DNA from: Candidatus Moraniibacteriota bacterium | GTDB lineage: Bacteria > Patescibacteriota > Minisyncoccia > Moranbacterales > DUUL01 | DNA length: 64,000 nt | Assembly: GCA_041596615.1 (NCBI GenBank) | Contig: JBFHIG010000002.1 | Span: forward strand, 67,162 to 131,161 | Direction: 5' to 3' | Shown here: in pieces, positions 1 to 64,000 of the stretch | How the letters are laid out: every line of letters begins with the position of its first letter | Position numbering within the stretch: position 1 is the stretch's first letter | The notes under the pieces: model-generated | Seen by the model: the letters and a program-made list of their open reading frames with translations, nothing else | What the model was told of the DNA's origin: nothing | Databases searched by the model: none | Translations under genes and position numbers: made by a program

Positions 1-1801
1 CATCAGAAACTAGACGAGCCCCAACATAAGGATAGTAATTAACGTTACCCGCTATCGTATCAGCCATCTGAGTCCAAGAGTTTCCAGTAATATCATAACG
101 ATAAAAATCATCCTGGGCATTACCTCTTAGCACATAAATAAATCCATCCGCAGCATTATAGGTAGCACTAGCCCCTTGACCAAAAGTTCCTGGTGCTACA
201 GACATTGTACTCCAAGAATTTCCCGCAACACTATAGCGGTAAAAATTACCGGTGGTATTATCTCCTCTTGGAATGTAGATATATCCATTATGAAAAGTAC
301 CCTTCGTGTCATAGTTCATATTCGCTGGTAGATTTGCCATCGTACTCCAAGTATTAGCAGAAACATCGAAACGATAGAAAGCATTACTATTGTCACCTTT
401 AACCCCATACAAATAATTTCCAGCACCAGTAACACCATTCCAAATTAAATTTCCACCCGTATAAAATGTACTTGGTGCATCCGTAGGACCGACCCAATCA
501 CCATTTAAACCAGCTTCGGGATCAAATTTCCAAAAAGTATTTGATCCATTACCTCTGATTACAAAAAATTTATCACTCTCGGAATCATATGCTATTGAAG
601 AATAATTAGTAGCAAGAGGAGTGTCTTCTAAAGATTCCCACGAATCTTCTGCCACATTATAGCGATAAAAAGTGGTAGTATTATAAGAACGCAAAAAATA
701 AACATATCCATCTCGATAAACGCCTTTTTGTTCACCATAAAAAGATAGAGGTGAGCTTGCTAATGCATTCCAAGAATTACTACTGATGTCATATTCCCAA
801 AAAGTTCTTTGATTATAACCACGAAGAACATACATCTTTCCATTTTCACCATAAACAAGGCCTCCTCCTGTATAAATATTTGCAGGAGCTGGAGCAAGGT
901 TATACCAACTACTTTCTTCCATGTCAAATTTCCAAAAATCTGTAGAATTTTGCCCACGTGTTATAAAAAGGTCTGTCCCATCAGATTCAATCCCGGCACC
1001 TGAATATACCGAATCCAAAAGATCCGGAAATTTTTCCCATTCTCCGCTTTCAATATCATAAGAATAAAAATCTTTTGAATAACCTCCAAAAATAAAATAT
1101 AGTTTATCAACTCCATTATATGCAATATCAGCACCATAAAAAGCTGGTTGTGGCATATCAATGGTTTCGATCCACTCGTTATGCTCAATATTATAAACAT
1201 ACAAATCGTTGTCACTATACCCCCTAACTAAATATAGATAGTTTCCTACAACAATAGATGTAGATCCATATGCTATCGTGTCTTCCGTTGGAGCCCACGA
1301 ACGTGCAGTCCACGTTCCATTTGATTTTAGCTGAATCGAATCCGTTTTACTCGTAGTTGAAATATTTGACATCTCTCCGCTATCCCATTCACTTTGCGAA
1401 GAAATTGTTTTTGATTGTGGTGCAGCAGAAATAATTGGGCTGACCAAAAAAATAACTGCTATCAATAAAGATACTATCGTTGAATTGTAAACAAAAATTT
1501 TAATTGCACGAATAATGAAGTTGAGTACATTCCCAACGATATCTTTAATCCTTGAAAAAACCTTCAAAACAGTGAACTGCCAACCCAAAACATTTCTATT
1601 TCTTTTTTTATTTTCGGCTTGTTTCAAAAACTCATCCAGTTTATTAAGTGAAGCCTGTGGATTTTCTTGCACCTTTCTAACTTCATTCCCTCTTATAAAG
1701 TGTCCCAAAAAAGCAAAGAAACAAAATTTATCATTCTGTTTTAAAGAGTTTACATAGACCCCCCTTCTCTTGCTTTTATTATTTATATTTTTTTGTTTCA
1801 T
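1..1801 (-). CDS. Kelch-like beta-propeller repeat protein with N-terminal membrane anchor (partial; C-terminus lies beyond the window start)
   Basis: Own reverse-strand translation from ATG at 1801-1799: MKQKNINNKSKRRGVYVNSLKQ... A hydrophobic anchor follows (IVSLLIAVIFLVSPIISAA). Then at least 9 tandem ~50-aa blades each end in an aromatic-x-(Y/F)D...(S/E)W signature: LYVYNIEHNEWIE, DFYSYDIESGEWEK, DFWKFDMEESSWYN, TFWEYDISSNSWNA, TFYRYNVAEDSWES, AFYRFDVSANTWST, NFYRYSVAGNSWST, DFYRYDITGNSWTQ. There is no stop before position 1, which explains its absence from the ORF track. Confidence 0.7.
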   Translation of the reverse strand, partial: MKQKNINNKSKRRGVYVNSLKQNDKFCFFAFLGHFIRGNEVRKVQENPQASLNKLDEFLKQAENKKRNRNVLGWQFTVLKVFSRIKDIVGNVLNFIIRAIKIFVYNSTIVSLLIAVIFLVSPIISAAPQSKTISSQSEWDSGEMSNISTTSKTDSIQLKSNGTWTARSWAPTEDTIAYGSTSIVVGNYLYLVRGYSDNDLYVYNIEHNEWIETIDMPQPAFYGADIAYNGVDKLYFIFGGYSKDFYSYDIESGEWEKFPDLLDSVYSGAGIESDGTDLFITRGQNSTDFWKFDMEESSWYNLAPAPANIYTGGGLVYGENGKMYVLRGYNQRTFWEYDISSNSWNALASSPLSFYGEQKGVYRDGYVYFLRSYNTTTFYRYNVAEDSWESLEDTPLATNYSSIAYDSESDKFFVIRGNGSNTFWKFDPEAGLNGDWVGPTDAPSTFYTGGNLIWNGVTGAGNYLYGVKGDNSNAFYRFDVSANTWSTMANLPANMNYDTKGTFHNGYIYIPRGDNTTGNFYRYSVAGNSWSTMSVAPGTFGQGASATYNAADGFIYVLRGNAQDDFYRYDITGNSWTQMADTIAGNVNYYPYVGARLVSD

Positions 1802-1948
1802 CCTCAATCAATGAAGCCGATCTAGCTCTAAAAAATAACTTTTTCAACTTTTAAAGTCGGGCTTAACTTGCTTTTATTTTTTGCTCACCCCGATTCTATT
1901 CTAGAAATGAGTCAGTTTTTAAAGTGAATCTCTTTTTGTTTTTTCTTT

Positions 1949-2608
1949 TTAAAATTTCCAAACAGCTTCGTTTCTTGCAAAATCTCTCCTTGATATCTCA
2001 GTTTGTTCAATAGACTCACTTTTTAGATATATCTTTTTCCCTTTTTCGAAATTTCCTTTTTTCTCATCATTTAAAAATACATCAACATTTTCCTCAAAAA
2101 CCAACAATTTAGGATCCTTTTGAAATCCCTTTTCTACAGCAAAAAAAGAAGAGAGAGTTTCTGCTCGATAGTCTTTCACTCCAACACTATACTTCCTAGA
2201 ACTTACAAAATTAACCTTGTTATAAACAAAACCGTTTATAAGAGAAATATTGATTTGATATAGTTTATTTTCAAAAATCAGTTGAGTAACTTCATCCATG
2301 CTCATAACACTACCATCATCAAATTTAATAACAGCCTTTGAATCAGCTAGAGTTCTAATCTCCATACCTGAAATAATTTTATCCCCCACCGAAAGACTTT
2401 TCCAGCCGCCGCCGCCAGAAATCCTCTGCTCGATTACTCCTTCTATAGATTCTATATTCCCTGTATAAATACCTTCCTCGGAAAAAAGTTGTCCTTTTGC
2501 TAATTGCACCACCAAATCATCTCCTTTATCTGGGAATTTAACTAAAAGTCCTGATATAGCAAAAAGAGCAAACATGATAACTGTCAAAACCACGTTGATA
2601 ATATTCAT
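1949..2608 (-). CDS. membrane-anchored FecR-domain-like protein
   Basis: Track ORF of 219 aa. N-terminal TM helix (VVLTVIMFALFAISGLLV). The segment GDKIISGMEIRTLADSKAVIKFDDGSVMSMDEVTQLIF resembles the FecR beta-sandwich pattern. Confidence 0.45.
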   Translation of the reverse strand: MNIINVVLTVIMFALFAISGLLVKFPDKGDDLVVQLAKGQLFSEEGIYTGNIESIEGVIEQRISGGGGWKSLSVGDKIISGMEIRTLADSKAVIKFDDGSVMSMDEVTQLIFENKLYQINISLINGFVYNKVNFVSSRKYSVGVKDYRAETLSSFFAVEKGFQKDPKLLVFEENVDVFLNDEKKGNFEKGKKIYLKSESIEQTEISRRDFARNEAVWKF

Positions 2609-2784
2609 TTCACAGTTTTTTACTGCTTGTATAATTACAAATTAATTATACCAGAAGGTTCTATAAAATGGAATAGGAAAAACTTTGTTTAAAGCATAAG
2701 AGCCCCTCGTGAGATTGTCGTGATTGAATTTTATTTTTTTTTGTTTATCTCAACCTCCTTTTGAAAATAATTTCAGATAATTGT

Positions 2785-2812
2785 TTGACAGAAAAAAATG
2801 TTTATTTATAAT
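2785..2812 (+). promoter_or_regulatory. sigma70-type promoter (TTGACA, 16-nt spacer, TATAAT)
   Basis: TTGACA at 2785-2790 and TATAAT at 2807-2812. It faces the mini-ORF at 2914. Confidence 0.5.
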
Positions 2813-2913
2813 TATTATTGTATAAGTTTGGACATTCTGGGTAAAAACTCTGGGATTCCAGCTTTATAACGAAACGTAGTTGCATTATTAGCCTTCGAAA
2901 AGGAGATTTGCCG

Positions 2914-3066
2914 ATGAAACATGCGAAAAAACTTTTTTCAAACGGAGCAAATGCCGCCAACCTCGCCGGGATGCCGAAAAGGAATATGGTGACCACCGAT
3001 ATTGTCGCCGATCCTGCCGCCAACCAAAATTTTGAGGCCAACCTCTCCGAAAACAGTGCCGCCTGA
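2914..3066 (+). CDS. 50-aa small protein candidate (GC3-rich mini-ORF 1)
   Basis: AGGAG at 2901-2905 lies 8 nt before ATG 2914. Peptide: MKHAKKLFSNGANAANLAGMPKRNMVTTDIVADPAANQNFEANLSENSAA, with TGA at 3064-3066. It is flanked by a consensus promoter and a strong terminator. It is below the 60-aa cutoff of the ORF track. It could instead be a structured RNA. Confidence 0.35.
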   Translation: MKHAKKLFSNGANAANLAGMPKRNMVTTDIVADPAANQNFEANLSENSAA

Positions 3067-3124
3067 CCACAATGCCTGGCAGCTGACGGAGAAAATCTAA
3101 TGATGTGGTCCTAATGACCAGGAA

Positions 3125-3170
3125 ACCGGATATTTAGTCGAAACTAGATATCCGGTCCTTTTTTATTTTT
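3125..3170 (+). terminator. intrinsic terminator
   Basis: ACCGGATAT(T)TAG - tcgaaa - CTA(G)ATATCCGGT, followed by CCTTTTTTATTTTT. Confidence 0.7.
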
Positions 3171-3396
3171 AAATAAAATTCTTAAAATAAGCCAAAAAAT
3201 GCATACTTAAAACTCTACACAGCAAAAGTACTTGACAAAAAATCTTAAAAAAATCTTAAATGTGTATTATTATTGTTAAAGTACTCTAAACAATAGTTAC
3301 AAATTGTATCAGAGGAGCAAGACGCTTTGTCTTACTTCAATCCCAAAAACATAGCAATCTAGCTGTGTGGAAACTTCTTCGAGAAAGGAGAGAACT

Positions 3397-3510
3397 ATGA
3401 CGAACTACCTGTCACTGCAGCTTGAAGAAGAAGAGTGGGTATCTCCCCCGCTGCCTGAGAATGAGATTTTAAATTATATTAATTTGAACTGTCGCCGTTC
3501 GGCGCACTAG
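3397..3510 (+). CDS. 37-aa small protein candidate (GC3-rich mini-ORF 2)
   Basis: GAAAGGAG ends 6 nt before ATG 3397. Peptide: MTNYLSLQLEEEEWVSPPLPENEILNYINLNCRRSAH, with TAG at 3508-3510. Coding status is uncertain because the segment is also heavily self-complementary. Confidence 0.25.
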   Translation: MTNYLSLQLEEEEWVSPPLPENEILNYINLNCRRSAH

Positions 3511-3522
3511 CCTGCCCCGGCT

Positions 3523-3677
3523 GGCCCCATAATTAAATTTGCTGATTAAAGCAAAGGATCATTCTGGGGCCCATGTCTCATTGCTAAAATTATTGCTATT
3601 TTTTTATCAAAAAAATAGCAATAATTTTCAATGGTGAGACTTTAAGCCGATTTCCCTAAAAGGAGGTCGGCTGTTTT
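3523..3677 (+). other. series of three hairpins downstream of mini-ORF 2
   Basis: GGCCCC(3523-3528)...GGGGCC(3566-3571) encloses TTTGCT-gatta-AGCAAA. An extended AT-rich hairpin runs from GTCTCA (3575) to TGAGAC (3640), with a perfect core ATTGCTATTTTTTT-atc-AAAAAAATAGCAAT. AGCCGA(3645)...TCGGCT(3672) plus TTTT has a loop containing AAAAGGAGG. Confidence 0.6.
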
Positions 3678-3756
3678 AATTCTCAATCTCCTAGCAAAAA
3701 AATCTCTTTGTGTCAAAATAGGTTTATAAAAATAATTTTCTATCTAAAAAATTAAT

Positions 3757-4227
3757 ATGTTTTTAAATCTCAAAATTGTTGCTGTTGGAAAAATTAAAAA
3801 TAAAGAAATTGCTGCACTTGCAGGAGAATACCAAAAAAGACTCTCTCCTTTTTGCAAACTACAAATAATCGAACTTCCAGCCGTTCCTTTTCTAAGTGAC
3901 GGTGACAAAGAAAAATCAAAGAAAAAAGAAGGTATCAAAATTCTTGAATATCTAGCCAAAAATTCCACCGAAAACTTTTTTCTGTTGGAGGAATACGGCA
4001 AAGAATTTTCTTCTGTAAATTTTTCTGAAAAACTCGCCTCTATTTCTGGTTGCACGACTTTTATTGTCTCTGGAACATTAGGTTTTAGTAAGGAAATTAA
4101 AAAACTTAATCTACCAAGTTTGTCACTTTCTCAAATGACTTTCCCCCATGAAATGGCAAGATTATTATTGCTTGAACAAATCTATCGAGCAATCAGTATT
4201 ATTAACGGGAAAAAATACCACTATTAA
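3757..4227 (+). CDS. rlmH: 23S rRNA (pseudouridine1915-N3)-methyltransferase RlmH (SPOUT)
   Basis: 156 aa. N-terminal KIVAVGKIK and the C-terminal SPOUT knot motif MTFPHEMARLLLLEQIYRAISIINGKKYH, typical of RlmH. Confidence 0.85.
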   Translation: MFLNLKIVAVGKIKNKEIAALAGEYQKRLSPFCKLQIIELPAVPFLSDGDKEKSKKKEGIKILEYLAKNSTENFFLLEEYGKEFSSVNFSEKLASISGCTTFIVSGTLGFSKEIKKLNLPSLSLSQMTFPHEMARLLLLEQIYRAISIINGKKYHY

Positions 4228-4299
4228 CAATTGCTTAGATTTTTTGAGAATGCTTTTTTATTGTGCTATGATTGAATCAAATCTTATACTAAAGCAAAT

Positions 4300-4890
4300 A
4301 TGCCAAAAAGAAAAATAAAAAAAATAGATTTTTCTCCTACAAAACTTCGTAGATTTTTAATGTATTTTTCAGTAGTTGCTTTATTCCTATTCTTTAGTTT
4401 TTTATATTACGGAAAAGTACAAAGGGAGAAAATTTCATTAATTCAAAGTTCTAATATTGAAAATATTGAAAAAATAGAGCTCGAAAAAAGAATCCACAAA
4501 ATGGTAAAAGGCTATCCAATTGAGGAAATGGTTCCCTACATCATGGAACATGACCAGATTGTTTCGATTTTCCTTGTCAGCATTGCTAAAAAAGAAAGTA
4601 ACTGGGGCATAAGCACTCCCAAATATAAAGGAAAAGATTGTTTCAATTATTGGGGGTACCGAGGCCCCAATCCACTTGGAAGTGGTGGTCATTCCTGCTT
4701 TTCATCACGAGAAGAGGCTGTTGATATTGTTGGAAAAAGAATCAATTCTTTAGTTAAGGAATCGAACTGCAATACGCCTGCTAAAATGATTGTTTGGAAG
4801 TGTGGATCTTCCTGTAAAACACACAACCCTTTTGGCGTCAAAAAGTGGATTAGTGATGTCGATTTATATTTCAAGAAGCTTTCACAATAA
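4300..4890 (+). CDS. membrane-anchored Cys-rich lysozyme-like (GH73-type motif) domain protein, paralog A
   Basis: N-terminal TM helix (FLMYFSVVALFLFFSFLYYG). C-terminal domain: IAKKESNWG...GKDCFNYWGYRG...HSCFSSREEAVDIVGKRI...WKCGSSC...KKWISDV. This domain is shared with the ORFs at 29605 and 30630. The E-S-x-x-G ... N-x-(F/W)-G-x-(K/R) spacing resembles the GH73 glucosaminidase signature. Confidence 0.4.
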   Translation: MPKRKIKKIDFSPTKLRRFLMYFSVVALFLFFSFLYYGKVQREKISLIQSSNIENIEKIELEKRIHKMVKGYPIEEMVPYIMEHDQIVSIFLVSIAKKESNWGISTPKYKGKDCFNYWGYRGPNPLGSGGHSCFSSREEAVDIVGKRINSLVKESNCNTPAKMIVWKCGSSCKTHNPFGVKKWISDVDLYFKKLSQ

Positions 4891-5043
4891 CATCACGGCA
4901 ACCTGGTGCTAATTATAAAATATGCCAATCCAATTAACTTCCAAAAAATAATTACTTCTTTACTTTATTGTTCTATGCTCAACCTTAAAAGCTTTCGAAA
5001 ACCTAGAGAAATCTTTTTAAACTTAACTAAGAATAAGTATTTT

Positions 5044-6042
5044 ATGCCTATCCTAAAAAGATTTCTCGTTTACTCATTTATTGCAGTACTGCTTTTTTGG
5101 GCGAACGAAGAAATAAAAGTTAAAGTAGCAAGTTATACCAAAAATATTCTCGGGGTTCCTAGCGGTGGGATTGTCTTTGTTAATCAACTTGCTAGTGCTG
5201 ATTTTAAAAATGGCTCTATCGAGCACCCTTTTAGTGAAATAAAAGAAGCTCTCGAGTTTATAAAAAAAAACAGCTCTTTTAAGATTATACATGTTTCAAC
5301 TGGGGTATATAGCGAAAAAGTTTCTTTACCAGAAAATGTCATTTTGACAGGAGAAACAGCTTCTGACGGAAAGTTATTAACTTCAATCCAATCTCCTGAA
5401 AAAGGCTCTGATGATGTTATTGTTGCTAATAATAACGTTACGCTTTTTAGGCTTTTAATAAAGGATGGGAGATATAATGTTCACATCCCCGAAAATAAAG
5501 ACAATGTTTTGATTTCAAACTGTACTATCACAAATGCTTCGAAATATGGCATTTTTAATGAAAAAAATTCCTCAAATCTTCCTCGGCTTCGCATCATAAA
5601 CACCTCTGTTGTTGAAAATGGCAAACAAGGCGCCTATCTCAAAAAAAGTTCTGTAGAAATTAGGAATTCTTTTTTTAATAGAAACGGCGAGGAGGGTATT
5701 GATTTACACGCTGGGATGACTACTGTTATAGATAACGTCGAGGTAATGGAAAATAAAGAAGGTGGTGTTGAAACTGAGATTGGAGATATAAACTTAATAA
5801 TTAAAAACTCCAAATTTATAGGGAACGGCTCAAGCGGAATAAACTTGCAAACATTTGAAGAAAATTCCTTCATAGAAATTAGAAATAATATTATTACCAA
5901 CAATCTTCATTTTGGAATTAGATGTGCCTTGCATGCGCCAATAAAGTCTCCTTACTTTACAAAAATGGTGAAAATCTCAGATGACAATGTTTTTGATCAA
6001 AACGGAAAAGAGGATATAGACCCTACATGCAAAGCTAGATAA
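5044..6042 (+). CDS. secreted or anchored right-handed parallel beta-helix repeat protein (DUF1565/pectate-lyase-like)
   Basis: The track ORF starts at GTG 4906. The ATG at 5044 gives MPILKRFLVYSFIAVLLFW, a signal or anchor. GSIEHPFSEIKEALEFI plus repeated N-x-x-G-I-x-L / NN turns (NASKYGIFNE, ENGKQGAYLK, RNGEEGIDLH, GNGSSGINLQ, NNLHFGIRC). Confidence 0.6.
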   Translation: MPILKRFLVYSFIAVLLFWANEEIKVKVASYTKNILGVPSGGIVFVNQLASADFKNGSIEHPFSEIKEALEFIKKNSSFKIIHVSTGVYSEKVSLPENVILTGETASDGKLLTSIQSPEKGSDDVIVANNNVTLFRLLIKDGRYNVHIPENKDNVLISNCTITNASKYGIFNEKNSSNLPRLRIINTSVVENGKQGAYLKKSSVEIRNSFFNRNGEEGIDLHAGMTTVIDNVEVMENKEGGVETEIGDINLIIKNSKFIGNGSSGINLQTFEENSFIEIRNNIITNNLHFGIRCALHAPIKSPYFTKMVKISDDNVFDQNGKEDIDPTCKAR

Positions 6043-6132
6043 AAAACTAATCTTTTGTCTAATTTGCGATAGCCCAAAAAAATAAAACCCTGATATTGTC
6101 AGGATTTTATTTTTTGCATATAGAAAGTTTTT

Positions 6133-8589
6133 TTATTCGAAATCATCTTTGGTTAGCGAAATTTCTCCACCCCTCTCAACATCTTTCGCAATAATTTTTG
6201 TAGCAATCTTGTCTTCGATTTTATCAGAAATATACCTGTTAATCGAACGAGCACCAAAAACAGGATCGTAGCCTTTTTCAATCACGCAATCCACAACTTC
6301 TTCGTTAAATTTAACAGTAATGTTTTTTTCCCTACTAACTCTGGTAGCAAATTTATTTAACATCAACGAAATCACTTGCTTCATCTGATTGTTTTCCAGG
6401 GCTCTAAAAAATACAACTGAATCAAAACGATTTAAAAATTCAACTCTAAACAGTCCTTCTTTCACAATATAATCAACCAGTCTCTTCCTTAGTTCCTCCG
6501 CCTCAACTCCTTGCTCAACCATTTCCTTAATCAAGGAAGCTCCGGCATTTGAAGTGGCAATAATAATAGTCCCTCGGAAGCTAATTTTCTCCCCAAACCC
6601 ATCCGTAATATACCCCTCATCCAAAACTTGCAAAAATAAATCCAAAATATCACTATGGGCCTTTTCTATCTCATCTAGCAAAATAAGCGAAAAAGGAGAA
6701 TCTTTTGTTTTGGAAGTCAAAATCCCAATTTCTCCAGTATTTTGAGAGCCTATTAATCTTCCAATTGAGTCTTGAGTTTTATATTCACTCATATCAATCC
6801 TAATCATGCGCTCTTCATTACCGAAATGAACTTCTGCAAGAGCTTTGGCTGTTTCAGTTTTCCCAACTCCGGTTGGTCCAAGAAATAAAAAACTTCCAAT
6901 TGGTTTTTTAATATCTCTAATCCCAGCCCGCATTTTTCTGATTGAATTTGCAATTTGAATTACAGCACCATCTTGCCCAATAACTCTTGTGTGTAAAAGA
7001 TCTTCCATTTTCATCAATTTATCCTTTTCGTCCTGTTCAATTTGACCTTGTTTTGTGCCGGTTTTGATACTCATCACACGAAATACATCCTCGGTGCCAA
7101 TGAGCTTTCCTTGATCGGCATAGTTTTTCTCCCAATACAAAAGTACACTATTTGCAAAACCAATTGCCCTGCCAGGCAAAGGCATAATTTTTCCTAACTG
7201 TGAAGATCGGCGCACAATTTCTCTTAATGCTTGAAAAGTGAAAACAACAATATCATGCTCTACTTCACTAAATTTTTGCAACAAAATTTCAATCGCTTCT
7301 TCGTCACTTGGCTCTTTTATTTCGACAACGTCAAAATTCTTGACGATGCTCTCCTGTTTCTCAATCAAGGAATAATAATTATTGCGTGTTGTTGTGGCAA
7401 TCACTTGAAAATTTGGCAACATCAGATATCGATCCATAACAGCCGCTATATTAACAGATGATTTGTGCCCTGGATCAAGATATTTTCCAATTTCATCTAT
7501 AGCTAAAATAATATTTCCTGCGAAAGCGGCTTCTTGAAATAATGAATGCAATGCATGTTCTGGGTCGCCTCCTTCATTTACAACTGCAGAGATTGTACTC
7601 CCAAGATCAACCAGCATGATTCTTTTCTCGTCAAGCTGTTCTCCGGCCTTTCCTTGTAAAACCTGCTTAGCAATGTGATGCATAATAGCTTTTTTTCCAA
7701 CCCCAGATTCGCCCATTAACAAAACATTGTTTTGCTCTCCCTTCATTAGAATCAATTTTGCCATTTCAATTTCTTCATCATAGCCAATTGGTAACACAAG
7801 ACGATATTCTGTTGGATCGTAAGCCGATAACTCAACTGCATGACGATCGATTGTTACCGTATATCCATATTCCCACCCTTTTCCGATAGGAACTGATTTG
7901 CGAAGATTTTCTCTTAACCAAAACTTTCTTGAATTTTCCTTGGCTGTCTGCAAGCTCATTTCCCATTTTAAAATAATTCCGAACTCATCCAAAGTCATAT
8001 CATACGTTTTCAAAAAATCTGCTAATTTCTTTTTGTCTGCCAATATTTCAGATGTTAATTCACCCGTTTTTGCTCCGATTCTTTGTATAACTCTCTTAAA
8101 CCATGTGAATTTTAGCAATTTCTCTATTGGCATATTACTATAAGGAACTTTTTTGCTCTCTAGATATGCCAACATGGTTCCAATTAAAAATAATCCCACC
8201 ACAAGCAAACCAGCCATATACTTTTGCTCTCCAAGCGCCACACCGATAATTGAAATTGTAAGCAAAATAGGAGCTAAAATCCAAACTATCAAAAAAAATA
8301 AACCAACAATAAAAGTTATTGTTGTCATTACGACACCAAAAGATGCAACGAAAAAACGAACCATCGCACCAAAAAATCTCAAAATTATGTTCACTACCAC
8401 TCTCTGCGCTTCCAAGATGGGGTGTAGCCCAATCCAATTCTTAGGACTCAAATCCTTTCTCCAAGGAGAAAAAAGGGTCGCAAAAAGATGTCTCACGCTA
8501 AAAATTGTCAGAAAATGATAAAGGAAATTATTCCAGTTGGAAAAATATTTTTTTATCCCACCAGTCCAGTACCAGATAAGGAAGCCCAT
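6133..8589 (-). CDS. membrane-anchored Hsp100/Clp-family double AAA+ ATPase (ClpB-like, no N-domain and no obvious M-domain)
   Basis: 818 aa. About 150 aa of N-terminal TM helices. D1 has LLMGESGVGKKAIMHHIAKQV and ILAIDEIGKY. D2 has the canonical FLFLGPTGVGKTETAKALAE, LILLDEIEKAH and GARSINRYI. Confidence 0.75.
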   Translation of the reverse strand: MGFLIWYWTGGIKKYFSNWNNFLYHFLTIFSVRHLFATLFSPWRKDLSPKNWIGLHPILEAQRVVVNIILRFFGAMVRFFVASFGVVMTTITFIVGLFFLIVWILAPILLTISIIGVALGEQKYMAGLLVVGLFLIGTMLAYLESKKVPYSNMPIEKLLKFTWFKRVIQRIGAKTGELTSEILADKKKLADFLKTYDMTLDEFGIILKWEMSLQTAKENSRKFWLRENLRKSVPIGKGWEYGYTVTIDRHAVELSAYDPTEYRLVLPIGYDEEIEMAKLILMKGEQNNVLLMGESGVGKKAIMHHIAKQVLQGKAGEQLDEKRIMLVDLGSTISAVVNEGGDPEHALHSLFQEAAFAGNIILAIDEIGKYLDPGHKSSVNIAAVMDRYLMLPNFQVIATTTRNNYYSLIEKQESIVKNFDVVEIKEPSDEEAIEILLQKFSEVEHDIVVFTFQALREIVRRSSQLGKIMPLPGRAIGFANSVLLYWEKNYADQGKLIGTEDVFRVMSIKTGTKQGQIEQDEKDKLMKMEDLLHTRVIGQDGAVIQIANSIRKMRAGIRDIKKPIGSFLFLGPTGVGKTETAKALAEVHFGNEERMIRIDMSEYKTQDSIGRLIGSQNTGEIGILTSKTKDSPFSLILLDEIEKAHSDILDLFLQVLDEGYITDGFGEKISFRGTIIIATSNAGASLIKEMVEQGVEAEELRKRLVDYIVKEGLFRVEFLNRFDSVVFFRALENNQMKQVISLMLNKFATRVSREKNITVKFNEEVVDCVIEKGYDPVFGARSINRYISDKIEDKIATKIIAKDVERGGEISLTKDDFE

Positions 8590-8744
8590 TTTTGCTTTTA
8601 TTTAAATTTTATTTTCTTTTATATTCTATATTAAATTATAACATCAAAAAAAACTTATAACAATTTTATTTGCTAAAATGTAAAAAATTTTTAACTCCCG
8701 TCAATTTTCATGCTATAATGACTTCATGTTAATTACTTTTAGAA

Positions 8745-9917
8745 TTGTCCATTCTGATGCACACATACCATCATCATATACATACGTATCTTCCTGACTG
8801 CATGAGCTCGCTGAAAAAAGATGTAAATGGCATCTACTTGATTCATTCCATCAGGGGTTTTATTTTTTCTCTTTTTGGGATATTCATACCAATCTACCTG
8901 TTAACTTTAGATTTTTCAATTGTATTAGTTCTCTCCTATTTTATTATAAGACAAATTTCGATTCTTCTAACAAATTTTTGTGTTGCTTCAATCGCTAATA
9001 AATTGGGACTAAAGCATACCATGCTGATTAGCCTTCCCTTGTCATTAATTTATCTCTTACTACTTCCTCTGTTAAGTTCTTTCCCTAATTTATATTTATT
9101 TTTTGGTTTAGCATTTATCAGTGGCGCAGAAGCTGCCTTATATTGGGTGCCTATGCACTCTTTATTTGCAAGATCAACAAAAAAAGAAGAGAAAAGTTCT
9201 CAGGTTGGAAGACTTCTCTCCTTTCAGCACATAGCCGGAATGCTTGCACCTCTTATTGGTGGAACAATTACGCTTTTTTATGGTATTGAAGTTCTATTTG
9301 GCATAGCAATTATTCTTTTAATGATTCCTCTTGGTATTCTTTTGTACACACCAGAAATAAAACCCCACATTAATTTCAACTTTCGCCATGGACTTGGACT
9401 TTTAAAAAAATATAAGAGACATTATTATCTGACTTGTTCTGAGATTATTGGCAGCACCACCGAATCAATTATTTGGCCACTTTTTGTTTTTTTAGTTTTG
9501 AAAAATGAATTTTCTATTGGACTCATCGGGACGCTCCTTGGTGTAGGAACGGTTTTTTTCTCTTTATTTATGGGTCACAGAACCAACAAAACAAACCGCA
9601 AAAAAATAGTGAAGTTTGCTGCTTTAATGCTAGCAATTGTTTGGACTAGTAAGTTTTTTGCTGAGTCCTCGATTATGATATATGTTCTTTCAATTATTTC
9701 TGGTTTTTTTGTTATTATGTTTTCTGTTCCCAATACAGCAGAAACCTACGAATTAGCAAATAAGGAGAAACATATCGATGAATTTATCATCTTCCGTGAG
9801 GTTCCCATAACTATTGGAAAAATTTTACTGCTTCTTATTTCGATGTTTTTTCTGTCTAAATTAAACCTTGCTTTTATCCTAACTGGTCTTAATTTTTTAT
9901 TAGTGTTTTTTATTTAA
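8745..9917 (+). CDS. MFS-like polytopic membrane transporter
   Basis: About 12 predicted TM segments in two halves. The start is uncertain; ATG 8802 (MSSLKKD) is an alternative. No substrate can be assigned. Confidence 0.5.
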   Translation: MSILMHTYHHHIHTYLPDCMSSLKKDVNGIYLIHSIRGFIFSLFGIFIPIYLLTLDFSIVLVLSYFIIRQISILLTNFCVASIANKLGLKHTMLISLPLSLIYLLLLPLLSSFPNLYLFFGLAFISGAEAALYWVPMHSLFARSTKKEEKSSQVGRLLSFQHIAGMLAPLIGGTITLFYGIEVLFGIAIILLMIPLGILLYTPEIKPHINFNFRHGLGLLKKYKRHYYLTCSEIIGSTTESIIWPLFVFLVLKNEFSIGLIGTLLGVGTVFFSLFMGHRTNKTNRKKIVKFAALMLAIVWTSKFFAESSIMIYVLSIISGFFVIMFSVPNTAETYELANKEKHIDEFIIFREVPITIGKILLLLISMFFLSKLNLAFILTGLNFLLVFFI

Positions 9918-9996
9918 ACTTTTTATTTATCTCCGGGAATTATTCATGCTAGAATATGGGAGAACAAACATTGGAATTTTTATATACGCGTGATTC

Positions 9997-11556
9997 ATGA
10001 AAAAAAGAACCAAAATAAAAATCATCTGGAAAAGTTTCTTGCTTAGAATCTTCTTTTTGATTTGCATTTTAATCTTTTTTTATGGCATTTTTGTTGGATA
10101 TAAACTATACAGGATGGAAAATAAAATCCTTGAAATTACTCAAACGAATGAAGGCGCTCAAGTGGAAACAAAAGGGTTTATCGAAACAGCAAAAACACTT
10201 ATAACAAATGACAAACTACCTTTACGTGATAACGGAGAAGGAAGAATTAACATTCTATTACTAGGCATGAGTGGGGAGGGCTACAAATCTCAATATCTAA
10301 CAGACACCATCATGCTGGTTTCAATTGATACCACAACATATAAATCCGGTATGCTTTCTATTCCTCGTGATTTATATGTAGAAATTCCAGAAACAAAAGG
10401 ACTTCACACAAAAATTAATGCTATTTATACTTTTTCAATTAAGAACAAATCCTTGTCTAGTAGTGAGTCTATGAATAATATAAAAACAGTTATTCAAGAT
10501 ATCACTGGACAGAAAGTCCATTATTATCTCACTTTAGATTTTGCTGGTTTCAAAAGTGTTATCAATGAGTTAGGAGGCATTGATGTAGAAGTAGAAAATG
10601 ATATATATGATGACCGCTATCCTGGACCTAACTATTCGTATGAAACATTCGAAATAAAAAAGGGATTTCAACATCTTGACGCAGAAACTGCTCTAAAATA
10701 TGCTCGGGTTCGTCACATAAGTGGTGGTGATTTTGGAAGAGCCGCAAGACAACAACAGGTCATTGCTGCTGCCAAAAAAAAGGCTTTCTCTTTGGGGACT
10801 GTTGCGAATCCACCAAAAATAGTCTCTCTTATTGATACGCTAGGAGATCACATAAAAACAGATATTCAACTGGCGGAAATACCTGCCTTCATTGATTTAG
10901 CAAATAAAATTAACATACACCAAACCACTTCGAAAGTCCTGGATGCTTGGAGCTCTGACTCCCTTCTTGGCTCAACACACGTTGAAATGGGTGGAGTTAT
11001 GGCCTATGTACTCATTCCTAAAACAAAAAATTACAAACAAATCTATGAATTATCGGAAAACATTTTTGATCTCGAAAAAATCAAACGAAAAAGGGAGGCA
11101 ATCGAAAAAGAAAATGCTAAAATTGCCTTCGTGCTTGAGAATAAAAATAACTATAGTAAAATTAGAGTTGCTCTAACAAACTTAGGATACACACCTGTAA
11201 TTAACCCTCCGAATAATAATATTTCTTGCTATAAAGAAAATAGAATTCTCAGTCTTTCTGAAAATCAGAAAATATTTACTTTAGATGATTTAGCTGTTAA
11301 ATTAAACTCGGAAGTAAAATATTTGGAATCTAATGACCCCCTTAGTGAGAGACAAGAAGGTGAGTCTGATAAAAAAGTAATTGCGGAGGAAAAAGAAGAA
11401 ATCGAACGCTCTCCTTTTGATATCGTTGTTTGCTTGTCTGATGATATTTTGGCTTATTTTGAGATGCAAAATGAAAAAAAAGAAGATACCTCTGGGGAGA
11501 TAAGTGCTCAAAGCATACTCGATAATGATGGAAATGTCTTATTTAAAAAAGAATAG
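9997..11556 (+). CDS. LytR-CpsA-Psr (LCP) family cell-envelope glycopolymer ligase with C-terminal extension
   Basis: N-terminal TM helix. INILLLGMSG...TDTIMLVSID...LSIPRDLYV...YYLTLDFAGFKSVINELGGIDVEV...ALKYARVRH...GDFGRAARQQQVI. Confidence 0.85.
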   Translation: MKKRTKIKIIWKSFLLRIFFLICILIFFYGIFVGYKLYRMENKILEITQTNEGAQVETKGFIETAKTLITNDKLPLRDNGEGRINILLLGMSGEGYKSQYLTDTIMLVSIDTTTYKSGMLSIPRDLYVEIPETKGLHTKINAIYTFSIKNKSLSSSESMNNIKTVIQDITGQKVHYYLTLDFAGFKSVINELGGIDVEVENDIYDDRYPGPNYSYETFEIKKGFQHLDAETALKYARVRHISGGDFGRAARQQQVIAAAKKKAFSLGTVANPPKIVSLIDTLGDHIKTDIQLAEIPAFIDLANKINIHQTTSKVLDAWSSDSLLGSTHVEMGGVMAYVLIPKTKNYKQIYELSENIFDLEKIKRKREAIEKENAKIAFVLENKNNYSKIRVALTNLGYTPVINPPNNNISCYKENRILSLSENQKIFTLDDLAVKLNSEVKYLESNDPLSERQEGESDKKVIAEEKEEIERSPFDIVVCLSDDILAYFEMQNEKKEDTSGEISAQSILDNDGNVLFKKE

Positions 11557-11575
11557 CTTAAATTAAACACAAAAA

Positions 11576-12169
11576 ATGGATACTTTTCTAATTGTAGGTC
11601 TTGGTAACCCAGGAGAAAAATACCAAAAGACACGACATAACATTGGATTTAGGGTTTTGGACTCATTGCTTAACGCTTTTGGACCCTCAACTGTCTCCCC
11701 TTTCACTTTAAACAAAAAAATTGGTGGGGAATTTGCAACAATCATTGAAAAGAAAAAGGTCCACCTCCTTAAACCCATATCTTTTATGAATCTTTCAGGA
11801 ATTCCAGTGACTGCTACTATGAATTATTTCAATGTAAAAATTGATAAAATTGTTATTGTTCATGACGACATTGATCTTCCTTTGGGACAAATACGTTTAT
11901 CAAAAAACTCTGGTGCTGGTGGACACAATGGTATTAAATCAATCATTGAACATCTTGGGTCAAAGGATTTTATCAGACTAAGAATAGGAATTTCAAACGA
12001 ATTATCAAAAACTTCTATTGCGACTGAAAAATTTGTTCTTGGAAAATTTTCCGACACAGAAAACAATGAACTAAAAAAAATTATTACTCTTTCCTGTGAA
12101 TGTCTTATGTATTATCTTGAAAATGGACTTGAAAAAACAATGAACGAATTTAATCAAAAAATAAACTAG
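11576..12169 (+). CDS. pth: peptidyl-tRNA hydrolase
   Basis: LIVGLGNPGEKYQKTRHNIGFRVLD, plus HDDIDLPLG and GHNGIKSI. Confidence 0.9.
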   Translation: MDTFLIVGLGNPGEKYQKTRHNIGFRVLDSLLNAFGPSTVSPFTLNKKIGGEFATIIEKKKVHLLKPISFMNLSGIPVTATMNYFNVKIDKIVIVHDDIDLPLGQIRLSKNSGAGGHNGIKSIIEHLGSKDFIRLRIGISNELSKTSIATEKFVLGKFSDTENNELKKIITLSCECLMYYLENGLEKTMNEFNQKIN

Positions 12170-12189
12170 TCTTTTCATATAACAAAAAA

Positions 12190-12262
12190 CACTACACCGC
12201 TAATGAGTTATTGGAAAGGGATAGGAGGGAGTTACCTTGCCAAGATCATAAGCGGTGCAGTG
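12190..12262. other. 73-nt extended hairpin whose apical loop is AGGAGGGAG (plus strand) / CUCCCUCCU (minus strand)
   Basis: CACTACACCGCTAATGA (12190-12206) pairs with TCATAAGCGGTGCAGTG (12246-12262), 15 of 17 bp. An inner helix is TTGGAAAGG/CCTTGCCAA. The apical loop is GATAGGAGGGAGTTA. A T-run follows only on the minus strand. Confidence 0.55.
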
Positions 12263-12300
12263 CCAACATTTAAACTTAAAATATTATAATAGCTTATTAT

Positions 12301-12329
12301 AAAAAATTGCTTCTGTCAAGCAATTTTTT
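12301..12329. terminator. bidirectional intrinsic terminator between convergent genes
   Basis: AAAAAATTGCTT-ctgtc-AAGCAATTTTTT, a perfect stem with A and T runs on both sides. Confidence 0.75.
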
Positions 12330-12355
12330 AAGCTATCTTTAAAGATTTTTAATAA

Positions 12356-12781
12356 CTACTCGAAAAGATTCTTTAAGGGCTTCATTAAAAGCAAACAAAA
12401 AACTAGGTATATACCCGTCTCTAAAAGTGAAACTTTATATAAAACAGTTCCCAATGTAAGCACAAATAAAAGCAATAGAATTGCCATTATTATCTTATAC
12501 TTATATTCACTGATGTCTTGTTCTTTTTTTTCATCTTTTTTTTCGTCAAAAAACATAACGAAGGCCATCATTGCAACAATCGCAAATAATAGAAAATTAA
12601 AATTAAACACATCCATTACAATTCCTGGTAAAATAGATTCTAAAGCAAAAAAACTCAAGTAAACAAAAGCCACTAAAGCTAAACTTTTTTTGACAAAATC
12701 TAACAACACTTTATTCTCAAAAATTTTAAACTTATTTTTTAACATAGTATTACTTAAATATTTCTTCTCCATATTTTTCAA
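12356..12781 (-). CDS. small polytopic membrane protein (hypothetical)
   Basis: Track ORF of 141 aa with about 4 TM segments and a KKDEKKEQD loop. The start may be an internal Met at 12772 or 12745. Confidence 0.5.
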   Translation of the reverse strand: MKNMEKKYLSNTMLKNKFKIFENKVLLDFVKKSLALVAFVYLSFFALESILPGIVMDVFNFNFLLFAIVAMMAFVMFFDEKKDEKKEQDISEYKYKIIMAILLLLFVLTLGTVLYKVSLLETGIYLVFCLLLMKPLKNLFE

Positions 12782-13691
12782 ATATTCTTGCCTTTTGAAA
12801 AGCTAATGTTATCTTTGGATTTTTCCAACTAGAAGTGTTGAAAGTATTCAAAACAATACTTGCTCTTGTTAGATTCTTTACGCCTTCACCAAAAGAAAAT
12901 ATAAATGTATTCCCAGATATATCACCTTTTGTATACTCTTCAGCAAAAGAACATTTGAAAAAGCCAACTGAATTATCTTGCCTACATCCTCCGATTATTT
13001 TTGGCTTCTGATTATCCATTGAAATAGCAAAATAATCATTCCACACATCTTTTATGACTTCTTCATTTTTAATTGGTAGCAACTTTTCATCCCATACAAG
13101 AAAAAAAGAATTGTCTCTTGTTTTCAGTATTATACCATCGGGATGAGGGGTTCCTGCAATAATTTTTTCACCCTCCTCAAAAGAACTCTCCATGTCATCA
13201 TCAAAAGTCTCTACTCTATCCCAATCGAACCCCAAGTCTTCAAAAAATTGAGGTCCTAGGAAAGGATTCCACTTTCCCCTTGAATAGACATACACAGCGT
13301 TTTTTGTAGAGACAAGCTTTCCATTTGGGATATCTAGATTATCAGAAAAAATATACTTTCGTAAAACATCTGAATTTTCAATCTCATCACCTAAGGGATA
13401 AAGTTGCACTAAAAAACCTTTTTCAACTTCAACAGACTCTTTCTTTGAAAAAATATTCTCGGGAAGTATCTCAACTGTTGCAGAATAAAAACTATAGCCA
13501 AACTCTGGGTCCACCGTTAAATACCCCTTTTTTTCAGCTGAAAAATCTATGGTCGTAACGGCTTTATTCCTTTTTTCGGAATCAAACTCATTCTTGGGAT
13601 AAAGAATTTTTAAGCCAACAAACAAAATCAGGAATGTTCCCAATAGCCCTACAACCAATGTATTAATTTTTTTTATTTTAAATTCTTGCAT
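12750..13691 (-). CDS. membrane-anchored hypothetical exported protein
   Basis: The track ORF extends to 13751. ATG 13691 (MQEFKIKKINTLVVGLLGTFLILFVGL) gives a signal-anchor and only a short overlap with the upstream gene. Confidence 0.55.
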   Translation of the reverse strand: MQEFKIKKINTLVVGLLGTFLILFVGLKILYPKNEFDSEKRNKAVTTIDFSAEKKGYLTVDPEFGYSFYSATVEILPENIFSKKESVEVEKGFLVQLYPLGDEIENSDVLRKYIFSDNLDIPNGKLVSTKNAVYVYSRGKWNPFLGPQFFEDLGFDWDRVETFDDDMESSFEEGEKIIAGTPHPDGIILKTRDNSFFLVWDEKLLPIKNEEVIKDVWNDYFAISMDNQKPKIIGGCRQDNSVGFFKCSFAEEYTKGDISGNTFIFSFGEGVKNLTRASIVLNTFNTSSWKNPKITLAFQKARIFEKYGEEIFK

Positions 13692-14463
13692 TTTTCCGCT
13701 CCTTTCTTTTAATTTTAGGTGAAAAAATCCCACGATTCTCTTGATATTCATTCCACAACATCAACAAGCATATTCCCAATATCGAAGCTGTAATGGCACT
13801 ATTCATGCCCCTAGGACCTCCCAACAAGAAATTAAATATTGCGTGAACAATTATCGGCAAGCAAATTGTTAGTATAAAAAAATAAAACTTTTTAACACCC
13901 TTTGACAGTTTTGCCTTTGCAAGGAATAACCCAGCTATTCCAGAATAAATTACATGAGCAGAGGTTGAAAGTATAAGCCTAAGCGCTATTACACTGCCAA
14001 AATCAACTGTCTCTTTTGTCTGGGAAATAATGGAAAAATAAACCCCATTCTCAGTCACAGCAAAAGCCAACCCAACAATTAGACCAAAAATCAAACCTTC
14101 ATTTGCATTTTTGATTTTTCTCTTACTTATAACTATCACAATTCCGATTAATTTTGACAGCTCTTCGATTGTTGCGATTAAACCAGCTGATAAGAAAGCA
14201 GTTAACTCAAAAGGCGTCTCGTTAAATAACCAAAACTTTTGCATCCACAACACAATTTCATTCCCACCTCCTGTTTCTGATATAAAAATTTCTAAAATAC
14301 TAGCTGGAATAGCAGTCAAGACTCCCCAAAAAAAAACTTCCGCTAAAAAATTAGAACCTCCTTTTCCGAAATGATTTTTTTTAATAATAAACCAAAGCCA
14401 CCAAGTAATTGGCAGGATTCCAATCATAGCGGCAAAAAGAACATTGTGATATGACACTGTCAT
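13678..14463 (-). CDS. PrsW-like intramembrane protease family protein
   Basis: Polytopic. IEELSKLIG (EExxK), FAVTENGVYF and SAHVIYSGIAG match the arrangement of PrsW conserved motifs. Confidence 0.55.
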   Translation of the reverse strand: MTVSYHNVLFAAMIGILPITWWLWFIIKKNHFGKGGSNFLAEVFFWGVLTAIPASILEIFISETGGGNEIVLWMQKFWLFNETPFELTAFLSAGLIATIEELSKLIGIVIVISKRKIKNANEGLIFGLIVGLAFAVTENGVYFSIISQTKETVDFGSVIALRLILSTSAHVIYSGIAGLFLAKAKLSKGVKKFYFFILTICLPIIVHAIFNFLLGGPRGMNSAITASILGICLLMLWNEYQENRGIFSPKIKRKERKNARI

Positions 14464-14472
14464 TTATTGCTT

Positions 14473-15480
14473 TTATTCTGCTTCTTTAAGTTTCTTTTTG
14501 ATTTGTTCATAAACCTCCTTCGCGGCTTTTTTATCTTCCCTTAAGAAATTTTTGGCAGCTTCTCTTCCTTGTCCAATTTTTTGTTCACCCATTTGATACC
14601 AAGACCCTGCCTTCTTTAAAACTCCATATTTAACACCAGTGTCCACCAAATCTCCTTCCCTGGAAATGCCCTCATTATACATAATATCAAACTCAGCAAC
14701 CTGAAAAGGAGGAGCAACCTTATTCTTAACTATTTTAGCCTTAACTCTGTTCCCAATAATAACGTCTCCTTGTTTAATTTGAGCAGCCCTACGTACTTCG
14801 ATTCTAACCGAGGCGTAAAATTTCAAAGCATTTCCGCCAGTAGTGGTTTCCGGGTTTCCAAACACCACTCCTATTTTCATTCTAATCTGATTGATAAAAA
14901 TTACCAAAACATTTGACTTAGCAACAATTCCAGTCAATTTTCTAAGAGCTTGTGACATTAATCTCGCTTGAAGGCCCATGTGAGAATCACCCATCTCGCC
15001 TTCAATTTCAGCTCTTGGAACAAGTGCCGCAACTGAGTCAACGACTATTACATCTACTGCATTAGAACGAACAAGTGTTTCAACAATCTCCAGCGCTTGC
15101 TCTCCTGCGTCTGGTTGTGAAATTAACAATTCGTCAATGTTAACACCAATTTTTTTAGCATAACTAGGGTCTAGTGCATGCTCAGCATCAACAAAAGCTG
15201 CCACTCCTCCTTCTTTTTGAGCACTTGCAATAATGTGAAGGGTTAATGTTGTTTTTCCGGAAGATTCTGGACCATAAATTTCGATAATTCTTCCTCTTGG
15301 AACACCTCCAATTCCCAGGGCAATATCAAGAGATGGTGAACCAGTTGAAATCGAAGCAACATCAACTTTCTTGACCTCACCCAATTTCATAATGGAACCT
15401 TCACCGAATTTTTCCTTGATTTCGTTCATGACATCACCAATGATTTTCCCCCCATCTTTCTTCTTTTCTGCTTTTGCCAT
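14473..15480 (-). CDS. recA: recombinase RecA
   Basis: [17 protein letters not shown] (Walker A), [12 protein letters not shown], and the [32 protein letters not shown] loops. Confidence 0.97.
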
Positions 15481-15532
15481 TTTTGTTTATTTACTTTATT
15501 ATATTGCGCTATTTAATCTAAAACTTTTTACT

Positions 15533-16600
15533 TCAAGTCTTTTCGATGCTATCCACAGTAGTTTCTTCGCTTTTTTGATCAACTTGTTCCAGTTGACCTG
15601 TTTGATTTCCCGGCGTAAAAACAATATCCCTTACAGTTCCTTTAGTTTCTCCCAAAGCTCCCAGATCTTGGCCATTTAATTTAACCAGAACCTGATCTGC
15701 TTTTCCGGCTGTCACTGAAATACTCTCCCTTCCTTCAAAGAGTTGTACTGCACCTGGCAACATTGTGCCATTCTGGATGTTTTTACCATCAACTGTGACC
15801 AAAACCCACGTCGAAAAGTCTTTAATCTTAATTTCTAACTTTACCACGTCATCTTTCTTTTCATCCTGAACTCCCATCACCTCACCAACTGAATTCTCCT
15901 CTGCTATTATAGTCTCATAATTAGCTGAAACATTAATTTTTTTTGTATCTTGATTCGAAAAACGGTTAACGGCGCTAACCTCTATCTCATTAACGCCATT
16001 TTGTAGACTAACCACCTCTTTGAACTCCCCCTCATCATTAACGAAAACTGGCTGACCATTGATTTTTATCTTGCCGTCTTTGTCTGTAATCCCAATAACT
16101 TCAACTGAATTTCCCTCTAAAGAGAAATTATCAGTTGGTTGCAACACTACAAGCCTAGGAGCTTTTGAAAATTCACCAACTTCTCTGTAAAAATATATTC
16201 CTCCAGACAAGACAAGCAATATGAAAAATAAACTTGCTAAAATTTTAGGAGTGAAGACAACTGTTGGCAATTCAAATCTTTTATTCTTTTTTACATCGAC
16301 TTTTAGTCCCGCTTGACTTTTTCTCATGCTTCTTTGAATGCCTCTTTCTTTTTCATATAATTTCATCACATCGGTTGGCTCAATCCCTAGATATTCAGAG
16401 TAGCTGTTAAGAAAACCTTTAACATAAACATCCGGTGGCAATTTATCAAAACGCCCCTCTTCCAACATCTCTAGATAAAACTTTCTGATCTTTGTATTTT
16501 TAGCTATTTCACTCAAAGAAACATTTGCTTTTTCCCTAACTTGTTTTAGTTTTTCCCCTAGAGTATGTGATTGTACCTTTTTCTTTTTAAATTCCACCAT
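15533..16600 (-). CDS. RodZ-like HTH / transmembrane / DUF4115-type protein
   Basis: N-terminal HTH: LGEKLKQVREKANVSLSEIAKNTKIRKFYLEMLEEGRFDKLPPDVYVKGFLNSYSEYLG. One TM helix and a C-terminal beta-rich domain. Confidence 0.7.
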   Translation of the reverse strand: MVEFKKKKVQSHTLGEKLKQVREKANVSLSEIAKNTKIRKFYLEMLEEGRFDKLPPDVYVKGFLNSYSEYLGIEPTDVMKLYEKERGIQRSMRKSQAGLKVDVKKNKRFELPTVVFTPKILASLFFILLVLSGGIYFYREVGEFSKAPRLVVLQPTDNFSLEGNSVEVIGITDKDGKIKINGQPVFVNDEGEFKEVVSLQNGVNEIEVSAVNRFSNQDTKKINVSANYETIIAEENSVGEVMGVQDEKKDDVVKLEIKIKDFSTWVLVTVDGKNIQNGTMLPGAVQLFEGRESISVTAGKADQVLVKLNGQDLGALGETKGTVRDIVFTPGNQTGQLEQVDQKSEETTVDSIEKT

Positions 16601-16812
16601 AAGCTCACTATTTATTTGTTTTCAGATATCACAAAAGGCGAACAAAATCATACCAATTAAATAGGCTTGAATTGCTATTTCATCTGTTTTCTTACTTTTA
16701 GAATATATCATTTGATATATTTTGTAAACTTGACATTCTCAGCTTTTTTCCTCTTCCAAAAAGCAAAAAAAGTGTTTATTGAATTTTAAAAAACTTCTTC
16801 AAGATATCAATC

Positions 16813-18042
<1,230 letters not shown>

Positions 18043-18099
18043 TTATTTACTTGTTTGACTCTTTCTCATTATCCAGCTTTATTCTTCTTTGTCAATAAT

Positions 18100-20007
18100 T
18101 TATTTAGCAAGAATCTTAACATCCGCGTCTTTTGCACTAGTTAACTCCAGCTCTTTGAAATAATAAGCTACTTCATTTTGGGTGAAGGTGTCAATTGCAG
18201 TGATCTTTAAATCATTTAATACAAAGATTCTGCTTTCAATTTGGTTTGCTGAAGGTGTCACCCCCACTTGAAAGGCATAAACCTTTTCAGGAGAAATAAA
18301 CCCGGCTCCGGCCTCAATAGCTCCAATGACAATTTTCATCTCGTTTGTCCTTAGATTAAAATCTATTCCGGCGTCCTGTGGAATATACTTATCTTTCCAG
18401 ACAATTCCAGAAGGAAATTTCGATGTCAAAATTGCATTCTTAAGATTATTTGAAGTATTTTTAACTCTTAAATACACCGTAAAAGTTGTCTCCTTTCCGA
18501 CCATAAGCGGTGTTGGTCCAGTATTTGGCAACTCATCACTGTTGTGTACCAATTGAACTTCCATTATCATCTTTGAGTTAATGGATACTTTTTTGATAGG
18601 AGATCTGATTTTCTTGTTTTGCCACAAAGGAGAATCTATATCTAAACTTTCAAGCTCGGCGTAAGAGCTTACGAAAAAATTCTTATCATTCTCATTGGTC
18701 ATTGGAATTTCGGAAATAATTGGAATTTCCACCCTTACGATACCTTCTTCTCCCGGCATAAGCAACTTCAATTCTGGCACTTGGGAAGCCTTCCAAATAA
18801 TACTGTTATTCTCACTATCGTAATAACCTTGGCTTACAACAACCCTATCTTTTAAAATAACTCTTGAATCAAGATGCTGGACCAAAATCAAATCCCTTAA
18901 GGGAACTTCTGAAGTATTTTTAAATGTAACGTTCCATTTAATCTCTCCTCCTGCATAAACATTCTCATTTGAAACTTCTTGCTTAATCTCTACTCTATTA
19001 GAAATCATTTTCATAACCCCTTCATTTTCGGTGAAAACAAGCATTTCCTCATCAGTTCTTCTTTGCCCTAGCTCCGCCTTAAAGCTTTTTAAAGCATCGG
19101 GCACTCCTTCGATTACTCCGTCTATCCCAATTTTAAACTGCTCCTTATTGCCAAATTTTTCAATTTCCCAAACATTCTTGTCGCGAGAAGGAACCGGGTT
19201 ACTGGCCTCAAAAGTGAACCCATCTGGATAATCTAACTTTAATTCCAAATTTTCAAATTCCATTTCACTATTGTTTTTAACAATCGCATCCAAATGAACT
19301 GTTTCACCGCTAGCGGCATTCTTGACTGGAATTAAAGTAATCGAAATTGGAGATGATTTAATAATAATACTTTTTTGAGTAGACTTCTCAAATAAACTAT
19401 TGAAGTTAACTGGTTGATATCTAACGGTGCTATTTAAAAATACCTGTCTGTCTCTCGGCCCAAATGGCTTAAAGATGACTTCATACTCTTTTTTGTCTTT
19501 TGCTTTTATATCACCCACCGTGATTCGTGAAGCCTTGAAACCCTCCTTTTGAATATATGGCTTTTCCTGAATAACCATTGTTTCTGAATAATTCAAATCA
19601 ATTTTCACATTCCGCAAAGCGACTCGATTAAAATTCTCAACCCTGATTGTATATACTGCATTTTCAGCACTTCTTACTTCGCTTGGCCCATAAATACTTA
19701 TCTCAACTTTTTCCTCAAGAAAGGCACCTCCGATAAATTTAAAATAGATAAAAACAACTGCGAAAATAGTCAGCAAGACAACCAAAAAAATTCCACCAAA
19801 AACAATCATTTTTCGTCTTTGAACGTTCTCTTGTTCTTCAGTAACCCCTCTTTCACCTTGGTTTCTTATAATTTCTTCCTCGACTGTTTCAAATCCGTCC
19901 TTTGCCTGATTTATATCACTGGCATCATAAACATCTTTATCCAGTTTTCTTTCCTTAAGTTCATCCTTTTTTTTATATAGTTTTTTCGATAAGTCTTCTA
20001 AAACCAT
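18100..20007 (-). CDS. large membrane-anchored extracellular protein with repeated beta-sandwich (DUF11/CARDB-like) modules
   Basis: 635 aa. A TM helix near residue 70 (IVFGGIFLVVLLTIFAVVFIYF). Several ~100-aa segments have an alternating beta pattern. No catalytic motif was recognised. Confidence 0.5.
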   Translation of the reverse strand: MVLEDLSKKLYKKKDELKERKLDKDVYDASDINQAKDGFETVEEEIIRNQGERGVTEEQENVQRRKMIVFGGIFLVVLLTIFAVVFIYFKFIGGAFLEEKVEISIYGPSEVRSAENAVYTIRVENFNRVALRNVKIDLNYSETMVIQEKPYIQKEGFKASRITVGDIKAKDKKEYEVIFKPFGPRDRQVFLNSTVRYQPVNFNSLFEKSTQKSIIIKSSPISITLIPVKNAASGETVHLDAIVKNNSEMEFENLELKLDYPDGFTFEASNPVPSRDKNVWEIEKFGNKEQFKIGIDGVIEGVPDALKSFKAELGQRRTDEEMLVFTENEGVMKMISNRVEIKQEVSNENVYAGGEIKWNVTFKNTSEVPLRDLILVQHLDSRVILKDRVVVSQGYYDSENNSIIWKASQVPELKLLMPGEEGIVRVEIPIISEIPMTNENDKNFFVSSYAELESLDIDSPLWQNKKIRSPIKKVSINSKMIMEVQLVHNSDELPNTGPTPLMVGKETTFTVYLRVKNTSNNLKNAILTSKFPSGIVWKDKYIPQDAGIDFNLRTNEMKIVIGAIEAGAGFISPEKVYAFQVGVTPSANQIESRIFVLNDLKITAIDTFTQNEVAYYFKELELTSAKDADVKILAK

Positions 20008-20080
20008 TTTGTTTTCAGTTTTATTTTTATTTTAGACATTTTACTTGATAATTATAACACAAAAAAACTTTGTTCAAAAG

Positions 20081-20827
20081 TTAAAAGATTATTTTTCCTT
20101 CTGTTGAATATGAGAGGATGTATTTAGTCACACTATAAAGCTCTGTCAAAATTCTTTCTTCAATTTTGATTTTTTTTAAAACACTTTGGTCTTTCGCCAA
20201 AAAGATTCTCAACAATTTGACTGCATCTGCACTTATATAGAAAGAGTTGCTTTCTTTCTCAGCTAAGCAATTTTGACATTTCAAGCCATTAGGAACGGAA
20301 AAAATAAATTTATCATCTTTTTTTATTTTTGTTCTGCAATCAAAGCAATAATATAGAGATGGGGTAGTTCCTAACCAAGCAATTCCTTTCCAAAACAATG
20401 ACAACTGAGCAAATGAAATTACTTGTTTATAGGCCTTTTTATCACTCATTGATGCTTCTTCGACAACATCCAGAAAAGAATCCAACGCTATGTATATATC
20501 TTCACATGGCTCCCCATCTTGTAAGAGTCTGCCTAAAATCTTGAAGGTTCTGCGGATAAGAACCATTTTTTCAAAATCTTTCCTTATTTTCTGATATTGA
20601 TTGTCTATTAGAACTCCTTTAACCCTGTCTAATCCTCGACATTTAATCAAAAATAATTCGCTCTTTGTCAACGGTTCAAGCCCTGAAGCAAGTTTTGCCA
20701 TAGGCTTTCTGGTTCCAACCCCAATAACACTGATTTTTCCTTTTTCTTTGGAAAAAATAGTGTAAATTCTGTCATATTCTCGGCATTCTTTGGCGTCTAA
20801 GATGATGGCTTCGGTTTTGTAACTCAT
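20081..20827 (-). CDS. recO: DNA repair protein RecO
   Basis: N-terminal OB-fold pattern (AIILDAKECREYDRIYTIFSKEKGKISVIGVGTRK) and a C4 zinc motif (CFDCRTKI...LKCQNC). Confidence 0.7.
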   Translation of the reverse strand: MSYKTEAIILDAKECREYDRIYTIFSKEKGKISVIGVGTRKPMAKLASGLEPLTKSELFLIKCRGLDRVKGVLIDNQYQKIRKDFEKMVLIRRTFKILGRLLQDGEPCEDIYIALDSFLDVVEEASMSDKKAYKQVISFAQLSLFWKGIAWLGTTPSLYYCFDCRTKIKKDDKFIFSVPNGLKCQNCLAEKESNSFYISADAVKLLRIFLAKDQSVLKKIKIEERILTELYSVTKYILSYSTEGKIIF

Positions 20828-20931
20828 AGCTATTTATTAATAAAACAACTTAATTATACCAGATTCCCTTAATTTTGATATCAATAAAACTATAGAACTA
20901 TTGACATCAAAATGATGTCTCAGCTCAGCTC

Positions 20932-20960
20932 TTGACAAAATATAGATAGTATGCTATAGT
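20932..20960 (+). promoter_or_regulatory. consensus promoter with extended -10 (TTGACA, 17-nt spacer, TGcTATAGT)
   Basis: TTGACA at 20932-20937. TG at 20952-20953. TATAGT at 20955-20960. Confidence 0.55.
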
Positions 20961-20986
20961 AGTCAATAGTTCATTATATTTTTAGT

Positions 20987-21044
20987 GTTCCACATGGTGT
21001 GGAACTCACAACAAGTAGGGTCCCCCAAAGGACCCAGGAGGTCC
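20987..21044 (+). promoter_or_regulatory. structured 5' UTR with mutually exclusive hairpins around the SD of the nucleotidyltransferase gene
   Basis: GTTCCACA-tgg-TGTGGAAC (20987-21005). GGGTCC (21018-21023) or GGTCC (21040-21044) can each pair with GGACC(C) (21030-21035). The SD AGGAGG (21036-21041) sits between and inside the second pairing. Confidence 0.45.
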
Positions 21045-21046
21045 AA

Positions 21047-21613
21047 ATGAAGAGAATAGACGCAGTTAACTTGGCAGAAAAGATTACTAGAATCATGAAG
21101 TTATCAGCAAAGGAATACTTTTTTACATCCCTTATGGGAAAGACTAAATTTTTCGAATTTCTTGTTTTTGGATCGACTGCTAGAAAGTGTGATAGTGAGC
21201 AGGTTGGCGATCTTGATATGATTATTGTTGCAGATGGTTGTTTGCCAGATTCTTATGGCATAAACCACGTGGAAGAAGACTGGTATGGTGAATTGCATCA
21301 AAACATCACTGATGTTTTAGGTTGGATTCACTGTAGTGATATTTCGGATTACGAATTATCCACTCTTGTTGATGAAGTGCTTGATGAATTGTATTATACT
21401 GATTCAAGAGTCGATTTGCATATCCTTCCAATTGATCTTTTTAAGAATAAAGATTACAGGAAGAAGGCTTCGATGAAACATAAAGATCCAAATTTCTTTA
21501 AAAATTGTTTTTCCTCCATGATGAGATTCAGAAATGGTGAACAATTCGTCCCAGTTGGCGTTTCATACTTTGAATATAAGTATAAATGTGACCTGCGAGA
21601 CATAAAGAAATAG
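21047..21613 (+). CDS. stand-alone pol-beta superfamily nucleotidyltransferase
   Basis: ATG 21047 is preceded by AGGAGG; the track start at 20999 is upstream and unlikely. Motif FGSTARKCDSEQVGDLDMIIV (G-S-x9-D-x-D) plus a later acidic strand RVDLHILP. Confidence 0.6.
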   Translation: MKRIDAVNLAEKITRIMKLSAKEYFFTSLMGKTKFFEFLVFGSTARKCDSEQVGDLDMIIVADGCLPDSYGINHVEEDWYGELHQNITDVLGWIHCSDISDYELSTLVDEVLDELYYTDSRVDLHILPIDLFKNKDYRKKASMKHKDPNFFKNCFSSMMRFRNGEQFVPVGVSYFEYKYKCDLRDIKK

Positions 21614-21758
21614 TTTCATTTTTCTGCTGAATAAAAGAGAACCCTAGTAAAAATTGTTAGAAAAAGAATCACCACCAAAGCACTAAGAGAAAGTCCCTGG
21701 CATGACAAAAAACTACCAAGTCGATGTTGCTCAATAATAGTTATTGAGGTAAACCTAC

Positions 21759-21794
21759 ATCGCCCGTTGTATCACAATTGGCGATTTTTTTTTG
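21759..21794 (+). terminator. intrinsic terminator
   Basis: ATCGCC...GGCGAT followed by T9. Confidence 0.6.
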
Positions 21795-21932
21795 AAAAAA
21801 TTCTTCTAAACACTTTCAATTGTATAAAACCACTTTATTCTATATAATAAAAATATTGAAATAATCAACCGTCTTAGCTTAAATGCATAAAAAGGAGCTT
21901 TTTATTGCATTTTTAAACTTCACAAGGCCAAA

Positions 21933-23087
21933 ATGCGAAAAATACTTTTTCTAAATTATGAATATCCTCCTCTTGGTGGAGGTGCAGCAAATGCAACAAT
22001 GCATCTTTTGCGGGAATATTCAAAATATAGCGATATAGAAGTTGATTTGGTCACTTCGGCAATCGGAAAAGAAAAAGAAATAGAAAAGGTTGGTGACAAC
22101 ATAACAATCCATCGCCTGCCTATTGGAAAAAAAGAGGGTAAATTAGATTTTCAATCTCAAAAAGATTTATTAATCTATTCTTGGCATGCTTATTTTTTCT
22201 CCAGGAAACTAGCAAAAAAGAAAAATTATGATTTAACTCACAGTTTTTTCACGGTCCCTTGTGGCTTTCTTTCTTTTCTTCTGAGATTAGAATTTAAAAT
22301 TCCCTACATTGTTTCTTTGCGAGGATCAGATGTCCCTGGATACAACGAGCGTTTCAATTTCATCTATACCTTTATTCGCCCCTTAGCCCGTCTAATTTGG
22401 AAAAAGGCCAAGTTCTCGGTCAGCAACAGCACAGATCTAACCGACCTTGCACAAAAAAGCTCTTTCTTGCAAAAATTTCTAGAAATACCAAATGGGGTTG
22501 ACACTAGCTATTATACGCCCGGAAAAAGAACTGCCGAGGATAAACAAAAAGAGTTTATCATTCTTTGCGCCGCTCGGTTAACCAAAAGAAAGGGTTTCAA
22601 CTATGCAATCTCGGCCTTTTCGGAAATTGAACAAAAATATCCTTGGGCCAAAATGATTCTTGCGGGTGGTGAAGGAAACGCCATGACAGAACTCAAAGAA
22701 CAAGCAAAAGAGTTGGGACTCGAAAAAAAGATTCTGTTCACAGGAAACTACACAAAAAAAGAAGCCCCTGGAATTTATCACAAAGCAGATGTTTTTGTGA
22801 TGCCATCGCTTAATGAGGGAATGAGCAATAATCTCCTGGAAGCTATGTCTGCTGGACTGCCAGTTTTAATGACACCAACTGGCGGAGCAGAAGATTTAGT
22901 ACAAGAAGAAGAAAATGGTTTTATCATAAAAATGCAGGACTCAAAAGAAATTGCTGAAAAACTCAGTTTCTTAATTGAAAATCCCAAGGCATGCTCTCGC
23001 CTAGGACAAAATAGCAGAAAAATAGCAACAACAATGAGCTGGTCTAATGTTGCAGAAAAATATCGCAACTTATATAAACAAATCTAA
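21933..23087 (+). CDS. glycosyltransferase family 4 (GT-B, retaining)
   Basis: YPPLGGGAANA N-terminus. C-terminal E-x7-E region PSLNEGMSNNLLEAMSAGLPVLMTPTGGAEDLV. Confidence 0.85.
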   Translation: MRKILFLNYEYPPLGGGAANATMHLLREYSKYSDIEVDLVTSAIGKEKEIEKVGDNITIHRLPIGKKEGKLDFQSQKDLLIYSWHAYFFSRKLAKKKNYDLTHSFFTVPCGFLSFLLRLEFKIPYIVSLRGSDVPGYNERFNFIYTFIRPLARLIWKKAKFSVSNSTDLTDLAQKSSFLQKFLEIPNGVDTSYYTPGKRTAEDKQKEFIILCAARLTKRKGFNYAISAFSEIEQKYPWAKMILAGGEGNAMTELKEQAKELGLEKKILFTGNYTKKEAPGIYHKADVFVMPSLNEGMSNNLLEAMSAGLPVLMTPTGGAEDLVQEEENGFIIKMQDSKEIAEKLSFLIENPKACSRLGQNSRKIATTMSWSNVAEKYRNLYKQI

Positions 23088-24031
23088 TGACCAAAAAGAT
23101 TCTTGTTAAATTTTTAAAAATATTGGTAAGTGTTTTGCTGGTAATCTGGTTGATTTTCTCTATTAATTGGATTGATGTTTTGACCACACTAAAAGAAGTA
23201 AAAATAATTTTTCTTGCCTGGTTTTTATTTTTTTATTTCGCTGGCACAGTAGTTTCTGCATATAAATGGAAAAAATTATCTTTTTTTGAAGGGTTTTCAT
23301 TCCCTTTTTTATTTTTCTTTAAAACTTATTTGTTTGGGACTCTTTTAAACAACTTCTTCCCCTCCACTATTGGAGGAGATACTTTTAGGTCATATGAGTT
23401 GGGAAAAAAAGATAAAAGATTCAAGGAAAGTTCTAGTACGGTTGTGGCTGATAGAATCACGGGTCTTCTGAGTTTGCTTTTTCTGGCAGTTTTATTTGGA
23501 GCAATTCACGTTATTGTGCAAAAAGAGTACAATTTTTACCTTTATATTGTAGCTGGGATGGCAACAAGCTTAGCCCTAGCGCTTTTTTTTATCTATTTTT
23601 TCCATACCAAAGCAATTCAATGCCTCTTGAAAATTCTTCCTGCTATAGTGAAAGACTATTTTCATAAAATAATATCCTACCGCAAACCAGAAATTGCATT
23701 TCAATCTGTTTTATGGTCGGTTATTTTTTCTTTCGTAGGTTTGGCTATGGCAAACTACGTTTTGTTTTTGTCGGTGGGAATTCAATTGGGATTGTTAAAT
23801 TATCTTAGTGTTATTTTTTTTATTAGCATAGCATCTTCGGCACCGATTAGCATCGGAAATATAGGAGTAAAAGAGTGGGCTTATATAACCTTTTTTGGAC
23901 TTTTTGGGGTCACTTCTAGTACCGCCGTTGTTGTAGTTCTTCTTAGTCGAACTATTCAACTCCTAGCCGGTTTAATGTTTCTACCCCTATATCTTAAAGA
24001 ACTTAGGACAAAAAAACACTCTAGCAACTAG
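23087..24031 (+). CDS. flippase-like / LPG-synthase-TM (UPF0104) family membrane protein
   Basis: The start overlaps the GT4 stop (TAATG). About 8 TM segments. Signature FFPSTIGGDTFRSYELGKK. Confidence 0.6.
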   Translation: MTKKILVKFLKILVSVLLVIWLIFSINWIDVLTTLKEVKIIFLAWFLFFYFAGTVVSAYKWKKLSFFEGFSFPFLFFFKTYLFGTLLNNFFPSTIGGDTFRSYELGKKDKRFKESSSTVVADRITGLLSLLFLAVLFGAIHVIVQKEYNFYLYIVAGMATSLALALFFIYFFHTKAIQCLLKILPAIVKDYFHKIISYRKPEIAFQSVLWSVIFSFVGLAMANYVLFLSVGIQLGLLNYLSVIFFISIASSAPISIGNIGVKEWAYITFFGLFGVTSSTAVVVVLLSRTIQLLAGLMFLPLYLKELRTKKHSSN

Positions 24032-24059
24032 AGAGTTTTTTAAAAAAGCAAAAATATTG

Positions 24060-26348
24060 CTATTCTTGATTTTCTTTTTCATAAACAACAACTGCTTTTC
24101 CATCAATGACTCTAATAAAGTTCTCTTTTCTATTTCCAGGAGTAATTTGGAACAAAAAGTCTGGTGTTTCATATAAACGATCAAGTCTGAAGTTATAATT
24201 TGGATTTCCGTCTAGTCTGTGCAATATCGTGCGTGTTGAGCGCTCTTTACGACCATTTGAAATAATATAATAATCAAAATATGGGCCCTCTTTGATAAAT
24301 TTAGCACGACTAATTGCGCTACTACATCTGCCTACAAATAAAGCGCAAACACCATCATTATCTGACCAAACATTAAGCTTCTGTGCATCAATCATTGAAT
24401 TAAGAAACTCTGCCACTTGATAATTTCCATCACCCATATCTTTTGGATTAACAATAAAGGGTTCTGGCAGAAACTCACTGTTATAACTAAAAAAGAAAGG
24501 CTTAATATTCCATAAAGTAAAAACCTGGAAAACCAATACCAGCGAAATTGCTACCCAAGAAAAAACTTTCTTCTGGTGCTTGTTTTTTTTGAAAAATTGC
24601 TCAGCCAAAGTTTCTGCCAACCAAATAATTCCGATTCCCGACAACAATAAAGCCAAGGGATAGATAATTATTTGGTAACGAATAATCGGTCCCACTGAAC
24701 TATATCCAGACCCTGCATAATAGATGATACAAAAAAGACAAACTTGCCAAAAAACAATCACCCTCCAAGAGATATTTTTTTTCACTATGTTCCAAATTGA
24801 GAGAAAAAGCCCTGCTAATAGTCCCAGAGAGGCTATAGGTGAGATAGAAAAGAATAGCACATAGAATCCTGCAGAGAAAGCTTGAAGAGAACCAAAATGA
24901 GCATCTCTCCAGAATGATTTTGGAGAAGACAGGCCTGTTTGAAAATCAACCAGTGGCATTCCTGAATAAGTATTCCAGAAAGCAAATAGGCTAGCCAAAA
25001 GAAAAATTACTGGCACAAGCAGCAAAATGGAAAAACGAAATTTTCTTTTCGTCTCAAGCACAAAACCCACCATACGAGAATTAAGAAAGGCCAAATCAGC
25101 TATCACAAGCATGACAACAAATACAAAAGGCTTCCAGATTGGCAAAAAAGGTTCACTCAAAATTGTGCCGATTAGAATTCTGTCCAATTTGACCCAGGTT
25201 CCAGGATACAAAATATAAAAAACCGTAATAGCAATAAAAACCAGCGTTGCATAATCGAGCAATTTTTCACGCATAAAGTTTGCTATTTTTTTATCATTTT
25301 TTTCTTTCAAAATAAAACTTGTAAAGACGGAAAGAAAAAAGAAAATGATCAGCAAATTCGAAATATATTTGGTCAGCAATCCTAATCCCAGAAAAAGTCC
25401 TGTGAGATAAAGCCAAAAAAGACTGTTCTTTTTTTCATATACCAGGTAACAAAAAAATGATAAAGGCATAAAAACATAAATAAGTGCATCAGGATTTATG
25501 ATATGGCTTATTCCCATTAGAATTGGGGACAAGGCAATAAAAGCTGTCGCAGTAAGTGCTGTTTTTTCTTCTGTAAGCTTTCTAATGACCCAGAAAAAAA
25601 CCAACAACATCAAGGTATCAAAAATAACCACTGGCAAACGCATCACAAAAAGCATGTGCAGAAGAGCTTGTTTATCATGTGTGTTTTCAAAAAAGCTCGA
25701 AGGTGTTTCCCAAATAAGTCCAATCCCCGAGATAATAGCCAGAGTTACTCCTGGTTTATCGCTTGGACGAGTTTTAATCCAGTCTCGATTTTTTATATTT
25801 TTCCAATAATCTTCGATACGACTTTCGCCTCCATAAGTCCAAAGCCTTTCATCAGAATAAGCTTCTTTGTTTAAATTAAAAAGACCAAACCAGAAATGAA
25901 TTATTATTACTGCAACCAAAACACCAAAAATCCAAAGATTTTTTGATTTTTTAGTCTTTTTATCGTCTTTTAATAAGACTGTTTTTTTTTCACTATTTCT
26001 TTTTTGATGTCTCTTGATTATCAAGTAATAACCTAGAGCAAACACCCAAATTGCAGTCAAAATATTAAAAACATAATGCATTCCTGGCTCAGTTTGAGTG
26101 CCAATTAAAAGAATGATTTCTGCGGCTAGAGTGTAAAGAAAGAATTTAGTTGCTTTTATTCTCCCTTTTTCCCAAAAGAAAATTAATGAGCCTAAAGAAA
26201 TGGCAAATATCAAATAGAAAACAATGAAATAAGCATCAAAAAAACGATGGTAAAAGCTCTTAAACCATGCGCTTGAGATCAAAACACTGCTAACAAAAAA
26301 AATCCAAGCAGAAATGACTGGAAGTTGTTTGTGATAATTAAATTTCAT
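24060..26348 (-). CDS. GT39/ArnT-like (GT-C) polytopic glycosyltransferase
   Basis: 762 aa with more than 12 TM segments. First extracytoplasmic loop has an acidic motif (YSDERLWTYGG ... SDKPGVTLAI). C-terminal soluble domain. Confidence 0.6.
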   Translation of the reverse strand: MKFNYHKQLPVISAWIFFVSSVLISSAWFKSFYHRFFDAYFIVFYLIFAISLGSLIFFWEKGRIKATKFFLYTLAAEIILLIGTQTEPGMHYVFNILTAIWVFALGYYLIIKRHQKRNSEKKTVLLKDDKKTKKSKNLWIFGVLVAVIIIHFWFGLFNLNKEAYSDERLWTYGGESRIEDYWKNIKNRDWIKTRPSDKPGVTLAIISGIGLIWETPSSFFENTHDKQALLHMLFVMRLPVVIFDTLMLLVFFWVIRKLTEEKTALTATAFIALSPILMGISHIINPDALIYVFMPLSFFCYLVYEKKNSLFWLYLTGLFLGLGLLTKYISNLLIIFFFLSVFTSFILKEKNDKKIANFMREKLLDYATLVFIAITVFYILYPGTWVKLDRILIGTILSEPFLPIWKPFVFVVMLVIADLAFLNSRMVGFVLETKRKFRFSILLLVPVIFLLASLFAFWNTYSGMPLVDFQTGLSSPKSFWRDAHFGSLQAFSAGFYVLFFSISPIASLGLLAGLFLSIWNIVKKNISWRVIVFWQVCLFCIIYYAGSGYSSVGPIIRYQIIIYPLALLLSGIGIIWLAETLAEQFFKKNKHQKKVFSWVAISLVLVFQVFTLWNIKPFFFSYNSEFLPEPFIVNPKDMGDGNYQVAEFLNSMIDAQKLNVWSDNDGVCALFVGRCSSAISRAKFIKEGPYFDYYIISNGRKERSTRTILHRLDGNPNYNFRLDRLYETPDFLFQITPGNRKENFIRVIDGKAVVVYEKENQE

Positions 26349-26440
26349 ATTTCCTCTTAACTTATTGTTCTTCTATTATATCCAGTTTGTGGAAATAAGG
26401 AAAGAGTTGGTTTTCGGTTTTTATTATACAATCGCTTTTA

Positions 26441-26490
26441 TAAAATAAAAACCAGTCACATGTGTTTTGGGAAACTTTTATGTGACTGGT
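26441..26490 (-). terminator. intrinsic terminator
   Basis: ACCAGTCACAT...ATGTGACTGGT (11 bp). The T-run TTTTATTTTA follows on the minus strand. Confidence 0.65.
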
Positions 26491-26528
26491 CTATTTCTTT
26501 AAAATTTTGAGGTAATTTTCAAACAACG

Positions 26529-27332
26529 CTACTGATTTAACTTTGATTCACCAGTTATCCAGTCGTGGAAAGTTGGAAAATTTTTCCCTATCTTAGCCAG
26601 AAATGCCTTACCATGACCAATACTCGTGTTCATCTTTCTCCCTTCTGCACAAAATGGGCAATGTATGGTTGGGTCGACCCCTTCTGGCACATCATAGTTG
26701 GCCGCCTTGATTGAAAGAAGTGCGCCAGTCTCATCTGCTTGGAATTCTTCCCCCAAAACAGGCAAACCGGGGTTATTGTCGCTCAAGCGATCACAAACCA
26801 CCCAACAAATCAAAGCTTGTGTTCCAGAGTCACGGACAAATTTCCCACACCGCACTAAACTTCCTCCAGTATTTATCACATCCTCTATCAATGCAAGCCT
26901 TGCTCCCTTGGCATAATCACCGTTGTCCTTATACCAGGAAAAACCATCTTTTCCCTCTTTCATAAGTTTAAGGTTTCTGATTTCTTCCCCTGAAAAAAGG
27001 CTGTAGAAAAGCGCCACCTGTGAAGCCAGCACATCTGCTCCATAAGGAACTGCCACAATTGCGTCTGGCTTGAATCCTGAAATATGGATTTCGTAAGCCA
27101 TTTGCATTGCAACCGGGATGAGCTGGAAAGCGTTAAGCCCTTTGATGTTCACATACACGTCACCGTGACCACCCTTGGTGTAGACAAAGTGATCTCGATC
27201 AATGACGACTCCCTTCCTTTTCAGATACCTTTTAAGCCCGCCTTTAACCTTCATGGCGTCTATGTAGGTTAGCGCCAAAAAACCAACCATAGCAAAAACA
27301 ATCTCTCTAGGAATAGCTTTGAATTTTTTCAT
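26529..27332 (-). CDS. type I phosphoribosyltransferase (OPRT-like) with C-terminal Cys/His cluster
   Basis: PRPP-binding loop LALIEDVINTGGSL. C-terminal HCPFCAEG...GHG. Confidence 0.55.
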   Translation of the reverse strand: MKKFKAIPREIVFAMVGFLALTYIDAMKVKGGLKRYLKRKGVVIDRDHFVYTKGGHGDVYVNIKGLNAFQLIPVAMQMAYEIHISGFKPDAIVAVPYGADVLASQVALFYSLFSGEEIRNLKLMKEGKDGFSWYKDNGDYAKGARLALIEDVINTGGSLVRCGKFVRDSGTQALICWVVCDRLSDNNPGLPVLGEEFQADETGALLSIKAANYDVPEGVDPTIHCPFCAEGRKMNTSIGHGKAFLAKIGKNFPTFHDWITGESKLNQ

Positions 27333-27548
27333 TTGCGTTTTCTCCTCTTTTGTTGGAATAATTCATGAGAAACACTCATTTTTACTCATCTTATAAACAA
27401 ATCTTTCTGATAACTTCCTCCGTTCACTTTGAGGTTAAAAAAACAAAACATTTTAGTTGCCTTGTTTTCTGATGTAAAAGAACCTTTTTTGTTTCAATGT
27501 CAATCTAGCAGTTTGTTTTGGAGTAGTCAATGGAAAAGCAACAAAAAA

Positions 27549-27576
27549 ACGCTGGAAGTTAATTATTTTCCAGCGT
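27549..27576. terminator. bidirectional hairpin terminator
   Basis: ACGCTGGAA...TTCCAGCGT, flanked by an A-run and a T-run. Confidence 0.6.
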
Positions 27577-27593
27577 CTTTTTATTTTTTGCTA

Positions 27594-28760
27594 TTATTTA
27601 TTTTTTTTAATACTTCCATACGCCAGCCTAGAAACAGCCCCAATACTAACCAGCGTAAAGACTGCGCACAACAACCAGCCGATAAGAGGGATAAACCAAA
27701 CGATTTTCATCACAACCACACCAACCACCACTTCTTGCCACCCAACCTCATAGTCCTTTTCTTTTTTCAATATTTTAAGCAACAAACTTCCTAAAACAAT
27801 GCTTGCTATTATCAAAGATAATGTAAGCAATAAAGCATACAGAAGGAAAAACAGTCCTGCTAAATAAAGTCCGACGACTGTAATGGCTAAAATAATTCCA
27901 ATAATCGGGGCTAGAAATAAAACCGCGAAACCCACGCCCATATTTCCCCATACATTTTTCAAACTTTCAATCACAACACTTTTGACAAGTTTGTTAAAAA
28001 TATACACCAGTGCCAAACCGACCACAACACAGGTTATTATATCAAACAACAGAAGGGTAACTAATGCACCAAATATTCCACTCGCTACTGAAGATTTATC
28101 AACTTTATTTATTTCTCTTTGATTAAAATCTACCTTTCCCAATATTTTGGCATCCTTGTGAATCTGAGCTTTTTTTGGTGAAGTATATTTTATATCTTTT
28201 GCAATTTCAGCTGTCTCCCCGATTGTCAAGCTGTCAACCATAATCTTCACTTGCCCCTCCATTTTGTTATTGATGGTCACTTTTCCACCACCGATGGAGA
28301 CATTCCCAACAACTGGGCCTTCGATATCAACTGTTCCGCCTCCGACAATAAGATCGCCCTTTACTGTTGCTGTTTTTGCCAACAAAACATTTCCACCTGC
28401 AATAAATAAATCCTCTGCTATCTCTCCTTGGACAATCACAGTTCCTCCTGCGACATGAACATTATTTCCCACATCTCCTTTGATAGTGATTGTTCCTCCA
28501 GCTCCAGCGAAATTATTCTCAACATCGCTTTCGATAGTTATTACATTTCCTGCGGTATATAAATCATTCTTAACTTCACCATCAATTGAAACAATATTTC
28601 CTGCGGTATATAAATTTTTTACTGATTCGTCTTTACTAACATTGATATTTTGGCCTTCTTTGGCAACTCGAAATTCAGCGGCTCTTGCAAAGACAACACT
28701 TAAAGAAAATAAAACAATCAGACTACCAAGGAATGCGAAAACAATTTTTTTTGATTTCAT
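27594..28760 (-). CDS. bactofilin-like beta-helix repeat protein with N-terminal signal/anchor and C-terminal multi-TM domain
   Basis: MKSKKIVFAFLGSLIVLFSLSVVFARA. Then repeated G-x-V/I motifs (LYTAGNVITIESDV, AGAGGTITIKGDV, VHVAGGTVIVQGEI, LFIAGGNVLL, LIVGGGTVDIEGPV, VSIGGGKVTI). Then about 4 TM helices. Confidence 0.55.
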   Translation of the reverse strand: MKSKKIVFAFLGSLIVLFSLSVVFARAAEFRVAKEGQNINVSKDESVKNLYTAGNIVSIDGEVKNDLYTAGNVITIESDVENNFAGAGGTITIKGDVGNNVHVAGGTVIVQGEIAEDLFIAGGNVLLAKTATVKGDLIVGGGTVDIEGPVVGNVSIGGGKVTINNKMEGQVKIMVDSLTIGETAEIAKDIKYTSPKKAQIHKDAKILGKVDFNQREINKVDKSSVASGIFGALVTLLLFDIITCVVVGLALVYIFNKLVKSVVIESLKNVWGNMGVGFAVLFLAPIIGIILAITVVGLYLAGLFFLLYALLLTLSLIIASIVLGSLLLKILKKEKDYEVGWQEVVVGVVVMKIVWFIPLIGWLLCAVFTLVSIGAVSRLAYGSIKKNK

Positions 28761-29082
28761 AATTTTAAATTTAAAAATTATCCATTCCCCCTCTTTTTAC
28801 TCAAAGAGTAAAGACGACTAAAATTACCCTTATGTCGATGATTGTTTTTAATTGTTATGCTTTAATTTTAGCATGAAATGAAAATGATTGTAATGATTTT
28901 TGTGTTGAAAAGAGATAATGATTTAATTCAAAGCTTAAGGTTGATATTTTCGAAATTACTTTTTTCGTTATTTTTAAAAAAGCCCGAGCGATAAACTCAG
29001 AATAGCTCAATTAAAAAATATGACTAACACAAATAACTATAATTCAAAAGACAGCTTTCCTAGAAAAGCTGTCTTAGCGCTG

Positions 29083-29113
29083 GTCCGAGTTTGTAACTCG
29101 GACTTTTTATTTT
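29083..29113 (+). terminator. intrinsic terminator
   Basis: GTCCGAGT-ttgta-ACTCGGAC plus TTTTTATTTT. It is preceded by a second hairpin, AGACAGCTTT...AAAGCTGTCT (29049-29074). Confidence 0.6.
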
Positions 29114-29180
29114 AAGACACAAAAATCGAATAGCACAATTCTTATTACTTTACAATCGAGTTCTAATCTTAACCAATCTT

Positions 29181-29331
29181 CTAGCGTCGCCCTTGAGGGC
29201 TCCTTGTCCAGACACGTCGCTCGCGAGCGACGTGTCCAGGGTAGCGCCAAGTCCTCCCTCGCTCGGACCTGTCGGCATTCGCTACGCTTATTTTTTGCTA
29301 AAAATAAGCTACCTCATTGCTACCCGTTCGA
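29181..29331. other. GC-rich structured element of unknown class (candidate ncRNA or protein-binding palindrome)
   Basis: A 26-nt perfect palindrome GACACGTCGCTCGCGAGCGACGTGTC (29211-29236). GCCC-ttga-GGGC. GGGTAGC (29239-29245) can pair with CGCTAC (29280-29285) or with GCTACCC (29319-29325). GCTTATTTTT-tgct-AAAAATAAGC (29286-29309). Confidence 0.5.
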
Positions 29332-29352
29332 TTCTCTATTGGTATAAATAAA

Positions 29353-29386
29353 AACAAGAGACACCTCGTTAAAGGTGTCTCTTGTT
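29353..29386. terminator. bidirectional terminator after tRNA-Glu
   Basis: AACAAGAGACACC-tcgttaaa-GGTGTCTCTTGTT, with T-rich flanks on both strands. Confidence 0.7.
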
Positions 29387-29394
29387 TTTATTCG

Positions 29395-29466
29395 TAGCCC
29401 GTAGGGGAATCGAACCCCTGTTACCAGGATGAAAACCTGACGTCCTAACCACTAGACGAACGGGCC
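29395..29466 (-). tRNA. tRNA-Glu (anticodon UUC)
   Basis: Reverse complement: GGCCCGT TC GTCT AGTGGTTA GGAC G TCAGG TTTTCAT CCTGG TAAC AGGGG TTCGATT CCCCT ACGGGCT A. The cloverleaf was folded by hand. CCA is not encoded. Confidence 0.9.
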
Positions 29467-29604
29467 AAAATATATTGTTCGCTACAAAAGAGACTCTATC
29501 ATATTTTTTTGGACTTGACAAGCGTTTATGGAACTGTAAACTAAAAAAATGTTTCGTAGAATTTAATTGTCTATGAATTTACCGCAAATAGGCCTAGTAA
29601 AAAA

Positions 29605-30495
29605 ATGAACGGCCGCCTTGAAGGAGTTTTCTCCTGGGGTTTTAATTCTTCACTATACTGCATGAAACGAGGCGCAGAACTAACTGCTAAGTCGAACAGC
29701 TTATTTAAAAAAGCTATTTCTAAAAGAAAAAGGGGTATCAAAATACTATCAATCGGAACCACATTCCTTGTTTGTGGCTCTTTTTATTTGTATTCATACT
29801 ACAATAATAGCCCTAAAAACCTAGGATTTACTCTAAAATCAAGTGCCGTTGTTGAGAAACTAACTGGCAAAATTTTTCCTGTTGTTTATGCAAAGACTCA
29901 AACCAAAAAAACTACTGCTTCTATTTGCAACCCTACTTTTATAGAAAAAAATAGTAGAGAAGCTCAAATTGAAATTGCACCTTCTTTCTGCGAAAATGAA
30001 GTCTTTCTTACAGATGATGAATTGCTTTTGAAAGATATGCAAGAAGATAAAGTACAAAATAAACAGGAGGAAGAGCTCCGAAAAGAATTGTTGGAAATTC
30101 TAGAAGGAACGCCAATGGAAGAAATGATTGATCCAATTCTTGAGCAGGACAGAACTGTAGCGGCATTTCTTGTAGGAATTGCCTTCAAAGAAAGTAAATT
30201 TGGAGAATATTCCCCAAAGAAAAATGGCAAAGATTGTTACAATTATTGGGGTTTCAAGGGAAAAACAAATCCAACTAAAAGTGGTTATAGTTGTTTTTCC
30301 GGACCAGAAGAGGCTATTGAAATTGTTGGGAAAAGACTTAAAAAATTATCAATTGATGCCGGACGAACAAAACCTTCTCAACTGACTGTATGGAAATGTG
30401 GTTCATCTTGTGCAACTCATTCGTCCGCTAGTGTTCAAAAATGGATCGCTGATGTTTCTATTTTCTACAACAAAATAGAGTCTTTGAAAATTTAG
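29605..30495 (+). CDS. membrane-anchored Cys-rich lysozyme-like domain protein, paralog B
   Basis: TM helix (ILSIGTTFLVCGSFYLYSY). C-terminal domain GTPMEEMIDPI...AAFLVGIAFKESKFG...GKDCYNYWGFKG...YSCFSGPEEAIEIVGKRL...WKCGSSC...QKWIADV. The start could instead be ATG 29662. Confidence 0.45.
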   Translation: MNGRLEGVFSWGFNSSLYCMKRGAELTAKSNSLFKKAISKRKRGIKILSIGTTFLVCGSFYLYSYYNNSPKNLGFTLKSSAVVEKLTGKIFPVVYAKTQTKKTTASICNPTFIEKNSREAQIEIAPSFCENEVFLTDDELLLKDMQEDKVQNKQEEELRKELLEILEGTPMEEMIDPILEQDRTVAAFLVGIAFKESKFGEYSPKKNGKDCYNYWGFKGKTNPTKSGYSCFSGPEEAIEIVGKRLKKLSIDAGRTKPSQLTVWKCGSSCATHSSASVQKWIADVSIFYNKIESLKI

Positions 30496-30629
30496 GACAC
30501 TAAATTTTAGGTTTGACAATATTGACACTTCCGTTGAATCATCTACAATGACAATAAGTTATTCAGAGCATGTCTTGTCTGGTGTTTTAGTTGTTTTTTT
30601 GCTGCTAAAACACCAAAAATGAAAGAAAA

Positions 30630-31760
30630 ATGAAAATAAAAAAATCTTTATATTGCATCACCGATAAATACAATAAGCCGGACTTTAGATTTCTATTTGA
30701 TGACCCAAAGAGAGCTCATCGAAAGATTAGACAATTAAAAAGTTCTGTTGCCGGAGAAACAATCTTCTTGTCAAAGTTCAAGAGAGATTTTTTTATTGAT
30801 GGGGTTAATAAAAAATGTATTAGCGACACCAAAAGAATCGCAATCAAAAAGGGTTGCTGGACCGCATTAGAGGTTAAAAAGGTCAACTTGATTGACGAAA
30901 TTGCTCCAAAAAATCATTTTAAAAAAATTGATATTGCTCCAGAAAATCAACTTTCCTATTCCAAAAAATACGTCCGCGATATACCCCTTTTCAACACAAC
31001 CTTCAAAACTCCACTGGAATGTGACATAAACCCTCAAGAAACGCCTGTTTCATTTTGGGGATTTGACTGGCAAAGGTCTTTTTTGCACACTAAAACTTTT
31101 GCAACCGGACTAGCAATGCTCCTCCTGATGACAACTGTCACCGTTTTTTCAATAGATTACAAACAAAGCAACTCTACTACCGAACAGTTGGCAAATCTAC
31201 ACACTGAACATGCAGAAAAAACTGTTAGGGCACAAGCAAATGTAATAGAGTCAAAGGATGAGAAGATTGCCAAACAATTCGATCAAGAACTAGACAATTT
31301 TGTTCTTGATGCCTTGAAGCGCTTCGATAATGTAAAAATAGAGGAATTAGAAACTGAGATTATGGCGATCTTAAAAGGAACTCCAATGGAGGAAATGGCA
31401 CCAATAATAGCCAAGAAAGATCGCACAGTTGCAGCCTTTTTGGTGGGAATCGCAATGAAGGAAAGTGGCTTTGGTAAACATGTTCCCGTGCTAAATGGAA
31501 AAAACTGCTATAATTATTGGGGTTATCGTGGAATTAGAGCAAAAATGGGAACTGGTGGACATACTTGTTTTGACAGCCCACAAGATGCGGTTGACACTGT
31601 TGGCGGAAGGCTCGAGAGACTTGTGAAAACAGACGTAGACACCCCAGAAGAGATGGTTCTGTGGAAATGTGGCTCTGCTTGCAATGAAGACGCAAATGCG
31701 GGCAAATGGATTAATGACGTGAACATCAATTTCAGCAAATTGATGAATGGAGATGCATAG
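30630..31760 (+). CDS. membrane-anchored Cys-rich lysozyme-like domain protein, paralog C (long cytoplasmic N-terminal region)
   Basis: About 160-aa N-terminal region, then a TM helix (FATGLAMLLLMTTVTVFSI). Then GTPMEEMAPII...AAFLVGIAMKESGFG...GKNCYNYWGYRG...HTCFDSPQDAVDTVGGRL...WKCGSAC...GKWINDV. Confidence 0.45.
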   Translation: MKIKKSLYCITDKYNKPDFRFLFDDPKRAHRKIRQLKSSVAGETIFLSKFKRDFFIDGVNKKCISDTKRIAIKKGCWTALEVKKVNLIDEIAPKNHFKKIDIAPENQLSYSKKYVRDIPLFNTTFKTPLECDINPQETPVSFWGFDWQRSFLHTKTFATGLAMLLLMTTVTVFSIDYKQSNSTTEQLANLHTEHAEKTVRAQANVIESKDEKIAKQFDQELDNFVLDALKRFDNVKIEELETEIMAILKGTPMEEMAPIIAKKDRTVAAFLVGIAMKESGFGKHVPVLNGKNCYNYWGYRGIRAKMGTGGHTCFDSPQDAVDTVGGRLERLVKTDVDTPEEMVLWKCGSACNEDANAGKWINDVNINFSKLMNGDA

Positions 31761-31782
31761 TTTGAACTTTTGGATAAAATAA

Positions 31783-31810
31783 AGCTGAGATTTTAGTCTC
31801 GGCTTTTTTA
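31783..31810 (+). terminator. intrinsic terminator
   Basis: AGCTGAGA-ttttag-TCTCGGCT plus TTTTTTA. Confidence 0.6.
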
Positions 31811-31836
31811 TTCATAAGCTACTCTCAAAAACAACA

Positions 31837-31869
31837 CCCCTCACTTCTGGTTAGAAGTAAGGGGTTTTT
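31837..31869. terminator. bidirectional hairpin terminator
   Basis: CCCCTCACTTCT-ggtt-AGAAGTAAGGGG plus TTTTT. Confidence 0.6.
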
Positions 31870-31892
31870 CACAGGTCAGTGTGTGACGATTG

Positions 31893-32435
31893 TCATTTTG
31901 CCGTTGGCAAAAGATATCCAGCTAATCTGACAACTTCCTCTGTATCATAGAAGTTGTACCCATAATAACGAGATATTTCATCCACTTTTTCGATTTTCTT
32001 GTCATTGATTGCAACCGCAAGACTTACGTCTTTTTTTACCAGAGATAAAAAGATTTTTGCCTCGATGACAAGACTATTTCTCCAGATTGCTCTTTGGTGA
32101 AATTCTTGTTTATCCGTGGCTGAAAGTGCCACCAAACTCTCACTGAGGTCTGGATGGTATTGATCTCTCAACAACAACTTTAATCCCAAAGCTGTTTCTT
32201 TGTTGCTTTTATCAAATCTTTCTGAGAAAGCAACGTCCAGCATCTTTTTTACCTCTTCATATGGAGGGTGTATTTTTAAATATTTCTCGCCAGTCTTTTT
32301 AATCTCACCTAGTTTTTGACTCCCGGTGTCTTCAGAAGAAGACGGCTTTGAAATAAAAAAAATTGTTAACAAGATGAGAAATAAAGTTACAATACAGATA
32401 CTTTTGTGATTTTTGATGAAAAATCTGAAGTTCAT
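31893..32435 (-). CDS. membrane-anchored member of a tandem three-gene paralog family (P1)
   Basis: 180 aa. N-terminal anchor ICIVTLFLILLTIFFIS. It shares the core ALGLKLLLRDQYHPDLSESLVALSA with P2 and P3. Confidence 0.5.
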   Translation of the reverse strand: MNFRFFIKNHKSICIVTLFLILLTIFFISKPSSSEDTGSQKLGEIKKTGEKYLKIHPPYEEVKKMLDVAFSERFDKSNKETALGLKLLLRDQYHPDLSESLVALSATDKQEFHQRAIWRNSLVIEAKIFLSLVKKDVSLAVAINDKKIEKVDEISRYYGYNFYDTEEVVRLAGYLLPTAK

Positions 32436-32611
32436 TGTTTTTTCCTCTCAGTTTAAGTTGATCTAGCCAAATGATTTTTAAGTTCACTTTTAAAATCTCA
32501 ATGTACTCATTTAAGTAAGTATACATCTTTATTGTGTTTTTGTCAAGGTGTGACACCTCTTCAAAGCCACTGGGATTGTTGTTTTAATTTTTCCCTTCCT
32601 AAAAGCAAAAA

Positions 32612-32641
32612 TGTTCCCTCTCTAGAATCAGAGTGGGAACA
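32612..32641 (-). terminator. terminator hairpin of P2 (12-bp stem, loop AGAATC as read on the plus strand)
   Basis: TGTTCCCTCTCT-AGAATC-AGAGTGGGAACA. The T-run TTTTTGCTTTT follows on the minus strand. Confidence 0.65.
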
Positions 32642-32659
32642 TTTTGGAAATTTTTTTCA

Positions 32660-33238
32660 TTAAATTGAGAGATGTTCTTGATATTCTCTCAATACATCCA
32701 TTGTGTTTTCCGGATCACAGAGTATAAATCCGTTCTTCTGGAGAAATTCATCGAACATCTTTAAGTTATTTTCTTCAATAATTTGACTAAAATTTGGTTC
32801 GGACTTTGCAATTTGCAAGAATTCTTTCGCATCATCAATGTTACTTTGATACCAAGCCAACATTTCTGAAAATTCCTTTAGGTTACAAGCTGATACAGCT
32901 AACAAACTTTCTCCTAGCTCGTGTTCAACATGTTCAATTAAAATAAACTGCAAACCTAGCGACAGAGTGTCACAGTCGGCGATTTCCTGGAGAAATTTCA
33001 CATTGTAAGGCATAATAATAGCCTTTCTGGACTTTTCAAAATCTGGCCTCCTCTTGATAACTGCCATTCCTTTGACTTTCAATTCCTGATATTTTATCTT
33101 CAGATTAGAATCAGGAATAGAGTCAGCTGTTGTCACCAATTCTTGTGTTTGCCTGGTTTCTGGATTAGCACACCCAAATAGGTTACAAAGCAGCAAACTA
33201 ACAAACAATAGCTCCCACACACTCTTCACCATTTCCAC
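32660..33238 (-). CDS. lipoprotein, tandem paralog family member P2
   Basis: 192 aa. Lipobox LLLCNLFGC. Core LSLGLQFILIEHVEHELGESLLAVSA. Confidence 0.55.
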   Translation of the reverse strand: MEMVKSVWELLFVSLLLCNLFGCANPETRQTQELVTTADSIPDSNLKIKYQELKVKGMAVIKRRPDFEKSRKAIIMPYNVKFLQEIADCDTLSLGLQFILIEHVEHELGESLLAVSACNLKEFSEMLAWYQSNIDDAKEFLQIAKSEPNFSQIIEENNLKMFDEFLQKNGFILCDPENTMDVLREYQEHLSI

Positions 33239-33444
33239 ACCTTTCCTCGAAATTTTAAACTGCTGTATTTAACTCTCCTGACTATCCTTGGTATTCATAA
33301 TTTTAGCGAACTATTTTAGTCATACCTTTTTCCTCTACTTTTGTCAACAAAAAGAAGTCTTTTATTAGAAAAGAGTTATTTCTCGTTAATTTATTGAATT
33401 AAGTTTTGGAATAGAATTTAAGGAACTTTCCCTCAAACGTGAAA

Positions 33445-33474
33445 GTGCCCCATCCTAGAATCAGAATGGGGCAC
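33445..33474 (-). terminator. terminator-like hairpin of P3 (same architecture as P2, with compensatory stem changes)
   Basis: GTGCCCCATCCT-AGAATC-AGAATGGGGCAC. Confidence 0.55.
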
Positions 33475-33480
33475 TCGCTA

Positions 33481-34047
33481 TTATTCCTGCGCTTCCCAAA
33501 GGAGTTGCAAGATTGTTTCTGCTGAGCAGACTTGGATCTCTTCTTTTCCAAGAAAAGCTTCAAACGCTACGATGTCCTTTTTATGAACAATTTCATCAAT
33601 TTTTGGGTTGCACTTCATCACCCCCAAAAATTTCTCTGCGCATTCAAGATGATCCTGATACCATAGGAACATCCCCATAAATTCAGCTGATGACTGAGAG
33701 GCGACCGCCAAAATGCTTTCGCTAAAACTCCCGCCAACTTCCTCCATGGCAATGAATTGAAGTCCTATAGAGATTGGGACACAATCATTAAAGTCGGTAT
33801 TATACAGGATACTGATTTTTTCTGGCAAACCTTTAATTTCGGGATTTTCTTTAATATAAAGGAACCCCTCTGCCCTTAAATCTTCATATCTTTTTGCCCA
33901 CTTAAACTCAAAAGATTCTTTCTCTTGAATTGAGTCAAGGGCTGTGGGCACAGAAGTTTGAGGTGAATTTGCACATCCACCTAGAATCAATAAAAAACCA
34001 AACATCAAAACTATCCATAAAGCTGTCACCTTATTATTCATCTCCAA
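33481..34047 (-). CDS. lipoprotein, tandem paralog family member P3
   Basis: 188 aa. Lipobox FLLILGGC. Core ISIGLQFIAMEEVGGSFSESILAVAS. Confidence 0.55.
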   Translation of the reverse strand: MEMNNKVTALWIVLMFGFLLILGGCANSPQTSVPTALDSIQEKESFEFKWAKRYEDLRAEGFLYIKENPEIKGLPEKISILYNTDFNDCVPISIGLQFIAMEEVGGSFSESILAVASQSSAEFMGMFLWYQDHLECAEKFLGVMKCNPKIDEIVHKKDIVAFEAFLGKEEIQVCSAETILQLLWEAQE

Positions 34048-34241
34048 ACCTCTCTTTGAAATTTTTAACTGCTATTATACATCTAAAATTTTAGCGAACT
34101 GGGTTTATTATACATCCTTATTTGTATTTTGTCAAGCCAATCGTCTCCCCTATCGCCCACTTTGGGCTTTTATAAAAAACAAAGGCCTCGCAAATGCAAG
34201 GTCTTTGTTTTTCTGTTTCTATTTTTGTTTTTTATTTGTTT

Positions 34242-35303
34242 TTATTTTTGCTCCCTTTGCGTGATCACTTCCTTTGCTGCCTTGATCATATCTTCATTTT
34301 GCCTTTGTTCTTTGAGCATGTACCACCATTCAACTCCCCAAACATACGTTTCTTTGAACTTTGTTTTTCGAGCGAAATCTGCAATTTCCACCAGCTTTTC
34401 GGGACTCATGGATTTGTATTGTTCTTCAATCGGCATAGTCTTTATCCATCCCGGACCCCATGGCTCGCCTTGAAGCTCTGAAATCACGATGTCTTCTGAA
34501 TTTACGTATTTACTAATCAATTTAGCCTTTACCCTGAAAAAGTTTGGCCCAATTGGATAGTGGACATATCCATCATACCACTTAGCCTCTTTATAGATGA
34601 TTCGGTACATCGTTGTTCCAAAAACATCTGCTCGACTGGCAGCATCCCTCCAAAGACTAAGTTCGCCACTATCAGTTGTCATGATTTTCCTTGTTTTATC
34701 GAGCTCTCTTACTTGAGCTATTTCCCTCTCCACAATCTGAGCATCTAAAGCACCCTCAGTGCAATTACCAAAAGGCAAAAAAGGTTCATTTTCCACTTGC
34801 CACATTTCGATTATTTTTCGGTCCTTATATCTTTCCACTAAAGCTTTTTCAAATTTCAAAACAGCTTCTTCACGTGCCACTTTTTTTGAAAGTGGTTTAT
34901 CATTCTCACCTTCTTTATACATCTCTGGAATAAAACATTCTGGCCAACGAGGGACTTTAATGCCCAATGCAAGAACCAAACTTGTTCCATATTTTTCGGC
35001 CTCGTCTACTTGAAAGTCTAAATTTGAAAAATCATAAATTCCTGGCTCTTTCTCAATTTCTGACCAATATCCAGCAATTCTCATTTTTTTAGGCTTTAAA
35101 TCAGTCAAAATCTCCAGATATGTTTTTTTCCAATCCATTCCTAACGCCGTTGCTTGCACATCAGAAAAAGAAACTCCAAACTCCATCTTCTCATTCTTGC
35201 TTTGCACTGGCCAATTAAAAACAATGAGCGCTGCAATTACTAGGACAAAAACTAGATAGAACACTTTCGTTAAGACCTTTAAGATCAATCTTAGAATCAA
35301 CAT
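34242..35303 (-). CDS. membrane-anchored clan GH-A (TIM-barrel) glycoside hydrolase, GH5/GH42-like
   Basis: N-terminal anchor. Acid/base motif MWQVENEPF. Candidate nucleophile strand VISELQGEPWG. Confidence 0.55.
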   Translation of the reverse strand: MLILRLILKVLTKVFYLVFVLVIAALIVFNWPVQSKNEKMEFGVSFSDVQATALGMDWKKTYLEILTDLKPKKMRIAGYWSEIEKEPGIYDFSNLDFQVDEAEKYGTSLVLALGIKVPRWPECFIPEMYKEGENDKPLSKKVAREEAVLKFEKALVERYKDRKIIEMWQVENEPFLPFGNCTEGALDAQIVEREIAQVRELDKTRKIMTTDSGELSLWRDAASRADVFGTTMYRIIYKEAKWYDGYVHYPIGPNFFRVKAKLISKYVNSEDIVISELQGEPWGPGWIKTMPIEEQYKSMSPEKLVEIADFARKTKFKETYVWGVEWWYMLKEQRQNEDMIKAAKEVITQREQK

Positions 35304-35343
35304 TTTTGATTTTTAATTTTTATAATAAACTTTGCGATACTAG

Positions 35344-36276
35344 CTAAACAAAAACTCCAAAAATTCCCAGCATTACGAGCAAGACACCAATTGTTTTAAA
35401 AATAAGGTCCTTCTTGTCAAAATTTTCTCCAAATATCTTACCAAATCTTTCGCTCTTAGATAAAAGCAACGATAATAGAAAAACCCCAAGATATTGGACA
35501 GACGCTAACGCACTAACAATCGTTGGATCGCCAATAGAAAGTGCGAAGTTCATCATGAAGGTTGCAATTCCTGATAGTGTTTTCACCACCACGACAATCA
35601 TGAAATTAGAGGCATGCTCTTTTCCTTTTTTCTTTCTGAATGTTGCAATAATGTGGTTTCGATAAGACGGCAAACACATCAGAAAAACAACCATCAGTAC
35701 CGACCCCATTCTGGTATAGATATATCCGTTAACAAATACCTCTAAATTAGTACCACCTATTGCACCGAAGATATCAAAGGTGTATTTTAACATTCCTAGT
35801 GACACTCCGTACAAAAGTCCTGCGATAATTACTTTTTTATACTCTGTGAATAATTTTTTTTCTTTGATTTTAAAGGAAATAAAAAAACCTCCAATCAAAA
35901 GCAGTGCAACTGCAAAAAGCTTATCAATTCCTAAACTATCGCTCAAAAAAACTTTAGAAAAAACAAAGGTAGTAATGGTTGCCACCGCTCCAATCAAAAC
36001 AAAAACTCTGGTTGCGGTTGAGCCCTTAAGCGAAGAAAATAAAAATGCTAAATATCCGAAAAATATAGCCCCTGTCACCAATGAAACTCCTGCAACTTCC
36101 CATCCTGGCCAGTACAATCCAAATGGTGCAAACATTAGGCTAGTAAAGGAAAGTAGTCCTATATAAAAAAGGTATAATCTCCAACTACCCACCTTACCTG
36201 AAATCAAGAATTTGTTTGCTATTGATTCAATTGAAAGCAGGAAATAAGCCCCAATTGCTAGTAAAATCCAGTTCAT
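35344..36276 (-). CDS. EamA/DMT-superfamily transporter
   Basis: 310 aa with about 10 TM segments in two similar halves. Confidence 0.55.
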   Translation of the reverse strand: MNWILLAIGAYFLLSIESIANKFLISGKVGSWRLYLFYIGLLSFTSLMFAPFGLYWPGWEVAGVSLVTGAIFFGYLAFLFSSLKGSTATRVFVLIGAVATITTFVFSKVFLSDSLGIDKLFAVALLLIGGFFISFKIKEKKLFTEYKKVIIAGLLYGVSLGMLKYTFDIFGAIGGTNLEVFVNGYIYTRMGSVLMVVFLMCLPSYRNHIIATFRKKKGKEHASNFMIVVVVKTLSGIATFMMNFALSIGDPTIVSALASVQYLGVFLLSLLLSKSERFGKIFGENFDKKDLIFKTIGVLLVMLGIFGVFV

Positions 36277-36281
36277 TTTTT

Positions 36282-37493
36282 CTATTTTTTAATATTATTT
36301 TCCTCCATAATCGCCTCTTTCTTATATCTAGCAATCAATTTCTTATATTCAAAATATGATTTTCTTGGGATTCTTTCCATTGTATCCTTATTAATTGCAC
36401 ATAAACCAAACTTTGTTCTATATCCTTGGTTCCATTCAAAATTATCAAGCAATGACCAGTGAAAATAACCTTTTATCTCTGCACCATCTGTCATTGCTTT
36501 TTGCAAAAATTCCAAATGTTCTTTAATAAAATCCGCCCTATATTTATCCTTCTCGTCTGCTAGTCCGTTCTCAAAAATATAAATTGGCTTTTTGAACTTC
36601 TTATTAGCCAACAAGCAAATTTCATATATTCCTTTTGGGTAAATTCCCCATCTCATATCAGTCCAACGATTTTTTGTTGTTTTTCTGGTCACAAAGGGTG
36701 GTTTTATACCAAAAATAAAAGTTGCGTAATAATCAATTCCCCAAAAATCATGTTTATCAAGATCCTTTGACATAAATCCCCAATTATAGACATCTTCAAA
36801 TTTCTTAACCAAAAAATTAAATGGTTTCAAAAATTTATCTGTCTCAAAAGTGTTGCAAAATTGAGTAATCCCAACTTGAAGACTTGGTTTCATTTCCTTG
36901 ATAAGATCATAACATTCTCCGTGCGCTTTTATCATATTCCTACGAGCCTTGTTGAATGCAAACGGATTTTTTTTCCCAGGGGGAAATATTCCTACTAAAT
37001 AGCCTTTGTTCAAAGGAATCGTTGGCTCATTAAGTGTTAGAAATAAATCTATCTCATCACCCAACTCCTCCATCACCTTTTGGCAATAGCTTGTGAAATG
37101 CTTCGTAGCATTTTCCCCAGACCACCCCCCATCTTCCACAAACCACATCGGTGAAGTCCAATGCCAAAGAGTAACAACTCTTTTTAATCCTCTTTTTTTT
37201 ATATCTCGTAGAAGTTTTCGATAATGCTCTATTCCTATTTCAGAAAATTCACCTTTCTGAGGCTCAATTCGAAACCATTCTAGGGATATTCTAAAAGCAT
37301 CACAGCCAAGCTCTTGTACGATTTTATTATCTATAGGATAGCGATTCCAGCTATCGCAAGCCCAACCGGAAAGCTCTTTAGTCTTTCCTTGCTGTTCCCA
37401 ATCCCACCAATCATTTCCCTTGCTATTTCCCTCCACTTGGTGAGACGCATAGGAGACGCCCCAGAGGAAATCTTGCGGAAATTTCTTTTCCAT
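36282..37493 (-). CDS. GH1 beta-glucosidase/beta-galactosidase family enzyme
   Basis: FPQDFLWGVSYASHQVEGN, FLTLNEP (acid/base), IYIFENGLAD (nucleophile), WSLLDNFEW. Confidence 0.88.
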   Translation of the reverse strand: MEKKFPQDFLWGVSYASHQVEGNSKGNDWWDWEQQGKTKELSGWACDSWNRYPIDNKIVQELGCDAFRISLEWFRIEPQKGEFSEIGIEHYRKLLRDIKKRGLKRVVTLWHWTSPMWFVEDGGWSGENATKHFTSYCQKVMEELGDEIDLFLTLNEPTIPLNKGYLVGIFPPGKKNPFAFNKARRNMIKAHGECYDLIKEMKPSLQVGITQFCNTFETDKFLKPFNFLVKKFEDVYNWGFMSKDLDKHDFWGIDYYATFIFGIKPPFVTRKTTKNRWTDMRWGIYPKGIYEICLLANKKFKKPIYIFENGLADEKDKYRADFIKEHLEFLQKAMTDGAEIKGYFHWSLLDNFEWNQGYRTKFGLCAINKDTMERIPRKSYFEYKKLIARYKKEAIMEENNIKK

Positions 37494-37518
37494 CTTGTAT
37501 TTTAATTTATCAAAAAAA

Positions 37519-38043
37519 TTATTCTATTGCCTCTAATAACCGCAAAGCTCTTGCAAAAACATCTGCTATTCTTTTTGCCTCTTCTTTTGTAATTTCAAAC
37601 TCATCATCCTGAACAATCAAATTTTTGACTTTATTAGCTTCTATAACCTCAAAAATATTTTCAAGTTGGTATGGTTTTATATTTTCTAATTTTTCCCCCA
37701 GCAAGGTTCCTTCATAACCAATAATGCCCAGAACTTCGTTCAACATATTGGAAAGCTCCAAAATAGCAGCCTTCCATTTATCAGATTCATCACTTTCTAA
37801 ACGCTGAACAGATCTTTCCCATGCCACCTGCATACGTCCCTTTGCACTTGGGAGTTCAGAGCCAGAAACAAGAACCTTCCAATAATCCGCTTGTACCAAT
37901 TGATATAACATTAAAATCATGGTCACAACCATTAAAATCAAATAGAAAGCTAAGATAAATTTAAAACCACGAAAAACATAAGACTTTTCTAAAAAAGAAT
38001 TCATTTGCTCAAGATATACAATCAGATTTGGATCAAAATTCAT
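37519..38043 (-). CDS. hypothetical single-pass membrane protein
   Basis: Track ORF of 174 aa. TM helix FKFILAFYLILMVVTMILMLY. Helical C-terminal part. Confidence 0.45.
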   Translation of the reverse strand: MNFDPNLIVYLEQMNSFLEKSYVFRGFKFILAFYLILMVVTMILMLYQLVQADYWKVLVSGSELPSAKGRMQVAWERSVQRLESDESDKWKAAILELSNMLNEVLGIIGYEGTLLGEKLENIKPYQLENIFEVIEANKVKNLIVQDDEFEITKEEAKRIADVFARALRLLEAIE

Positions 38044-38206
38044 TTTTTGTGTTTGGAAAAATCTTTTTGTTATTTATATTTATATATTACACTAAAAAGC
38101 CACTATTTTCAATTTGACTTAAAAAGATTTCAAATGAAACAAGCACTTTAACACATTTATATGGTTCACGCCTTAATTTATACGAATATAGAAAATAACT
38201 CCTTTT

Positions 38207-39055
38207 TTATTTAGGAATTCTACCCCCTAGTGAGTTTACTAATAAAATAGCAGCAAAACCATACAATAGGGCAAATTGACAAAAGATAGAGGCGTAATTA
38301 AGCGTAATATTTGGCATAAGAAAAGATAACAGGACAATAGTTCCGCAAGAAGTAGCCAAAACAAGAGTGCTTGTTTGATAGAAAAGTTTTTTTGACTTCT
38401 TAAACAGAAAAGATGAAAGTAACACCAAGACTAAGACACAAACAACAATCAGAGTAAAGGTGTGTATTAATGTAATTTTTTGATTATCTTCAAGTATTGT
38501 TGAAAAAATATAATAAGTTAGTGCTGCTAATATTGCTAAAGGTGCTAACATAATAGCAAGTTTTGTCCTTATCTGCATTTTTTTATAACTTATTTTCTGA
38601 AGAAATAACCGCACACCATAAACCGGATAAAAGAAATAATACGCCCAATAAAGAAGCATTAACAACTTGCTCTGACTGAAAACTAAGTTCTTTACGGTAA
38701 CGTGCAGAGTATTGCAACTCGTGTAATTTATAAAATTTGGGTAAAACAAAGCCAATGATGAAAAAAATGTGGGGATAAAATAAAAATAATTGTTAATTTT
38801 ATTCCCAGAAACATTTACAAAAAAATGATATAGCAGGATAGGCATAAATGTATAGGTTGCGAAACCAATTCTTGCCCAAAAAATTGCATTACTAGACTTA
38901 CATAACATAAACTCGCTAAATTGATAAAGCCCTAGCAATAATACAAAAATTGCCAAGGGATAGAGTCTTCTGTCTTTAATTTTATAGAATAAAGATGTTG
39001 CAATGCCAACCTCCACAGTGGCAGTTGTTATTGAGGCCAAAGGAGTAAAACACAT
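38207..39055 (-). CDS. hypothetical polytopic membrane protein
   Basis: Track ORF of 282 aa with about 8 TM segments and no recognisable motif. Confidence 0.45.
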   Translation of the reverse strand: MCFTPLASITTATVEVGIATSLFYKIKDRRLYPLAIFVLLLGLYQFSEFMLCKSSNAIFWARIGFATYTFMPILLYHFFVNVSGNKINNYFYFIPTFFSSLALFYPNFINYTSCNTLHVTVKNLVFSQSKLLMLLYWAYYFFYPVYGVRLFLQKISYKKMQIRTKLAIMLAPLAILAALTYYIFSTILEDNQKITLIHTFTLIVVCVLVLVLLSSFLFKKSKKLFYQTSTLVLATSCGTIVLLSFLMPNITLNYASIFCQFALLYGFAAILLVNSLGGRIPK

Positions 39056-39286
39056 TTAAAAATAAGTTAATCTTAATGATCTCGAGAAACAAGTAATAAT
39101 AAACTTACTTTATTTTACAACAATTTCATGCAAAACAAAATTTTCTTTTAAACGTCTTAGATACTAGACTTTTAAAATAAAATTTGCTAATCTCTTTTTA
39201 GTTATTTGTTTTTTACTTCAAAAGAAGCTTAAACTTTGTTTGTATGTTTTGGCTATCTTAATTCTACTCATGGAGGAATCTAGACA

Positions 39287-39535
39287 ATGAAAAGGATAAG
39301 TACTGTTTGTTGGGATACAAAGGGTCTTCATAAAATTGATTCTGTACCTAGCCCTGTCGGTAAAAAGTTTTGGATTGCACCTAATGCCGAAAATATCTTA
39401 TGCGTAATGCTTAGAGGCACTTGCGTTGCAATTAAAACAGGAAAAACTGGCCAAAAACATTTTGTTTTTGAATTAATTGACCCAGGTTTGCCAAAAATGC
39501 ATCTTGGTGCTGGCACTTTTGTTTTAATTTGTTGA
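39287..39535 (+). CDS. hypothetical 82-aa protein
   Basis: GGAGGA lies 9 nt upstream of the ATG. A terminator follows. No motif was recognised. Confidence 0.4.
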   Translation: MKRISTVCWDTKGLHKIDSVPSPVGKKFWIAPNAENILCVMLRGTCVAIKTGKTGQKHFVFELIDPGLPKMHLGAGTFVLIC

Positions 39536-39558
39536 AAATAAAATCAGCCAATAAAACA

Positions 39559-39596
39559 AAACTGGATTAGGTTTATAAACCTACTCCAGTTTTTTG
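39559..39596. terminator. bidirectional terminator between the 82-aa gene and uvrB
   Basis: AAACTGGA(T)TAGGTT...AACCTA(C)TCCAGTTT plus TTTTT. Confidence 0.65.
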
Positions 39597-39615
39597 AATT
39601 TTATTTTAGCTAAAA

Positions 39616-41595
39616 TTAGACCTTCAAGACCATTTTTTTAAGCGTGGAGATTTCATCGCGAATCACCGCTGCTCTTTCAAACTCCATCTGTTTTGCTGCT
39701 TCTTTCATTTCAAGAGCTCTCATCTTAATATACTTCTCTATTTCTTTTGGAGATTCAAATCTCAATGCTGGGTCATTAAATTCCTTTTGTTCCCCAGGGT
39801 CGCTTCTACTTATAATTGATTTAATTTCTTTTTGAATTGTTTTTGGAGTAATTTTATGCTTTTTATTAAAAGCTAATTGTTTCGTTCTTCTTCTTTTGGT
39901 TTCATTAATGGCCTTTTCCATTGATTTTGTAATGGAATCAGCATACAAAATAACCTCCCCATTAACATTTCTTGCTGCTCGCCCAATCGTTTGAATAAGA
40001 GAGGTCTCGCTTCTTAGAAAACCTTCTTTGTCTGCATCTAAAATTGCAACAAGTGAAACTTCCGGCAAATCTAGCCCCTCTCTTAACAAGTTAACTCCGA
40101 CCAAGACATCGATTTTACCCAAACGTAATTCTTCTAAAATTCTGATTCTACCTAGTGTGTCCACATCACTGTGTAAATATTCAGACTTCAAACCATCTTC
40201 TTCTTTTAAGTACTCAGCTAAATCTTCTGCCATTTTCTTTGTTAAGGTTGTAATCAAAACTCTCTCATTTTTCAAAGCCCGAGGCTTAATTTCAGTAACC
40301 ACATCCCTGACCTGATTCATGCATGGCCTGATTTCAATTTCAGGATCAACAAGACCCGTGGGTCTGACGATTTGTTCAATGGCCCTTCCTTCAGATTTGT
40401 CGAGTTCATATTGGGCTGGTGTTGCTGACATATAAACCACTTTTTTAACCTTTTTTTCAAATTCTTCAAACCGTAGCGGTCTGTTATCAAAAGCGCTTGG
40501 CAATCTAAAGCCAAAATCAACCAAGTTTTTTTTACGAGAAAAATCTCCTCCATACATAGCTCTAAGTTGAGGAATTGTCACATGAGATTCATCAATAACA
40601 GTCAAGAAGTCTTCGCCAAAGTAATCCATTAACGTATATGGGGACTCTCCCGGCCTTCTTCCGCTTAAATACAAGGAATAATTTTCAATCCCGCTGCAAT
40701 ACCCTATTTCTTCAATCATTTCGGTATCAAAATTTGTTCTTCTCCTGATTCTTTCTGCCTCGACAATCTTGCCTTTTTCCTCAAAAAACTTCACTCTCTC
40801 CTCCATTTCCTGTCGTATTTCTGACACAGATTCTTTCATCACAGAATCTGGTGCCACAAAGTGTTTTGCTGGAAAAACAAACACTATCTGCATATCTTTT
40901 TCAAAAACCTCACCCGTCAAATGGTCATACTCATAAATTTTGATAATTTCGCCATCTTGCAACTCAACACGAATCACAACTTCTTTGTCTGGTCTCATAA
41001 TTTCAAAAATTTCACCATGCAAACGAAATTTTCCTCTAAGCAAAACGTCGCTTCTTGAATATTGTAAATCGACCAATCTTTTTAGAATTTCCCTTCTATC
41101 GATTTTTTGTCCTTTACTTAAAGTTATAATCTTTTGCTCATAAAATTCCGGGGAGCCTAGGCCATAAATACAAGAAACGCTGGCCACCACAATAACATCT
41201 TTACGAGATATCAGTGATGCGGTCGCTGAATGCCTCAATTTATCAATTTCTTCATTGATTTCCAAATCCTTTTCGATAAAGACATCTTGTGCTGGCATAT
41301 ATGCTTCTGGCTGGTAATAATCATAGTAAGAAACAAAATATTCCACAGCATTTTTAGGAAAAAACTGACGAAATTCACTCGCTAGTTGTGCGGCCAGTGT
41401 TTTATTGTGCGCAATAACTAGTGTTGGTTTTTGAACTTTTTCAATTAAATTAGCAATCGTAAAGGTTTTCCCCGAACCAGTCACTCCCACTAGTGTTTGA
41501 TTCTTTTTCCCACTAGCAAACCCCCTTACCAGTCTCTCTATTGCTGCTGGCTGGTCTCCTGCTGGTTTGTAATTTGAAAATAGTTTAAATTTCAT
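39616..41595 (-). CDS. uvrB: excinuclease ABC subunit B
   Basis: [19 protein letters not shown] start (ATG 41595; the track ORF extends to 41634). [10 protein letters not shown]. Helicase motifs. C-terminal UVR domain [12 protein letters not shown]. Confidence 0.95.
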
Positions 41596-41746
41596 TGATT
41601 TTATAGCTTTTTTTGTCCCCTTACTGTAATACAAAAAGAGATTTACGTCAATTGACTTTTTAGGTTTTTTTTGCTAAAGTCTAGATTGTTAAGAGTTGAT
41701 TTATATTGAAATTAGATTCTCAAAAAACCATTTTAAAACCGTATAA

Positions 41747-42103
41747 ATGTCTTTTTTAAAAAAAGTTTCATTTCTTATCATTAGTAATGCCATAGCAATA
41801 TATGTTGCGGCATGGCTTATTTCTGGAATCACCTTTGAGGTCTCATTTTCAAACCTAATAAAAGCTGGGGCATTGATGGGCCTTGTAAATTCATTGATAA
41901 AGCCAGTTTTAAAAATTCTCTCCTTGCCTTTAATTCTCTTTTCTTTAGGAACTTTTATTGTTTTTATCAATATTGGTTTACTATACTTTGTTGCTAGTGC
42001 TTTTGATTTTTTTACAATCGACAATTTCTGGTCTGCTCTTTGGGGAGTTTTTATTATCAGTTTAGTAAATTATGTCATTGCAACATTATCAGATGAAGAA
42101 TAA
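41747..42103 (+). CDS. phage-holin-family-4 / DUF360 (YvlD-like) membrane protein
   Basis: 118 aa with 4 TM segments. Pattern ALMGLVNSLIKPVLKILSLPLILFSLGTF. Confidence 0.6.
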   Translation: MSFLKKVSFLIISNAIAIYVAAWLISGITFEVSFSNLIKAGALMGLVNSLIKPVLKILSLPLILFSLGTFIVFINIGLLYFVASAFDFFTIDNFWSALWGVFIISLVNYVIATLSDEE

Positions 42104-42122
42104 CTAATTATAAAATATCCGA

Positions 42123-42350
42123 ATGGAAAATTTTCTTACCTACAGTCAACTTGTAATCTCTGTCTTGCTTATAATTTCAGTGCTTTTGCAAAACCGTGGA
42201 TCAGGTCTTTCTGCTGCATTCGGAGGAGATTTCAGTGGTTTTCATACTAAAAGAGGAATTGAAAAATTTCTTTTCATCTCCTCAAGCATTCTTGGAACGC
42301 TATTTATTGTTAACGCACTTATAACAATAATTATCTCCTCAAGAGGATAG
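42123..42350 (+). CDS. secG: preprotein translocase subunit SecG
   Basis: 75 aa. VLLIISVLLQNRGSGLSAAFGG signature and a second TM helix. Confidence 0.75.
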   Translation: MENFLTYSQLVISVLLIISVLLQNRGSGLSAAFGGDFSGFHTKRGIEKFLFISSSILGTLFIVNALITIIISSRG

Positions 42351-42451
42351 CTATTTTCTCTATACTTTGTTTACGTTTTGTTGGCAAAGAGGCTATTGAA
42401 GAGATGATTTTCAAAACCTTCAATCAGTCTTTAACACATTAACTAATACTA

Positions 42452-44167
42452 ATGTCGAAGCAGTTAAGGTTCTCCTTTCCAAACCAATTGAAAAATTTTG
42501 GCTCCGTACTCTCTAAAAAAGAAAAGTTTTTTCTATATTTAGCGGTTTTTATTTTGATTGTTTCTCTTTTGGCTTGGGCTATAAAATTTTACATTTCTTC
42601 CACCGAAGAAGTCCCCGCAATAGGTGGTGAATATACAGAAGGCATAATTGGACAACCAAGTTATATAAACCCTGTTTTAGCACCTACAAGCGAAACTGAC
42701 CTAGCCATTTCAAGACTAGTTTTTTCATCTTTAATGACTTATGACACCCACGGCGCATTAAAAAAAGACATTACTGAAGATTACAGGATTGAAGATGATG
42801 GCAAGAAATATATATTCACAATCAAAAAAGGCGTCAAATGGCATGACGATACAGAATTAACTGCCCAGGATATTGCTTTTACAATTGAAATCATCAAAAA
42901 CAAACTATTTAATGCGCCTCTTATCTTACGTGCTGACTGGCAAGACATTTCTGTCAATGTTGAAGATGATTACAATATCTCATTTTCTTTACAAGAACCG
43001 AATATTACCTTCTTAAACAAAACAACTTTTGGAATCTTACCTCAACATATTTTCAAAAATATAACGAGTGACAAATTCCGTCTTAGTGATTTCAACTTAA
43101 AACCTGTTGGATCAGGGCCCTTTGTTTTTTCCAATTATGAACAAGATGATGAGGGGAATATTGTTTCCTATCAGCTTCTAGCAAATTCAAATTACCACAC
43201 CAAAAGACCTTACCTCGAAAAAATAAACTTTGATTTCTATGCTGACAAAGAGAGTCTCTACGAAGCATACAAAAAAAAGGAGGTCAATGGATTAACCGCT
43301 TTGCCTTATGAAGAAATAACCAACTTCTCAGAAAGAAGCGATACTACACTTCACACCCTAAAAACCTCACAATATTTTGCAACCTATTTCAATCAAATGA
43401 AATCTGTTCCCCTAGCTGACATTGAGGTTCGTAAAGCCCTGATTTATGCAACGAATAGACAAGAAATTATCGATGGCTTTTTCTTGGGACATGCCTCTCC
43501 TGTTTTTTCTCCCATCATTCCTGATTTCGGAGATTTTACAACAACCCAATCAGAAACCTATGCTTTTGATCAATCTAAGGCGGAGGAGCTTTTGGAGAAT
43601 GCTGGGTGGAAAAAACAAGAAGATGGTACCAGAAAGAAAGGTGATGAGGTACTTAATGTTGTCCTCACAGTATATGCAGATTACCCATCTTATACAAAAA
43701 TCGCTGAATCACTAAAATCTCAGTGGGAAAAAGTTGGAGTTCAAACAGAACTTTCTTTTCTTGAAGAACTTGCTTTCCAAAATGCCATTGAACCTAGAGA
43801 ATATCAATCTGTACTATACGGGCAACCCTATATTGGGAATGATCCAGACCCTTTCTTCTTCTGGCATTCTTCAAGAAAAAAACATCCTGGACAAAATTTT
43901 GCTTTATATGAGAATGAGGCTGTCGATAAGATTTTAAGCGATGCAAGAGGAAATATTTCACTAGAAGAAAGACAGTCTAAATATGCTGAGTTTGAGGAAA
44001 AACTGCTAAACGATGCACCAGCACTGTTTATTTGTAGCCCAGAATTTGTATACATCACTAATTCAAAAATAAAAGGTGATGAAACTTCAGCTATAGTCAA
44101 TCTCTCTTATAGATTTTCAGATATCACCAGTTGGTACATCAAGACAGTAAGAGAAAAAAGGAAATAA
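42452..44167 (+). CDS. ABC transporter substrate-binding protein, family 5 (peptide/nickel type), membrane-anchored
   Basis: 571 aa. N-terminal anchor. SBP_bac_5-like segments (KKGVKWHDDTELTAQDIAFT, PVGSGPFVF, KALIYATNRQEII). Confidence 0.75.
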   Translation: MSKQLRFSFPNQLKNFGSVLSKKEKFFLYLAVFILIVSLLAWAIKFYISSTEEVPAIGGEYTEGIIGQPSYINPVLAPTSETDLAISRLVFSSLMTYDTHGALKKDITEDYRIEDDGKKYIFTIKKGVKWHDDTELTAQDIAFTIEIIKNKLFNAPLILRADWQDISVNVEDDYNISFSLQEPNITFLNKTTFGILPQHIFKNITSDKFRLSDFNLKPVGSGPFVFSNYEQDDEGNIVSYQLLANSNYHTKRPYLEKINFDFYADKESLYEAYKKKEVNGLTALPYEEITNFSERSDTTLHTLKTSQYFATYFNQMKSVPLADIEVRKALIYATNRQEIIDGFFLGHASPVFSPIIPDFGDFTTTQSETYAFDQSKAEELLENAGWKKQEDGTRKKGDEVLNVVLTVYADYPSYTKIAESLKSQWEKVGVQTELSFLEELAFQNAIEPREYQSVLYGQPYIGNDPDPFFFWHSSRKKHPGQNFALYENEAVDKILSDARGNISLEERQSKYAEFEEKLLNDAPALFICSPEFVYITNSKIKGDETSAIVNLSYRFSDITSWYIKTVREKRK

Positions 44168-44218
44168 AATAGAAATATTAATATACTCATTCGAATATAA
44201 AAAATTAAATTAAGCTAA

Positions 44219-45220
44219 ATGCAAAACGAAATTCTCGACAAATACAATATGCGTCAATTGATCATTGACTACCCAAACCAAATGGATTTGGGGAAGAAGT
44301 TTGTTGAAAAAGTTGATCTTACTAAATTAGCGAAGAAATATTCCAATCTAATCATCTGCGGCATGGGTGGGTCTGGTCATCCAGGGGAACTCCTGGATGA
44401 GTTTCTAAACTCAGAAGACAGGAGGTTTAACTTGCCAATTTCCATTGAAAGAAGTTACAACCTCCCGAAACTTGCAAGTAAAAATTCTTTGATTTTTATT
44501 TCCTCTTATTCCGGAAATACCGAGGAAACAATTTCCTGTTTTGAGGAAGCTTTGAAACTCGGGGCTACCATAGTTTCTTTTGCTTCAGGAGGGAAAGTTG
44601 AGGAAATTTCAAAGAAAAATTCTATTCCTTTTGTAAAATATGTAATGGGATTTGCGGGCTTTCAGCCTCGTTACGCTCTCACTTATGCCTTAGTTGCAAT
44701 GAATGAAGTCTTGACAAAACTTGGTCTATCTGATACAGTAAAGAATCTTCCATTATTAAATAGTAGGGATCTTGAGATATCAGGAGAGGAAATAGCGCAA
44801 AGATTAAAAGGAAAAACTCCCCTTATCTATGCCTCTAACCGCTTCAAGATTGGAGCAAAAATGCTCAAAATAAAAATCAACGAGAACTCAAAAACTCCCG
44901 CTTTTTGGAATTATTTTCCAGAGCTAAGTCACAATGAAATGGTTGGATTTACAAATCCACAAGCTAATTTCTATGTGTTGATGTTTGAAGACGAAGATGA
45001 CCATCCTCAAATCAAAAAAAGATTCTCTATCACTAAAGCGTTATATGAACAAAAAGGTTTAGAGGTTGAGATAATTAAGATTGAGGGAAAGACTTACCTT
45101 GAAAAAATACTCAACATCTTCATTCTTGGTGATTGGATATCTTACTATCTAGCGTATGAATATGGACAGGACCCAACGCCTGTAGACATGGTGGAGGACT
45201 TGAAAAAGATGTTGGGGTAA
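44219..45220 (+). CDS. bifunctional phosphoglucose/phosphomannose isomerase family (SIS domains)
   Basis: LIICGMGGSGHPGELL, ISSYSGNTEET, C-terminal GDWISYYLAYEYGQDPTPVDMVEDLK. Confidence 0.75.
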   Translation: MQNEILDKYNMRQLIIDYPNQMDLGKKFVEKVDLTKLAKKYSNLIICGMGGSGHPGELLDEFLNSEDRRFNLPISIERSYNLPKLASKNSLIFISSYSGNTEETISCFEEALKLGATIVSFASGGKVEEISKKNSIPFVKYVMGFAGFQPRYALTYALVAMNEVLTKLGLSDTVKNLPLLNSRDLEISGEEIAQRLKGKTPLIYASNRFKIGAKMLKIKINENSKTPAFWNYFPELSHNEMVGFTNPQANFYVLMFEDEDDHPQIKKRFSITKALYEQKGLEVEIIKIEGKTYLEKILNIFILGDWISYYLAYEYGQDPTPVDMVEDLKKMLG

Positions 45221-45580
45221 AAACTTATTTTATAGATTTTGAGTAGCAAATTGTGTTTTCTTATGTTTTAGACACAGTTTGTCTCTCAAAGTTTTACAAA
45301 AAACAAAAGTTTGTGACAACACGCTAAAACAAGAGCAAAAGTCATGCAAAGAACTTTTCGTATTCAATTTGTCGAAATTGAGCTTTTTCTGTAGATCTTT
45401 CGAAAGCTACTGAACATTACTTATGTTTGTTCAGAAAAAATAAAACTTTATTATAGTTTTCAATTCTCAAACGAGAAAACTTTGTGCGGTCTTTATGGCT
45501 TCACAAAAACACACTTTAACTGTGAACTGTTAATGTGTATCTAAAATCTTAATTCACAATTTATTTATAATTAGTATAAA

Positions 45581-47398
45581 ATGAACACTAGAAAAACAAC
45601 TGAGAGAAGGGATTCTTCCGCTCCTCAAGTTAATAACAAAAAAAGACCTACAAACACAAATAGAAGGCAAGGAAGAAACACAAATGTTCCAAGAAGGGCA
45701 GCCACTGGGATCGTTGCGACTCCCCATTCAAAAAAACACCTTAGAATTATTCCTGTTGGTGGATTTGATGAAATTGGTAGAAATATGACAATTTTTGAAT
45801 ATGGGGACGATATCATTATTGTAGACATGGGCCTTATGTTTCCAGAGGAAGACATGATGGGAATAGACTATATTATTCCTAACATTGATTATCTAAAGAA
45901 GAACCAGAAAAAAATACGTGGTGTAATTATCACACATGGACATTTCGACCATATCGGAGCAATTCCACACATTATGCCTGAAATTGGAAACCCTCCAATC
46001 TACACGGCTGAACTAACAAGGGCAATGATTCTAAAAAGACAAGAGGATTATAAGCAACATGCACCTTTAAATGTCAAAACTGTAAGAAAAATTGATCGTC
46101 TAGTCCTAGGGGAGTTTAGAATTGAGTTTTTTCATGTTAATCACTCAATTCCAGATGCAATAGGTCTTGCCATCCACACTCCCTGTGGTACAGCAATTCA
46201 CACAGGGGACTTCAAATTTGATCACTCTCCCGCCAATGATGCGCCAGCTGACATTGCAAAGATTGCAAGGTTGGGTTCTGAAGGTGTTTTAGCTCTATTT
46301 TCAGATAGCACCGATTCTACCAAGGAGGGTTACAGCGTTTCAGAATCTGTAATCAAAAAAGGAATTGAAGAAATTTTTGAAAAGGCAAAAGGACGTATTA
46401 TTGTTGCGACTTTTTCATCATTAGTTAGCCGTATTCAGCAAATTGCTGAGGTTGCTGAACAATTTGGCAGAAAACTTGCTGTGGACGGTTATTCCATGAA
46501 AAATAATGTTACAATTGCGAAAGAGCTTGGTTATATTAATGCCAAAGATTCAACTTTTATTGATATTAAGCAGGTGAAGAACTATCCTGATAATAAGGTA
46601 GCTATTCTATGTACTGGTGCTCAGGGAGAAGGAAATGCTGTTCTGATGAGAATTATTAATAGTGAACATCGTTTTGTACGAGTGCAAAAAGGTGACACCG
46701 TTGTATTTTCATCTTCTGTAATTCCCGGAAACGAAAGAACTATTCAGGGCATGAAAGACACCTTGTATAAAAAAGGAGCTGAGGTAATGCATTATAAAAT
46801 GATGGATATCCATTCCGGTGGACATGGCGCACAAGAAGATCTAAAAATGATGATCAACCTTGTGAGGCCGAAATATCTGGTACCAGCTCACGGAACTTAC
46901 TACATGCGTAAAATTCATGGTGAACTTGGAAAAACAATGCGAATGACTGATGACAAAATTATCTTAGGAGAAAATGGACTTGTACTCGAATTTGACGAAC
47001 ACGGCAATCGAGTTCCAACTCAAGAAAAAATTCCAAGCTCTTATGTGATGGTTGATGGCTTAGGGGTTGGAGATGTGGGGAATGTAGTTCTGCGCGATCG
47101 ACAACTCTTGGCTGAGGACGGAATGTTCACTATTGTAACAATCATCGAAAAGAAAACTGGCGAGGTTATCGGAGAGCCACAGGTTACCTCCAGGGGCTTT
47201 ATCTACGTCAAAGAAAATTTTGATCTTGTGAACACTACCAAAAAAAGAGTGAAGGCAATCATAACTAAATCTACTTCAAAAGAAGGTTCTCCCAATTGGG
47301 ATTATATCAAAAATAGCATCCGCGATGATTTGGGACAATTCTTGTTCCAAAAAACTCAACGAAGACCAATGATTCTTCCAGTTATTATAGAAGTTTAG
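45581..47398 (+). CDS. rnj: ribonuclease J (beta-CASP metallo-beta-lactamase)
   Basis: ITHGHFDHIGA, HTGDFKFD, a basic N-terminal extension, and a C-terminal domain. Confidence 0.92.
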   Translation: MNTRKTTERRDSSAPQVNNKKRPTNTNRRQGRNTNVPRRAATGIVATPHSKKHLRIIPVGGFDEIGRNMTIFEYGDDIIIVDMGLMFPEEDMMGIDYIIPNIDYLKKNQKKIRGVIITHGHFDHIGAIPHIMPEIGNPPIYTAELTRAMILKRQEDYKQHAPLNVKTVRKIDRLVLGEFRIEFFHVNHSIPDAIGLAIHTPCGTAIHTGDFKFDHSPANDAPADIAKIARLGSEGVLALFSDSTDSTKEGYSVSESVIKKGIEEIFEKAKGRIIVATFSSLVSRIQQIAEVAEQFGRKLAVDGYSMKNNVTIAKELGYINAKDSTFIDIKQVKNYPDNKVAILCTGAQGEGNAVLMRIINSEHRFVRVQKGDTVVFSSSVIPGNERTIQGMKDTLYKKGAEVMHYKMMDIHSGGHGAQEDLKMMINLVRPKYLVPAHGTYYMRKIHGELGKTMRMTDDKIILGENGLVLEFDEHGNRVPTQEKIPSSYVMVDGLGVGDVGNVVLRDRQLLAEDGMFTIVTIIEKKTGEVIGEPQVTSRGFIYVKENFDLVNTTKKRVKAIITKSTSKEGSPNWDYIKNSIRDDLGQFLFQKTQRRPMILPVIIEV

Positions 47399-47420
47399 TC
47401 TTAGTTTCTGCAAATAAAAA

Positions 47421-47450
47421 ACACCGACTCGAAAGGGTTGGTGTTTTTTG
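47421..47450 (+). terminator. intrinsic terminator of rnj
   Basis: ACACCGAC...GTTGGTGT plus TTTTTT. Confidence 0.65.
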
Positions 47451-47544
47451 AACGCATAAAAAGCTTGCAACTAGATAGTCTTCTTTTTTCTTCTAGACCA
47501 ATAAAATTAACAAAAGTTGGACTAGTGCTAAAATTAAAAATAAA

Positions 47545-47652
47545 GCCGGGGAAAGTGCGAGACGCTCACCTCTTCAAGATGAATACCCTTTTAAACTTAT
47601 AAGTCAGGTCATTGAAATGAGCGTGCTGAGTTATTCCCAGTTTGCTTTTTTT
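47545..47652 (+). ncRNA. candidate small RNA: ~90-nt imperfect extended hairpin followed by a T-run
   Basis: GGGGAAAGTGCGAGACGCTCA (47548-47568) pairs imperfectly with TGAGCGTGCTGAGTTATTCCC (47618-47638). Inner helices are TTCAA(GA)TGA/TCATTGAA and ACC/GGT. The apical palindrome is ACTTATAAGT. It is followed by TTTGCTTTTTTT. The class is unknown and the strand is inferred only from the T-run. Confidence 0.35.
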
Positions 47653-47674
47653 ATTAATTTTTGAAACATTAAAA

Positions 47675-47697
47675 CACCCTTTAGGGTGCTTTTTTAT
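47675..47697. terminator. short GC hairpin terminator at the end of the tRNA operon
   Basis: CACCC-ttta-GGGTG, with T-runs on both strands. Confidence 0.5.
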
Positions 47698-47773
<76 letters not shown>

Positions 47774-47817
47774 ATTTTAAATTTTAACCGTTTTTGAAAA
47801 TATACCAAACCATTGTG

Positions 47818-47866
47818 TTCCTCGGACCCTGCCCGGCTAACTAGCGGGAACCCAAGCTACGTAGGC
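47818..47866 (-). other. exact 12-nt copy of the tRNA-Thr(UGU) 5' end fused to a GC-rich hairpin region
   Basis: Minus strand reads GCCTACGTAGCT (47866-47855; identical to 47773-47762), followed by TGGGTTCCCGCTAGTTAGCCGGGCAGGGTCCGAGGAAC. Confidence 0.6.
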
Positions 47867-47982
47867 GTTATTTAATTTCGAATTTCCAATTTTGAATTTT
47901 GAATGAATTTTCTAATGACTCAATGTTTTAAAAGAGCTATGTTTTGTTTGAAAATTCTTAATTCTTAATTGCAGTGTCTCTG

Positions 47983-48065
47983 TGGGCCGGGAGAGATTTG
48001 AACTCCCGTAGGCTTTCGCCGCCTGATTTACAGTCAGGTGCATTTGACCACTCTGCCACCGACCC
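47983..48065 (-). tRNA. tRNA-Tyr (anticodon GUA), class II long variable arm
   Basis: Reverse complement: GGGTCGG TG GCAG AGTGGTCAAAT GCAC CTGA CTGTAAA TCAG G CGGCGAAAGCCTAC GGGAG TTCAAAT CTCTC CCGGCCC A. The anticodon loop CTGTAAA gives GTA. Confidence 0.88.
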
Positions 48066-48110
48066 ATGCATAATTCTTGTTGATTTTCAAGACTTTTCTG
48101 TCTACTTGAA

Positions 48111-48165
48111 ATGGACCACTTCCGCCCTAGGCGGACCATCCTTGGGTTGGCTACCACCGACCCAT
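48111..48165 (-). other. exact 12-nt copy of the tRNA-Tyr 5' end (with 2 nt of 5' flank) forming an acceptor-stem-like minihelix, plus a GC hairpin
   Basis: Minus strand reads ATGGGTCGGTGG (48165-48154; identical to 48067-48056). GGGTCGG-tggtag-CCAACCC forms a 7-bp minihelix with one C-A mismatch. Then ATGG...CCGCC-tag-GGCGG...CCAT. Confidence 0.6.
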
Positions 48166-48194
48166 CAATTCATTCTATAAACTTCTAATTTGTG

Positions 48195-48267
48195 AGCCGA
48201 TGCGCGGATTTGAACCGCGGACTTATTCCTTACCATGGAATTACTCTACCAACTGAGTTACATCGGC
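48195..48267 (-). tRNA. tRNA-Thr (anticodon GGU)
   Basis: Reverse complement: GCCGATG TA ACTC AGTTGGTA GAGT A ATTCC ATGGTAA GGAAT AAGTC CGCGG TTCAAAT CCGCG CATCGGC T. Confidence 0.92.
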
Positions 48268-48268
48268 A

Positions 48269-48297
48269 ATTATATTTCAAATCAAAAAAAAAGTCAA
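48269..48297 (-). promoter_or_regulatory. near-consensus promoter (TTGACT, 17-nt spacer, TATAAT) abutting the first tRNA
   Basis: Minus strand has TTGACT at 48297-48292 and TATAAT at 48274-48269. The -10 hexamer ends only 1 nt before tRNA position +1, so the geometry is odd. Confidence 0.35.
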
Positions 48298-48330
48298 CGC
48301 CCATAAGCGAACTTTTTTCCAATTTTACAG

Positions 48331-49422
48331 CTACCTTAAGCGTTTTAATAATTTTATTTTTTCTAATTTTCTACTCGCGTCAACATCACGAGCAGAAACT
48401 TTCAAAATAAACTTATATGCGCTATGTGCATCATCAAAATTTTCCATTTTAATATACAATTCTCCTAGCTGTCTATAGCCTTCGATATCCTTAGGATTAG
48501 CGGCAATCTTCTGTAAAATCCTTTTTTCTAAAATTTTTCTATCGACACCCAACTCATCGTCATTATTCACGTCTTTTTGTGAAGTGTGTTTTGCTCTGAC
48601 AACATCTTTCATAAAGACATCTTCTTCTTTCCCTGAAAAATCTTTATTAATGACCGTTATTCCATCAGAAAAATCATTATATGTCTCTTCTGTTAAAATC
48701 TTTCTTCCCTTAACATCTTCCTCTTTTTTAAAAGGATTTATTTTTCTAAAGAAGCTTTTTTTCAAAATATCCTTTTTATCCTGTGTTTCCTCGTTTTCTA
48801 AATCTTCAAACTCTTGTTCTTGTTCAAAATGTTTATTGTTTGGATTTTTTCCAAAAAAATCTTTCAGTTTATTATTCTTATCATCCTCTTTTTTATAATC
48901 AATTTCATCCAAAACGTCTTTTTCTGTCTCGTTCATTGTACTTTTTTGCTTTTTTGCAAAAATTCCTTCAGTTGAGGTTTTTATATCGTTTTTAGAGAAC
49001 TTATTTTTTAGAATACCTAACTTGCTCTTGACCTTAACACTCCTTTCCTCTGTTATTTTATCTGTAAAGTCCCTATTTTCGACTTCAGACTCAACAGTTG
49101 ATTTTTCAGAGCTATTTTTCATGGAACCATTTTTTGCCTTTATCTCCAATAATCCTGAATGGGCCGCCTTCAAAACAGTGCTTGCACCACTAACAAATGT
49201 TTCGGCAATCCAAACAAAAAATCCCGAGATTTTAGAAAAGATAAAAGCAAAAGAAAATTTTCTTTCTTTTTTCTTCTTTTTGCCAAGCTCATCTCTCAAT
49301 CTTAAGCTCTTTTCAGCTTGTTTGAAATTTTTTAGATTTTTACCAAAAATGCCTATTATCACAACTAGGCTTGTAAAAATCAATATTATTAGAATAATGT
49401 TGAATTTGTCCATTACAACCAA
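48331..49422 (-). CDS. membrane-anchored Lys/Glu-rich protein with C-terminal TPR-like repeat
   Basis: 363 aa. N-terminal TM helices. A low-complexity K/E/D-rich middle. C-terminal IEGYRQLGELYIKMENFDDAHSAYKFILKV. Confidence 0.5.
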   Translation of the reverse strand: MVVMDKFNIILIILIFTSLVVIIGIFGKNLKNFKQAEKSLRLRDELGKKKKKERKFSFAFIFSKISGFFVWIAETFVSGASTVLKAAHSGLLEIKAKNGSMKNSSEKSTVESEVENRDFTDKITEERSVKVKSKLGILKNKFSKNDIKTSTEGIFAKKQKSTMNETEKDVLDEIDYKKEDDKNNKLKDFFGKNPNNKHFEQEQEFEDLENEETQDKKDILKKSFFRKINPFKKEEDVKGRKILTEETYNDFSDGITVINKDFSGKEEDVFMKDVVRAKHTSQKDVNNDDELGVDRKILEKRILQKIAANPKDIEGYRQLGELYIKMENFDDAHSAYKFILKVSARDVDASRKLEKIKLLKRLR

Positions 49423-49434
49423 TATTATAGAAAA

Positions 49435-50214
49435 TTATTTCTTTTTTAACTCTTCCATTTTAACAAAAGCAATTGACTTGTCTTCTAATTCAACTTTTAA
49501 TTTTTGACTTAAGGTCATCTGCTCAATTACCTTGGCTTTTTTGCCACCCACTTTTACAATATCTCCTTTCTGTGGCATTTCTTTCATCATTTCTTGATAT
49601 TGCTTTGCTTCGTATGAAAGACAGCACATCAACCTACCACACAATCCTGAAATCCTCTCTGATCCTCTATGAGAAATAAACTGGCAACGCGCCATTTCCG
49701 TGGAAATGCTACACATACTGCCAGGCATCTGTTTGCAACACAACTCTCTTCCGCAAATTCCATACCCTCCGCAACGTCTAGCCTCGTCTCGAGAACCAAT
49801 TTGTTGCAATCTTATTGATTTCCCATATCTAGAGGAAAGATTTTTAACCAATTGACGAAAATCAACTCTTCCGTCAGCAACAAAAGCAATCACTGCACAA
49901 CTTCCATCCAAACTGATACGTACATCGATAACTTTCATTGGAATTTCCAATGCTCTGGTTTCCTTTTTGGCTTCAGCAAGCATTTCCCTTTCTCTTGCCT
50001 TATAGTTCAATGTCATTTCCAAGTCTTGTGAAGTTGCTTTTCTGCTAACATTTCCTGCCACTTCCTCCCCTTCAACATTTTTATCTGCTATTAAGACATC
50101 TGCGACAAATAACCCCCATTCATGCTCAACAACAGCTTTGTCTTCCTTTTGAATCCCTTTTATTGTAGACGTAACATTCCTTGGCTGATCCCAGTCGAAA
50201 AATCGAATAATCAT
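49435..50214 (-). CDS. ricT: PSP1-domain protein (YaaT/RicT-like)
   Basis: Cys-rich C-terminal half with GICGRELCC...CGRLMCCLSYE, typical of the PSP1 C-terminal domain. Confidence 0.7.
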   Translation of the reverse strand: MIIRFFDWDQPRNVTSTIKGIQKEDKAVVEHEWGLFVADVLIADKNVEGEEVAGNVSRKATSQDLEMTLNYKAREREMLAEAKKETRALEIPMKVIDVRISLDGSCAVIAFVADGRVDFRQLVKNLSSRYGKSIRLQQIGSRDEARRCGGYGICGRELCCKQMPGSMCSISTEMARCQFISHRGSERISGLCGRLMCCLSYEAKQYQEMMKEMPQKGDIVKVGGKKAKVIEQMTLSQKLKVELEDKSIAFVKMEELKKK

Positions 50215-50256
50215 ACTATTGCGGAGTTTATAATAAATTCTTGTCGAATCTCTAAA

Positions 50257-50835
50257 TTATAGTTGCATTCTTGAAAAATCACCAATCTTGATATTTTCAC
50301 CCATTTTTCCAGCCTTTTCTTTAACAATTTCCTCGACTGTTCTTTCTGGGTCTTTTACAAAGGCTTGCGAAAGTAACGCATTTTCACCTCTAAGCTTCTG
50401 TTCTTTACCAGCCATAATTTTTTCCACAATTTCAGCTGGTTTCCCCTCTTTCTTTAATTCCTCTGCCCACATTTTCTTGTGCTCCTCTACAATATCTTTT
50501 GGAAATTGCTCAGGTGAAATACTTTTAGGATTCATTGCTGCGATATGCATTGCAATGTCTTCCCCAAGAGCAACAAACTCTTCATTTCTAGCAACAAAGT
50601 CTGTTTCACATAATAACTTTACAAGAACCGCTACTTTCCCATTTGAATGGACATATGAAGCAATAGTTCCTTCGTTGGCATCTCTATCGCCTTTTTTATC
50701 AGCCTTTTCTAAGCCTCTTTTTCGCAAAAGTTCAATAGCCTTAGTCTCATCTCCCTTTGCCTCATCCAAAGCTTTTTTAATATCAATAACACCCGCTCCC
50801 GTTTGATTTCTAATTTTTTTTATTAGTTCTAACAT
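50257..50835 (-). CDS. tsf: translation elongation factor Ts (short form)
   Basis: MLELIKKIRNQTGAGVIDIKKALDEAKGDETKAIELLRKRG, starting at ATG 50835 (the track ORF extends to 50877). ETDFVARNEEF. Confidence 0.9.
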   Translation of the reverse strand: MLELIKKIRNQTGAGVIDIKKALDEAKGDETKAIELLRKRGLEKADKKGDRDANEGTIASYVHSNGKVAVLVKLLCETDFVARNEEFVALGEDIAMHIAAMNPKSISPEQFPKDIVEEHKKMWAEELKKEGKPAEIVEKIMAGKEQKLRGENALLSQAFVKDPERTVEEIVKEKAGKMGENIKIGDFSRMQL

Positions 50836-50954
50836 GCTAATTTTATTTAAACTGAGTAATATCCTTTTTAATATCACTCTTTTTATTAAACCTGATTAAC
50901 CTTATCAACACAGTGAATATGTCCTTTAGGCTATTAAATAGACTGTTTTTCGTT

Positions 50955-51752
50955 CTATTTTTTTAATTCACTTGTCTCAGAAGTATTTTTGTGAGCTTTT
51001 GCTTCCATCATTTTTTTCAAGAAAACTCCCAAAATATACTTCAGTGAAGAAAGCGCATCATCATTAGCTGGAATAGGATATTCAACAGAAGTGTGGTCGC
51101 TATTTGTATCAACCAAACCAACTACAGGAATCCCCATCAAATGAGCTTCTTTAATTGCCAACTCCTCTTTCATAACATCCAAAACAACAACTAAATCAGG
51201 TAGACTCTTCATTCGAACAAGCCCGCCCATTTTTTCTTCAATTTTATCCAACCGTTTCTGCAATTTGTGTCTTTCTAGTTTTGTCAAGGAGTTCAACTTC
51301 CCCTCTTTCAAGGCCTCTGTATTCTCAATAAAGAAATTTATTCTTTTTTTAATAATATCAAAATTTGTGAAAGTCCCCCCAAGCCACCTTTCGTCTACGT
51401 ATGGAAATTCTAATTTATCTGCAACCGCCTTTACAAGACCTTTTGTTTGCTTTTTAGTTCCAACAATCATAACCACTCCTCCTTGCGCAACTGTCTTCCC
51501 GATTTTTTCCAGTGCTTTTTCAAATAACACAAGTGATTTTTCAAGATCAATAATACAAATTCCATTTCTCACGCCAAAGATAAATTGCCCCATCTTTGGG
51601 TTCCATCTTGATTTTTTGTGCCCAAAATGAACACCTGCTTTTAACATCTTTTCCAAAGAAAGCTCATACTTATCTGTTACATTTTCTGCAACATCAGCTG
51701 AAACACTTTCTTTTTGAGCAACTTCCGTTACTTCTTCTACTTTTTCAGTCAT
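50955..51752 (-). CDS. rpsB: 30S ribosomal protein S2
   Basis: LKAGVHFGHKKSRWNPKM, plus PDLVVVLD and AIKEAHLMGIPVVGLVDTNSD. Confidence 0.95.
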   Translation of the reverse strand: MTEKVEEVTEVAQKESVSADVAENVTDKYELSLEKMLKAGVHFGHKKSRWNPKMGQFIFGVRNGICIIDLEKSLVLFEKALEKIGKTVAQGGVVMIVGTKKQTKGLVKAVADKLEFPYVDERWLGGTFTNFDIIKKRINFFIENTEALKEGKLNSLTKLERHKLQKRLDKIEEKMGGLVRMKSLPDLVVVLDVMKEELAIKEAHLMGIPVVGLVDTNSDHTSVEYPIPANDDALSSLKYILGVFLKKMMEAKAHKNTSETSELKK

Positions 51753-52014
51753 TTTTTTACCTTATAAATTATCCTCTATTCAACTTTAAATCCAGCTTTT
51801 CTCATTTCTGAGCAGGTAAGCCAGCGATTGAATATGTGTATTTGCCATTGAAAAACTCCAACGACTACAAGACAATTTAACATATAAAAATAAAAAAGTA
51901 AAGAGGTGTTTTCTTTTGTTTAAGGGATTTTATAACCATATAAAAACTTTTGATATTCACTACTGGTCCTTCGATTTTTTTCCATAACTTCAACTGTTTG
52001 CTTCCAACCAGGTC

Positions 52015-52043
52015 TTGACTAAAAGTTTTTTCAAATATATATT
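52015..52043 (+). promoter_or_regulatory. candidate promoter (TTGACT, 17-nt spacer, TATATT)
   Basis: TTGACT at 52015-52020 and TATATT at 52038-52043, about 100 nt upstream of the 113-aa gene. Confidence 0.35.
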
Positions 52044-52146
52044 ATAAAATTGTGTCCTTATTTCTAGTTCCTAGGATCAATACCTGTTCCATTTTATTTC
52101 AACTAGAGACCGCGGGTGTTCTAAACTTTTACCAGGAGGTAATTCA

Positions 52147-52488
52147 ATGTTGCAATCCCAATCCCAGAAAATAAAAAAGGAAGAAAGAGTTGCTCCTCAG
52201 CCGGAGAAAAAGGATAGAGAGAGAAGGGTAATCAAAACACTTCGTTGTCGAATCTCCAATGTTATTATAGACAATGAAAACCCCAAAAAATCTTTTGTTG
52301 TGCTTACCCCCTTCAAAAAAACTGGGGTAAGGCTTTGCGGCAGCATTACTTGCAGTTATACAAACATAACAACCCCCAGAAAAAAACTAAAGCGTAGTAC
52401 ACCCGTCAAAGCTTTCAACATTCATTTTATACCAAAAAAGGGCTGGCGTGCAGGAGGTGCAATGGTCCTTGATGGAAAAATGAACTGA
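52147..52488 (+). CDS. hypothetical basic 113-aa protein
   Basis: AGGAGG lies 7 nt upstream of the ATG. Lys/Arg-rich. A terminator follows. No motif was recognised. Confidence 0.5.
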   Translation: MLQSQSQKIKKEERVAPQPEKKDRERRVIKTLRCRISNVIIDNENPKKSFVVLTPFKKTGVRLCGSITCSYTNITTPRKKLKRSTPVKAFNIHFIPKKGWRAGGAMVLDGKMN

Positions 52489-52520
52489 TTGTCTTGTTCT
52501 CTATGAAACTCAGCTTACCC

Positions 52521-52560
52521 CAGGGATTTACAGTAAAACTGTAGATCCCTGTTTAATTTT
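52521..52560 (+). terminator. intrinsic terminator
   Basis: CAGGGATTTACAG-taaaa-CTGTAGATCCCTG plus TTTAATTTT. Confidence 0.65.
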
Positions 52561-52819
52561 TTAAATTGACTTTTCTGCCTATAATGCTAATCTAAAATGT
52601 AGATTCTTTTGAAACAAAATCGAGTTTTTCAAAAGATTTCTATCTAAAAAACTTAATTTTCTTTGTTTTTCAAATCATTGAAAAGTAGAAGTTAAAAGAG
52701 TAGAAGATAAAAGGAATACTGAGAATTTCAGTTGTGAGCAGTTGTGCTCCTTTTCCCTTTTACGTTTTGATTTTTACTTTGTATTCTAATGTTTTGGAGA
52801 ATTTGGAAATAAAAAAATT

Positions 52820-54931
52820 ATGGAACAAAAAAATTTTTCCATGGAAGTGGATGGAAAAACACTTTCAGCTGAATTTGGAGTCCTTGCCGGACAAGCAAAT
52901 GGCTCAGTCAAACTTCAGTTCGGAGACACAGTAGTTCTTGCGACAGCAACAATGAGTCGTGATAGAAGAGAAGGAATGGACTGGTTTCCTCTTTTCGTTG
53001 ATTACGAAGAGCGTTTTTATGCTGCTGGTAAGATTAAAGGATCTCGTTTTATCAAACGAGAGGGACGTCCTTCTGACAGAGCAGTTTTAAGTGGCAGGAT
53101 CATTGACAGAACAATCAGACCTTTATTTGATGAACGAATGCGGAATGAAATTCAAGTAATTACTACTGTAATGTCAATTGACAAAGAAACTGATCCAGCA
53201 ATTGTTGCTGTAATAGCAGCCTCCCTGGCCCTTGGAGTTTCTGATATTCCTTGGGGTGGACCAGTTGGGGCTGTTAGAATTGGGCAAAAAGATGGTGAAT
53301 TCGTTTTGAATCCTGCCAATAACACCCTAGAAGAATACTCGGCTGATGTACTGGTAGCAGGAACAGACGGAAAAATCAACATGATTGAAGCTGGAGCAAA
53401 TGAAATGTCAAATACTGATATGCACAAAGCAATTTCACTAGGATTCAACCAAGTAAATGAAATTTGTAAATTTCAACAAAAAATTATCGATGAAATCGGA
53501 AAAGAAAAAACAATTGTCGAGCTTACAACTCCTTCAGAAGAATTTGCAACTAAGATAAATGCCTTCTTTGAAAAAGAAAATCTTGCCGATGCCTTCTATA
53601 CAAAAGACAGGGCTTCTCGAGATGAAAAAATGGGCGCTGTTAAAAAGGCCCTAAAAGACTTATTAGAAACTGACTATTCAGAAGAAGAATTGCCACAAAG
53701 AAAGGCTGAGGCGCTTTTGCTCTTTGAAAATTTTCTCAACAAAGTTTTACATGATCGAATCATAAACGACGGTGAACGACCAGATGGAAGAAGGGTTGAC
53801 GAAATCAGAAACATTTCAGCACAAGTAAAAATTCTACCAAGAACACATGGTAGTGGACTTTTTAACCGTGGAGAAACTCAAGCACTAACTGTTGCGACTC
53901 TTGGATCTCCTGGGGATGAACAAATTATTGATACTATGGAAGTAGATGAAAAAAGACGCTACATTCATCATTATAACTTCCCTCCCTTTAGTGTTGGCGA
54001 AGTTCGTCCGATGAGAGGACCAGGAAGAAGAGAAATCGGACATGGTGCGCTAGCAGAAAAAGCACTTATACCTGTTCTGCCAAGCAAGGATGAATTTCCT
54101 TACACGATGCTTTTGGTGAGCGAGGTGCTTTCTTCAAATGGGTCATCTTCAATGGCCTCAACCTGCGGATCAACTTTAGCGCTTATGGATGCTGGAGTTC
54201 CTCTTAAGAATCCTGTTAGTGGAATTGCAATGGGAATTGTGGTTGATGAAAACAATAACTATAAAATTCTTTCCGATATTCAAGGCCCTGAAGATCACTG
54301 GGGTGATATGGATTTTAAGGTTGCTGGAACAAAAGACGGGATTACTGCGATGCAACTTGATGTTAAAATCGACGGAATTACCCCTCAAATAGTAGAAGAA
54401 GTTTTGGAAAGAGCATATGAAAGTCGCATGCAAATTATGCAAGTAATGTTGGAAACAATTCCTGCCTCGAGAACAGAAATGTCAGAATATGCACCAAGAA
54501 TTATTATCATGAAAATTAGTCCTGATAAAATTAGAACTGTGATTGGACCAGGAGGAAAGGTTATTAATGAAATCATCGACTCCACTGGGGTTCAAATCGA
54601 TATTGAGGATGACGGAAGCGTCTTTATAACCGCAGAAGACCCAGAAGGTGGAAAGAAGGCTGAGGAGTGGATAAAAAACCTAACTCATGAACCTAAAGCT
54701 GGTGAAGTATACAAAGGAACGGTGGTTAAAATCATGGATTTTGGGGCTTTTGTTGCAATCCTTCCGGGAAAAGAAGGTTTGGTACATATCTCACAACTAT
54801 CAATCGAACGGGTTGAAAACGTTGGAGATGTTGTAAAAGAGGGGCAAGAGGTTTCAGTGAGAGTCTTAGAAATCGACTCACTTGGAAGATTGAATTTGAC
54901 AATGAAACCAGACCCTTCGAAAAAAGACTAG
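52820..54931 (+). CDS. pnp: polyribonucleotide nucleotidyltransferase (PNPase)
   Basis: Two RNase PH domains, then KH (ISPDKIRTVIGPGGKVINEI) and S1 (GEVYKGTVVKIMDFGAFVAILPGKEGLVHISQL). Confidence 0.96.
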   Translation: MEQKNFSMEVDGKTLSAEFGVLAGQANGSVKLQFGDTVVLATATMSRDRREGMDWFPLFVDYEERFYAAGKIKGSRFIKREGRPSDRAVLSGRIIDRTIRPLFDERMRNEIQVITTVMSIDKETDPAIVAVIAASLALGVSDIPWGGPVGAVRIGQKDGEFVLNPANNTLEEYSADVLVAGTDGKINMIEAGANEMSNTDMHKAISLGFNQVNEICKFQQKIIDEIGKEKTIVELTTPSEEFATKINAFFEKENLADAFYTKDRASRDEKMGAVKKALKDLLETDYSEEELPQRKAEALLLFENFLNKVLHDRIINDGERPDGRRVDEIRNISAQVKILPRTHGSGLFNRGETQALTVATLGSPGDEQIIDTMEVDEKRRYIHHYNFPPFSVGEVRPMRGPGRREIGHGALAEKALIPVLPSKDEFPYTMLLVSEVLSSNGSSSMASTCGSTLALMDAGVPLKNPVSGIAMGIVVDENNNYKILSDIQGPEDHWGDMDFKVAGTKDGITAMQLDVKIDGITPQIVEEVLERAYESRMQIMQVMLETIPASRTEMSEYAPRIIIMKISPDKIRTVIGPGGKVINEIIDSTGVQIDIEDDGSVFITAEDPEGGKKAEEWIKNLTHEPKAGEVYKGTVVKIMDFGAFVAILPGKEGLVHISQLSIERVENVGDVVKEGQEVSVRVLEIDSLGRLNLTMKPDPSKKD

Positions 54932-54957
54932 CCTATTTGAATTAAAAATATTATAAA

Positions 54958-54989
54958 ACGCCTTATCCTAGAGATGAGGCGTTTTTTTC
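54958..54989 (+). terminator. intrinsic terminator of pnp
   Basis: ACGCCT(T)ATC...GAT(G)AGGCGT plus TTTTTTT. Confidence 0.7.
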
Positions 54990-55082
54990 TTGCATTCTGA
55001 GCGTTTTGTTTAAAGGCGAATCTCTGGTATAATAAATACGAAATTATTTTCAAAAAACAAATAAATATTATAAAGCGTACCT

Positions 55083-56699
55083 ATGTCTTGGTTTACAAAA
55101 AAGAAAGTTGTAGAGGATGATGAAAAAGATTCTTCGGTTTTGACAATTGAAACTATGCACGAAGACTTGGAAGAAAGCTCCAACACTCAAAATGATAAGA
55201 AAAATGATAAGAAAGAAACAGAAAAAAAACCTGAAAAAACAAGCCCTTTTTTAATGGGGAATAGCTCCGAAGGGAAGAATATCACTGAACTAAAACCTAA
55301 GGAAGAAAAAAGTGTGGAGATTAAAAAAGATGAGCTATCAACACAAAAACCGGCAATAGAATTAGCTGATGAAGCTGGGCATATTCCAGAAGAAGACACG
55401 TCTGTTACTAAAAACACCAAGAGCATTGATATAACAAAAAACAAAGAAGAAAAAGAAATAACACACGAGGAAAGTATCTTTAAATCCTTAATTAAAAAGG
55501 AAAAGTCTTTGACAGAGGCAATAAAAAAAGAAGAAAAGCCACTAGAAGAGAGCGATGAAGACAAAATGGAAAAAATTGTTAAATCTGCTAATTTTACTTC
55601 TGAAACAAAAAAAGAACCGGTCGAAACTAATTCTACAATTAGCACCCCCGATAAAAATACAGAAGAAGCTGTTTATATTGACAGAACGAGACAAAACAAA
55701 GCAGCCGCTAAAGAATCAGTAGAGAAAGAAGACGATGGCAAATTATTAATTAATGGCAAATTGGTGTCCACAAAACGACAAGAGACAACCTCCCCTTTTG
55801 GAGTCCCAAAAAAAGGAATCTCTGTTGCTGGGGTAAATAAAATTGCAAACGGAAACGACAAAAACATTTCTACTACTACAAGAAATTTTAATAAACCTTT
55901 ACTTCTTCTGGCAATCATTGTTTTTATTTTAACAATCGTGGCCGTTGGTGCAAATTATTATAGGAATTCTCAAAAAGAACCCTCTCCTGCGACTCCTTCT
56001 ATGGTTACAGAAAATAATTTGGAAGATATCGCATACACAAAAGATAATTTTGCTGGCACTGGAATTGTCTTAAAAACCTCAAAAGAGCTTCTGTTGTCAG
56101 ACTTAAAAGCGTTTGTCAAAAAAGAACAGGCCATTAATCCAGCTAAGTTTATCGGTGGACAATTTATCAGGCCCTTACAAAAAGAAACTGAGTATATAAC
56201 TGGTGAAGAAATTCTCAGCATATTTGGCTCCAAAGACCCTGCAATCAATAGCTTCCTGGATAAACCAGCCATGCTCTTTGTGACAGAAGAGTCCATCGAG
56301 GTAGAAGATCCAGCAACTACGCCCTCCTCAGGAATTAAAACCAATCCAACCATAACAACAAAAAATGTTATTAAAGTGGCATTAATACTTGAACTTAAAA
56401 AAGATACCGAGCCAGGAGATGTAATCGAACGCCTAACTGAAATAGAAACAACTTTTCCAGGGACGTTAAAAGGTTTGATGATTGAAGAAGATATCAAGAT
56501 TGCAAATGAAAAAATTGTTTTTAATCAAGCATCTCCAGAGAAAAAAGATTTTGTGCACACAATTCGCTATTATAATTTTAAATATGGAAATGTAACACGA
56601 TCAATTGAGTGGGGGTCCCTTCTTTATAAAAATAAATCTTACATCTTCTTCTCCACATCCAAGGAAGCCACCAATTCCCTTATAAAAGCCCTTTATTAG
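55083..56699 (+). CDS. hypothetical protein: acidic/Lys-rich disordered N-terminal half, one TM helix, ~250-aa C-terminal domain
   Basis: 538 aa. TM helix LLLLAIIVFILTIVAVGANYY. No motif was recognised. Confidence 0.5.
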   Translation: MSWFTKKKVVEDDEKDSSVLTIETMHEDLEESSNTQNDKKNDKKETEKKPEKTSPFLMGNSSEGKNITELKPKEEKSVEIKKDELSTQKPAIELADEAGHIPEEDTSVTKNTKSIDITKNKEEKEITHEESIFKSLIKKEKSLTEAIKKEEKPLEESDEDKMEKIVKSANFTSETKKEPVETNSTISTPDKNTEEAVYIDRTRQNKAAAKESVEKEDDGKLLINGKLVSTKRQETTSPFGVPKKGISVAGVNKIANGNDKNISTTTRNFNKPLLLLAIIVFILTIVAVGANYYRNSQKEPSPATPSMVTENNLEDIAYTKDNFAGTGIVLKTSKELLLSDLKAFVKKEQAINPAKFIGGQFIRPLQKETEYITGEEILSIFGSKDPAINSFLDKPAMLFVTEESIEVEDPATTPSSGIKTNPTITTKNVIKVALILELKKDTEPGDVIERLTEIETTFPGTLKGLMIEEDIKIANEKIVFNQASPEKKDFVHTIRYYNFKYGNVTRSIEWGSLLYKNKSYIFFSTSKEATNSLIKALY

Positions 56700-56732
56700 C
56701 AACCTGTGGAAAATCTGTGGAAAACTGCGCAA

Positions 56733-56775
56733 AACGACTATTTCTTAGATAACTCTTAAAGATAGTCGTTTTTTG
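56733..56775 (+). terminator. intrinsic terminator
   Basis: AACGACTAT...ATAGTCGTT plus TTTTT. Confidence 0.65.
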
Positions 56776-56804
56776 TTTTATCTAAAGCAAAAAAACATTA
56801 ACAA

Positions 56805-56833
56805 TTGACCGAATGATTATAAAATGCTATAAT
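56805..56833 (+). promoter_or_regulatory. consensus promoter with extended -10 (TTGACC, 17-nt spacer, TGcTATAAT) with no protein gene downstream
   Basis: TTGACC at 56805-56810. TG at 56825-56826. TATAAT at 56828-56833. Confidence 0.6.
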
Positions 56834-56839
56834 GGCTAT

Positions 56840-56962
56840 GTAAGTGAGAAACACATCTCCTTACAAACACACAAGTTCATTAAAAAATTTCTATACTGTA
56901 CTTTCAGCAGAAGTGTTCCAATCGTGCTTTCCCCCTATTCACGATTGGAACTCTTCTGCTGA
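56840..56962 (+). ncRNA. candidate sRNA: 5' hairpin plus a 23-bp hairpin with a C-rich loop
   Basis: The predicted start near 56840 coincides with the hairpin GTAAG(T)GAGA-aacaca-TCTCCTTAC (56840-56864). TCAGCAGAAGTGTTCCAATCGTG (56904-56926), loop CTTTCCCCCTATT, CACGATTGGAACTCTTCTGCTGA (56940-56962), with one mismatch. Confidence 0.45.
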
Positions 56963-57253
56963 CCTAAATAAAAAAACGAAGTCAAACAGTTATAATAATA
57001 TTATAATTACCTAGCGACTTCTCTTCAATAGTGTTAAACACTATAAAAACAAAAATAAAAATAGTGAAGCAAAAATAGTACTTACCAAAACAAAAAAACA
57101 AGTGGGTTTGTCCCAAGGTACGGTAGAAGAATAAACATATACATGTGTAAGCTAGGACACATATCATCTGACGAGAATTCTAAAATAATAATCTGTATTG
57201 CTCAACAAAAACACCCAAAACACCCAAACGAGCGAGAGGATTTTGAGAAATTT

Positions 57254-57385
57254 CGCCAGAAAACCAGTGGCGACACGCCACATTAATAATTATTGTAGGG
57301 TGCTGTCGCCCTGGTAACCAATTCCAAACAAACACTGGTTTAAAAACGTTAGAAGAACACAAGCGCCCAAAAGGCGGTTTTTTTA
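57254..57385 (+). ncRNA. structured RNA segment with competing helices, ending in a terminator (possibly the 3' domain of the same transcript)
   Basis: GTGGCG can pair with CGCCA (57254) or CGCCAC (57275). CCAG(T)GGCGAC (57264-57274) pairs with GTCGCCCTGG (57305-57314). AAACCAGTG (57261-57269) pairs perfectly with CACTGGTTT (57333-57341). CGCC-caaaa-GGCG plus T7 (57364-57385). Confidence 0.4.
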
Positions 57386-57453
57386 TTACAAAAATTTAAA
57401 CTTAAATATTCATACCATTAATTAAAATATTCGGATCAACAACAGTCCCATGT

Positions 57454-57475
57454 CATTCCCGTGCAGGCGGGAATG
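57454..57475. repeat. short GC-rich palindromic element (REP-like)
   Basis: CATTCCCG-tgcagg-CGGGAATG, a perfect 8-bp stem. It resembles the element at 62702-62742 through the shared GGAATG(A/C) end. Confidence 0.5.
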
Positions 57476-57511
57476 CATTAAACTCTACTTGGGAAAAATT
57501 TTCTTTCCAAA

Positions 57512-57540
57512 TAAAAAACGACCTTACTGGCCGTTTTTTA
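57512..57540. terminator. bidirectional terminator
   Basis: AAAAAACGACC-ttact-GGCCGTTTTTT. Confidence 0.55.
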
Positions 57541-57579
57541 CTCTTCTGCGTTTATTCAACTAACTTTTTAGCTAAAACA

Positions 57580-58584
57580 TTAAGCATTACCTAAGTATTT
57601 ATCTACCATAGTTTTGTACTTTTCAGCAATCCCCTGTTTTTTCGTAACTAAAACATGATGAGCAATATTAAGCATCATAACTAAGATTCGCATAAAAACA
57701 TCTTCTTCCTTGGAATGCTCTGGCAGACCAAATTCTTCCAAATAGCCCGTCTTGAGCTCTTCAGCTAGTTCGGGGGAACCTAGCACTTCAAAGTTTACTA
57801 AAAGATGATACAGATTTAGGTGTTTTGTTCCGATTTGCCATTCCTTCATTGGAGGAATACCATCAACCACAAATATCTTTCCACTTTTATAAAAAACATT
57901 TTCATCATGATTATCGACTGAAACAACTAGCTGGGTGATATCAATTTCCTGAAATTTTTTCTTATGTTCCTTAATAAACTTTTTTAAATATAGAAAATAC
58001 TCGGCTTTTCTTTGAAGAGAAATAAAATCCACAGAGATATTGTCAAAAAAATCTTCTAAAAATGAAACTCTAGTTTGCACACTCTCGTACCAATTCATTT
58101 GTCCTGCATCAATTGCAAAAGGGAATTCTCTTATTAACAAGGCCATTTCAGCGCCAATTTGCCTTGCTTCCTTATCTGTTAACTTTCCTTCAAGGAGTAT
58201 ATTAAATAAATTATCCTTTTCCTTTAAACGTTCCATGCCTAATACAAAATCGCTTACTTCAGAATTTGTATTTAAAAACGAAACTTGTTCCTTTTCGACT
58301 TTTATGCCATAAAATGTGTGATATGCTCCCTTGCTAAAATAATGATTCCAATCGTATTCCTTTTTCAAGAAAATACTGCGCTGAATTGGATCGTTTAATT
58401 GTCCAGAGATAATATTACTAGAATCATCTCCCCATTTATAGACTTTGTATACATTCTTTTCGAAAAAATATAGGTATGCCAGTTCTGTTTCAAGACATTG
58501 TGGAATCATTCTCTCTTCTGGCAACCCACTAATCTCACCTCTCTTGAATTTTTCGTGTATAATCTTGGCAATTTCTTTATTCAT
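57580..58584 (-). CDS. protein-kinase-like fold phosphotransferase (APH/choline-kinase-like)
   Basis: 334 aa. Catalytic-loop-like SVDNHDENVF (D-x4-N), followed 12 residues later by FVVDG (DFG-equivalent). Confidence 0.45.
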   Translation of the reverse strand: MNKEIAKIIHEKFKRGEISGLPEERMIPQCLETELAYLYFFEKNVYKVYKWGDDSSNIISGQLNDPIQRSIFLKKEYDWNHYFSKGAYHTFYGIKVEKEQVSFLNTNSEVSDFVLGMERLKEKDNLFNILLEGKLTDKEARQIGAEMALLIREFPFAIDAGQMNWYESVQTRVSFLEDFFDNISVDFISLQRKAEYFLYLKKFIKEHKKKFQEIDITQLVVSVDNHDENVFYKSGKIFVVDGIPPMKEWQIGTKHLNLYHLLVNFEVLGSPELAEELKTGYLEEFGLPEHSKEEDVFMRILVMMLNIAHHVLVTKKQGIAEKYKTMVDKYLGNA

Positions 58585-58586
58585 CT

Positions 58587-59375
58587 TTATGAAATAATTG
58601 TTTTAATATCACCATTATTTTTATCGATGGTAATTTTTTTTGTTTCACCGCGAAAAGTTATTTCTCCTAGAAACTGAGTTTCCTCAGAGGTAAAAATATT
58701 TATTTCTAGAGATTCACCATAATTGACACCTCCGTCTTTTTCTAAATCAGTATTAAAAATCTCTTTTATAAAGGGATTAAGCACTTCTGCGTGAGAGGTG
58801 CTAATAAGATGAGGGATACTCTTTATCCCTGGTTGTTTTTTATGATATCCATCGAAAAAAAGTCCTGCAAATTTCAACCCCAAGCTCGCACGTTTCTTTA
58901 TTTTAGTTCTTGGTTCGAAAACCTCTGGGTCGTCAAATCCGATATTCTCAGGGTCGACATACATTGCAGCAAGCTTTTTTCGCTCAGGATCTCTTTCGAC
59001 TTCAATTTCATCAAAAAACTCCCTTGCCTTTTCAACATCACGAAGTTTCATGGGCTTTATTAATGTTGTCTCTCGTCTTTTGCCCCCTCCTACATTCAAT
59101 GATTCCGCGAGAATATCACCTGTTTGCACAGTTCTTTCTGCGGGAGATGTAGCAATAAAAATATCCTCATTCTCTCCGCTAGCTTCTTTTATCTTTTCTG
59201 CCTCCTTGTATATCCCAGCGACGCCTTCCTTTGTTAGTTTGGGATTTTCGAATGACCTTGGTATTTCACCGTGCCTCATAATAGTAAGCCGTGCAAAAAT
59301 TTTCGTCGGTTCCTTTTCCACACTTCTTTCTGCTTTAACTATATTTTTTCCCTCAAAATTTCCAAAAGCTTCCAT
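58587..59375 (-). CDS. histidine phosphatase superfamily (phosphoglycerate-mutase-like) protein
   Basis: LTIMRHGE (RHG motif), ATSPAERTVQT, STSHAEVL (second His). Confidence 0.65.
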   Translation of the reverse strand: MEAFGNFEGKNIVKAERSVEKEPTKIFARLTIMRHGEIPRSFENPKLTKEGVAGIYKEAEKIKEASGENEDIFIATSPAERTVQTGDILAESLNVGGGKRRETTLIKPMKLRDVEKAREFFDEIEVERDPERKKLAAMYVDPENIGFDDPEVFEPRTKIKKRASLGLKFAGLFFDGYHKKQPGIKSIPHLISTSHAEVLNPFIKEIFNTDLEKDGGVNYGESLEINIFTSEETQFLGEITFRGETKKITIDKNNGDIKTIIS

Positions 59376-59464
59376 AATAATATTAATTTAAAATTAATCT
59401 TTCTTTAAATCCTTTACATTATAACATATGCGATATTAAGCCCCCTTATAAGTCACTCAATTTA

Positions 59465-59502
59465 GATACCAAAAAACAACCTTCTCTTACGATTGGGTTG
59501 TT
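59465..59502 (-). terminator. intrinsic terminator of ileS
   Basis: Minus strand: AACAACC...GGTTGTT plus TTTTTTGG. Confidence 0.65.
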
Positions 59503-59529
59503 TTTCGTTCAGGCCTTATTTATATTCTT

Positions 59530-62499
59530 CTATGAAATTTTCTTCAACCAAAATTCAACTTCCGTGCCGTTGACTGAAACTTTTTGGTTATAAGCATTGT
59601 CTTCTCTTTTGGTATTTTCCAACTTTTCAGCTAAAACCTCTTTTGCGATTTCTTCGCTAAATTTTTCAAAGATTACTTCCCCCCCAACATAATTAACTTC
59701 AATTCTGTCTTCGATTTCAAAATCAGCCTTTTTTCTTGCGCTTTGGATAAATCTTACTAGTTCTCGCATATCGCCTTCGAGCTCCAATTCTTCTGTCAAT
59801 TCTAGATTCAAATAAACGCAAAGCTCGTTATCTTCCTTTTGCTTTAATTGTTCATTATCTGTTACTTTTTCGCTAATTTGTGCAACATTTTTCACGTTAA
59901 CTTCGTCCTTGATAAGTTCTAGATATTCTTCTCCCAATTCAACTTTGCTAGCAAAAACCAGCAATTCACTTAATGGTTGTCTGACTTTAAGTTTATTTTC
60001 AGATCTTAAATTCAGCCCAAACTCAATGGCTTTTCTGGTCGATGCCATTTTCTTGCTTATTTCTTCATCAATCAATTTTTTATTTGCGACTGGATAGTCT
60101 ACAAGATGCACTGATTCTTCACCTGTTAGGTTGCGATAAATCTCATCTGCCACAAAAGGTGTAAAAGGTGCAATCAATTTTGAAAATTCCACCAACACGG
60201 TCCAGAGAGTTTGATATGCGTCATGCTTATCAGAGTCACTCTCACTCTTCCAAAATCGCCTTCTGGAACGTCTAATATACCAATTCGAGAGATTGTCCAC
60301 AAAGGGCAAGAAAAGCCTTGTCGCCTTGTGTAGGCGATATGCCTCCATCTCGACCGCAACTTCTTTTGTTAATTTATGCAGTTCCGAAAGTATCCAGCGA
60401 TCCAAAAGTCCCTCTGGCTCCCAATTCTTATCCTCTTTTGGCTTCCAATTATCAATATTTGCATAAAGCATAAAAAAGGAATAGGAGTTCATAATCATTC
60501 TAAAAGTTCCACGCGAAAGTTCTGCTAGTTCTTTTTCTGCGAAATTTAAATTTTGCGCAGCAACCACTGGTGAAGATGCGAGATAAAATCGCAAAACATC
60601 TGCTCCATATTTCTCCAACATCTCCATTGGATCTGGATAATTTTGTAACCTTTTTGACATTTTCTTCCCATCTTCCGCCAAAACAATCCCGTTAACTATA
60701 ACATTGTCAAAAGCACGATTTTTTTTGATTCCTGCGGCAATTACGTGCAAATAATAGAACCAAGCCCTTGTTTGATCAATCCCTTCGGCAATAAAATTTG
60801 CCGGAAAACTTTTTTCCACCTTCTCTTTATTTTCAAATGGATAATGATTTTGAGCATAGGGCATGGAACCTGACTCAAACCAACAATCCAAAACATCAGG
60901 AATTCTCTTCATCTGCCCTCCACATTCCGCACAAGCAAAGGTCAATTTATCAACACTATGTTTGTGCAAGTCATCTACCTTCTCTCCTGTCAGTGCTTCA
61001 AGCTCCGCAATTGAGCCAATTACTTTGATTTCTCCACAAGCACAACGCCAAAGAGGAATTACACTGGCCCAATATCTCTGACGAGAAATTGACCAATCTC
61101 TTGCACCTTCAAGCCAATTTCCCCAACGTCCTTCCTTGATATTCTCCGGTGACCAGTTGATATCTTTGGCATATTCCAGCATATTTTCTTTAATTTTGGT
61201 AACTGAAACAAACCAAGAAGTTGTTGCATAATTCAAAAGAGGTGTATCACAACGCCAACAATGTGGATATGAATGCTCATATTTCTCCTTTGAAAACAAA
61301 AGGCCTCTATGTGCTAGATATTTAATAATCTCGATATCAGTTTTTTGATGTGGATCTTTTTCCCCTTTCTCACCGCGTGGCTTCACGTTTAAGCCGGCAA
61401 ATTCACCTGCTTTTTCGTCAATAGAACCATCCATTGCGACATGCTGCACAAATGGCAAATCATTTTCTTTCCCTAGATTCATGTCGTCATCGCCAAAGGC
61501 TGGTGCAATGTGCACGATTCCCGTTCCTTCTTCAGTGTTCACAAAATCTCCAGCATAAACCTTCCAGCCATTTTCTCGGTTTTTTAAAGTTTCATCTTCT
61601 GAATAATAGTTAAAAAGCGGTTGATATGCCTTACCAATCAAATCAACACCCTTCATTTCCTCAATAATCTCAACATCTTGTCCTGCAAAAAGGGTTTCTG
61701 ATTTTTCTTTTGCAATGATAAATCTAACTAAATTTCCCTCTCCCTCATCTTTTTTCTCAATCTTCACATAGTCAATATCTTTTCCAACAGCAAGGGCAAC
61801 ATTTCCAATTAATGTCCAGGGGGTGGTTGTCCAAGCTAAGATAGAGGTATTTTCTTCATCAAGTAATTTAAATTCGGCAATTACTGATAAATCCTTGATA
61901 TCCTTATACCCCTCACTCACCTCTGATTGTGAAAGTGTGGTTTCACAACGAGGACAAATGTGCATTGAGCGATAGCTTTCATAAACCAAATCAGCATCAT
62001 AGAGTTCTTTAAAAACCCACCAAACAGACTCCATAAAATCTTTGTCCATTGTTTTGTAGCCGTTTTCCATGTCAGCCCAACGCCCAAGACGATTGATCAC
62101 ATGCTTCCAGTCATCCACATATGAGAGCACTCTTGCGCGACAGACTTCGTTGAACTTCTCCACACCAAGCTCTTCAATCTCTTTTTTCTGTGAGATTCCC
62201 AGCTCTTTTTCGGCAATATTTTCAATCGGAAGTCCATGACAATCCCAACCCCAACGTCTTTCTACTCGAAGACCTTTCATTGTCCAAAATCTCGGCACCA
62301 CATCTTTAATCACACTGGCAACAATATGCCCATAATGAGGTGTTCCTGTGGCAAACGGTGGTCCATCGTAGAAATTATACATTTTATCCTTACTCCTATT
62401 TTCTACCGATTTTTCAAAAATCTTATTTTCATTCCAATGAGCAAGTACTTCTGTTTCCATTTCCGTATATTTTCTCTTTGGGTCTAGTTTTTTAAACAT
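59530..62499 (-). CDS. ileS: isoleucine--tRNA ligase (type 2-like architecture)
   Basis: PPFATGTPHYGHIV (HIGH), KKMSKRLQNYPDP (KMSKS), and an editing-domain insertion. Confidence 0.96.
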   Translation of the reverse strand: MFKKLDPKRKYTEMETEVLAHWNENKIFEKSVENRSKDKMYNFYDGPPFATGTPHYGHIVASVIKDVVPRFWTMKGLRVERRWGWDCHGLPIENIAEKELGISQKKEIEELGVEKFNEVCRARVLSYVDDWKHVINRLGRWADMENGYKTMDKDFMESVWWVFKELYDADLVYESYRSMHICPRCETTLSQSEVSEGYKDIKDLSVIAEFKLLDEENTSILAWTTTPWTLIGNVALAVGKDIDYVKIEKKDEGEGNLVRFIIAKEKSETLFAGQDVEIIEEMKGVDLIGKAYQPLFNYYSEDETLKNRENGWKVYAGDFVNTEEGTGIVHIAPAFGDDDMNLGKENDLPFVQHVAMDGSIDEKAGEFAGLNVKPRGEKGEKDPHQKTDIEIIKYLAHRGLLFSKEKYEHSYPHCWRCDTPLLNYATTSWFVSVTKIKENMLEYAKDINWSPENIKEGRWGNWLEGARDWSISRQRYWASVIPLWRCACGEIKVIGSIAELEALTGEKVDDLHKHSVDKLTFACAECGGQMKRIPDVLDCWFESGSMPYAQNHYPFENKEKVEKSFPANFIAEGIDQTRAWFYYLHVIAAGIKKNRAFDNVIVNGIVLAEDGKKMSKRLQNYPDPMEMLEKYGADVLRFYLASSPVVAAQNLNFAEKELAELSRGTFRMIMNSYSFFMLYANIDNWKPKEDKNWEPEGLLDRWILSELHKLTKEVAVEMEAYRLHKATRLFLPFVDNLSNWYIRRSRRRFWKSESDSDKHDAYQTLWTVLVEFSKLIAPFTPFVADEIYRNLTGEESVHLVDYPVANKKLIDEEISKKMASTRKAIEFGLNLRSENKLKVRQPLSELLVFASKVELGEEYLELIKDEVNVKNVAQISEKVTDNEQLKQKEDNELCVYLNLELTEELELEGDMRELVRFIQSARKKADFEIEDRIEVNYVGGEVIFEKFSEEIAKEVLAEKLENTKREDNAYNQKVSVNGTEVEFWLKKIS

Positions 62500-62598
62500 A
62501 ATTGTTGGGTTTTTAAAATTATAATTATTTAATAAATGCGATTATTTGGATAACTGTTTATTATTGTCTTTGAGATCCCTAAAAATGGATGCACTTGA

Positions 62599-62658
62599 GT
62601 ATCTGTTCGTTATCACTTTTCGATTTTCAGACTGTCGAAAGTGATAACGAACAGATAC
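62599..62658. repeat. 24-bp inverted repeat (hairpin) in the spacer between the NDT-like gene and ileS
   Basis: GTATCTGTTCGTTATCACTT(T)TCGA - ttttcagactg - TCGAAAGTGATAACGAACAGATAC. Confidence 0.7.
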
Positions 62659-62701
62659 GGATTTAGTATCATTAAACCAATAAAGGCAAATACTAGCCTG
62701 G

Positions 62702-62742
62702 ATTCCTGACGATGTTTACCCCGCGAATGCTGGGGCAGGAAT
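62702..62742. repeat. GC-rich nested palindromic element (REP-like)
   Basis: ATTCCTG (62702-62708)...CAGGAAT (62736-62742) encloses CCCCG-cgaatg-CTGGGG. Confidence 0.5.
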
Positions 62743-62758
62743 GACACATCCATAAAAA

Positions 62759-63172
62759 TCAAATTGTCCTTAGGAATTCTTCTATTGTTTTAAATCTTTT
62801 CTCGAATATCAAGTAAAGAGTTTCTGGTTTTTCCACTTCGCCAATCAATATAAGTTCTTTCTCTAATCCATAAGCTATTCCAGCTTCAATGTGTACTGCG
62901 TTACCTGCTGGCAAAAGCACAATTACTTTTTCAGATTCTTTAAGTGCATCTAAGTCTTTTTGAAAAACATGTTTATAATATTTATCATTGTAGAAATCTT
63001 TAACATTTTCAAAAACTTGCATTTGCTCCTCCACATCTTTCTCTGGATTCTTTGGGTCAGCGGGCATATCACAGAAATTATGACAGCTAAAGCCCTTTTT
63101 TCTTATTTCTCGAACCAAACGGTCGACATTTTTCTTGTTTCTAAATTTTGCTAAAACTGTATAGTCAGGCAT
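62759..63172 (-). CDS. nucleoside 2-deoxyribosyltransferase-like (Rossmann-like) protein
   Basis: 137 aa. VIVLLPAGNAVHIEAGIAYGLEKELILIG resembles the NDT-family nucleophile region. Confidence 0.45.
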   Translation of the reverse strand: MPDYTVLAKFRNKKNVDRLVREIRKKGFSCHNFCDMPADPKNPEKDVEEQMQVFENVKDFYNDKYYKHVFQKDLDALKESEKVIVLLPAGNAVHIEAGIAYGLEKELILIGEVEKPETLYLIFEKRFKTIEEFLRTI

Positions 63173-63183
63173 ATTTTTAATTA

Positions 63184-63365
63184 CAAAAAATAAAAATCCC
63201 TACACAAAAAATGCATAAGGACGACAATCGCCGTGGTACCACCTTCTTTTAATTCTGCAACCGGCAGAATTCTCAATTACAGCTATTACGGGCATACCCG
63301 ACGAATTCTACTTCCTTTATGGTTTCTTTTCGTAGCTCCAGAGTGATTGCTCTTTCATCGCTTTT
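63184..63365 (-). promoter_or_regulatory. T-box riboswitch leader (probable Ile specificity)
   Basis: Minus strand reads as follows. Stem I start GCGAUGAAAGAGCA (63361-63348). Stem III AAUUCUGC-cggu-UGCAGAAUU (63271-63251). T-box core AAGGUGGUACCACGG (63245-63231). Antiterminator: AAGG/CCUU helix, bulge UGGUACC, ACGGC-gauu-GUCGU. Competing terminator UCCUUA...UAGGGA plus UUUUUAUUUUUU (63221-63184). Confidence 0.7.
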
Positions 63366-63542
63366 TACCTTTCTACAATAATTGAAAAACTCCTTTTTGT
63401 AAAGAGACTTTCTTGCACAATACTTTGCTTTAAAATATCTATTATGCTAGAATAAAGTCAAAGTTAAGTATATATTTGCTATGATTTTTATAGCATGTTT
63501 AACTTTACGCATATATTATGTAAAGAAATAAATTAGAAAATT

Positions 63543-63890
63543 ATGTTAGAAAAAACAACATTGAAAGAGTTGAAAGGAATGCTACTCGAAGAAAAAAATA
63601 AATTAGAAGCCAACCTTGCTAAGATTGCCATTAAAACAGAAGATGGATACAAGGCAAGGATTGAAGATCTTGGAAGAGAAGAAGATGACAACGCAGAAGA
63701 AATGGAGGAAAAAGAAGCAAGTCAGGGGCTTATTAATGTTTTAAGTGGAAATCTAAAAGAAGTAGATGGGGCACTTGCAAAGATGGAAAATGGAACATAT
63801 GGTCACTGTGAAAACTGTGATGAAGAAATTCCAGTTGAAAGATTGCGAGCATATCCTGCTGCAACAAGTTGTGTAAAATGTACAGACTAA
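63543..63890 (+). CDS. DksA/TraR-family C4 zinc-finger protein
   Basis: Coiled-coil N-terminal part, then GHCENCDEEIPVERLRAYPAATSCVKC. Confidence 0.8.
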   Translation: MLEKTTLKELKGMLLEEKNKLEANLAKIAIKTEDGYKARIEDLGREEDDNAEEMEEKEASQGLINVLSGNLKEVDGALAKMENGTYGHCENCDEEIPVERLRAYPAATSCVKCTD

Positions 63891-63894
63891 AGTT

Positions 63895-64000
63895 ATGTGG
63901 GCATTTATAATCCCCTCTGTTATTATTGCACTTGATCAAATTTTAAAATTTTTAGCAAACAAAAATCTTCTGCCTACAGTGGGAGATTTTTTTGAAACCA
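63895..64000 (+). CDS. lspA: lipoprotein signal peptidase II (N-terminal fragment; continues beyond the window)
   Basis: Own translation from ATG 63895: MWAFIIPSVIIALDQILKFLANKNLLPTVGDFFET. The IIALDQxxK pattern is typical of LspA N-termini. Confidence 0.6.
   Translation, partial: MWAFIIPSVIIALDQILKFLANKNLLPTVGDFFET

Follow-up and report, generated by a model that had tools for sequence, protein, structure and literature searches.

Short bacterial transcripts that carry a small ORF or occur as tandem copies are known from dual-function and sibling sRNAs, such as SgrS/SgrT, RNAIII/hld, OmrA/B, and PrrF1/2. Attenuators are represented by the leader peptides that precede amino-acid operons and erm rRNA methyltransferase genes, and most characterised soluble small proteins act by binding a larger partner. 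The genomes of CPR bacteria are tiny, with a large share of their genes lacking an assigned function, and to our knowledge small proteins and small RNAs have hardly been studied in this group. A further described system is the phage moron, which has its own promoter and terminator and a deviant GC content and is flanked by genes that stand side by side in a relative (Cumby, Davidson & Maxwell 2012, PMC3594210).

The locus analysed here is an intergenic gap of 1148 nt within a 64-kb stretch of DNA, the whole of which is referred to as the window. The gap separates a FecR-domain gene (1949-2608, minus strand; Pfam FecR, 3.3e-8) from rlmH (3757-4227; SPOUT_MTase, 2.9e-42) and contains no ORF of at least 100 aa. 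At 2785-3680 it holds two tandem GC-rich units, each composed of a promoter, a leader, an SD sequence, an ATG, a short ORF, and an intrinsic terminator. The GC content is 0.48 to 0.56 at 2901-3100 and 0.43 to 0.47 at 3351-3600, versus 0.35 for the whole window. An initial annotation had described about 1.15 kb free of any credible long ORF, with two GC-rich patches in an AT-rich genome, and both this description and all the sequence features that it listed turned out to be correct. The island is not an assembly artefact, since Logan contig L065 (SRR29257459), an independent assembly, is 100% identical to positions 1533-3861 of the window. Its neighbours encode a FecR-domain protein, RlmH, a protein with no Pfam match, a beta-helix/NosD-like protein, and a ClpB-like protein; the flanking genes for RlmH, the ClpB-like protein, Pth, and glycogen phosphorylase are housekeeping genes, and they are syntenic in three lineages. 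The right-hand boundary of the island is a conserved segment upstream of rlmH (3688-3756, plus strand), 85% identical to positions 5932-6004 of L001, the closest genome; this segment probably carries a weak promoter of rlmH's own. No extra copies of the island were found in the 64-kb window.

Unit 1 begins with a TTGACA-16-TATAAT promoter (2785-2812, plus strand), a 12-of-12 match and the sole one in window positions 1-20000. The leader, about 95 nt long when counted from the start predicted by this promoter (2819-2913, plus strand), has a 5' hairpin and an overall fold like that of shuffled sequence (z = -0.35). AGGAG at 2901-2905 stands 8 nt 5' of the ATG at 2914, which opens the small ORF MKHAKKLFSNGANAANLAGMPKRNMVTTDIVADPAANQNFEANLSENSAA of 50 codons plus TGA (2914-3066, plus strand; GC3 0.58). 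Within this ORF, TGCCGCCAACC is present twice, and there is an additional third copy at 82%. The 3' end (3106-3165, plus strand) comprises a small hairpin (3106-3120), a 14-bp terminator stem (3125-3156), and a T-run. The promoter, the spacing of AGGAG from the ATG, the length of the ORF, its internal repeat, and the strong terminator had all been read in this way before, and the third repeat copy is an addition to that description. The terminators of units 1 and 2 are the two best terminator matches in window positions 1-20000.

The promoter region of unit 2 (3232-3273, plus strand) shares a 36-nt stretch, 75% identical, with that of unit 1. The TTGACA at 3232-3237 and the 11-nt tandem repeat assigned to it previously do exist, but the nearest -10-like hexamer is 30 nt away from the TTGACA, which the 11-nt duplication (3237-3260; 2.2 copies, 100% matches) has put out of register. 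The in-register candidate, TTAAAA-17-TATTAT (3245-3273), is weak, with 9 of 12 matches. A leader with a predicted start (3280-3396, plus strand; fold z = -1.85) carries GAAAGGAG at 3383-3390, 6 nt 5' of the ATG at 3397. As had been proposed, this ATG opens an acidic ORF of 37 codons plus TAG, MTNYLSLQLEEEEWVSPPLPENEILNYINLNCRRSAH (3397-3510, plus strand; GC3 0.54, net charge -4), and three hairpins follow (3523-3677, plus strand). These are a hairpin at 3523-3571, a hairpin of 66 nt at 3575-3640 with perfect 20-bp arms forming an inverted repeat at 3586-3628, and a terminator at 3645-3672 with its T-run.

Two further units lie at the equivalent FecR/rlmH junction of L032, a more distant marine lineage. 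All four units have a strong SD sequence properly spaced from an ATG that opens an ORF of 37 to 60 codons. An SD-ATG-ORF of at least the observed length was obtained in 0.35 to 0.75% of dinucleotide-preserving shuffles per unit (0.6% for unit 1 and 0.75% for unit 2). The ORFs are unlikely to be there by chance, and since the SD-ATG-ORF arrangement is found in no more than 0.75% of shuffles, in a genome with an SD in 4 of 43 window genes, the earlier suggestion of a purely non-coding RNA is unlikely too.

The preference for GC-ending codons that the initial annotation had pointed out relative to the neighbouring genes is real. GC3 is 0.58 in ORF 1 and 0.54 in ORF 2 versus 0.307 +/- 0.039 (maximum, 0.434) in the 43 window genes, and it spans 0.50 to 0.58 over the units' ORFs. 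Translational selection or expression-linked codon bias was rejected as the source, because GC3 is low in the genes for EF-Ts (0.266) and S2 (0.301). Selection on RNA structure, which had also been put forward, fails for the GC-rich codons because the ORF bodies fold like shuffles: z ranged from -1.0 to +0.5 for the four ORF bodies of the window and L032, with values of -0.13 and -1.02 for units 1 and 2. The whole-unit folds gave z = -2.4 for unit 1 and z = -7.8 for unit 2, so that the label of a highly structured island suits the 3' hairpins but not the ORF bodies.

The predicted peptides, which include the stretches LFSNGANAANLAGMPK and NMVTTDIVADPAANQNFEANLSENSAA from the ORFs at 2914-3066 and 3397-3510, are hydrophilic. 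They have no transmembrane window and no signal peptide; the maximum 15-residue Kyte-Doolittle means of the four peptides are 0.39, -0.07, 1.14, and 0.17. A single-sequence AlphaFold model of the ORF 1 product consists of two short helices (mean pLDDT, 74). The search for relatives that had been recommended revealed no real homologue. ORF 1 and ORF 2 had no match in a word-indexed search of 5.8 billion (clustered) proteins, and a profile of the four peptides recovered the L032 peptides alone. With ORF 1 as the query, a full HMMER scan covering 1.84 billion representatives had a single match, a 609-aa repeat protein aligned in six stretches, which was judged spurious. There was likewise no match in Pfam, NCBIfam, PHROGs, or PADLOC, in Pfam scans of alternative-frame ORFs, in pattern scans of viral contigs and of metagenome contigs with both peptides, or in phage and plasmid BLAST. 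The peptides do not look like RiPP precursors either, as the named flanking genes include no modification, protease, or export neighbours, and none of the four peptides matched a RiPP precursor family of NCBIfam or Pfam.

Rfam 15 at the gathering threshold found tRNAs alone in the 64 kb and no family in the island. When E values up to 10 were admitted (cmscan of 2600-3780 and of the L032 island), just hairpin-type matches far below gathering were obtained, and no family was common to the two islands. The sole tmRNA-family match was mt-tmRNA on the minus strand at 3570-3635, in the unit 2 hairpin (22.3 bits versus a gathering threshold of 65; E = 0.53). ARAGORN called four tRNAs in the window, none of them in the island, and no tmRNA. 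These searches agree with the initial annotation, in which neither patch could be matched by eye to tmRNA, RNase P, SRP, or 6S RNA. Unit 1 does resemble a tmRNA in its predicted transcript size (about 350 nt) and in its Ala/Asn-rich ORF, which ends in Ala-Ala-stop and whose C terminus, ...AANQNFEANLSENSAA, is superficially like an SsrA tag. A tmRNA identity was nevertheless rejected: the island has no tRNA-like domain, the unit 1 ORF has its own SD sequence and ATG, and the L032 counterpart of ORF 1 ends in ...MICG.

We then compared the junction between lineages. L001 (RlmH, 86%) is without the island and retains a decayed 38-nt copy of the unit 1 promoter at 5785-5820. In L032 (RlmH, 74%), the two units have promoters with 12-of-12 and 11-of-12 matches. 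The flanking genes of the window and L032 are near saturation at synonymous sites, and the islands are unalignable except for a core of 27 to 28 nt, AATATGGTGACCACCGATATTGTCGCC (2983-3009, plus strand), which is common to unit 1 of both and contains the motifs GACCACC and GTCGCCG. The local alignment score of the core is 29, versus a shuffle maximum of 28, and its frame is identical in the two unit 1 ORFs. The in-frame peptide alignment of these ORFs scores 27, below the 43 and 37 of the out-of-frame alignments at the same offset, and therefore the similarity of unit 1 is at the nucleotide level. The ORFs of the window and L032 units are not alignable end to end, and the two unit 2 peptides are unrelated. 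In NCBI annotation, the product of unit 1 of L032 is already entered as a hypothetical protein (MBT3355884.1 and others), and its sequence is identical on 24 contigs of 30 index blocks. The sampled contigs are 100% identical within each lineage and provide no polymorphism for a dN/dS-type analysis. The window organism is present in SRR29257459 and SRR29257458, and contigs L068-L073 of the marine lineage come from Saanich Inlet and Line P. P0002 (69 aa), at first sight a version of the L032 unit 2 ORF with its stop codon read through, proved to be a gene-calling artefact, the contig being identical to L032 with the TAG present. At the more distant CPR rlmH loci L033-L041, the upstream genes are different ones and comparable units are absent.

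Between the FecR-domain gene and rlmH, the slot is best read as a lineage-specific, accessory, fast-evolving feature. The island does look foreign in composition, and the foreign origin that the initial annotation had raised as one of its options fits the cassette-like anatomy, but the comparative data are difficult to square with a single recent transfer, because the slot is filled in L032, with synonymous sites near saturation, and L001 keeps a decayed unit 1 promoter.

With our judgement evenly balanced, we propose that the island consists of two tandem self-contained mini-genes, each monocistronic and each encoding a small soluble predicted protein (50 and 37 aa) without known relatives. 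The units are best read as accessory, fast-evolving, moron-like small-protein genes, possibly dual-function. We infer their transcription, translation, cytoplasmic action, and ancestry, and picture them as follows. A sigma-70-type promoter, of perfect consensus in unit 1 and weakened in unit 2, would start a transcript of about 350 nt (unit 1, about 2819-3165) or about 400 nt (unit 2, about 3280-3677). Ribosomes would be recruited via the unusually strong SD sequence, rare in this genome, and the short ORF would be translated; a strong intrinsic terminator would stop each transcript ahead of rlmH, a gene preceded by a conserved segment of its own. Since the peptides lack a signal peptide and a membrane segment, their site of action would be the cytoplasm, and binding a larger partner would be their likeliest mode of action, since most characterised soluble small proteins work in this manner. 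The slot was probably present in the common ancestor, and would have been kept in L032 with near-complete sequence turnover and largely deleted in L001. Counting against this proposal are a GC3 for which expression-linked codon bias does not account, a unit 1 similarity that lies at the nucleotide level, the GC-rich 7-mers shared across units, the lack of homologues, and the out-of-register promoter of unit 2.

A reading that we find possible, though doubtful, is that the units are a pair of sibling regulatory sRNAs, non-coding or dual-function, with the ORFs secondary or serving a second function. The active parts would in that case, just as tentatively, be short unpaired C-rich motifs (GACCACC, GUCGCCG, and the repeated GCCAACC) that pair with G-rich targets. 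GC-rich patches in an AT-rich genome are a classic signature of functional RNA, and the tandem units have promoters that are similar within each genome, as sibling sRNAs do. GACCACC and GTCGCCG each occur in three of the four units, with 0.05 shared GC-rich 7-mers expected (p about 0.003 in a post hoc test). GTCGCCG is absent elsewhere in the 64-kb window and the L032 locus, and the frame in which GACCACC is read differs in unit 2 of L032. This recurrence points to a constraint at the RNA or DNA level. The unit 1 core is also identical at six synonymous sites with rare codons, for which P is about 0.006 to 0.02 at the flanking-gene rate, a figure biased by the discovery of the core through nucleotide alignment, and the in-frame peptide score is not above the off-frame ones. 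On the other hand, the SD-ATG-ORF arrangement is far above chance in all four units, the ORF bodies have no excess of structure, the complementarity of units 1 and 2 is at shuffle level (their RNA-RNA pairing was no better than with shuffled sequence), the motif test is post hoc, and neither a target nor an Rfam family was identified. Because the 7-mers recur across units, one of them in a different frame, a role at the RNA level is possible, and so is the dual-function RNA envisaged by the initial annotation. We consider it rather unlikely that the units are highly expressed, moron-like cassettes of the chromosome that make up a hitherto undescribed family in Moraniibacteriota (CPR), with dual-function transcripts combining an orphan fast-evolving peptide and conserved unpaired C-rich motifs that act on G-rich targets, as a lineage-specific regulatory or conflict module in a genome that otherwise makes little use of SD sequences.

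It is improbable that the units are non-functional or decaying remnants, horizontally acquired in a tolerant intergenic hot spot, possibly independently in the two lineages. In GC content, use of SD sequences, and consensus signals they depart from what is typical of the host, the island is dispensable, having been lost in L001, the 11-nt duplication disrupts the unit 2 promoter, and no alignment of the two lineages is possible beyond the core. Remnants, however, would be hard to square with a promoter, SD sequence, ORF, and terminator that are intact in all four units of lineages near synonymous saturation, or with a GC content that stays high without decay to the host level, and the phage, plasmid, viral, and metagenome searches gave no donor-like match. 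Very unlikely is the possibility that unit 2 is a translated leader (attenuator) governing read-through to rlmH and the genes after it. Such an order is seen in both lineages, where a short ORF and, after it, hairpins and a terminator precede the rlmH start by 45 to 85 nt in the same orientation, but no anti-terminator pairing is apparent in the predicted fold, where the 3' region in the window forms three independent stable hairpins. Moreover, L001 is without the units and yet has the segment upstream of rlmH conserved, the unit 2 peptides of the two lineages are unrelated, and unit 1, which has its own terminator, cannot be a leader. Type I toxin-antitoxin loci, in which a small toxic peptide encoded by a long-leader mRNA is repressed by an antisense RNA, are hardly credible here in spite of the ORFs of at most 60 codons, the leaders of about 100 nt, and a tandem of paralogous units that is narrowly distributed and diverges rapidly, given that the peptides are hydrophilic and lack the hydrophobic character of a membrane helix (maximum 15-aa hydropathy, -0.07 to 1.14), that opposite-strand matches of 9 of 12 only offer no convincing antisense promoter, and that the SD sequence is not specifically sequestered (pairing probability near the transcript average).

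Nowhere in the 20 kb scanned is there a stronger promoter or a stronger terminator than in these units, and if they are expressed as predicted, their products are probably abundant in the cell. The locus sharpens the question of what maintains a strong SD sequence and GC-rich codons in a few tiny genes of an SD-poor genome with a very low GC3. As for the interpretation given in the initial annotation, its foreign-looking composition, the exclusion of housekeeping RNAs, and the possible dual-function RNA were upheld, while a purely non-coding nature and selection on RNA structure were not.

Among the described systems, dual-function and sibling sRNAs are similar in being short autonomous transcripts (here predicted) with a small ORF, in tandem paralogous units, and in conserving short nucleotide motifs while the remainder diverges. 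They differ in that the units have no identified target or seed pairing and no known chaperone context, and the ORF fills most of the GC-rich part of each unit. The sORF candidates of the GC-IGR pipeline (PMC11109978) likewise come from AT-rich genomes, where they lie in long intergenic regions of high GC content, as short ORFs with a start and a stop that are not placed to regulate a main ORF; the present case differs in covering two lineages only, with an in-frame score of 27 versus out-of-frame scores of 43 and 37, and in having two units in tandem, each with its own consensus promoter and terminator. In contrast to phage morons, the units lie outside a prophage, in a housekeeping region of the chromosome, they have no phage, viral, or PHROG match, and their slot seems to be ancestral and lost in one lineage rather than newly inserted. 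They share with morons (PMC3594210) a promoter and a terminator for each unit, a deviant base composition (GC of 0.48 to 0.56 versus 0.35 and GC3 of 0.54 to 0.58 versus 0.31), and a position between genes that are adjacent in a relative (L001). On present evidence, the units are of an ordinary kind, small ORF genes specific to their lineage, and not a new class of system.

Between a minus-strand gene for a membrane-anchored FecR-domain protein (1949-2608) and rlmH (3757-4227), a gap of 1148 nt contains two GC-rich patches, one at 2891-3160 that peaks at 0.57 GC and one at 3341-3530 that peaks at 0.52, against 35% for the window as a whole; every expression element that the initial annotation had listed for them turned out to be present. 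Unit 1 comprises a TTGACA-16-TATAAT promoter (2785-2812), a Shine-Dalgarno (SD) motif, AGGAG, 8 nt upstream of ATG 2914, a 50-codon ORF (ORF 1), the repeated element TGCCGCCAACC, and a 14-bp terminator (3125-3156). Unit 2 comprises a TTGACA hexamer (3232-3237), an 11-nt tandem duplication (3237-3260), the SD GAAAGGAG 6 nt upstream of ATG 3397, an acidic ORF of 37 codons (ORF 2), and three 3' hairpins, the last of which is the terminator. Because of the 11-nt duplication, this TTGACA is out of register, 30 nt from a -10-like hexamer; a candidate with correct spacing exists but is weak (9/12). Over window 1533-3861, a separately assembled Logan contig (L065) shows 100% identity, so the island is no assembly artefact. 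Between ORF 2 and its terminator lies a 66-nt hairpin (3575-3640) whose AT-rich arms of 20 bp (3586-3605 and 3609-3628) pair perfectly; it was the only source of spurious microRNA-type Rfam matches and has no counterpart in the marine lineage L032 described below.

With about even confidence, we infer from these signals two independent genes for small proteins, strongly expressed and located in a fast-evolving accessory slot, for which transcription, translation, and a cellular role are all presumed; each unit would be transcribed from its own promoter, yield a small protein, and end at its own terminator. The promoter, SD, and terminator signals are exceptional for the host genome. A scan of window 1-20000 gave a single 12/12 promoter match, that of unit 1, and ranked the terminators of units 1 and 2 as the best two. 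Both mini-ORFs have strong SDs, while only 4 of the 43 long window ORFs have an SD-like motif and A-rich leaders without an SD precede most of their start codons. The GC-ending codons are indeed unlike those of the neighbors, GC3 being 0.58 for ORF 1 and 0.54 for ORF 2 versus 0.307 ± 0.039 for the window genes (maximum, 0.434). Expression-linked bias does not explain them, because GC3 is 0.266 for EF-Ts and 0.301 for S2, and selection on RNA structure, which had been proposed, does not account for them either, as the folding of the ORF bodies is no different from that of shuffles. SD-bearing window genes tend toward higher GC3, examples being a phosphoribosyltransferase-domain gene (26529-27332; GC3 0.43) and paralogues at 31893-33238. 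The minus strand at 31893-34047 carries three tandem paralogous genes (180, 192, and 188 aa) with no Pfam match and lipoprotein-like N termini (e.g., ...LFGCANP and ...LGGCANS).

The source organism, Candidatus Moraniibacteriota bacterium, belongs to the candidate phyla radiation (CPR). Its closest genome, L001 (JBFHFF010000001; RlmH 86% identical), is collinear on either side of the island (alignable at window 1-2694 and 3688-4890) and has 214 nt of unalignable sequence in place of ~990 nt. Within those 214 nt, L001 5785-5820 retains the unit 1 promoter in decayed form (38 columns; score 35, where shuffles average 24 and reach at most 36). In the replacement sequence at 5821-5931, AGGAG-TA-ATG leads into just four codons and then a T-run, and the short string CAATCCCAAA is shared with the unit 2 leader of the window; this stretch may be what is left of a unit that collapsed. 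A beta-helix/NosD-like gene (window 4906-6042), present also in L032, is cleanly missing from L001 (58 nt instead), which thus has neither this gene nor the island.

L032 is a marine lineage at greater distance (RlmH 74%), and exactly the same sequence is found in NCBI metagenome-assembled genomes and in metagenomes from Saanich Inlet and Line P. Its gap between the FecR-domain gene and rlmH measures 918 nt and holds two tandem units of the same anatomy: promoters TTGACA-18-TAAAAT and TTGACA-18-TATAAT, leaders of ~100-115 nt, strong SDs, ORFs of 60 and 39 codons that begin with ATG, terminal hairpins, and a GC content of 0.43-0.51 versus 37% for the locus. An overall alignment of the two islands was not possible; the unit 1 ORFs share a core of 27-28 nt, AAT[A/G]TGGTGACCACC...ATTGTC, in the same reading frame (score 29 versus a shuffle maximum of 28). 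The two promoters within each genome resemble one another, which suggests tandem paralogy of the two units. Since the window is closer to L001 than to L032, the simplest history would be an ancestral accessory slot with rapid turnover, largely deleted in L001, although both lineages may have acquired units separately at the same spot. No comparable units were found at more distant CPR rlmH loci, where the neighbors differ. A public protein of 69 aa (P0002) continues past the TAG that ends the L032 unit 2 ORF; we rejected P0002 as a unit 2 variant because the DNA (ENA contig L064, 520 nt) is identical to L032, and regard it as an artefact of gene calling or of the genetic code applied.

For each of the four units of the window and L032, only 0.35-0.75% of dinucleotide-preserving shuffles produced an SD with an ATG 3-9 nt downstream and a reading frame as long as the real one or longer, and ORFs and GC-rich patches coincide. 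In an SD-poor genome, this favors translation and speaks against the strongest rival reading, that of sibling or dual-function sRNAs with C-rich motifs, to which we give perhaps half the credence of the small-protein genes. The sRNA reading draws on the GC-rich 7-mers GACCACC and GTCGCCG, each present in three of the four units (0.05 shared expected, p ~0.003, post hoc); the 64-kb window and the L032 locus contain no further copy of GTCGCCG, and GACCACC is read in differing frames (GGA CCA CCA in L032 unit 2 versus GTG ACC ACC in the unit 1 ORFs). Moreover, when the unit 1 ORFs of the window and L032 were aligned as peptides in frame, the score was 27, no better than for the out-of-frame translations at the same offset (43 and 37). 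The six identical residues of the core have identical codons, mostly rare (P ~0.006-0.02 at the flanking-gene rate, a value biased by the core having been found by nucleotide alignment). There are thus apparent signs of nucleotide-level constraint on the units.

The description of the island as highly structured held for the 3' hairpins, to which the excess structure is confined (z of -7.8 for whole unit 2 and -2.4 for unit 1), but not for the ORF bodies (-0.13 and -1.02). At the gathering threshold Rfam returned nothing but tRNAs, at E up to 10 it added only hairpin matches that were far sub-threshold, and ARAGORN found no tmRNA, in agreement with the earlier failure to recognize a known RNA. 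A simple structured RNA is thereby disfavored and a purely non-coding one was not supported, the SD-ATG-ORF arrangement exceeding shuffles, while dual function is conceivable. The most GC-rich patch of the window lies elsewhere, directly downstream of tRNA-Glu (29394-29466), at 29150-29345 on the minus strand (peak 0.62); it contains a perfect palindrome of ~30 nt, GGACACGTCGCTCGCGAGCGACGTGTC, has a multi-branch fold (z = -4.3) and no Rfam match up to E 1, and could be an unrecognized structured RNA.

That the units are inert remnants of foreign DNA we consider improbable. They do look foreign, as had been proposed, but the search for a donor came back empty: neither the island DNA nor the peptides matched anything in scans of phage, plasmid, viral, and metagenome sequences. 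Pfam, NCBIfam, PHROGs, and PADLOC gave no matches, and a search of 5.8 billion protein clusters found no relative sharing words with either peptide. When ORF 1 was run through full HMMER against 1.84 billion representatives, a single match emerged, a repeat protein regarded as spurious, having aligned in six stretches. It is very unlikely that unit 2, with its ORF and terminal hairpins, serves as a leader or attenuator for rlmH. All four peptides are hydrophilic or only mildly hydrophobic, and none has a membrane-spanning window or signal peptide, which argues against most membrane small proteins and makes a type I toxin-antitoxin system the least credible reading of all. A precursor of a ribosomally made, post-translationally modified peptide (RiPP) is unlikely, since no modification or export genes lie near the island. 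A single-sequence AlphaFold model of ORF 1, to be taken as weak evidence, has two short helices (residues 12-18 and 34-49; mean pLDDT 74).

Screens name orphan small ORFs in long GC-rich intergenic regions "sORF candidates" (PMC11109978), and the units are a new, lineage-restricted example of such genes. [quoted passage not shown]

Follow-up and report, generated by a model that had tools for sequence, protein, structure and literature searches.

A candidate class of large structured non-coding RNA in Moraniibacteriota and related Patescibacteria

Large, intricately folded RNAs are rare in bacteria, and those of known function (rRNA, RNase P, tmRNA and the group I and II introns) serve central biochemistry. 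OLE, GOLLD, ROOL and raiA belong to the few large RNAs that are still unexplained and are active research targets. Structural competition within a long transcript is exemplified by ColE1 RNA II, a ~550-nt structured plasmid replication primer transcript made from a strong promoter, which functions through a choice among mutually exclusive helices of three or four related segments. The Patescibacteria (CPR) are a vast radiation, for the most part uncultivated, whose genomes are minimal. The raiA RNA is abundant and its function is unexplained (PMC10861870, PMC12968392), and GOLLD and ROOL build homo-oligomers through kissing-loop contacts (PMC12286853). Neither Rfam 15 nor the searchable full-text literature describes an ncRNA of such kind for Patescibacteria, CPR, Parcubacteria or Moranbacteria. 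The locus described here, within a 64-kb stretch of Moraniibacteriota DNA (the window), is likely to be a stand-alone gene for a non-coding, highly structured RNA of ~545 nt, the single window copy of a Patescibacteria family without an Rfam match, which would act in trans as a structural or ribonucleoprotein RNA.

The predicted transcription unit

A promoter-to-terminator unit of ~545 nt (~56840-57384, + strand) occupies an 880-nt gap that separates convergent genes of this Moraniibacteriota (Patescibacteria) genome (Table 1). Promoter, transcript start and terminator are predictions from sequence. The promoter scores 11/12 plus the TG and is the top-scoring site across 55000-59000, and nearly all homologues are preceded by TTGAC[C/T]-N14-TGCTATAAT, one subgroup having TATACT. 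The terminator was missed on the + strand by a simple terminator scan because its stem has just four G-C pairs; a hairpin and U-run stand at the equivalent position in 25/25 delimited homologues. Measured from the conserved GUAA to the terminator U-run, homologues span ~387-615 nt, with L031 (387 nt) among the short members. The + strand folds far more stably than shuffled sequences (z = -11.3).

Small proteins encoded within the unit were considered and rejected: every ORF of at least 39 aa, on either strand, is interrupted by a frameshift or stop in two or more of the four nearest relatives that were compared, and all six candidates of 39-61 aa are disrupted in close relatives. A MITE/REP or other repeated or mobile element was likewise rejected, since no portion of the gap has a second copy within the 64-kb window. 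Nucleotide identity with loci L002-L004 reaches 84-90% for the RNA, compared with 79-84% for pnp and 67-77% for the upstream gene X; at this level the unit is more conserved than pnp.

These results bear out much of the initial annotation, which had singled out the promoter, the hairpin at the start of the transcript, the 23-bp hairpin with a 13-nt C-rich loop, the tandem ACACCCAAA repeat and the short terminator with U7, and had seen no SD-preceded ORF after the promoter. All of these recur here, and the non-coding transcription unit that it proposed is supported by the absence of a conserved ORF that could explain the region and by sequence and structure that are kept across at least 146 loci. 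The description of the promoter as an orphan does not survive, as these homologues lie in a fixed gene neighbourhood.

Table 1. Predicted features of the RNA locus in window coordinates
Feature	Position	Strand	Description
DnaA-box-like 9-mers, two, TGTGGAAAA	56705-56713, 56716-56724	+	11 bp apart; associated element
Sigma-70-type promoter	56805-56833	+	-35 TTGACC, 17-nt spacer, extended -10 TGcTATAAT
Predicted ncRNA transcript	56840-57384	+	~545 nt; putative start at conserved GUAA, 7 nt past the -10
5'-terminal hairpin	56840-56864	+	GUAAGUGAGA...UCUCCUUAC; in MFE fold; variable or missing in relatives
AGUUCAUU	56874-56881	+	window form of family motif AGUUCUUU
Leader strand L	56889-56904	+	5' strand of long-range helix L:M; MFE partner 57115-57131
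Hairpin H1	56904-56962	+	23-bp stem; 13-nt loop CUUUCCCCCUAUU at 56927-56939; family loop consensus AUUUCCCCCUAUU
Hairpin GAAGUC...GACUUC	56978-57021	+	internal loop with CCUAGC (57010-57015), one pseudoknot partner; in MFE fold
A-rich linkers, two	57045-57102	+	conserved, single-stranded; AAAAACAAAAAUAAAAAU at 57045-57062, CCAAAACAAAAAAACAAG at 57085-57102
Segment M, AAGGUACGGUAGAAGAA	57115-57131	+	3' strand of L:M; also complementary to 56951-56966 (H1 outer 3' strand and tail)
Hairpin H6	57143-57162	+	AUGUGU-AAGCUAGG-ACACAU; loop GCUAGG (57151-57156) pairs with CCUAGC (57010-57015)
Helix P5	57167-57260	+	UCUGACGAGA (57167-57176) with UUUCGCCAGA (57251-57260); encloses H8; MFE fold
Hairpin H8	57198-57235	+	stem UUGCUC/GAGCGA; loop with two ACACCC (57211-57216, 57220-57225); family motif UCACCC
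3' long hairpin	57263-57315	+	ACCAG-U-GGCGAC-A-CGCC, AU-rich loop, GGUG-CU-GUCGCC-CUGGU
Segment c, CACUGGUUU	57333-57341	+	alternative partner of AAACCAGUG (57261-57269); excludes base of 3' long hairpin
Predicted intrinsic terminator	57364-57384	+	CGCC-CAAAA-GGCG, then U7

The fold and its competing helices

Judged against slid, shuffled and non-cognate pairings, controls that ignore kinship and so are not phylogeny-aware as R-scape is, covariation supports the predicted H1, 3' hairpin, L:M helix and loop-loop pseudoknot. The two 23-nt arms of H1 (56904-56926 and 56940-56962) are 96% complementary. In a set of 122 distinct sequences the paired cells amount to 94.2%, compared with 35-47% in slid controls, and 17 of the 24 pairs have changed on both sides. 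The UCCCCCU core of the loop does not vary, even among homologues recovered without the loop pattern, an invariance that is partly by construction in that metagenome matches were picked with a loop-fixing pattern and the 29 pnp-anchored matches form the sole independent test. On these comparisons, the C-rich apical loop is the most conserved feature of the RNA.

The 5' half would be closed by L:M, for which cognate duplexes in the Moran-like group average -14.6 kcal/mol vs -10.8 kcal/mol for non-cognate ones, with a cognate median rank of 2 of 23 and many compensatory variants. In all groups M also matches its own S3 strand, the outer 3' strand of H1 with its tail, better (mean -16.8 kcal/mol) than the S3 of other lineages (-11.8 kcal/mol). 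The motif AGUUCUUU recurs ahead of M in larger family members, and AAAACAAAAAYAAAAA is present twice per family member in all those inspected. The counterpart of the hairpin at 56978-57021 in other subgroups is H3, with a AUUCUGAC or AUUCUAAC loop. The kissing loops have at least seven compensatory variants in relatives (UUCUGAC/GUCAGAA, UUCUGAG/CUCAGAA, UCUAAC/GUUAGA, UCUGAU/AUCAGA, UCCUAAC/GUUAGGA, CUCUAAU/AUUAGAG and CCCUGGU/ACUAGGG).

In the 3' half, P5 occurs in covarying versions (CCGACGAGA/UUUCGUCGG, CCGAUAAAA/UUUUAUCGG, CCGACAAAAG/UUUUGUCGG and CUGACUUUAG/CUAAGUCGG). Within it, the tandem ACACCCAAA can be read directly from the sequence at 57211-57219 and 57220-57228. The corresponding family motif UCACCC constitutes a second conserved C-rich loop, on a hairpin whose stem itself covaries (GCC/GGC, GCGC/GCGC, UGAA/UUCA, GUA/UAC, UCGCCA/UGGCGA). 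The 3' long hairpin is 92.1% paired in 23 Moran-like sequences and 91.3% paired in 48 others, with compensatory changes at 7/16 and 15/16 pairs respectively.

The initial annotation had proposed a switch-like 3' domain in which one strand pairs in three mutually exclusive ways, and this holds in part. The CCAGUGGCGAC/GUCGCCCUGG hairpin has strong support from compensatory changes. The pairing of AAACCAGUG with CACUGGUUU (the a:c helix) stands within the Moran-like subgroup, where it covaries lineage by lineage, has a cognate energy of -13.3 vs a non-cognate -10.3 kcal/mol, and has extensions that covary as well (AAACC/GGUUU, CUCC/GGAG, UUAUUCC/GGAAUAA, CUACC/GGUAG); a c-strand competitor was sought and not found in the non-Moran subgroups. 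The pairing of GUGGCG with CGCCAC falls away, being at composition level (76.8% paired vs 73.5% in shuffles), and a small 3' hairpin of GGGCGC with GCGCCC is likewise not above compositional expectation. Two strands thus have two covarying partners each: M, with L or the H1 outer 3' strand, and 57261-57269, with 57311-57315 or 57333-57341. The competing helices could be folding intermediates or intermolecular contacts instead of a functional switch.

Distribution, gene neighbourhood and alternative explanations

The unit is present at 146 or more CPR/Patescibacteria loci, 26 from genomes and at least 120 from metagenomes, and its 107 full-length copies fall into 91 clusters (<88% identity). 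Searches by blastn and the loop pattern recover it in 25/80 pnp-anchored genome loci and at least 120 metagenome contigs; a covariance model built on H1 recovers 29/80 pnp loci together with a single window copy. The viral contigs searched did not contain the unit. The prevailing gene order is pnp, membrane-protein gene X, a DnaA-box-like repeat, the RNA and then usually yraN and a dksA-like gene. The fast-evolving gene X lies upstream at 123/131 loci, and sequence analysis makes its product a single-pass membrane protein with a conserved domain that is probably outside the cell. Protein X has no Pfam match, a PDB profile search returned only transmembrane-segment matches and a word-based homologue search two relatives; among the neighbourhood proteins there is no obvious RNA binder. 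From its distribution and covariation we read the family as a new class of large structured ncRNA, widespread in Patescibacteria (Moraniibacteriota and related lineages).

The position of the unit raises the question of a long cis-acting leader or attenuator of a yraN-dksA-like operon, whose downstream genes have been lost in the window lineage. A same-strand UPF0102/YraN gene lies downstream at 65/115 loci, starting ~10-40 nt past the RNA terminator in most other lineages, and the 3' part has competing helices. However, the downstream gene is convergent in the window and at 11 other loci (ileS and others), yet all RNA domains are retained there under strong constraint. In the window, the gene that comes next (57580-58584) runs on the opposite strand and ends at a terminator of its own. 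Because this gene is convergent, the window and its clade have no downstream gene for cis regulation, which argues for action in trans. Moreover, the a:c helix is confined to the subgroup that has no yraN downstream, and the competing strands lie outside the terminator stem. Riboswitches and attenuators sit in the 5' UTR of the controlled gene with a platform over its terminator or RBS, an arrangement that is absent from the window unit, although elsewhere yraN follows directly. To our knowledge no riboswitch or attenuator resembles a 400-600-nt leader whose invariant apical loop stands 450 nt before the terminator. We regard the operon leader as quite improbable for the family, while a cis role may still exist in those lineages where yraN begins 10-40 nt past the terminator.

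The initial annotation had also pointed to SD-targeting sRNAs, and a base-pairing regulator of this type, whose C-rich loops pair with G-rich sites in SD regions (as for RsaE/RoxS) or in other G-rich RNA such as rRNA, would account for the two conserved unpaired motifs UCCCCCU and UCACCC. At the 35% GC of this genome G5 runs are scarce, which would make such a seed specific. One AGGGGGAA is found 26-37 nt before ORF 27594-28760 starts, and the RsaE model weakly matches H1 of one homologue (L107; 24.9 bits, E = 0.075). The gathering score of that model is 79, far above this value, and the window itself has no match. Most genes of the window carry A-rich leaders that lack an SD, and no gene has a G5 run at the spacing of an SD. 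An RNA of 390-615 nt with multi-domain covariation and a pseudoknot also contrasts with seed-type sRNAs of 100 nt, and a loop left unchanged throughout such a deep radiation points to a universal partner rather than to evolving mRNA targets. The SD-targeting claim is therefore not supported, and base-pairing regulation in general appears unlikely. The loops may nonetheless pair with some other G-rich RNA; no rRNA genes occur among the 202 sequences analysed (2.17 Mb of loci).

It is very improbable that the RNA is a highly diverged housekeeping RNA (RNase P RNA, tmRNA, SRP RNA or 6S RNA) that Rfam fails to recognise in CPR, even though the strong promoter and wide distribution are housekeeping-like. 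Rfam covariance models, a check that the initial annotation had proposed, give no family match at gathering score in the unit. With Rfam 15 at that score, the whole window yields four tRNAs only and five homologous loci tRNAs only; OLE, GOLLD, ROOL, raiA, HEARO, 6S, SRP, tmRNA and RNase P have no gathering-score match. At relaxed thresholds, 56600-57700 returns sub-threshold chance matches only (E up to 10), and representatives of the other two subgroups return generic hairpin matches far under threshold (E up to 1). Rfam is demonstrably insensitive in Patescibacteria: the RNase P RNA of one locus (L016; RNaseP_bact_a at 9142-9668, - strand, E = 4e-24) reaches 79.4 bits where the gathering score is 100. 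However, the same L016 contig bears both this recognisable RNase P RNA and a copy of the ncRNA (13665-14110, + strand), and the SRP, 6S and tmRNA models are silent in 56600-57700 even at E up to 10. RNase P RNA, with a single gene per genome, is marked by P4 helix motifs (GGAAAGUCC ... ACAGAAnnCGGCUUA) that are absent from the window RNA, and ARAGORN finds no tmRNA in the window or any of 201 loci. A tmRNA joins its two ends in a tRNA-like acceptor and T-arm and carries a tag reading frame; here a tRNA-like domain, a CCA end and a tag frame are all lacking, the 3' end being an intrinsic terminator, and the size and multi-domain architecture are unfit for SRP or 6S RNA.

The DnaA-box-like repeat invites a reading at the level of DNA, as an origin or DnaA-titration site with DnaA boxes, AT-rich unwinding DNA and single-strand hairpins. 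Bacterial origins combine several DnaA boxes with an adjoining unwinding element and a GC-skew switch, often beside dnaA or dnaN. The two window boxes come right behind the upstream gene's stop codon and precede the -35 by ~80-100 bp. The family consensus is CTGTGGATAACTTGTnnAnAA and locus L004 has a perfect TGTGGATAA pair. At 67/120 distinct loci the repeat sits in a non-coding stretch 75-200 bp ahead of the -35, ~30-fold over a background of 0.055 per kb, with 77/83 boxes sharing one orientation. This conservation of pairing, 11-bp spacing, position and orientation would suit such a site, as would the conserved A-rich tracts, and the pair is possibly regulatory. However, there are merely 1-4 boxes per locus, and promoter and terminator are kept in nearly all copies. 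The stems allow G-U, a C-A mismatch on the opposite strand (H1 pair 12-70 is G-U in 99/122 sequences), and the covariance model scores 82.9 bits on the + strand of the window vs 46.1 on the -, favouring + by 37 bits. An ORF with DnaA signature motifs is absent from every locus, a weak negative given the strict signature. GC skew in the window tracks gene orientation with no further switch, and genes converge at the unit rather than diverge. A replication terminus or dif site, suggested by converging genes and a cumulative GC skew peak at ~55.6 kb, was likewise rejected, as the skew follows the coding strand window-wide. We regard a purely DNA-level role as very improbable.

Interpretation and comparison with described RNAs

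Our preferred reading remains that of a trans-acting structural or ribonucleoprotein RNA. In the covariation-supported fold, a rigid 23-bp H1 arm displays the invariant C-rich loop, the long-range L:M helix closes the 5' half, and a loop-loop pseudoknot joins 57010-57015 with 57151-57156. The UCACCC-displaying hairpin, the GC-rich 3' hairpin and two conserved A-rich single-stranded linkers complete this fold. Such an RNA may act like OLE and raiA in kind, rather than as a small regulator that works by base pairing. Recognition of a conserved partner, which may be protein or G-rich RNA, would fall to the two invariant C-rich loops; the competing helices may generate two conformations, and binding of DnaA or another factor at the upstream repeat probably tunes transcription.

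A bolder version of this model is speculative and in our view doubtful as a whole. It would make the RNA a new large functional RNA (RNP scaffold or ribozyme), near-universal in a major Patescibacteria branch, with DnaA-coupled expression via the box pair and C-rich loops that dock onto a universal G-rich partner. A candidate for this partner is the 16S rRNA 3' minor domain, in which we take GGGUGA and GUAGGGGAA to lie close together, as in E. coli 16S. If this docking were true, it would place a trans-acting RNA in ribosome maturation or in controlling how SD-less genes are translated. For a minimal genome, ~0.5 kb of non-coding DNA under strong conservation is a costly burden. The family supplies an alignment of ~90 divergent sequences in which covariation is clear, a loop of invariant sequence as a target for mutation or as bait, testable conformational alternatives and an unexpected link to DnaA-box-like repeats. 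It also means that Rfam-based annotation misses structured RNAs in Patescibacteria.

The described RNAs that resemble the window RNA do so in different respects. RsaE/RoxS sRNAs share the display of unpaired C-rich motifs in hairpin loops, but they are ~100 nt long with SD targets, whereas the window RNA is ~545 nt in a genome whose genes mostly lack an SD. ColE1 RNA II is alike in logic only, through its competing helices and a replication link (for the window, the adjoining DnaA-box-like repeats); the window RNA differs in being chromosomal and ending at an intrinsic terminator, with no antisense RNA I equivalent identified and no evident origin. The raiA motif RNA is, like the window RNA, widespread, stand-alone and structured, has conserved loops and carries a promoter and a terminator of its own, but it is ~200 nt and belongs to Bacillota and Actinomycetota; the window RNA is 2-3x larger and has no match to its model (PMC10861870, PMC12968392). 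GOLLD and ROOL are large ornate RNAs with kissing-loop contacts, but are often phage- or tRNA-associated, whereas the window RNA has a fixed chromosomal neighbourhood, is absent in viral contigs and has no model match (PMC12286853). The self-complementary strands of the window RNA (M and the H1 3' strand) could in principle also act between molecules.

OLE is likewise a stand-alone ncRNA (~600 nt) with many covarying helices and conserved single-stranded motifs, found in one bacterial lineage, linked to a membrane-protein gene and, as here, unexplained in its biochemistry (PMC12286853). It differs in lineage (Bacillota vs Patescibacteria), in having no counterpart of the 23-bp arm with its invariant C-rich loop, and in lacking any sequence or structure match to the window RNA, whether at the Rfam gathering score or with E up to 10; the adjacent protein X shows no relation to known families, with a conserved domain that is apparently extracellular. 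Large structured ("ornate") bacterial ncRNAs are characterised by a length above ~400 nt, no ORF, many covarying helices plus tertiary contacts, conserved unpaired nucleotides and a stand-alone gene, and the window RNA has each of these properties, a likeness of kind and not of homology.

A conserved structured RNA gene downstream of pnp

The locus is a discrete gene for a structured non-coding RNA; it is conserved and strand-specific, with defined helices, a pseudoknot, invariant loops and a fixed gene neighbourhood. It lies within a window of 35% G+C, whose PNPase shares 87-92% identity with PNPases from MAGs carrying the label Candidatus Moraniibacteriota or Patescibacteria. Direct reading of the sequence, a promoter scan and a repeat search recover every feature listed in the initial annotation where it had placed them, including the tandem ACACCCAAA repeat, which is seen directly in the sequence. 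The promoter is the top-scoring site across 55-59 kb, and the plus strand from 56840 to 57386 folds with an energy of -145.8 kcal/mol, which relative to dinucleotide shuffles is a z-score of -11.3. Nowhere else in the 64-kb window is any part of the gap repeated.

Features of the RNA locus (window positions)
Feature	Position	Strand	Details
Intergenic gap holding the RNA	56700-57580		880 nt, flanked by two convergent genes
ORF X	55083-56699	+	538 aa; terminator hairpin 56731-56772
Tandem boxes	56705-56724		TGTGGAAAA twice, 11 bp apart, directly after X stop codon
Promoter	56805-56833		TTGACC-17-TGcTATAAT; 11/12 matches plus TG extension
Leader strand L	56889-56904		directly 5' of H1
Hairpin H1	56904-56962		23-nt arms, 96% complementary; 13-nt loop CUUUCCCCCUAUU
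Strand M	57115-57131		long-range partner of L
Loop-loop pseudoknot	57010-57015 with 57151-57156		CCUAGC with GCUAGG, the latter in loop of hairpin 57143-57162
Helix P5	57167-57176 with 57251-57260		encloses H8
Hairpin H8	57198-57235		loop with the family UCACCC motif, here as the ACACCCAAA repeat
3' hairpin	57263-57315
Alternative 3' helix	57261-57269 with 57333-57341		AAACCAGUG with CACUGGUUU
Intrinsic terminator			CGCC-CAAAA-GGCG-U7, after GC-rich self-complementary segment; read in sequence
Downstream ORF	57580-58584	-	334 aa; terminator 57512-57540

Conservation was assessed by comparing the gap with 80 fetched loci anchored on PNPase relatives. Essentially the whole gap aligns in three close relatives (L002-L004) at 82-87% identity, and about 20 remoter relatives keep the hairpin and promoter, in each case on the downstream side of pnp and with the same orientation, each locus on reading having a complete homologous unit. 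The initial annotation had made its reading depend on sequence or structure conservation in relatives, and the unit is indeed conserved in both the close and the remoter ones. Common to the copies are a TTGACC-N14-TGCTATAAT promoter, a conserved GUAA start and a AGUUCUUU motif, the hairpin, whose loop reads AUUUCCCCCUAUU, a pair of AAAACAAAAAYAAAAA tracts, the motifs GACGGUAGAAG and UCACCC, a GC-rich 3' hairpin and an intrinsic terminator, with about 387-615 nt from GUAA to the terminator U-run. A degenerate hairpin-apex pattern matches 25/25 of those loci and at least 120 metagenomic contigs but no viral contigs; nearly all matches have the same promoter, with TATACT as the -10 in one subgroup. 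The 107 fully flanked copies fall into 91 clusters (<88% identity). Of the 80 pnp loci, 29 are matched by a covariance model of the hairpin; in three of these the loop falls outside the apex pattern (AAUUUCCCCCUAAUU, GAUAUCCCCCUGUUU and GAUAUCCCCCUAUUC), and the strictly invariant part of the H1 loop is its core UCCCCCU only. In the window the model finds one copy, scoring 82.9 bits on the plus strand versus 46.1 at the same site on the minus strand.

The unit is non-coding and evolutionarily constrained. On both strands, each ORF of 39-61 aa is broken by a frameshift or an interruption in two or more of the homologous loci L002, L003, L004 and L006. Nucleotide identity to L002-L004 is 84-90% for the RNA, 79-84% for pnp and 67-77% for the alignable parts of X, the protein identity of X being just 42-58%.

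Two further stretches of the window stand out. A GC-rich palindrome, GTCATTCCCGTGCAGGCGGGAATGCAT (57449-57476), lies between the RNA terminator and that of the next gene; similar ...CGGGAATGAC... elements near 62719-62745 and downstream of the RNA in another locus (L123) suggest that it may be a short dispersed repeat. The 1,067-nt gap upstream of pnp (51753-52819) has no convincing ORF, only an unlikely one of 113 aa, with neither an S15/rpsO-like ORF nor an Rfam match at E up to 0.01. In L002-L004 it is partly conserved, at 88% in the first 205 nt and 74% in the final 600, and it could be the site of another unannotated RNA.

Covarying helices and competing partners

Across 122 distinct sequences, 94.2% of H1 cells are standard pairs and 17/24 pairs have both-sided changes, with 473 compensatory cells versus 129 in shuffles. 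When the partner strand is shifted by 1-3 columns, pairing falls to 35-47%. L pairs with M in the MFE fold of the window, and sequence comparison indicates that this pairing is lineage-specific across the Moran-like group. There its mean duplex energy is -14.6 kcal/mol with the cognate partner versus -10.8 with those of other lineages, the cognate partner has a median rank of 2 of 23, and compensatory versions include UUUUUACUGUCUUA/UAAGACGGUAAAA, UUCCGCUG/CAGCGGAA and AAUCCACCAUAAG/CUUAUGGUGGAG. In all subgroups M also complements the outer 3' strand of H1 together with its 4-5-nt tail (mean -16.8 kcal/mol cognate versus -11.8 non-cognate), and in one lineage both strands are wholly changed in parallel. 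The outer half of H1 thus has a competitor in M.

For the pseudoknot, the two loops were each defined independently by folding before cognate and non-cognate pairs were compared. A perfect complement of at least 6 nt occurs in 44% of cognate versus 17% of non-cognate loop pairs. The partners seen in relatives are UUCUGAC/GUCAGAA, UUCUGAG/CUCAGAA, UCUAAC/GUUAGA, UCUGAU/AUCAGA, UCCUAAC/GUUAGGA, CUCUAAU/AUUAGAG and CCCUGGU/ACUAGGG. P5 covaries, as does the stem of H8, whose loop carries the family-wide UCACCC motif that is doubled in the window as the ACACCCAAA repeat.

In the 3' domain, three mutually exclusive pairings of one strand had been proposed, two of which hold in whole or in part. For the long hairpin, pairing is 92.1% in the Moran-like group (23 sequences), where 7 pairs are compensatory, and 91.3% in the other subgroups (48 sequences), where 15/16 are. 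The AAACCAGUG/CACUGGUUU helix is supported in the Moran-like group only (mean -13.3 kcal/mol cognate versus -10.3 non-cognate), where the extensions on its flanks covary in a way independent of the base of the hairpin; it is not present in other subgroups. The small hairpin GUGGCG/CGCCAC was rejected together with its twin, as 76.8% pairing versus 73.5% in shuffles cannot be told apart from what base composition predicts. The supported competing pairings mean, therefore, that in at least two places in the RNA one strand has two evolutionarily maintained partners. Such strands may represent a functional toggle, folding intermediates or intermolecular contacts, and the competing helices would allow the RNA two conformations.

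Gene neighbourhood and upstream boxes

A homologue of X is the ORF immediately upstream in 123/131 loci. X is a fast-evolving single-pass membrane protein (42-58% identity where PNPase has 87-92%) that matches no Pfam or PDB family. Its conserved domain is probably extracytoplasmic, since in one homologue (L190 59-919) a thrombospondin type 1 repeat is inserted after the membrane segment. Downstream, as in most lineages, a UPF0102/YraN gene on the same strand is found in 65/115 loci, starting 10-40 nt past the RNA terminator (regions L107 8717-9521, L145 13237-14033 and L128 about 9190), and is followed by a DksA/TraR-type zinc-finger gene in at least L107 and L145. YraN is described as a transformation D-loop nuclease (bioRxiv preprint 10.1101/2024.02.06.579203), a role with no obvious link to an RNA. 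In several loci TATAAT or TATACT stands ~7 nt before the yraN ATG, which suggests a leaderless yraN mRNA. Within the clade of the window, the genes beyond the RNA run convergently to it, and it therefore cannot be their leader.

Tandem DnaA-box-like 9-mers, TGTGGA[T/A]AA with 11-bp spacing, occupy the non-coding DNA between X and the RNA promoter (extended consensus CTGTGGATAACTTGTnnAnAA). At the same place L004 (about 13745-13770) has two perfect copies of TGTGGATAA, the complement of the DnaA box TTATCCACA. In 67/120 distinct loci one or more of these 9-mers lie at -200 to -75 of the -35 hexamer, about 30-fold above the background of 0.055 per kb in the same loci, and L025, L026, L093 and L100 have 3-4 each. 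Orientation is identical in 77/83 boxes, the distance is fixed, and 76 of the 77 boxes placeable against the upstream ORF follow its stop codon. The boxes are not enriched over the whole window, and no locus has an ORF with DnaA signature motifs. We read them as a conserved, predicted protein-binding site tied to the RNA promoter, most simply for DnaA, and not as a replication origin; they would regulate transcription of the RNA.

Relation to known RNAs

The initial annotation had raised the possibility of an sRNA that targets Shine-Dalgarno sequences through its C-rich loop. This is unlikely, as the regions upstream of start codons in the window are A-rich and mostly without Shine-Dalgarno: among 46 long ORFs, leaders such as AAAUAAACAAAAAUG predominate and GAGG occurs in few. 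The conserved A-rich linkers of the RNA resemble these leaders. One site, AGAGGGGGAAUG (28776-28787, minus strand), 26-37 nt upstream of the start codon of ORF 27594-28760, includes AGGGGGAA, an 8-nt complement of the invariant loop; no other start codon of the window has a site of this kind close by, and this one may be due to chance. A G-rich RNA partner such as rRNA is possible; the 2.17 Mb of fetched sequence contains no rRNA genes.

The Rfam search that the initial annotation had recommended matched no known family: at gathering score, Rfam 15 returned only tRNAs from the window and five homologous loci. With the E-value limit relaxed, the window copy and members of the two other subgroups gave only generic hairpin matches far under threshold, among them RsaE (24.9 bits; gathering score 79). 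Rfam is weak in the Patescibacteria lineage. In L016, a homologous locus, a genuine RNase P RNA of bacterial class A with P4 motifs (9142-9668, minus strand) scores 79.4 bits (E = 4e-24), short of the gathering score of 100, and default annotation overlooks it. This RNA seems to contain large insertions, and under-annotation of CPR RNase P RNAs may be systematic. As L016 carries both RNAs, the family described here is not RNase P RNA. A tmRNA was likewise rejected, none being found by ARAGORN and the RNA having no tRNA-like end, and we found no description of such an RNA in the literature. The observation behind the initial annotation is thus sustained and its interpretation retained in part, without Shine-Dalgarno targeting. 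We infer that the RNA works in trans, in a structural or ribonucleoprotein role, with the C-rich loops as its likely recognition elements. The feature appears to be the founding example of an undescribed class of large structured non-coding RNA in Patescibacteria.
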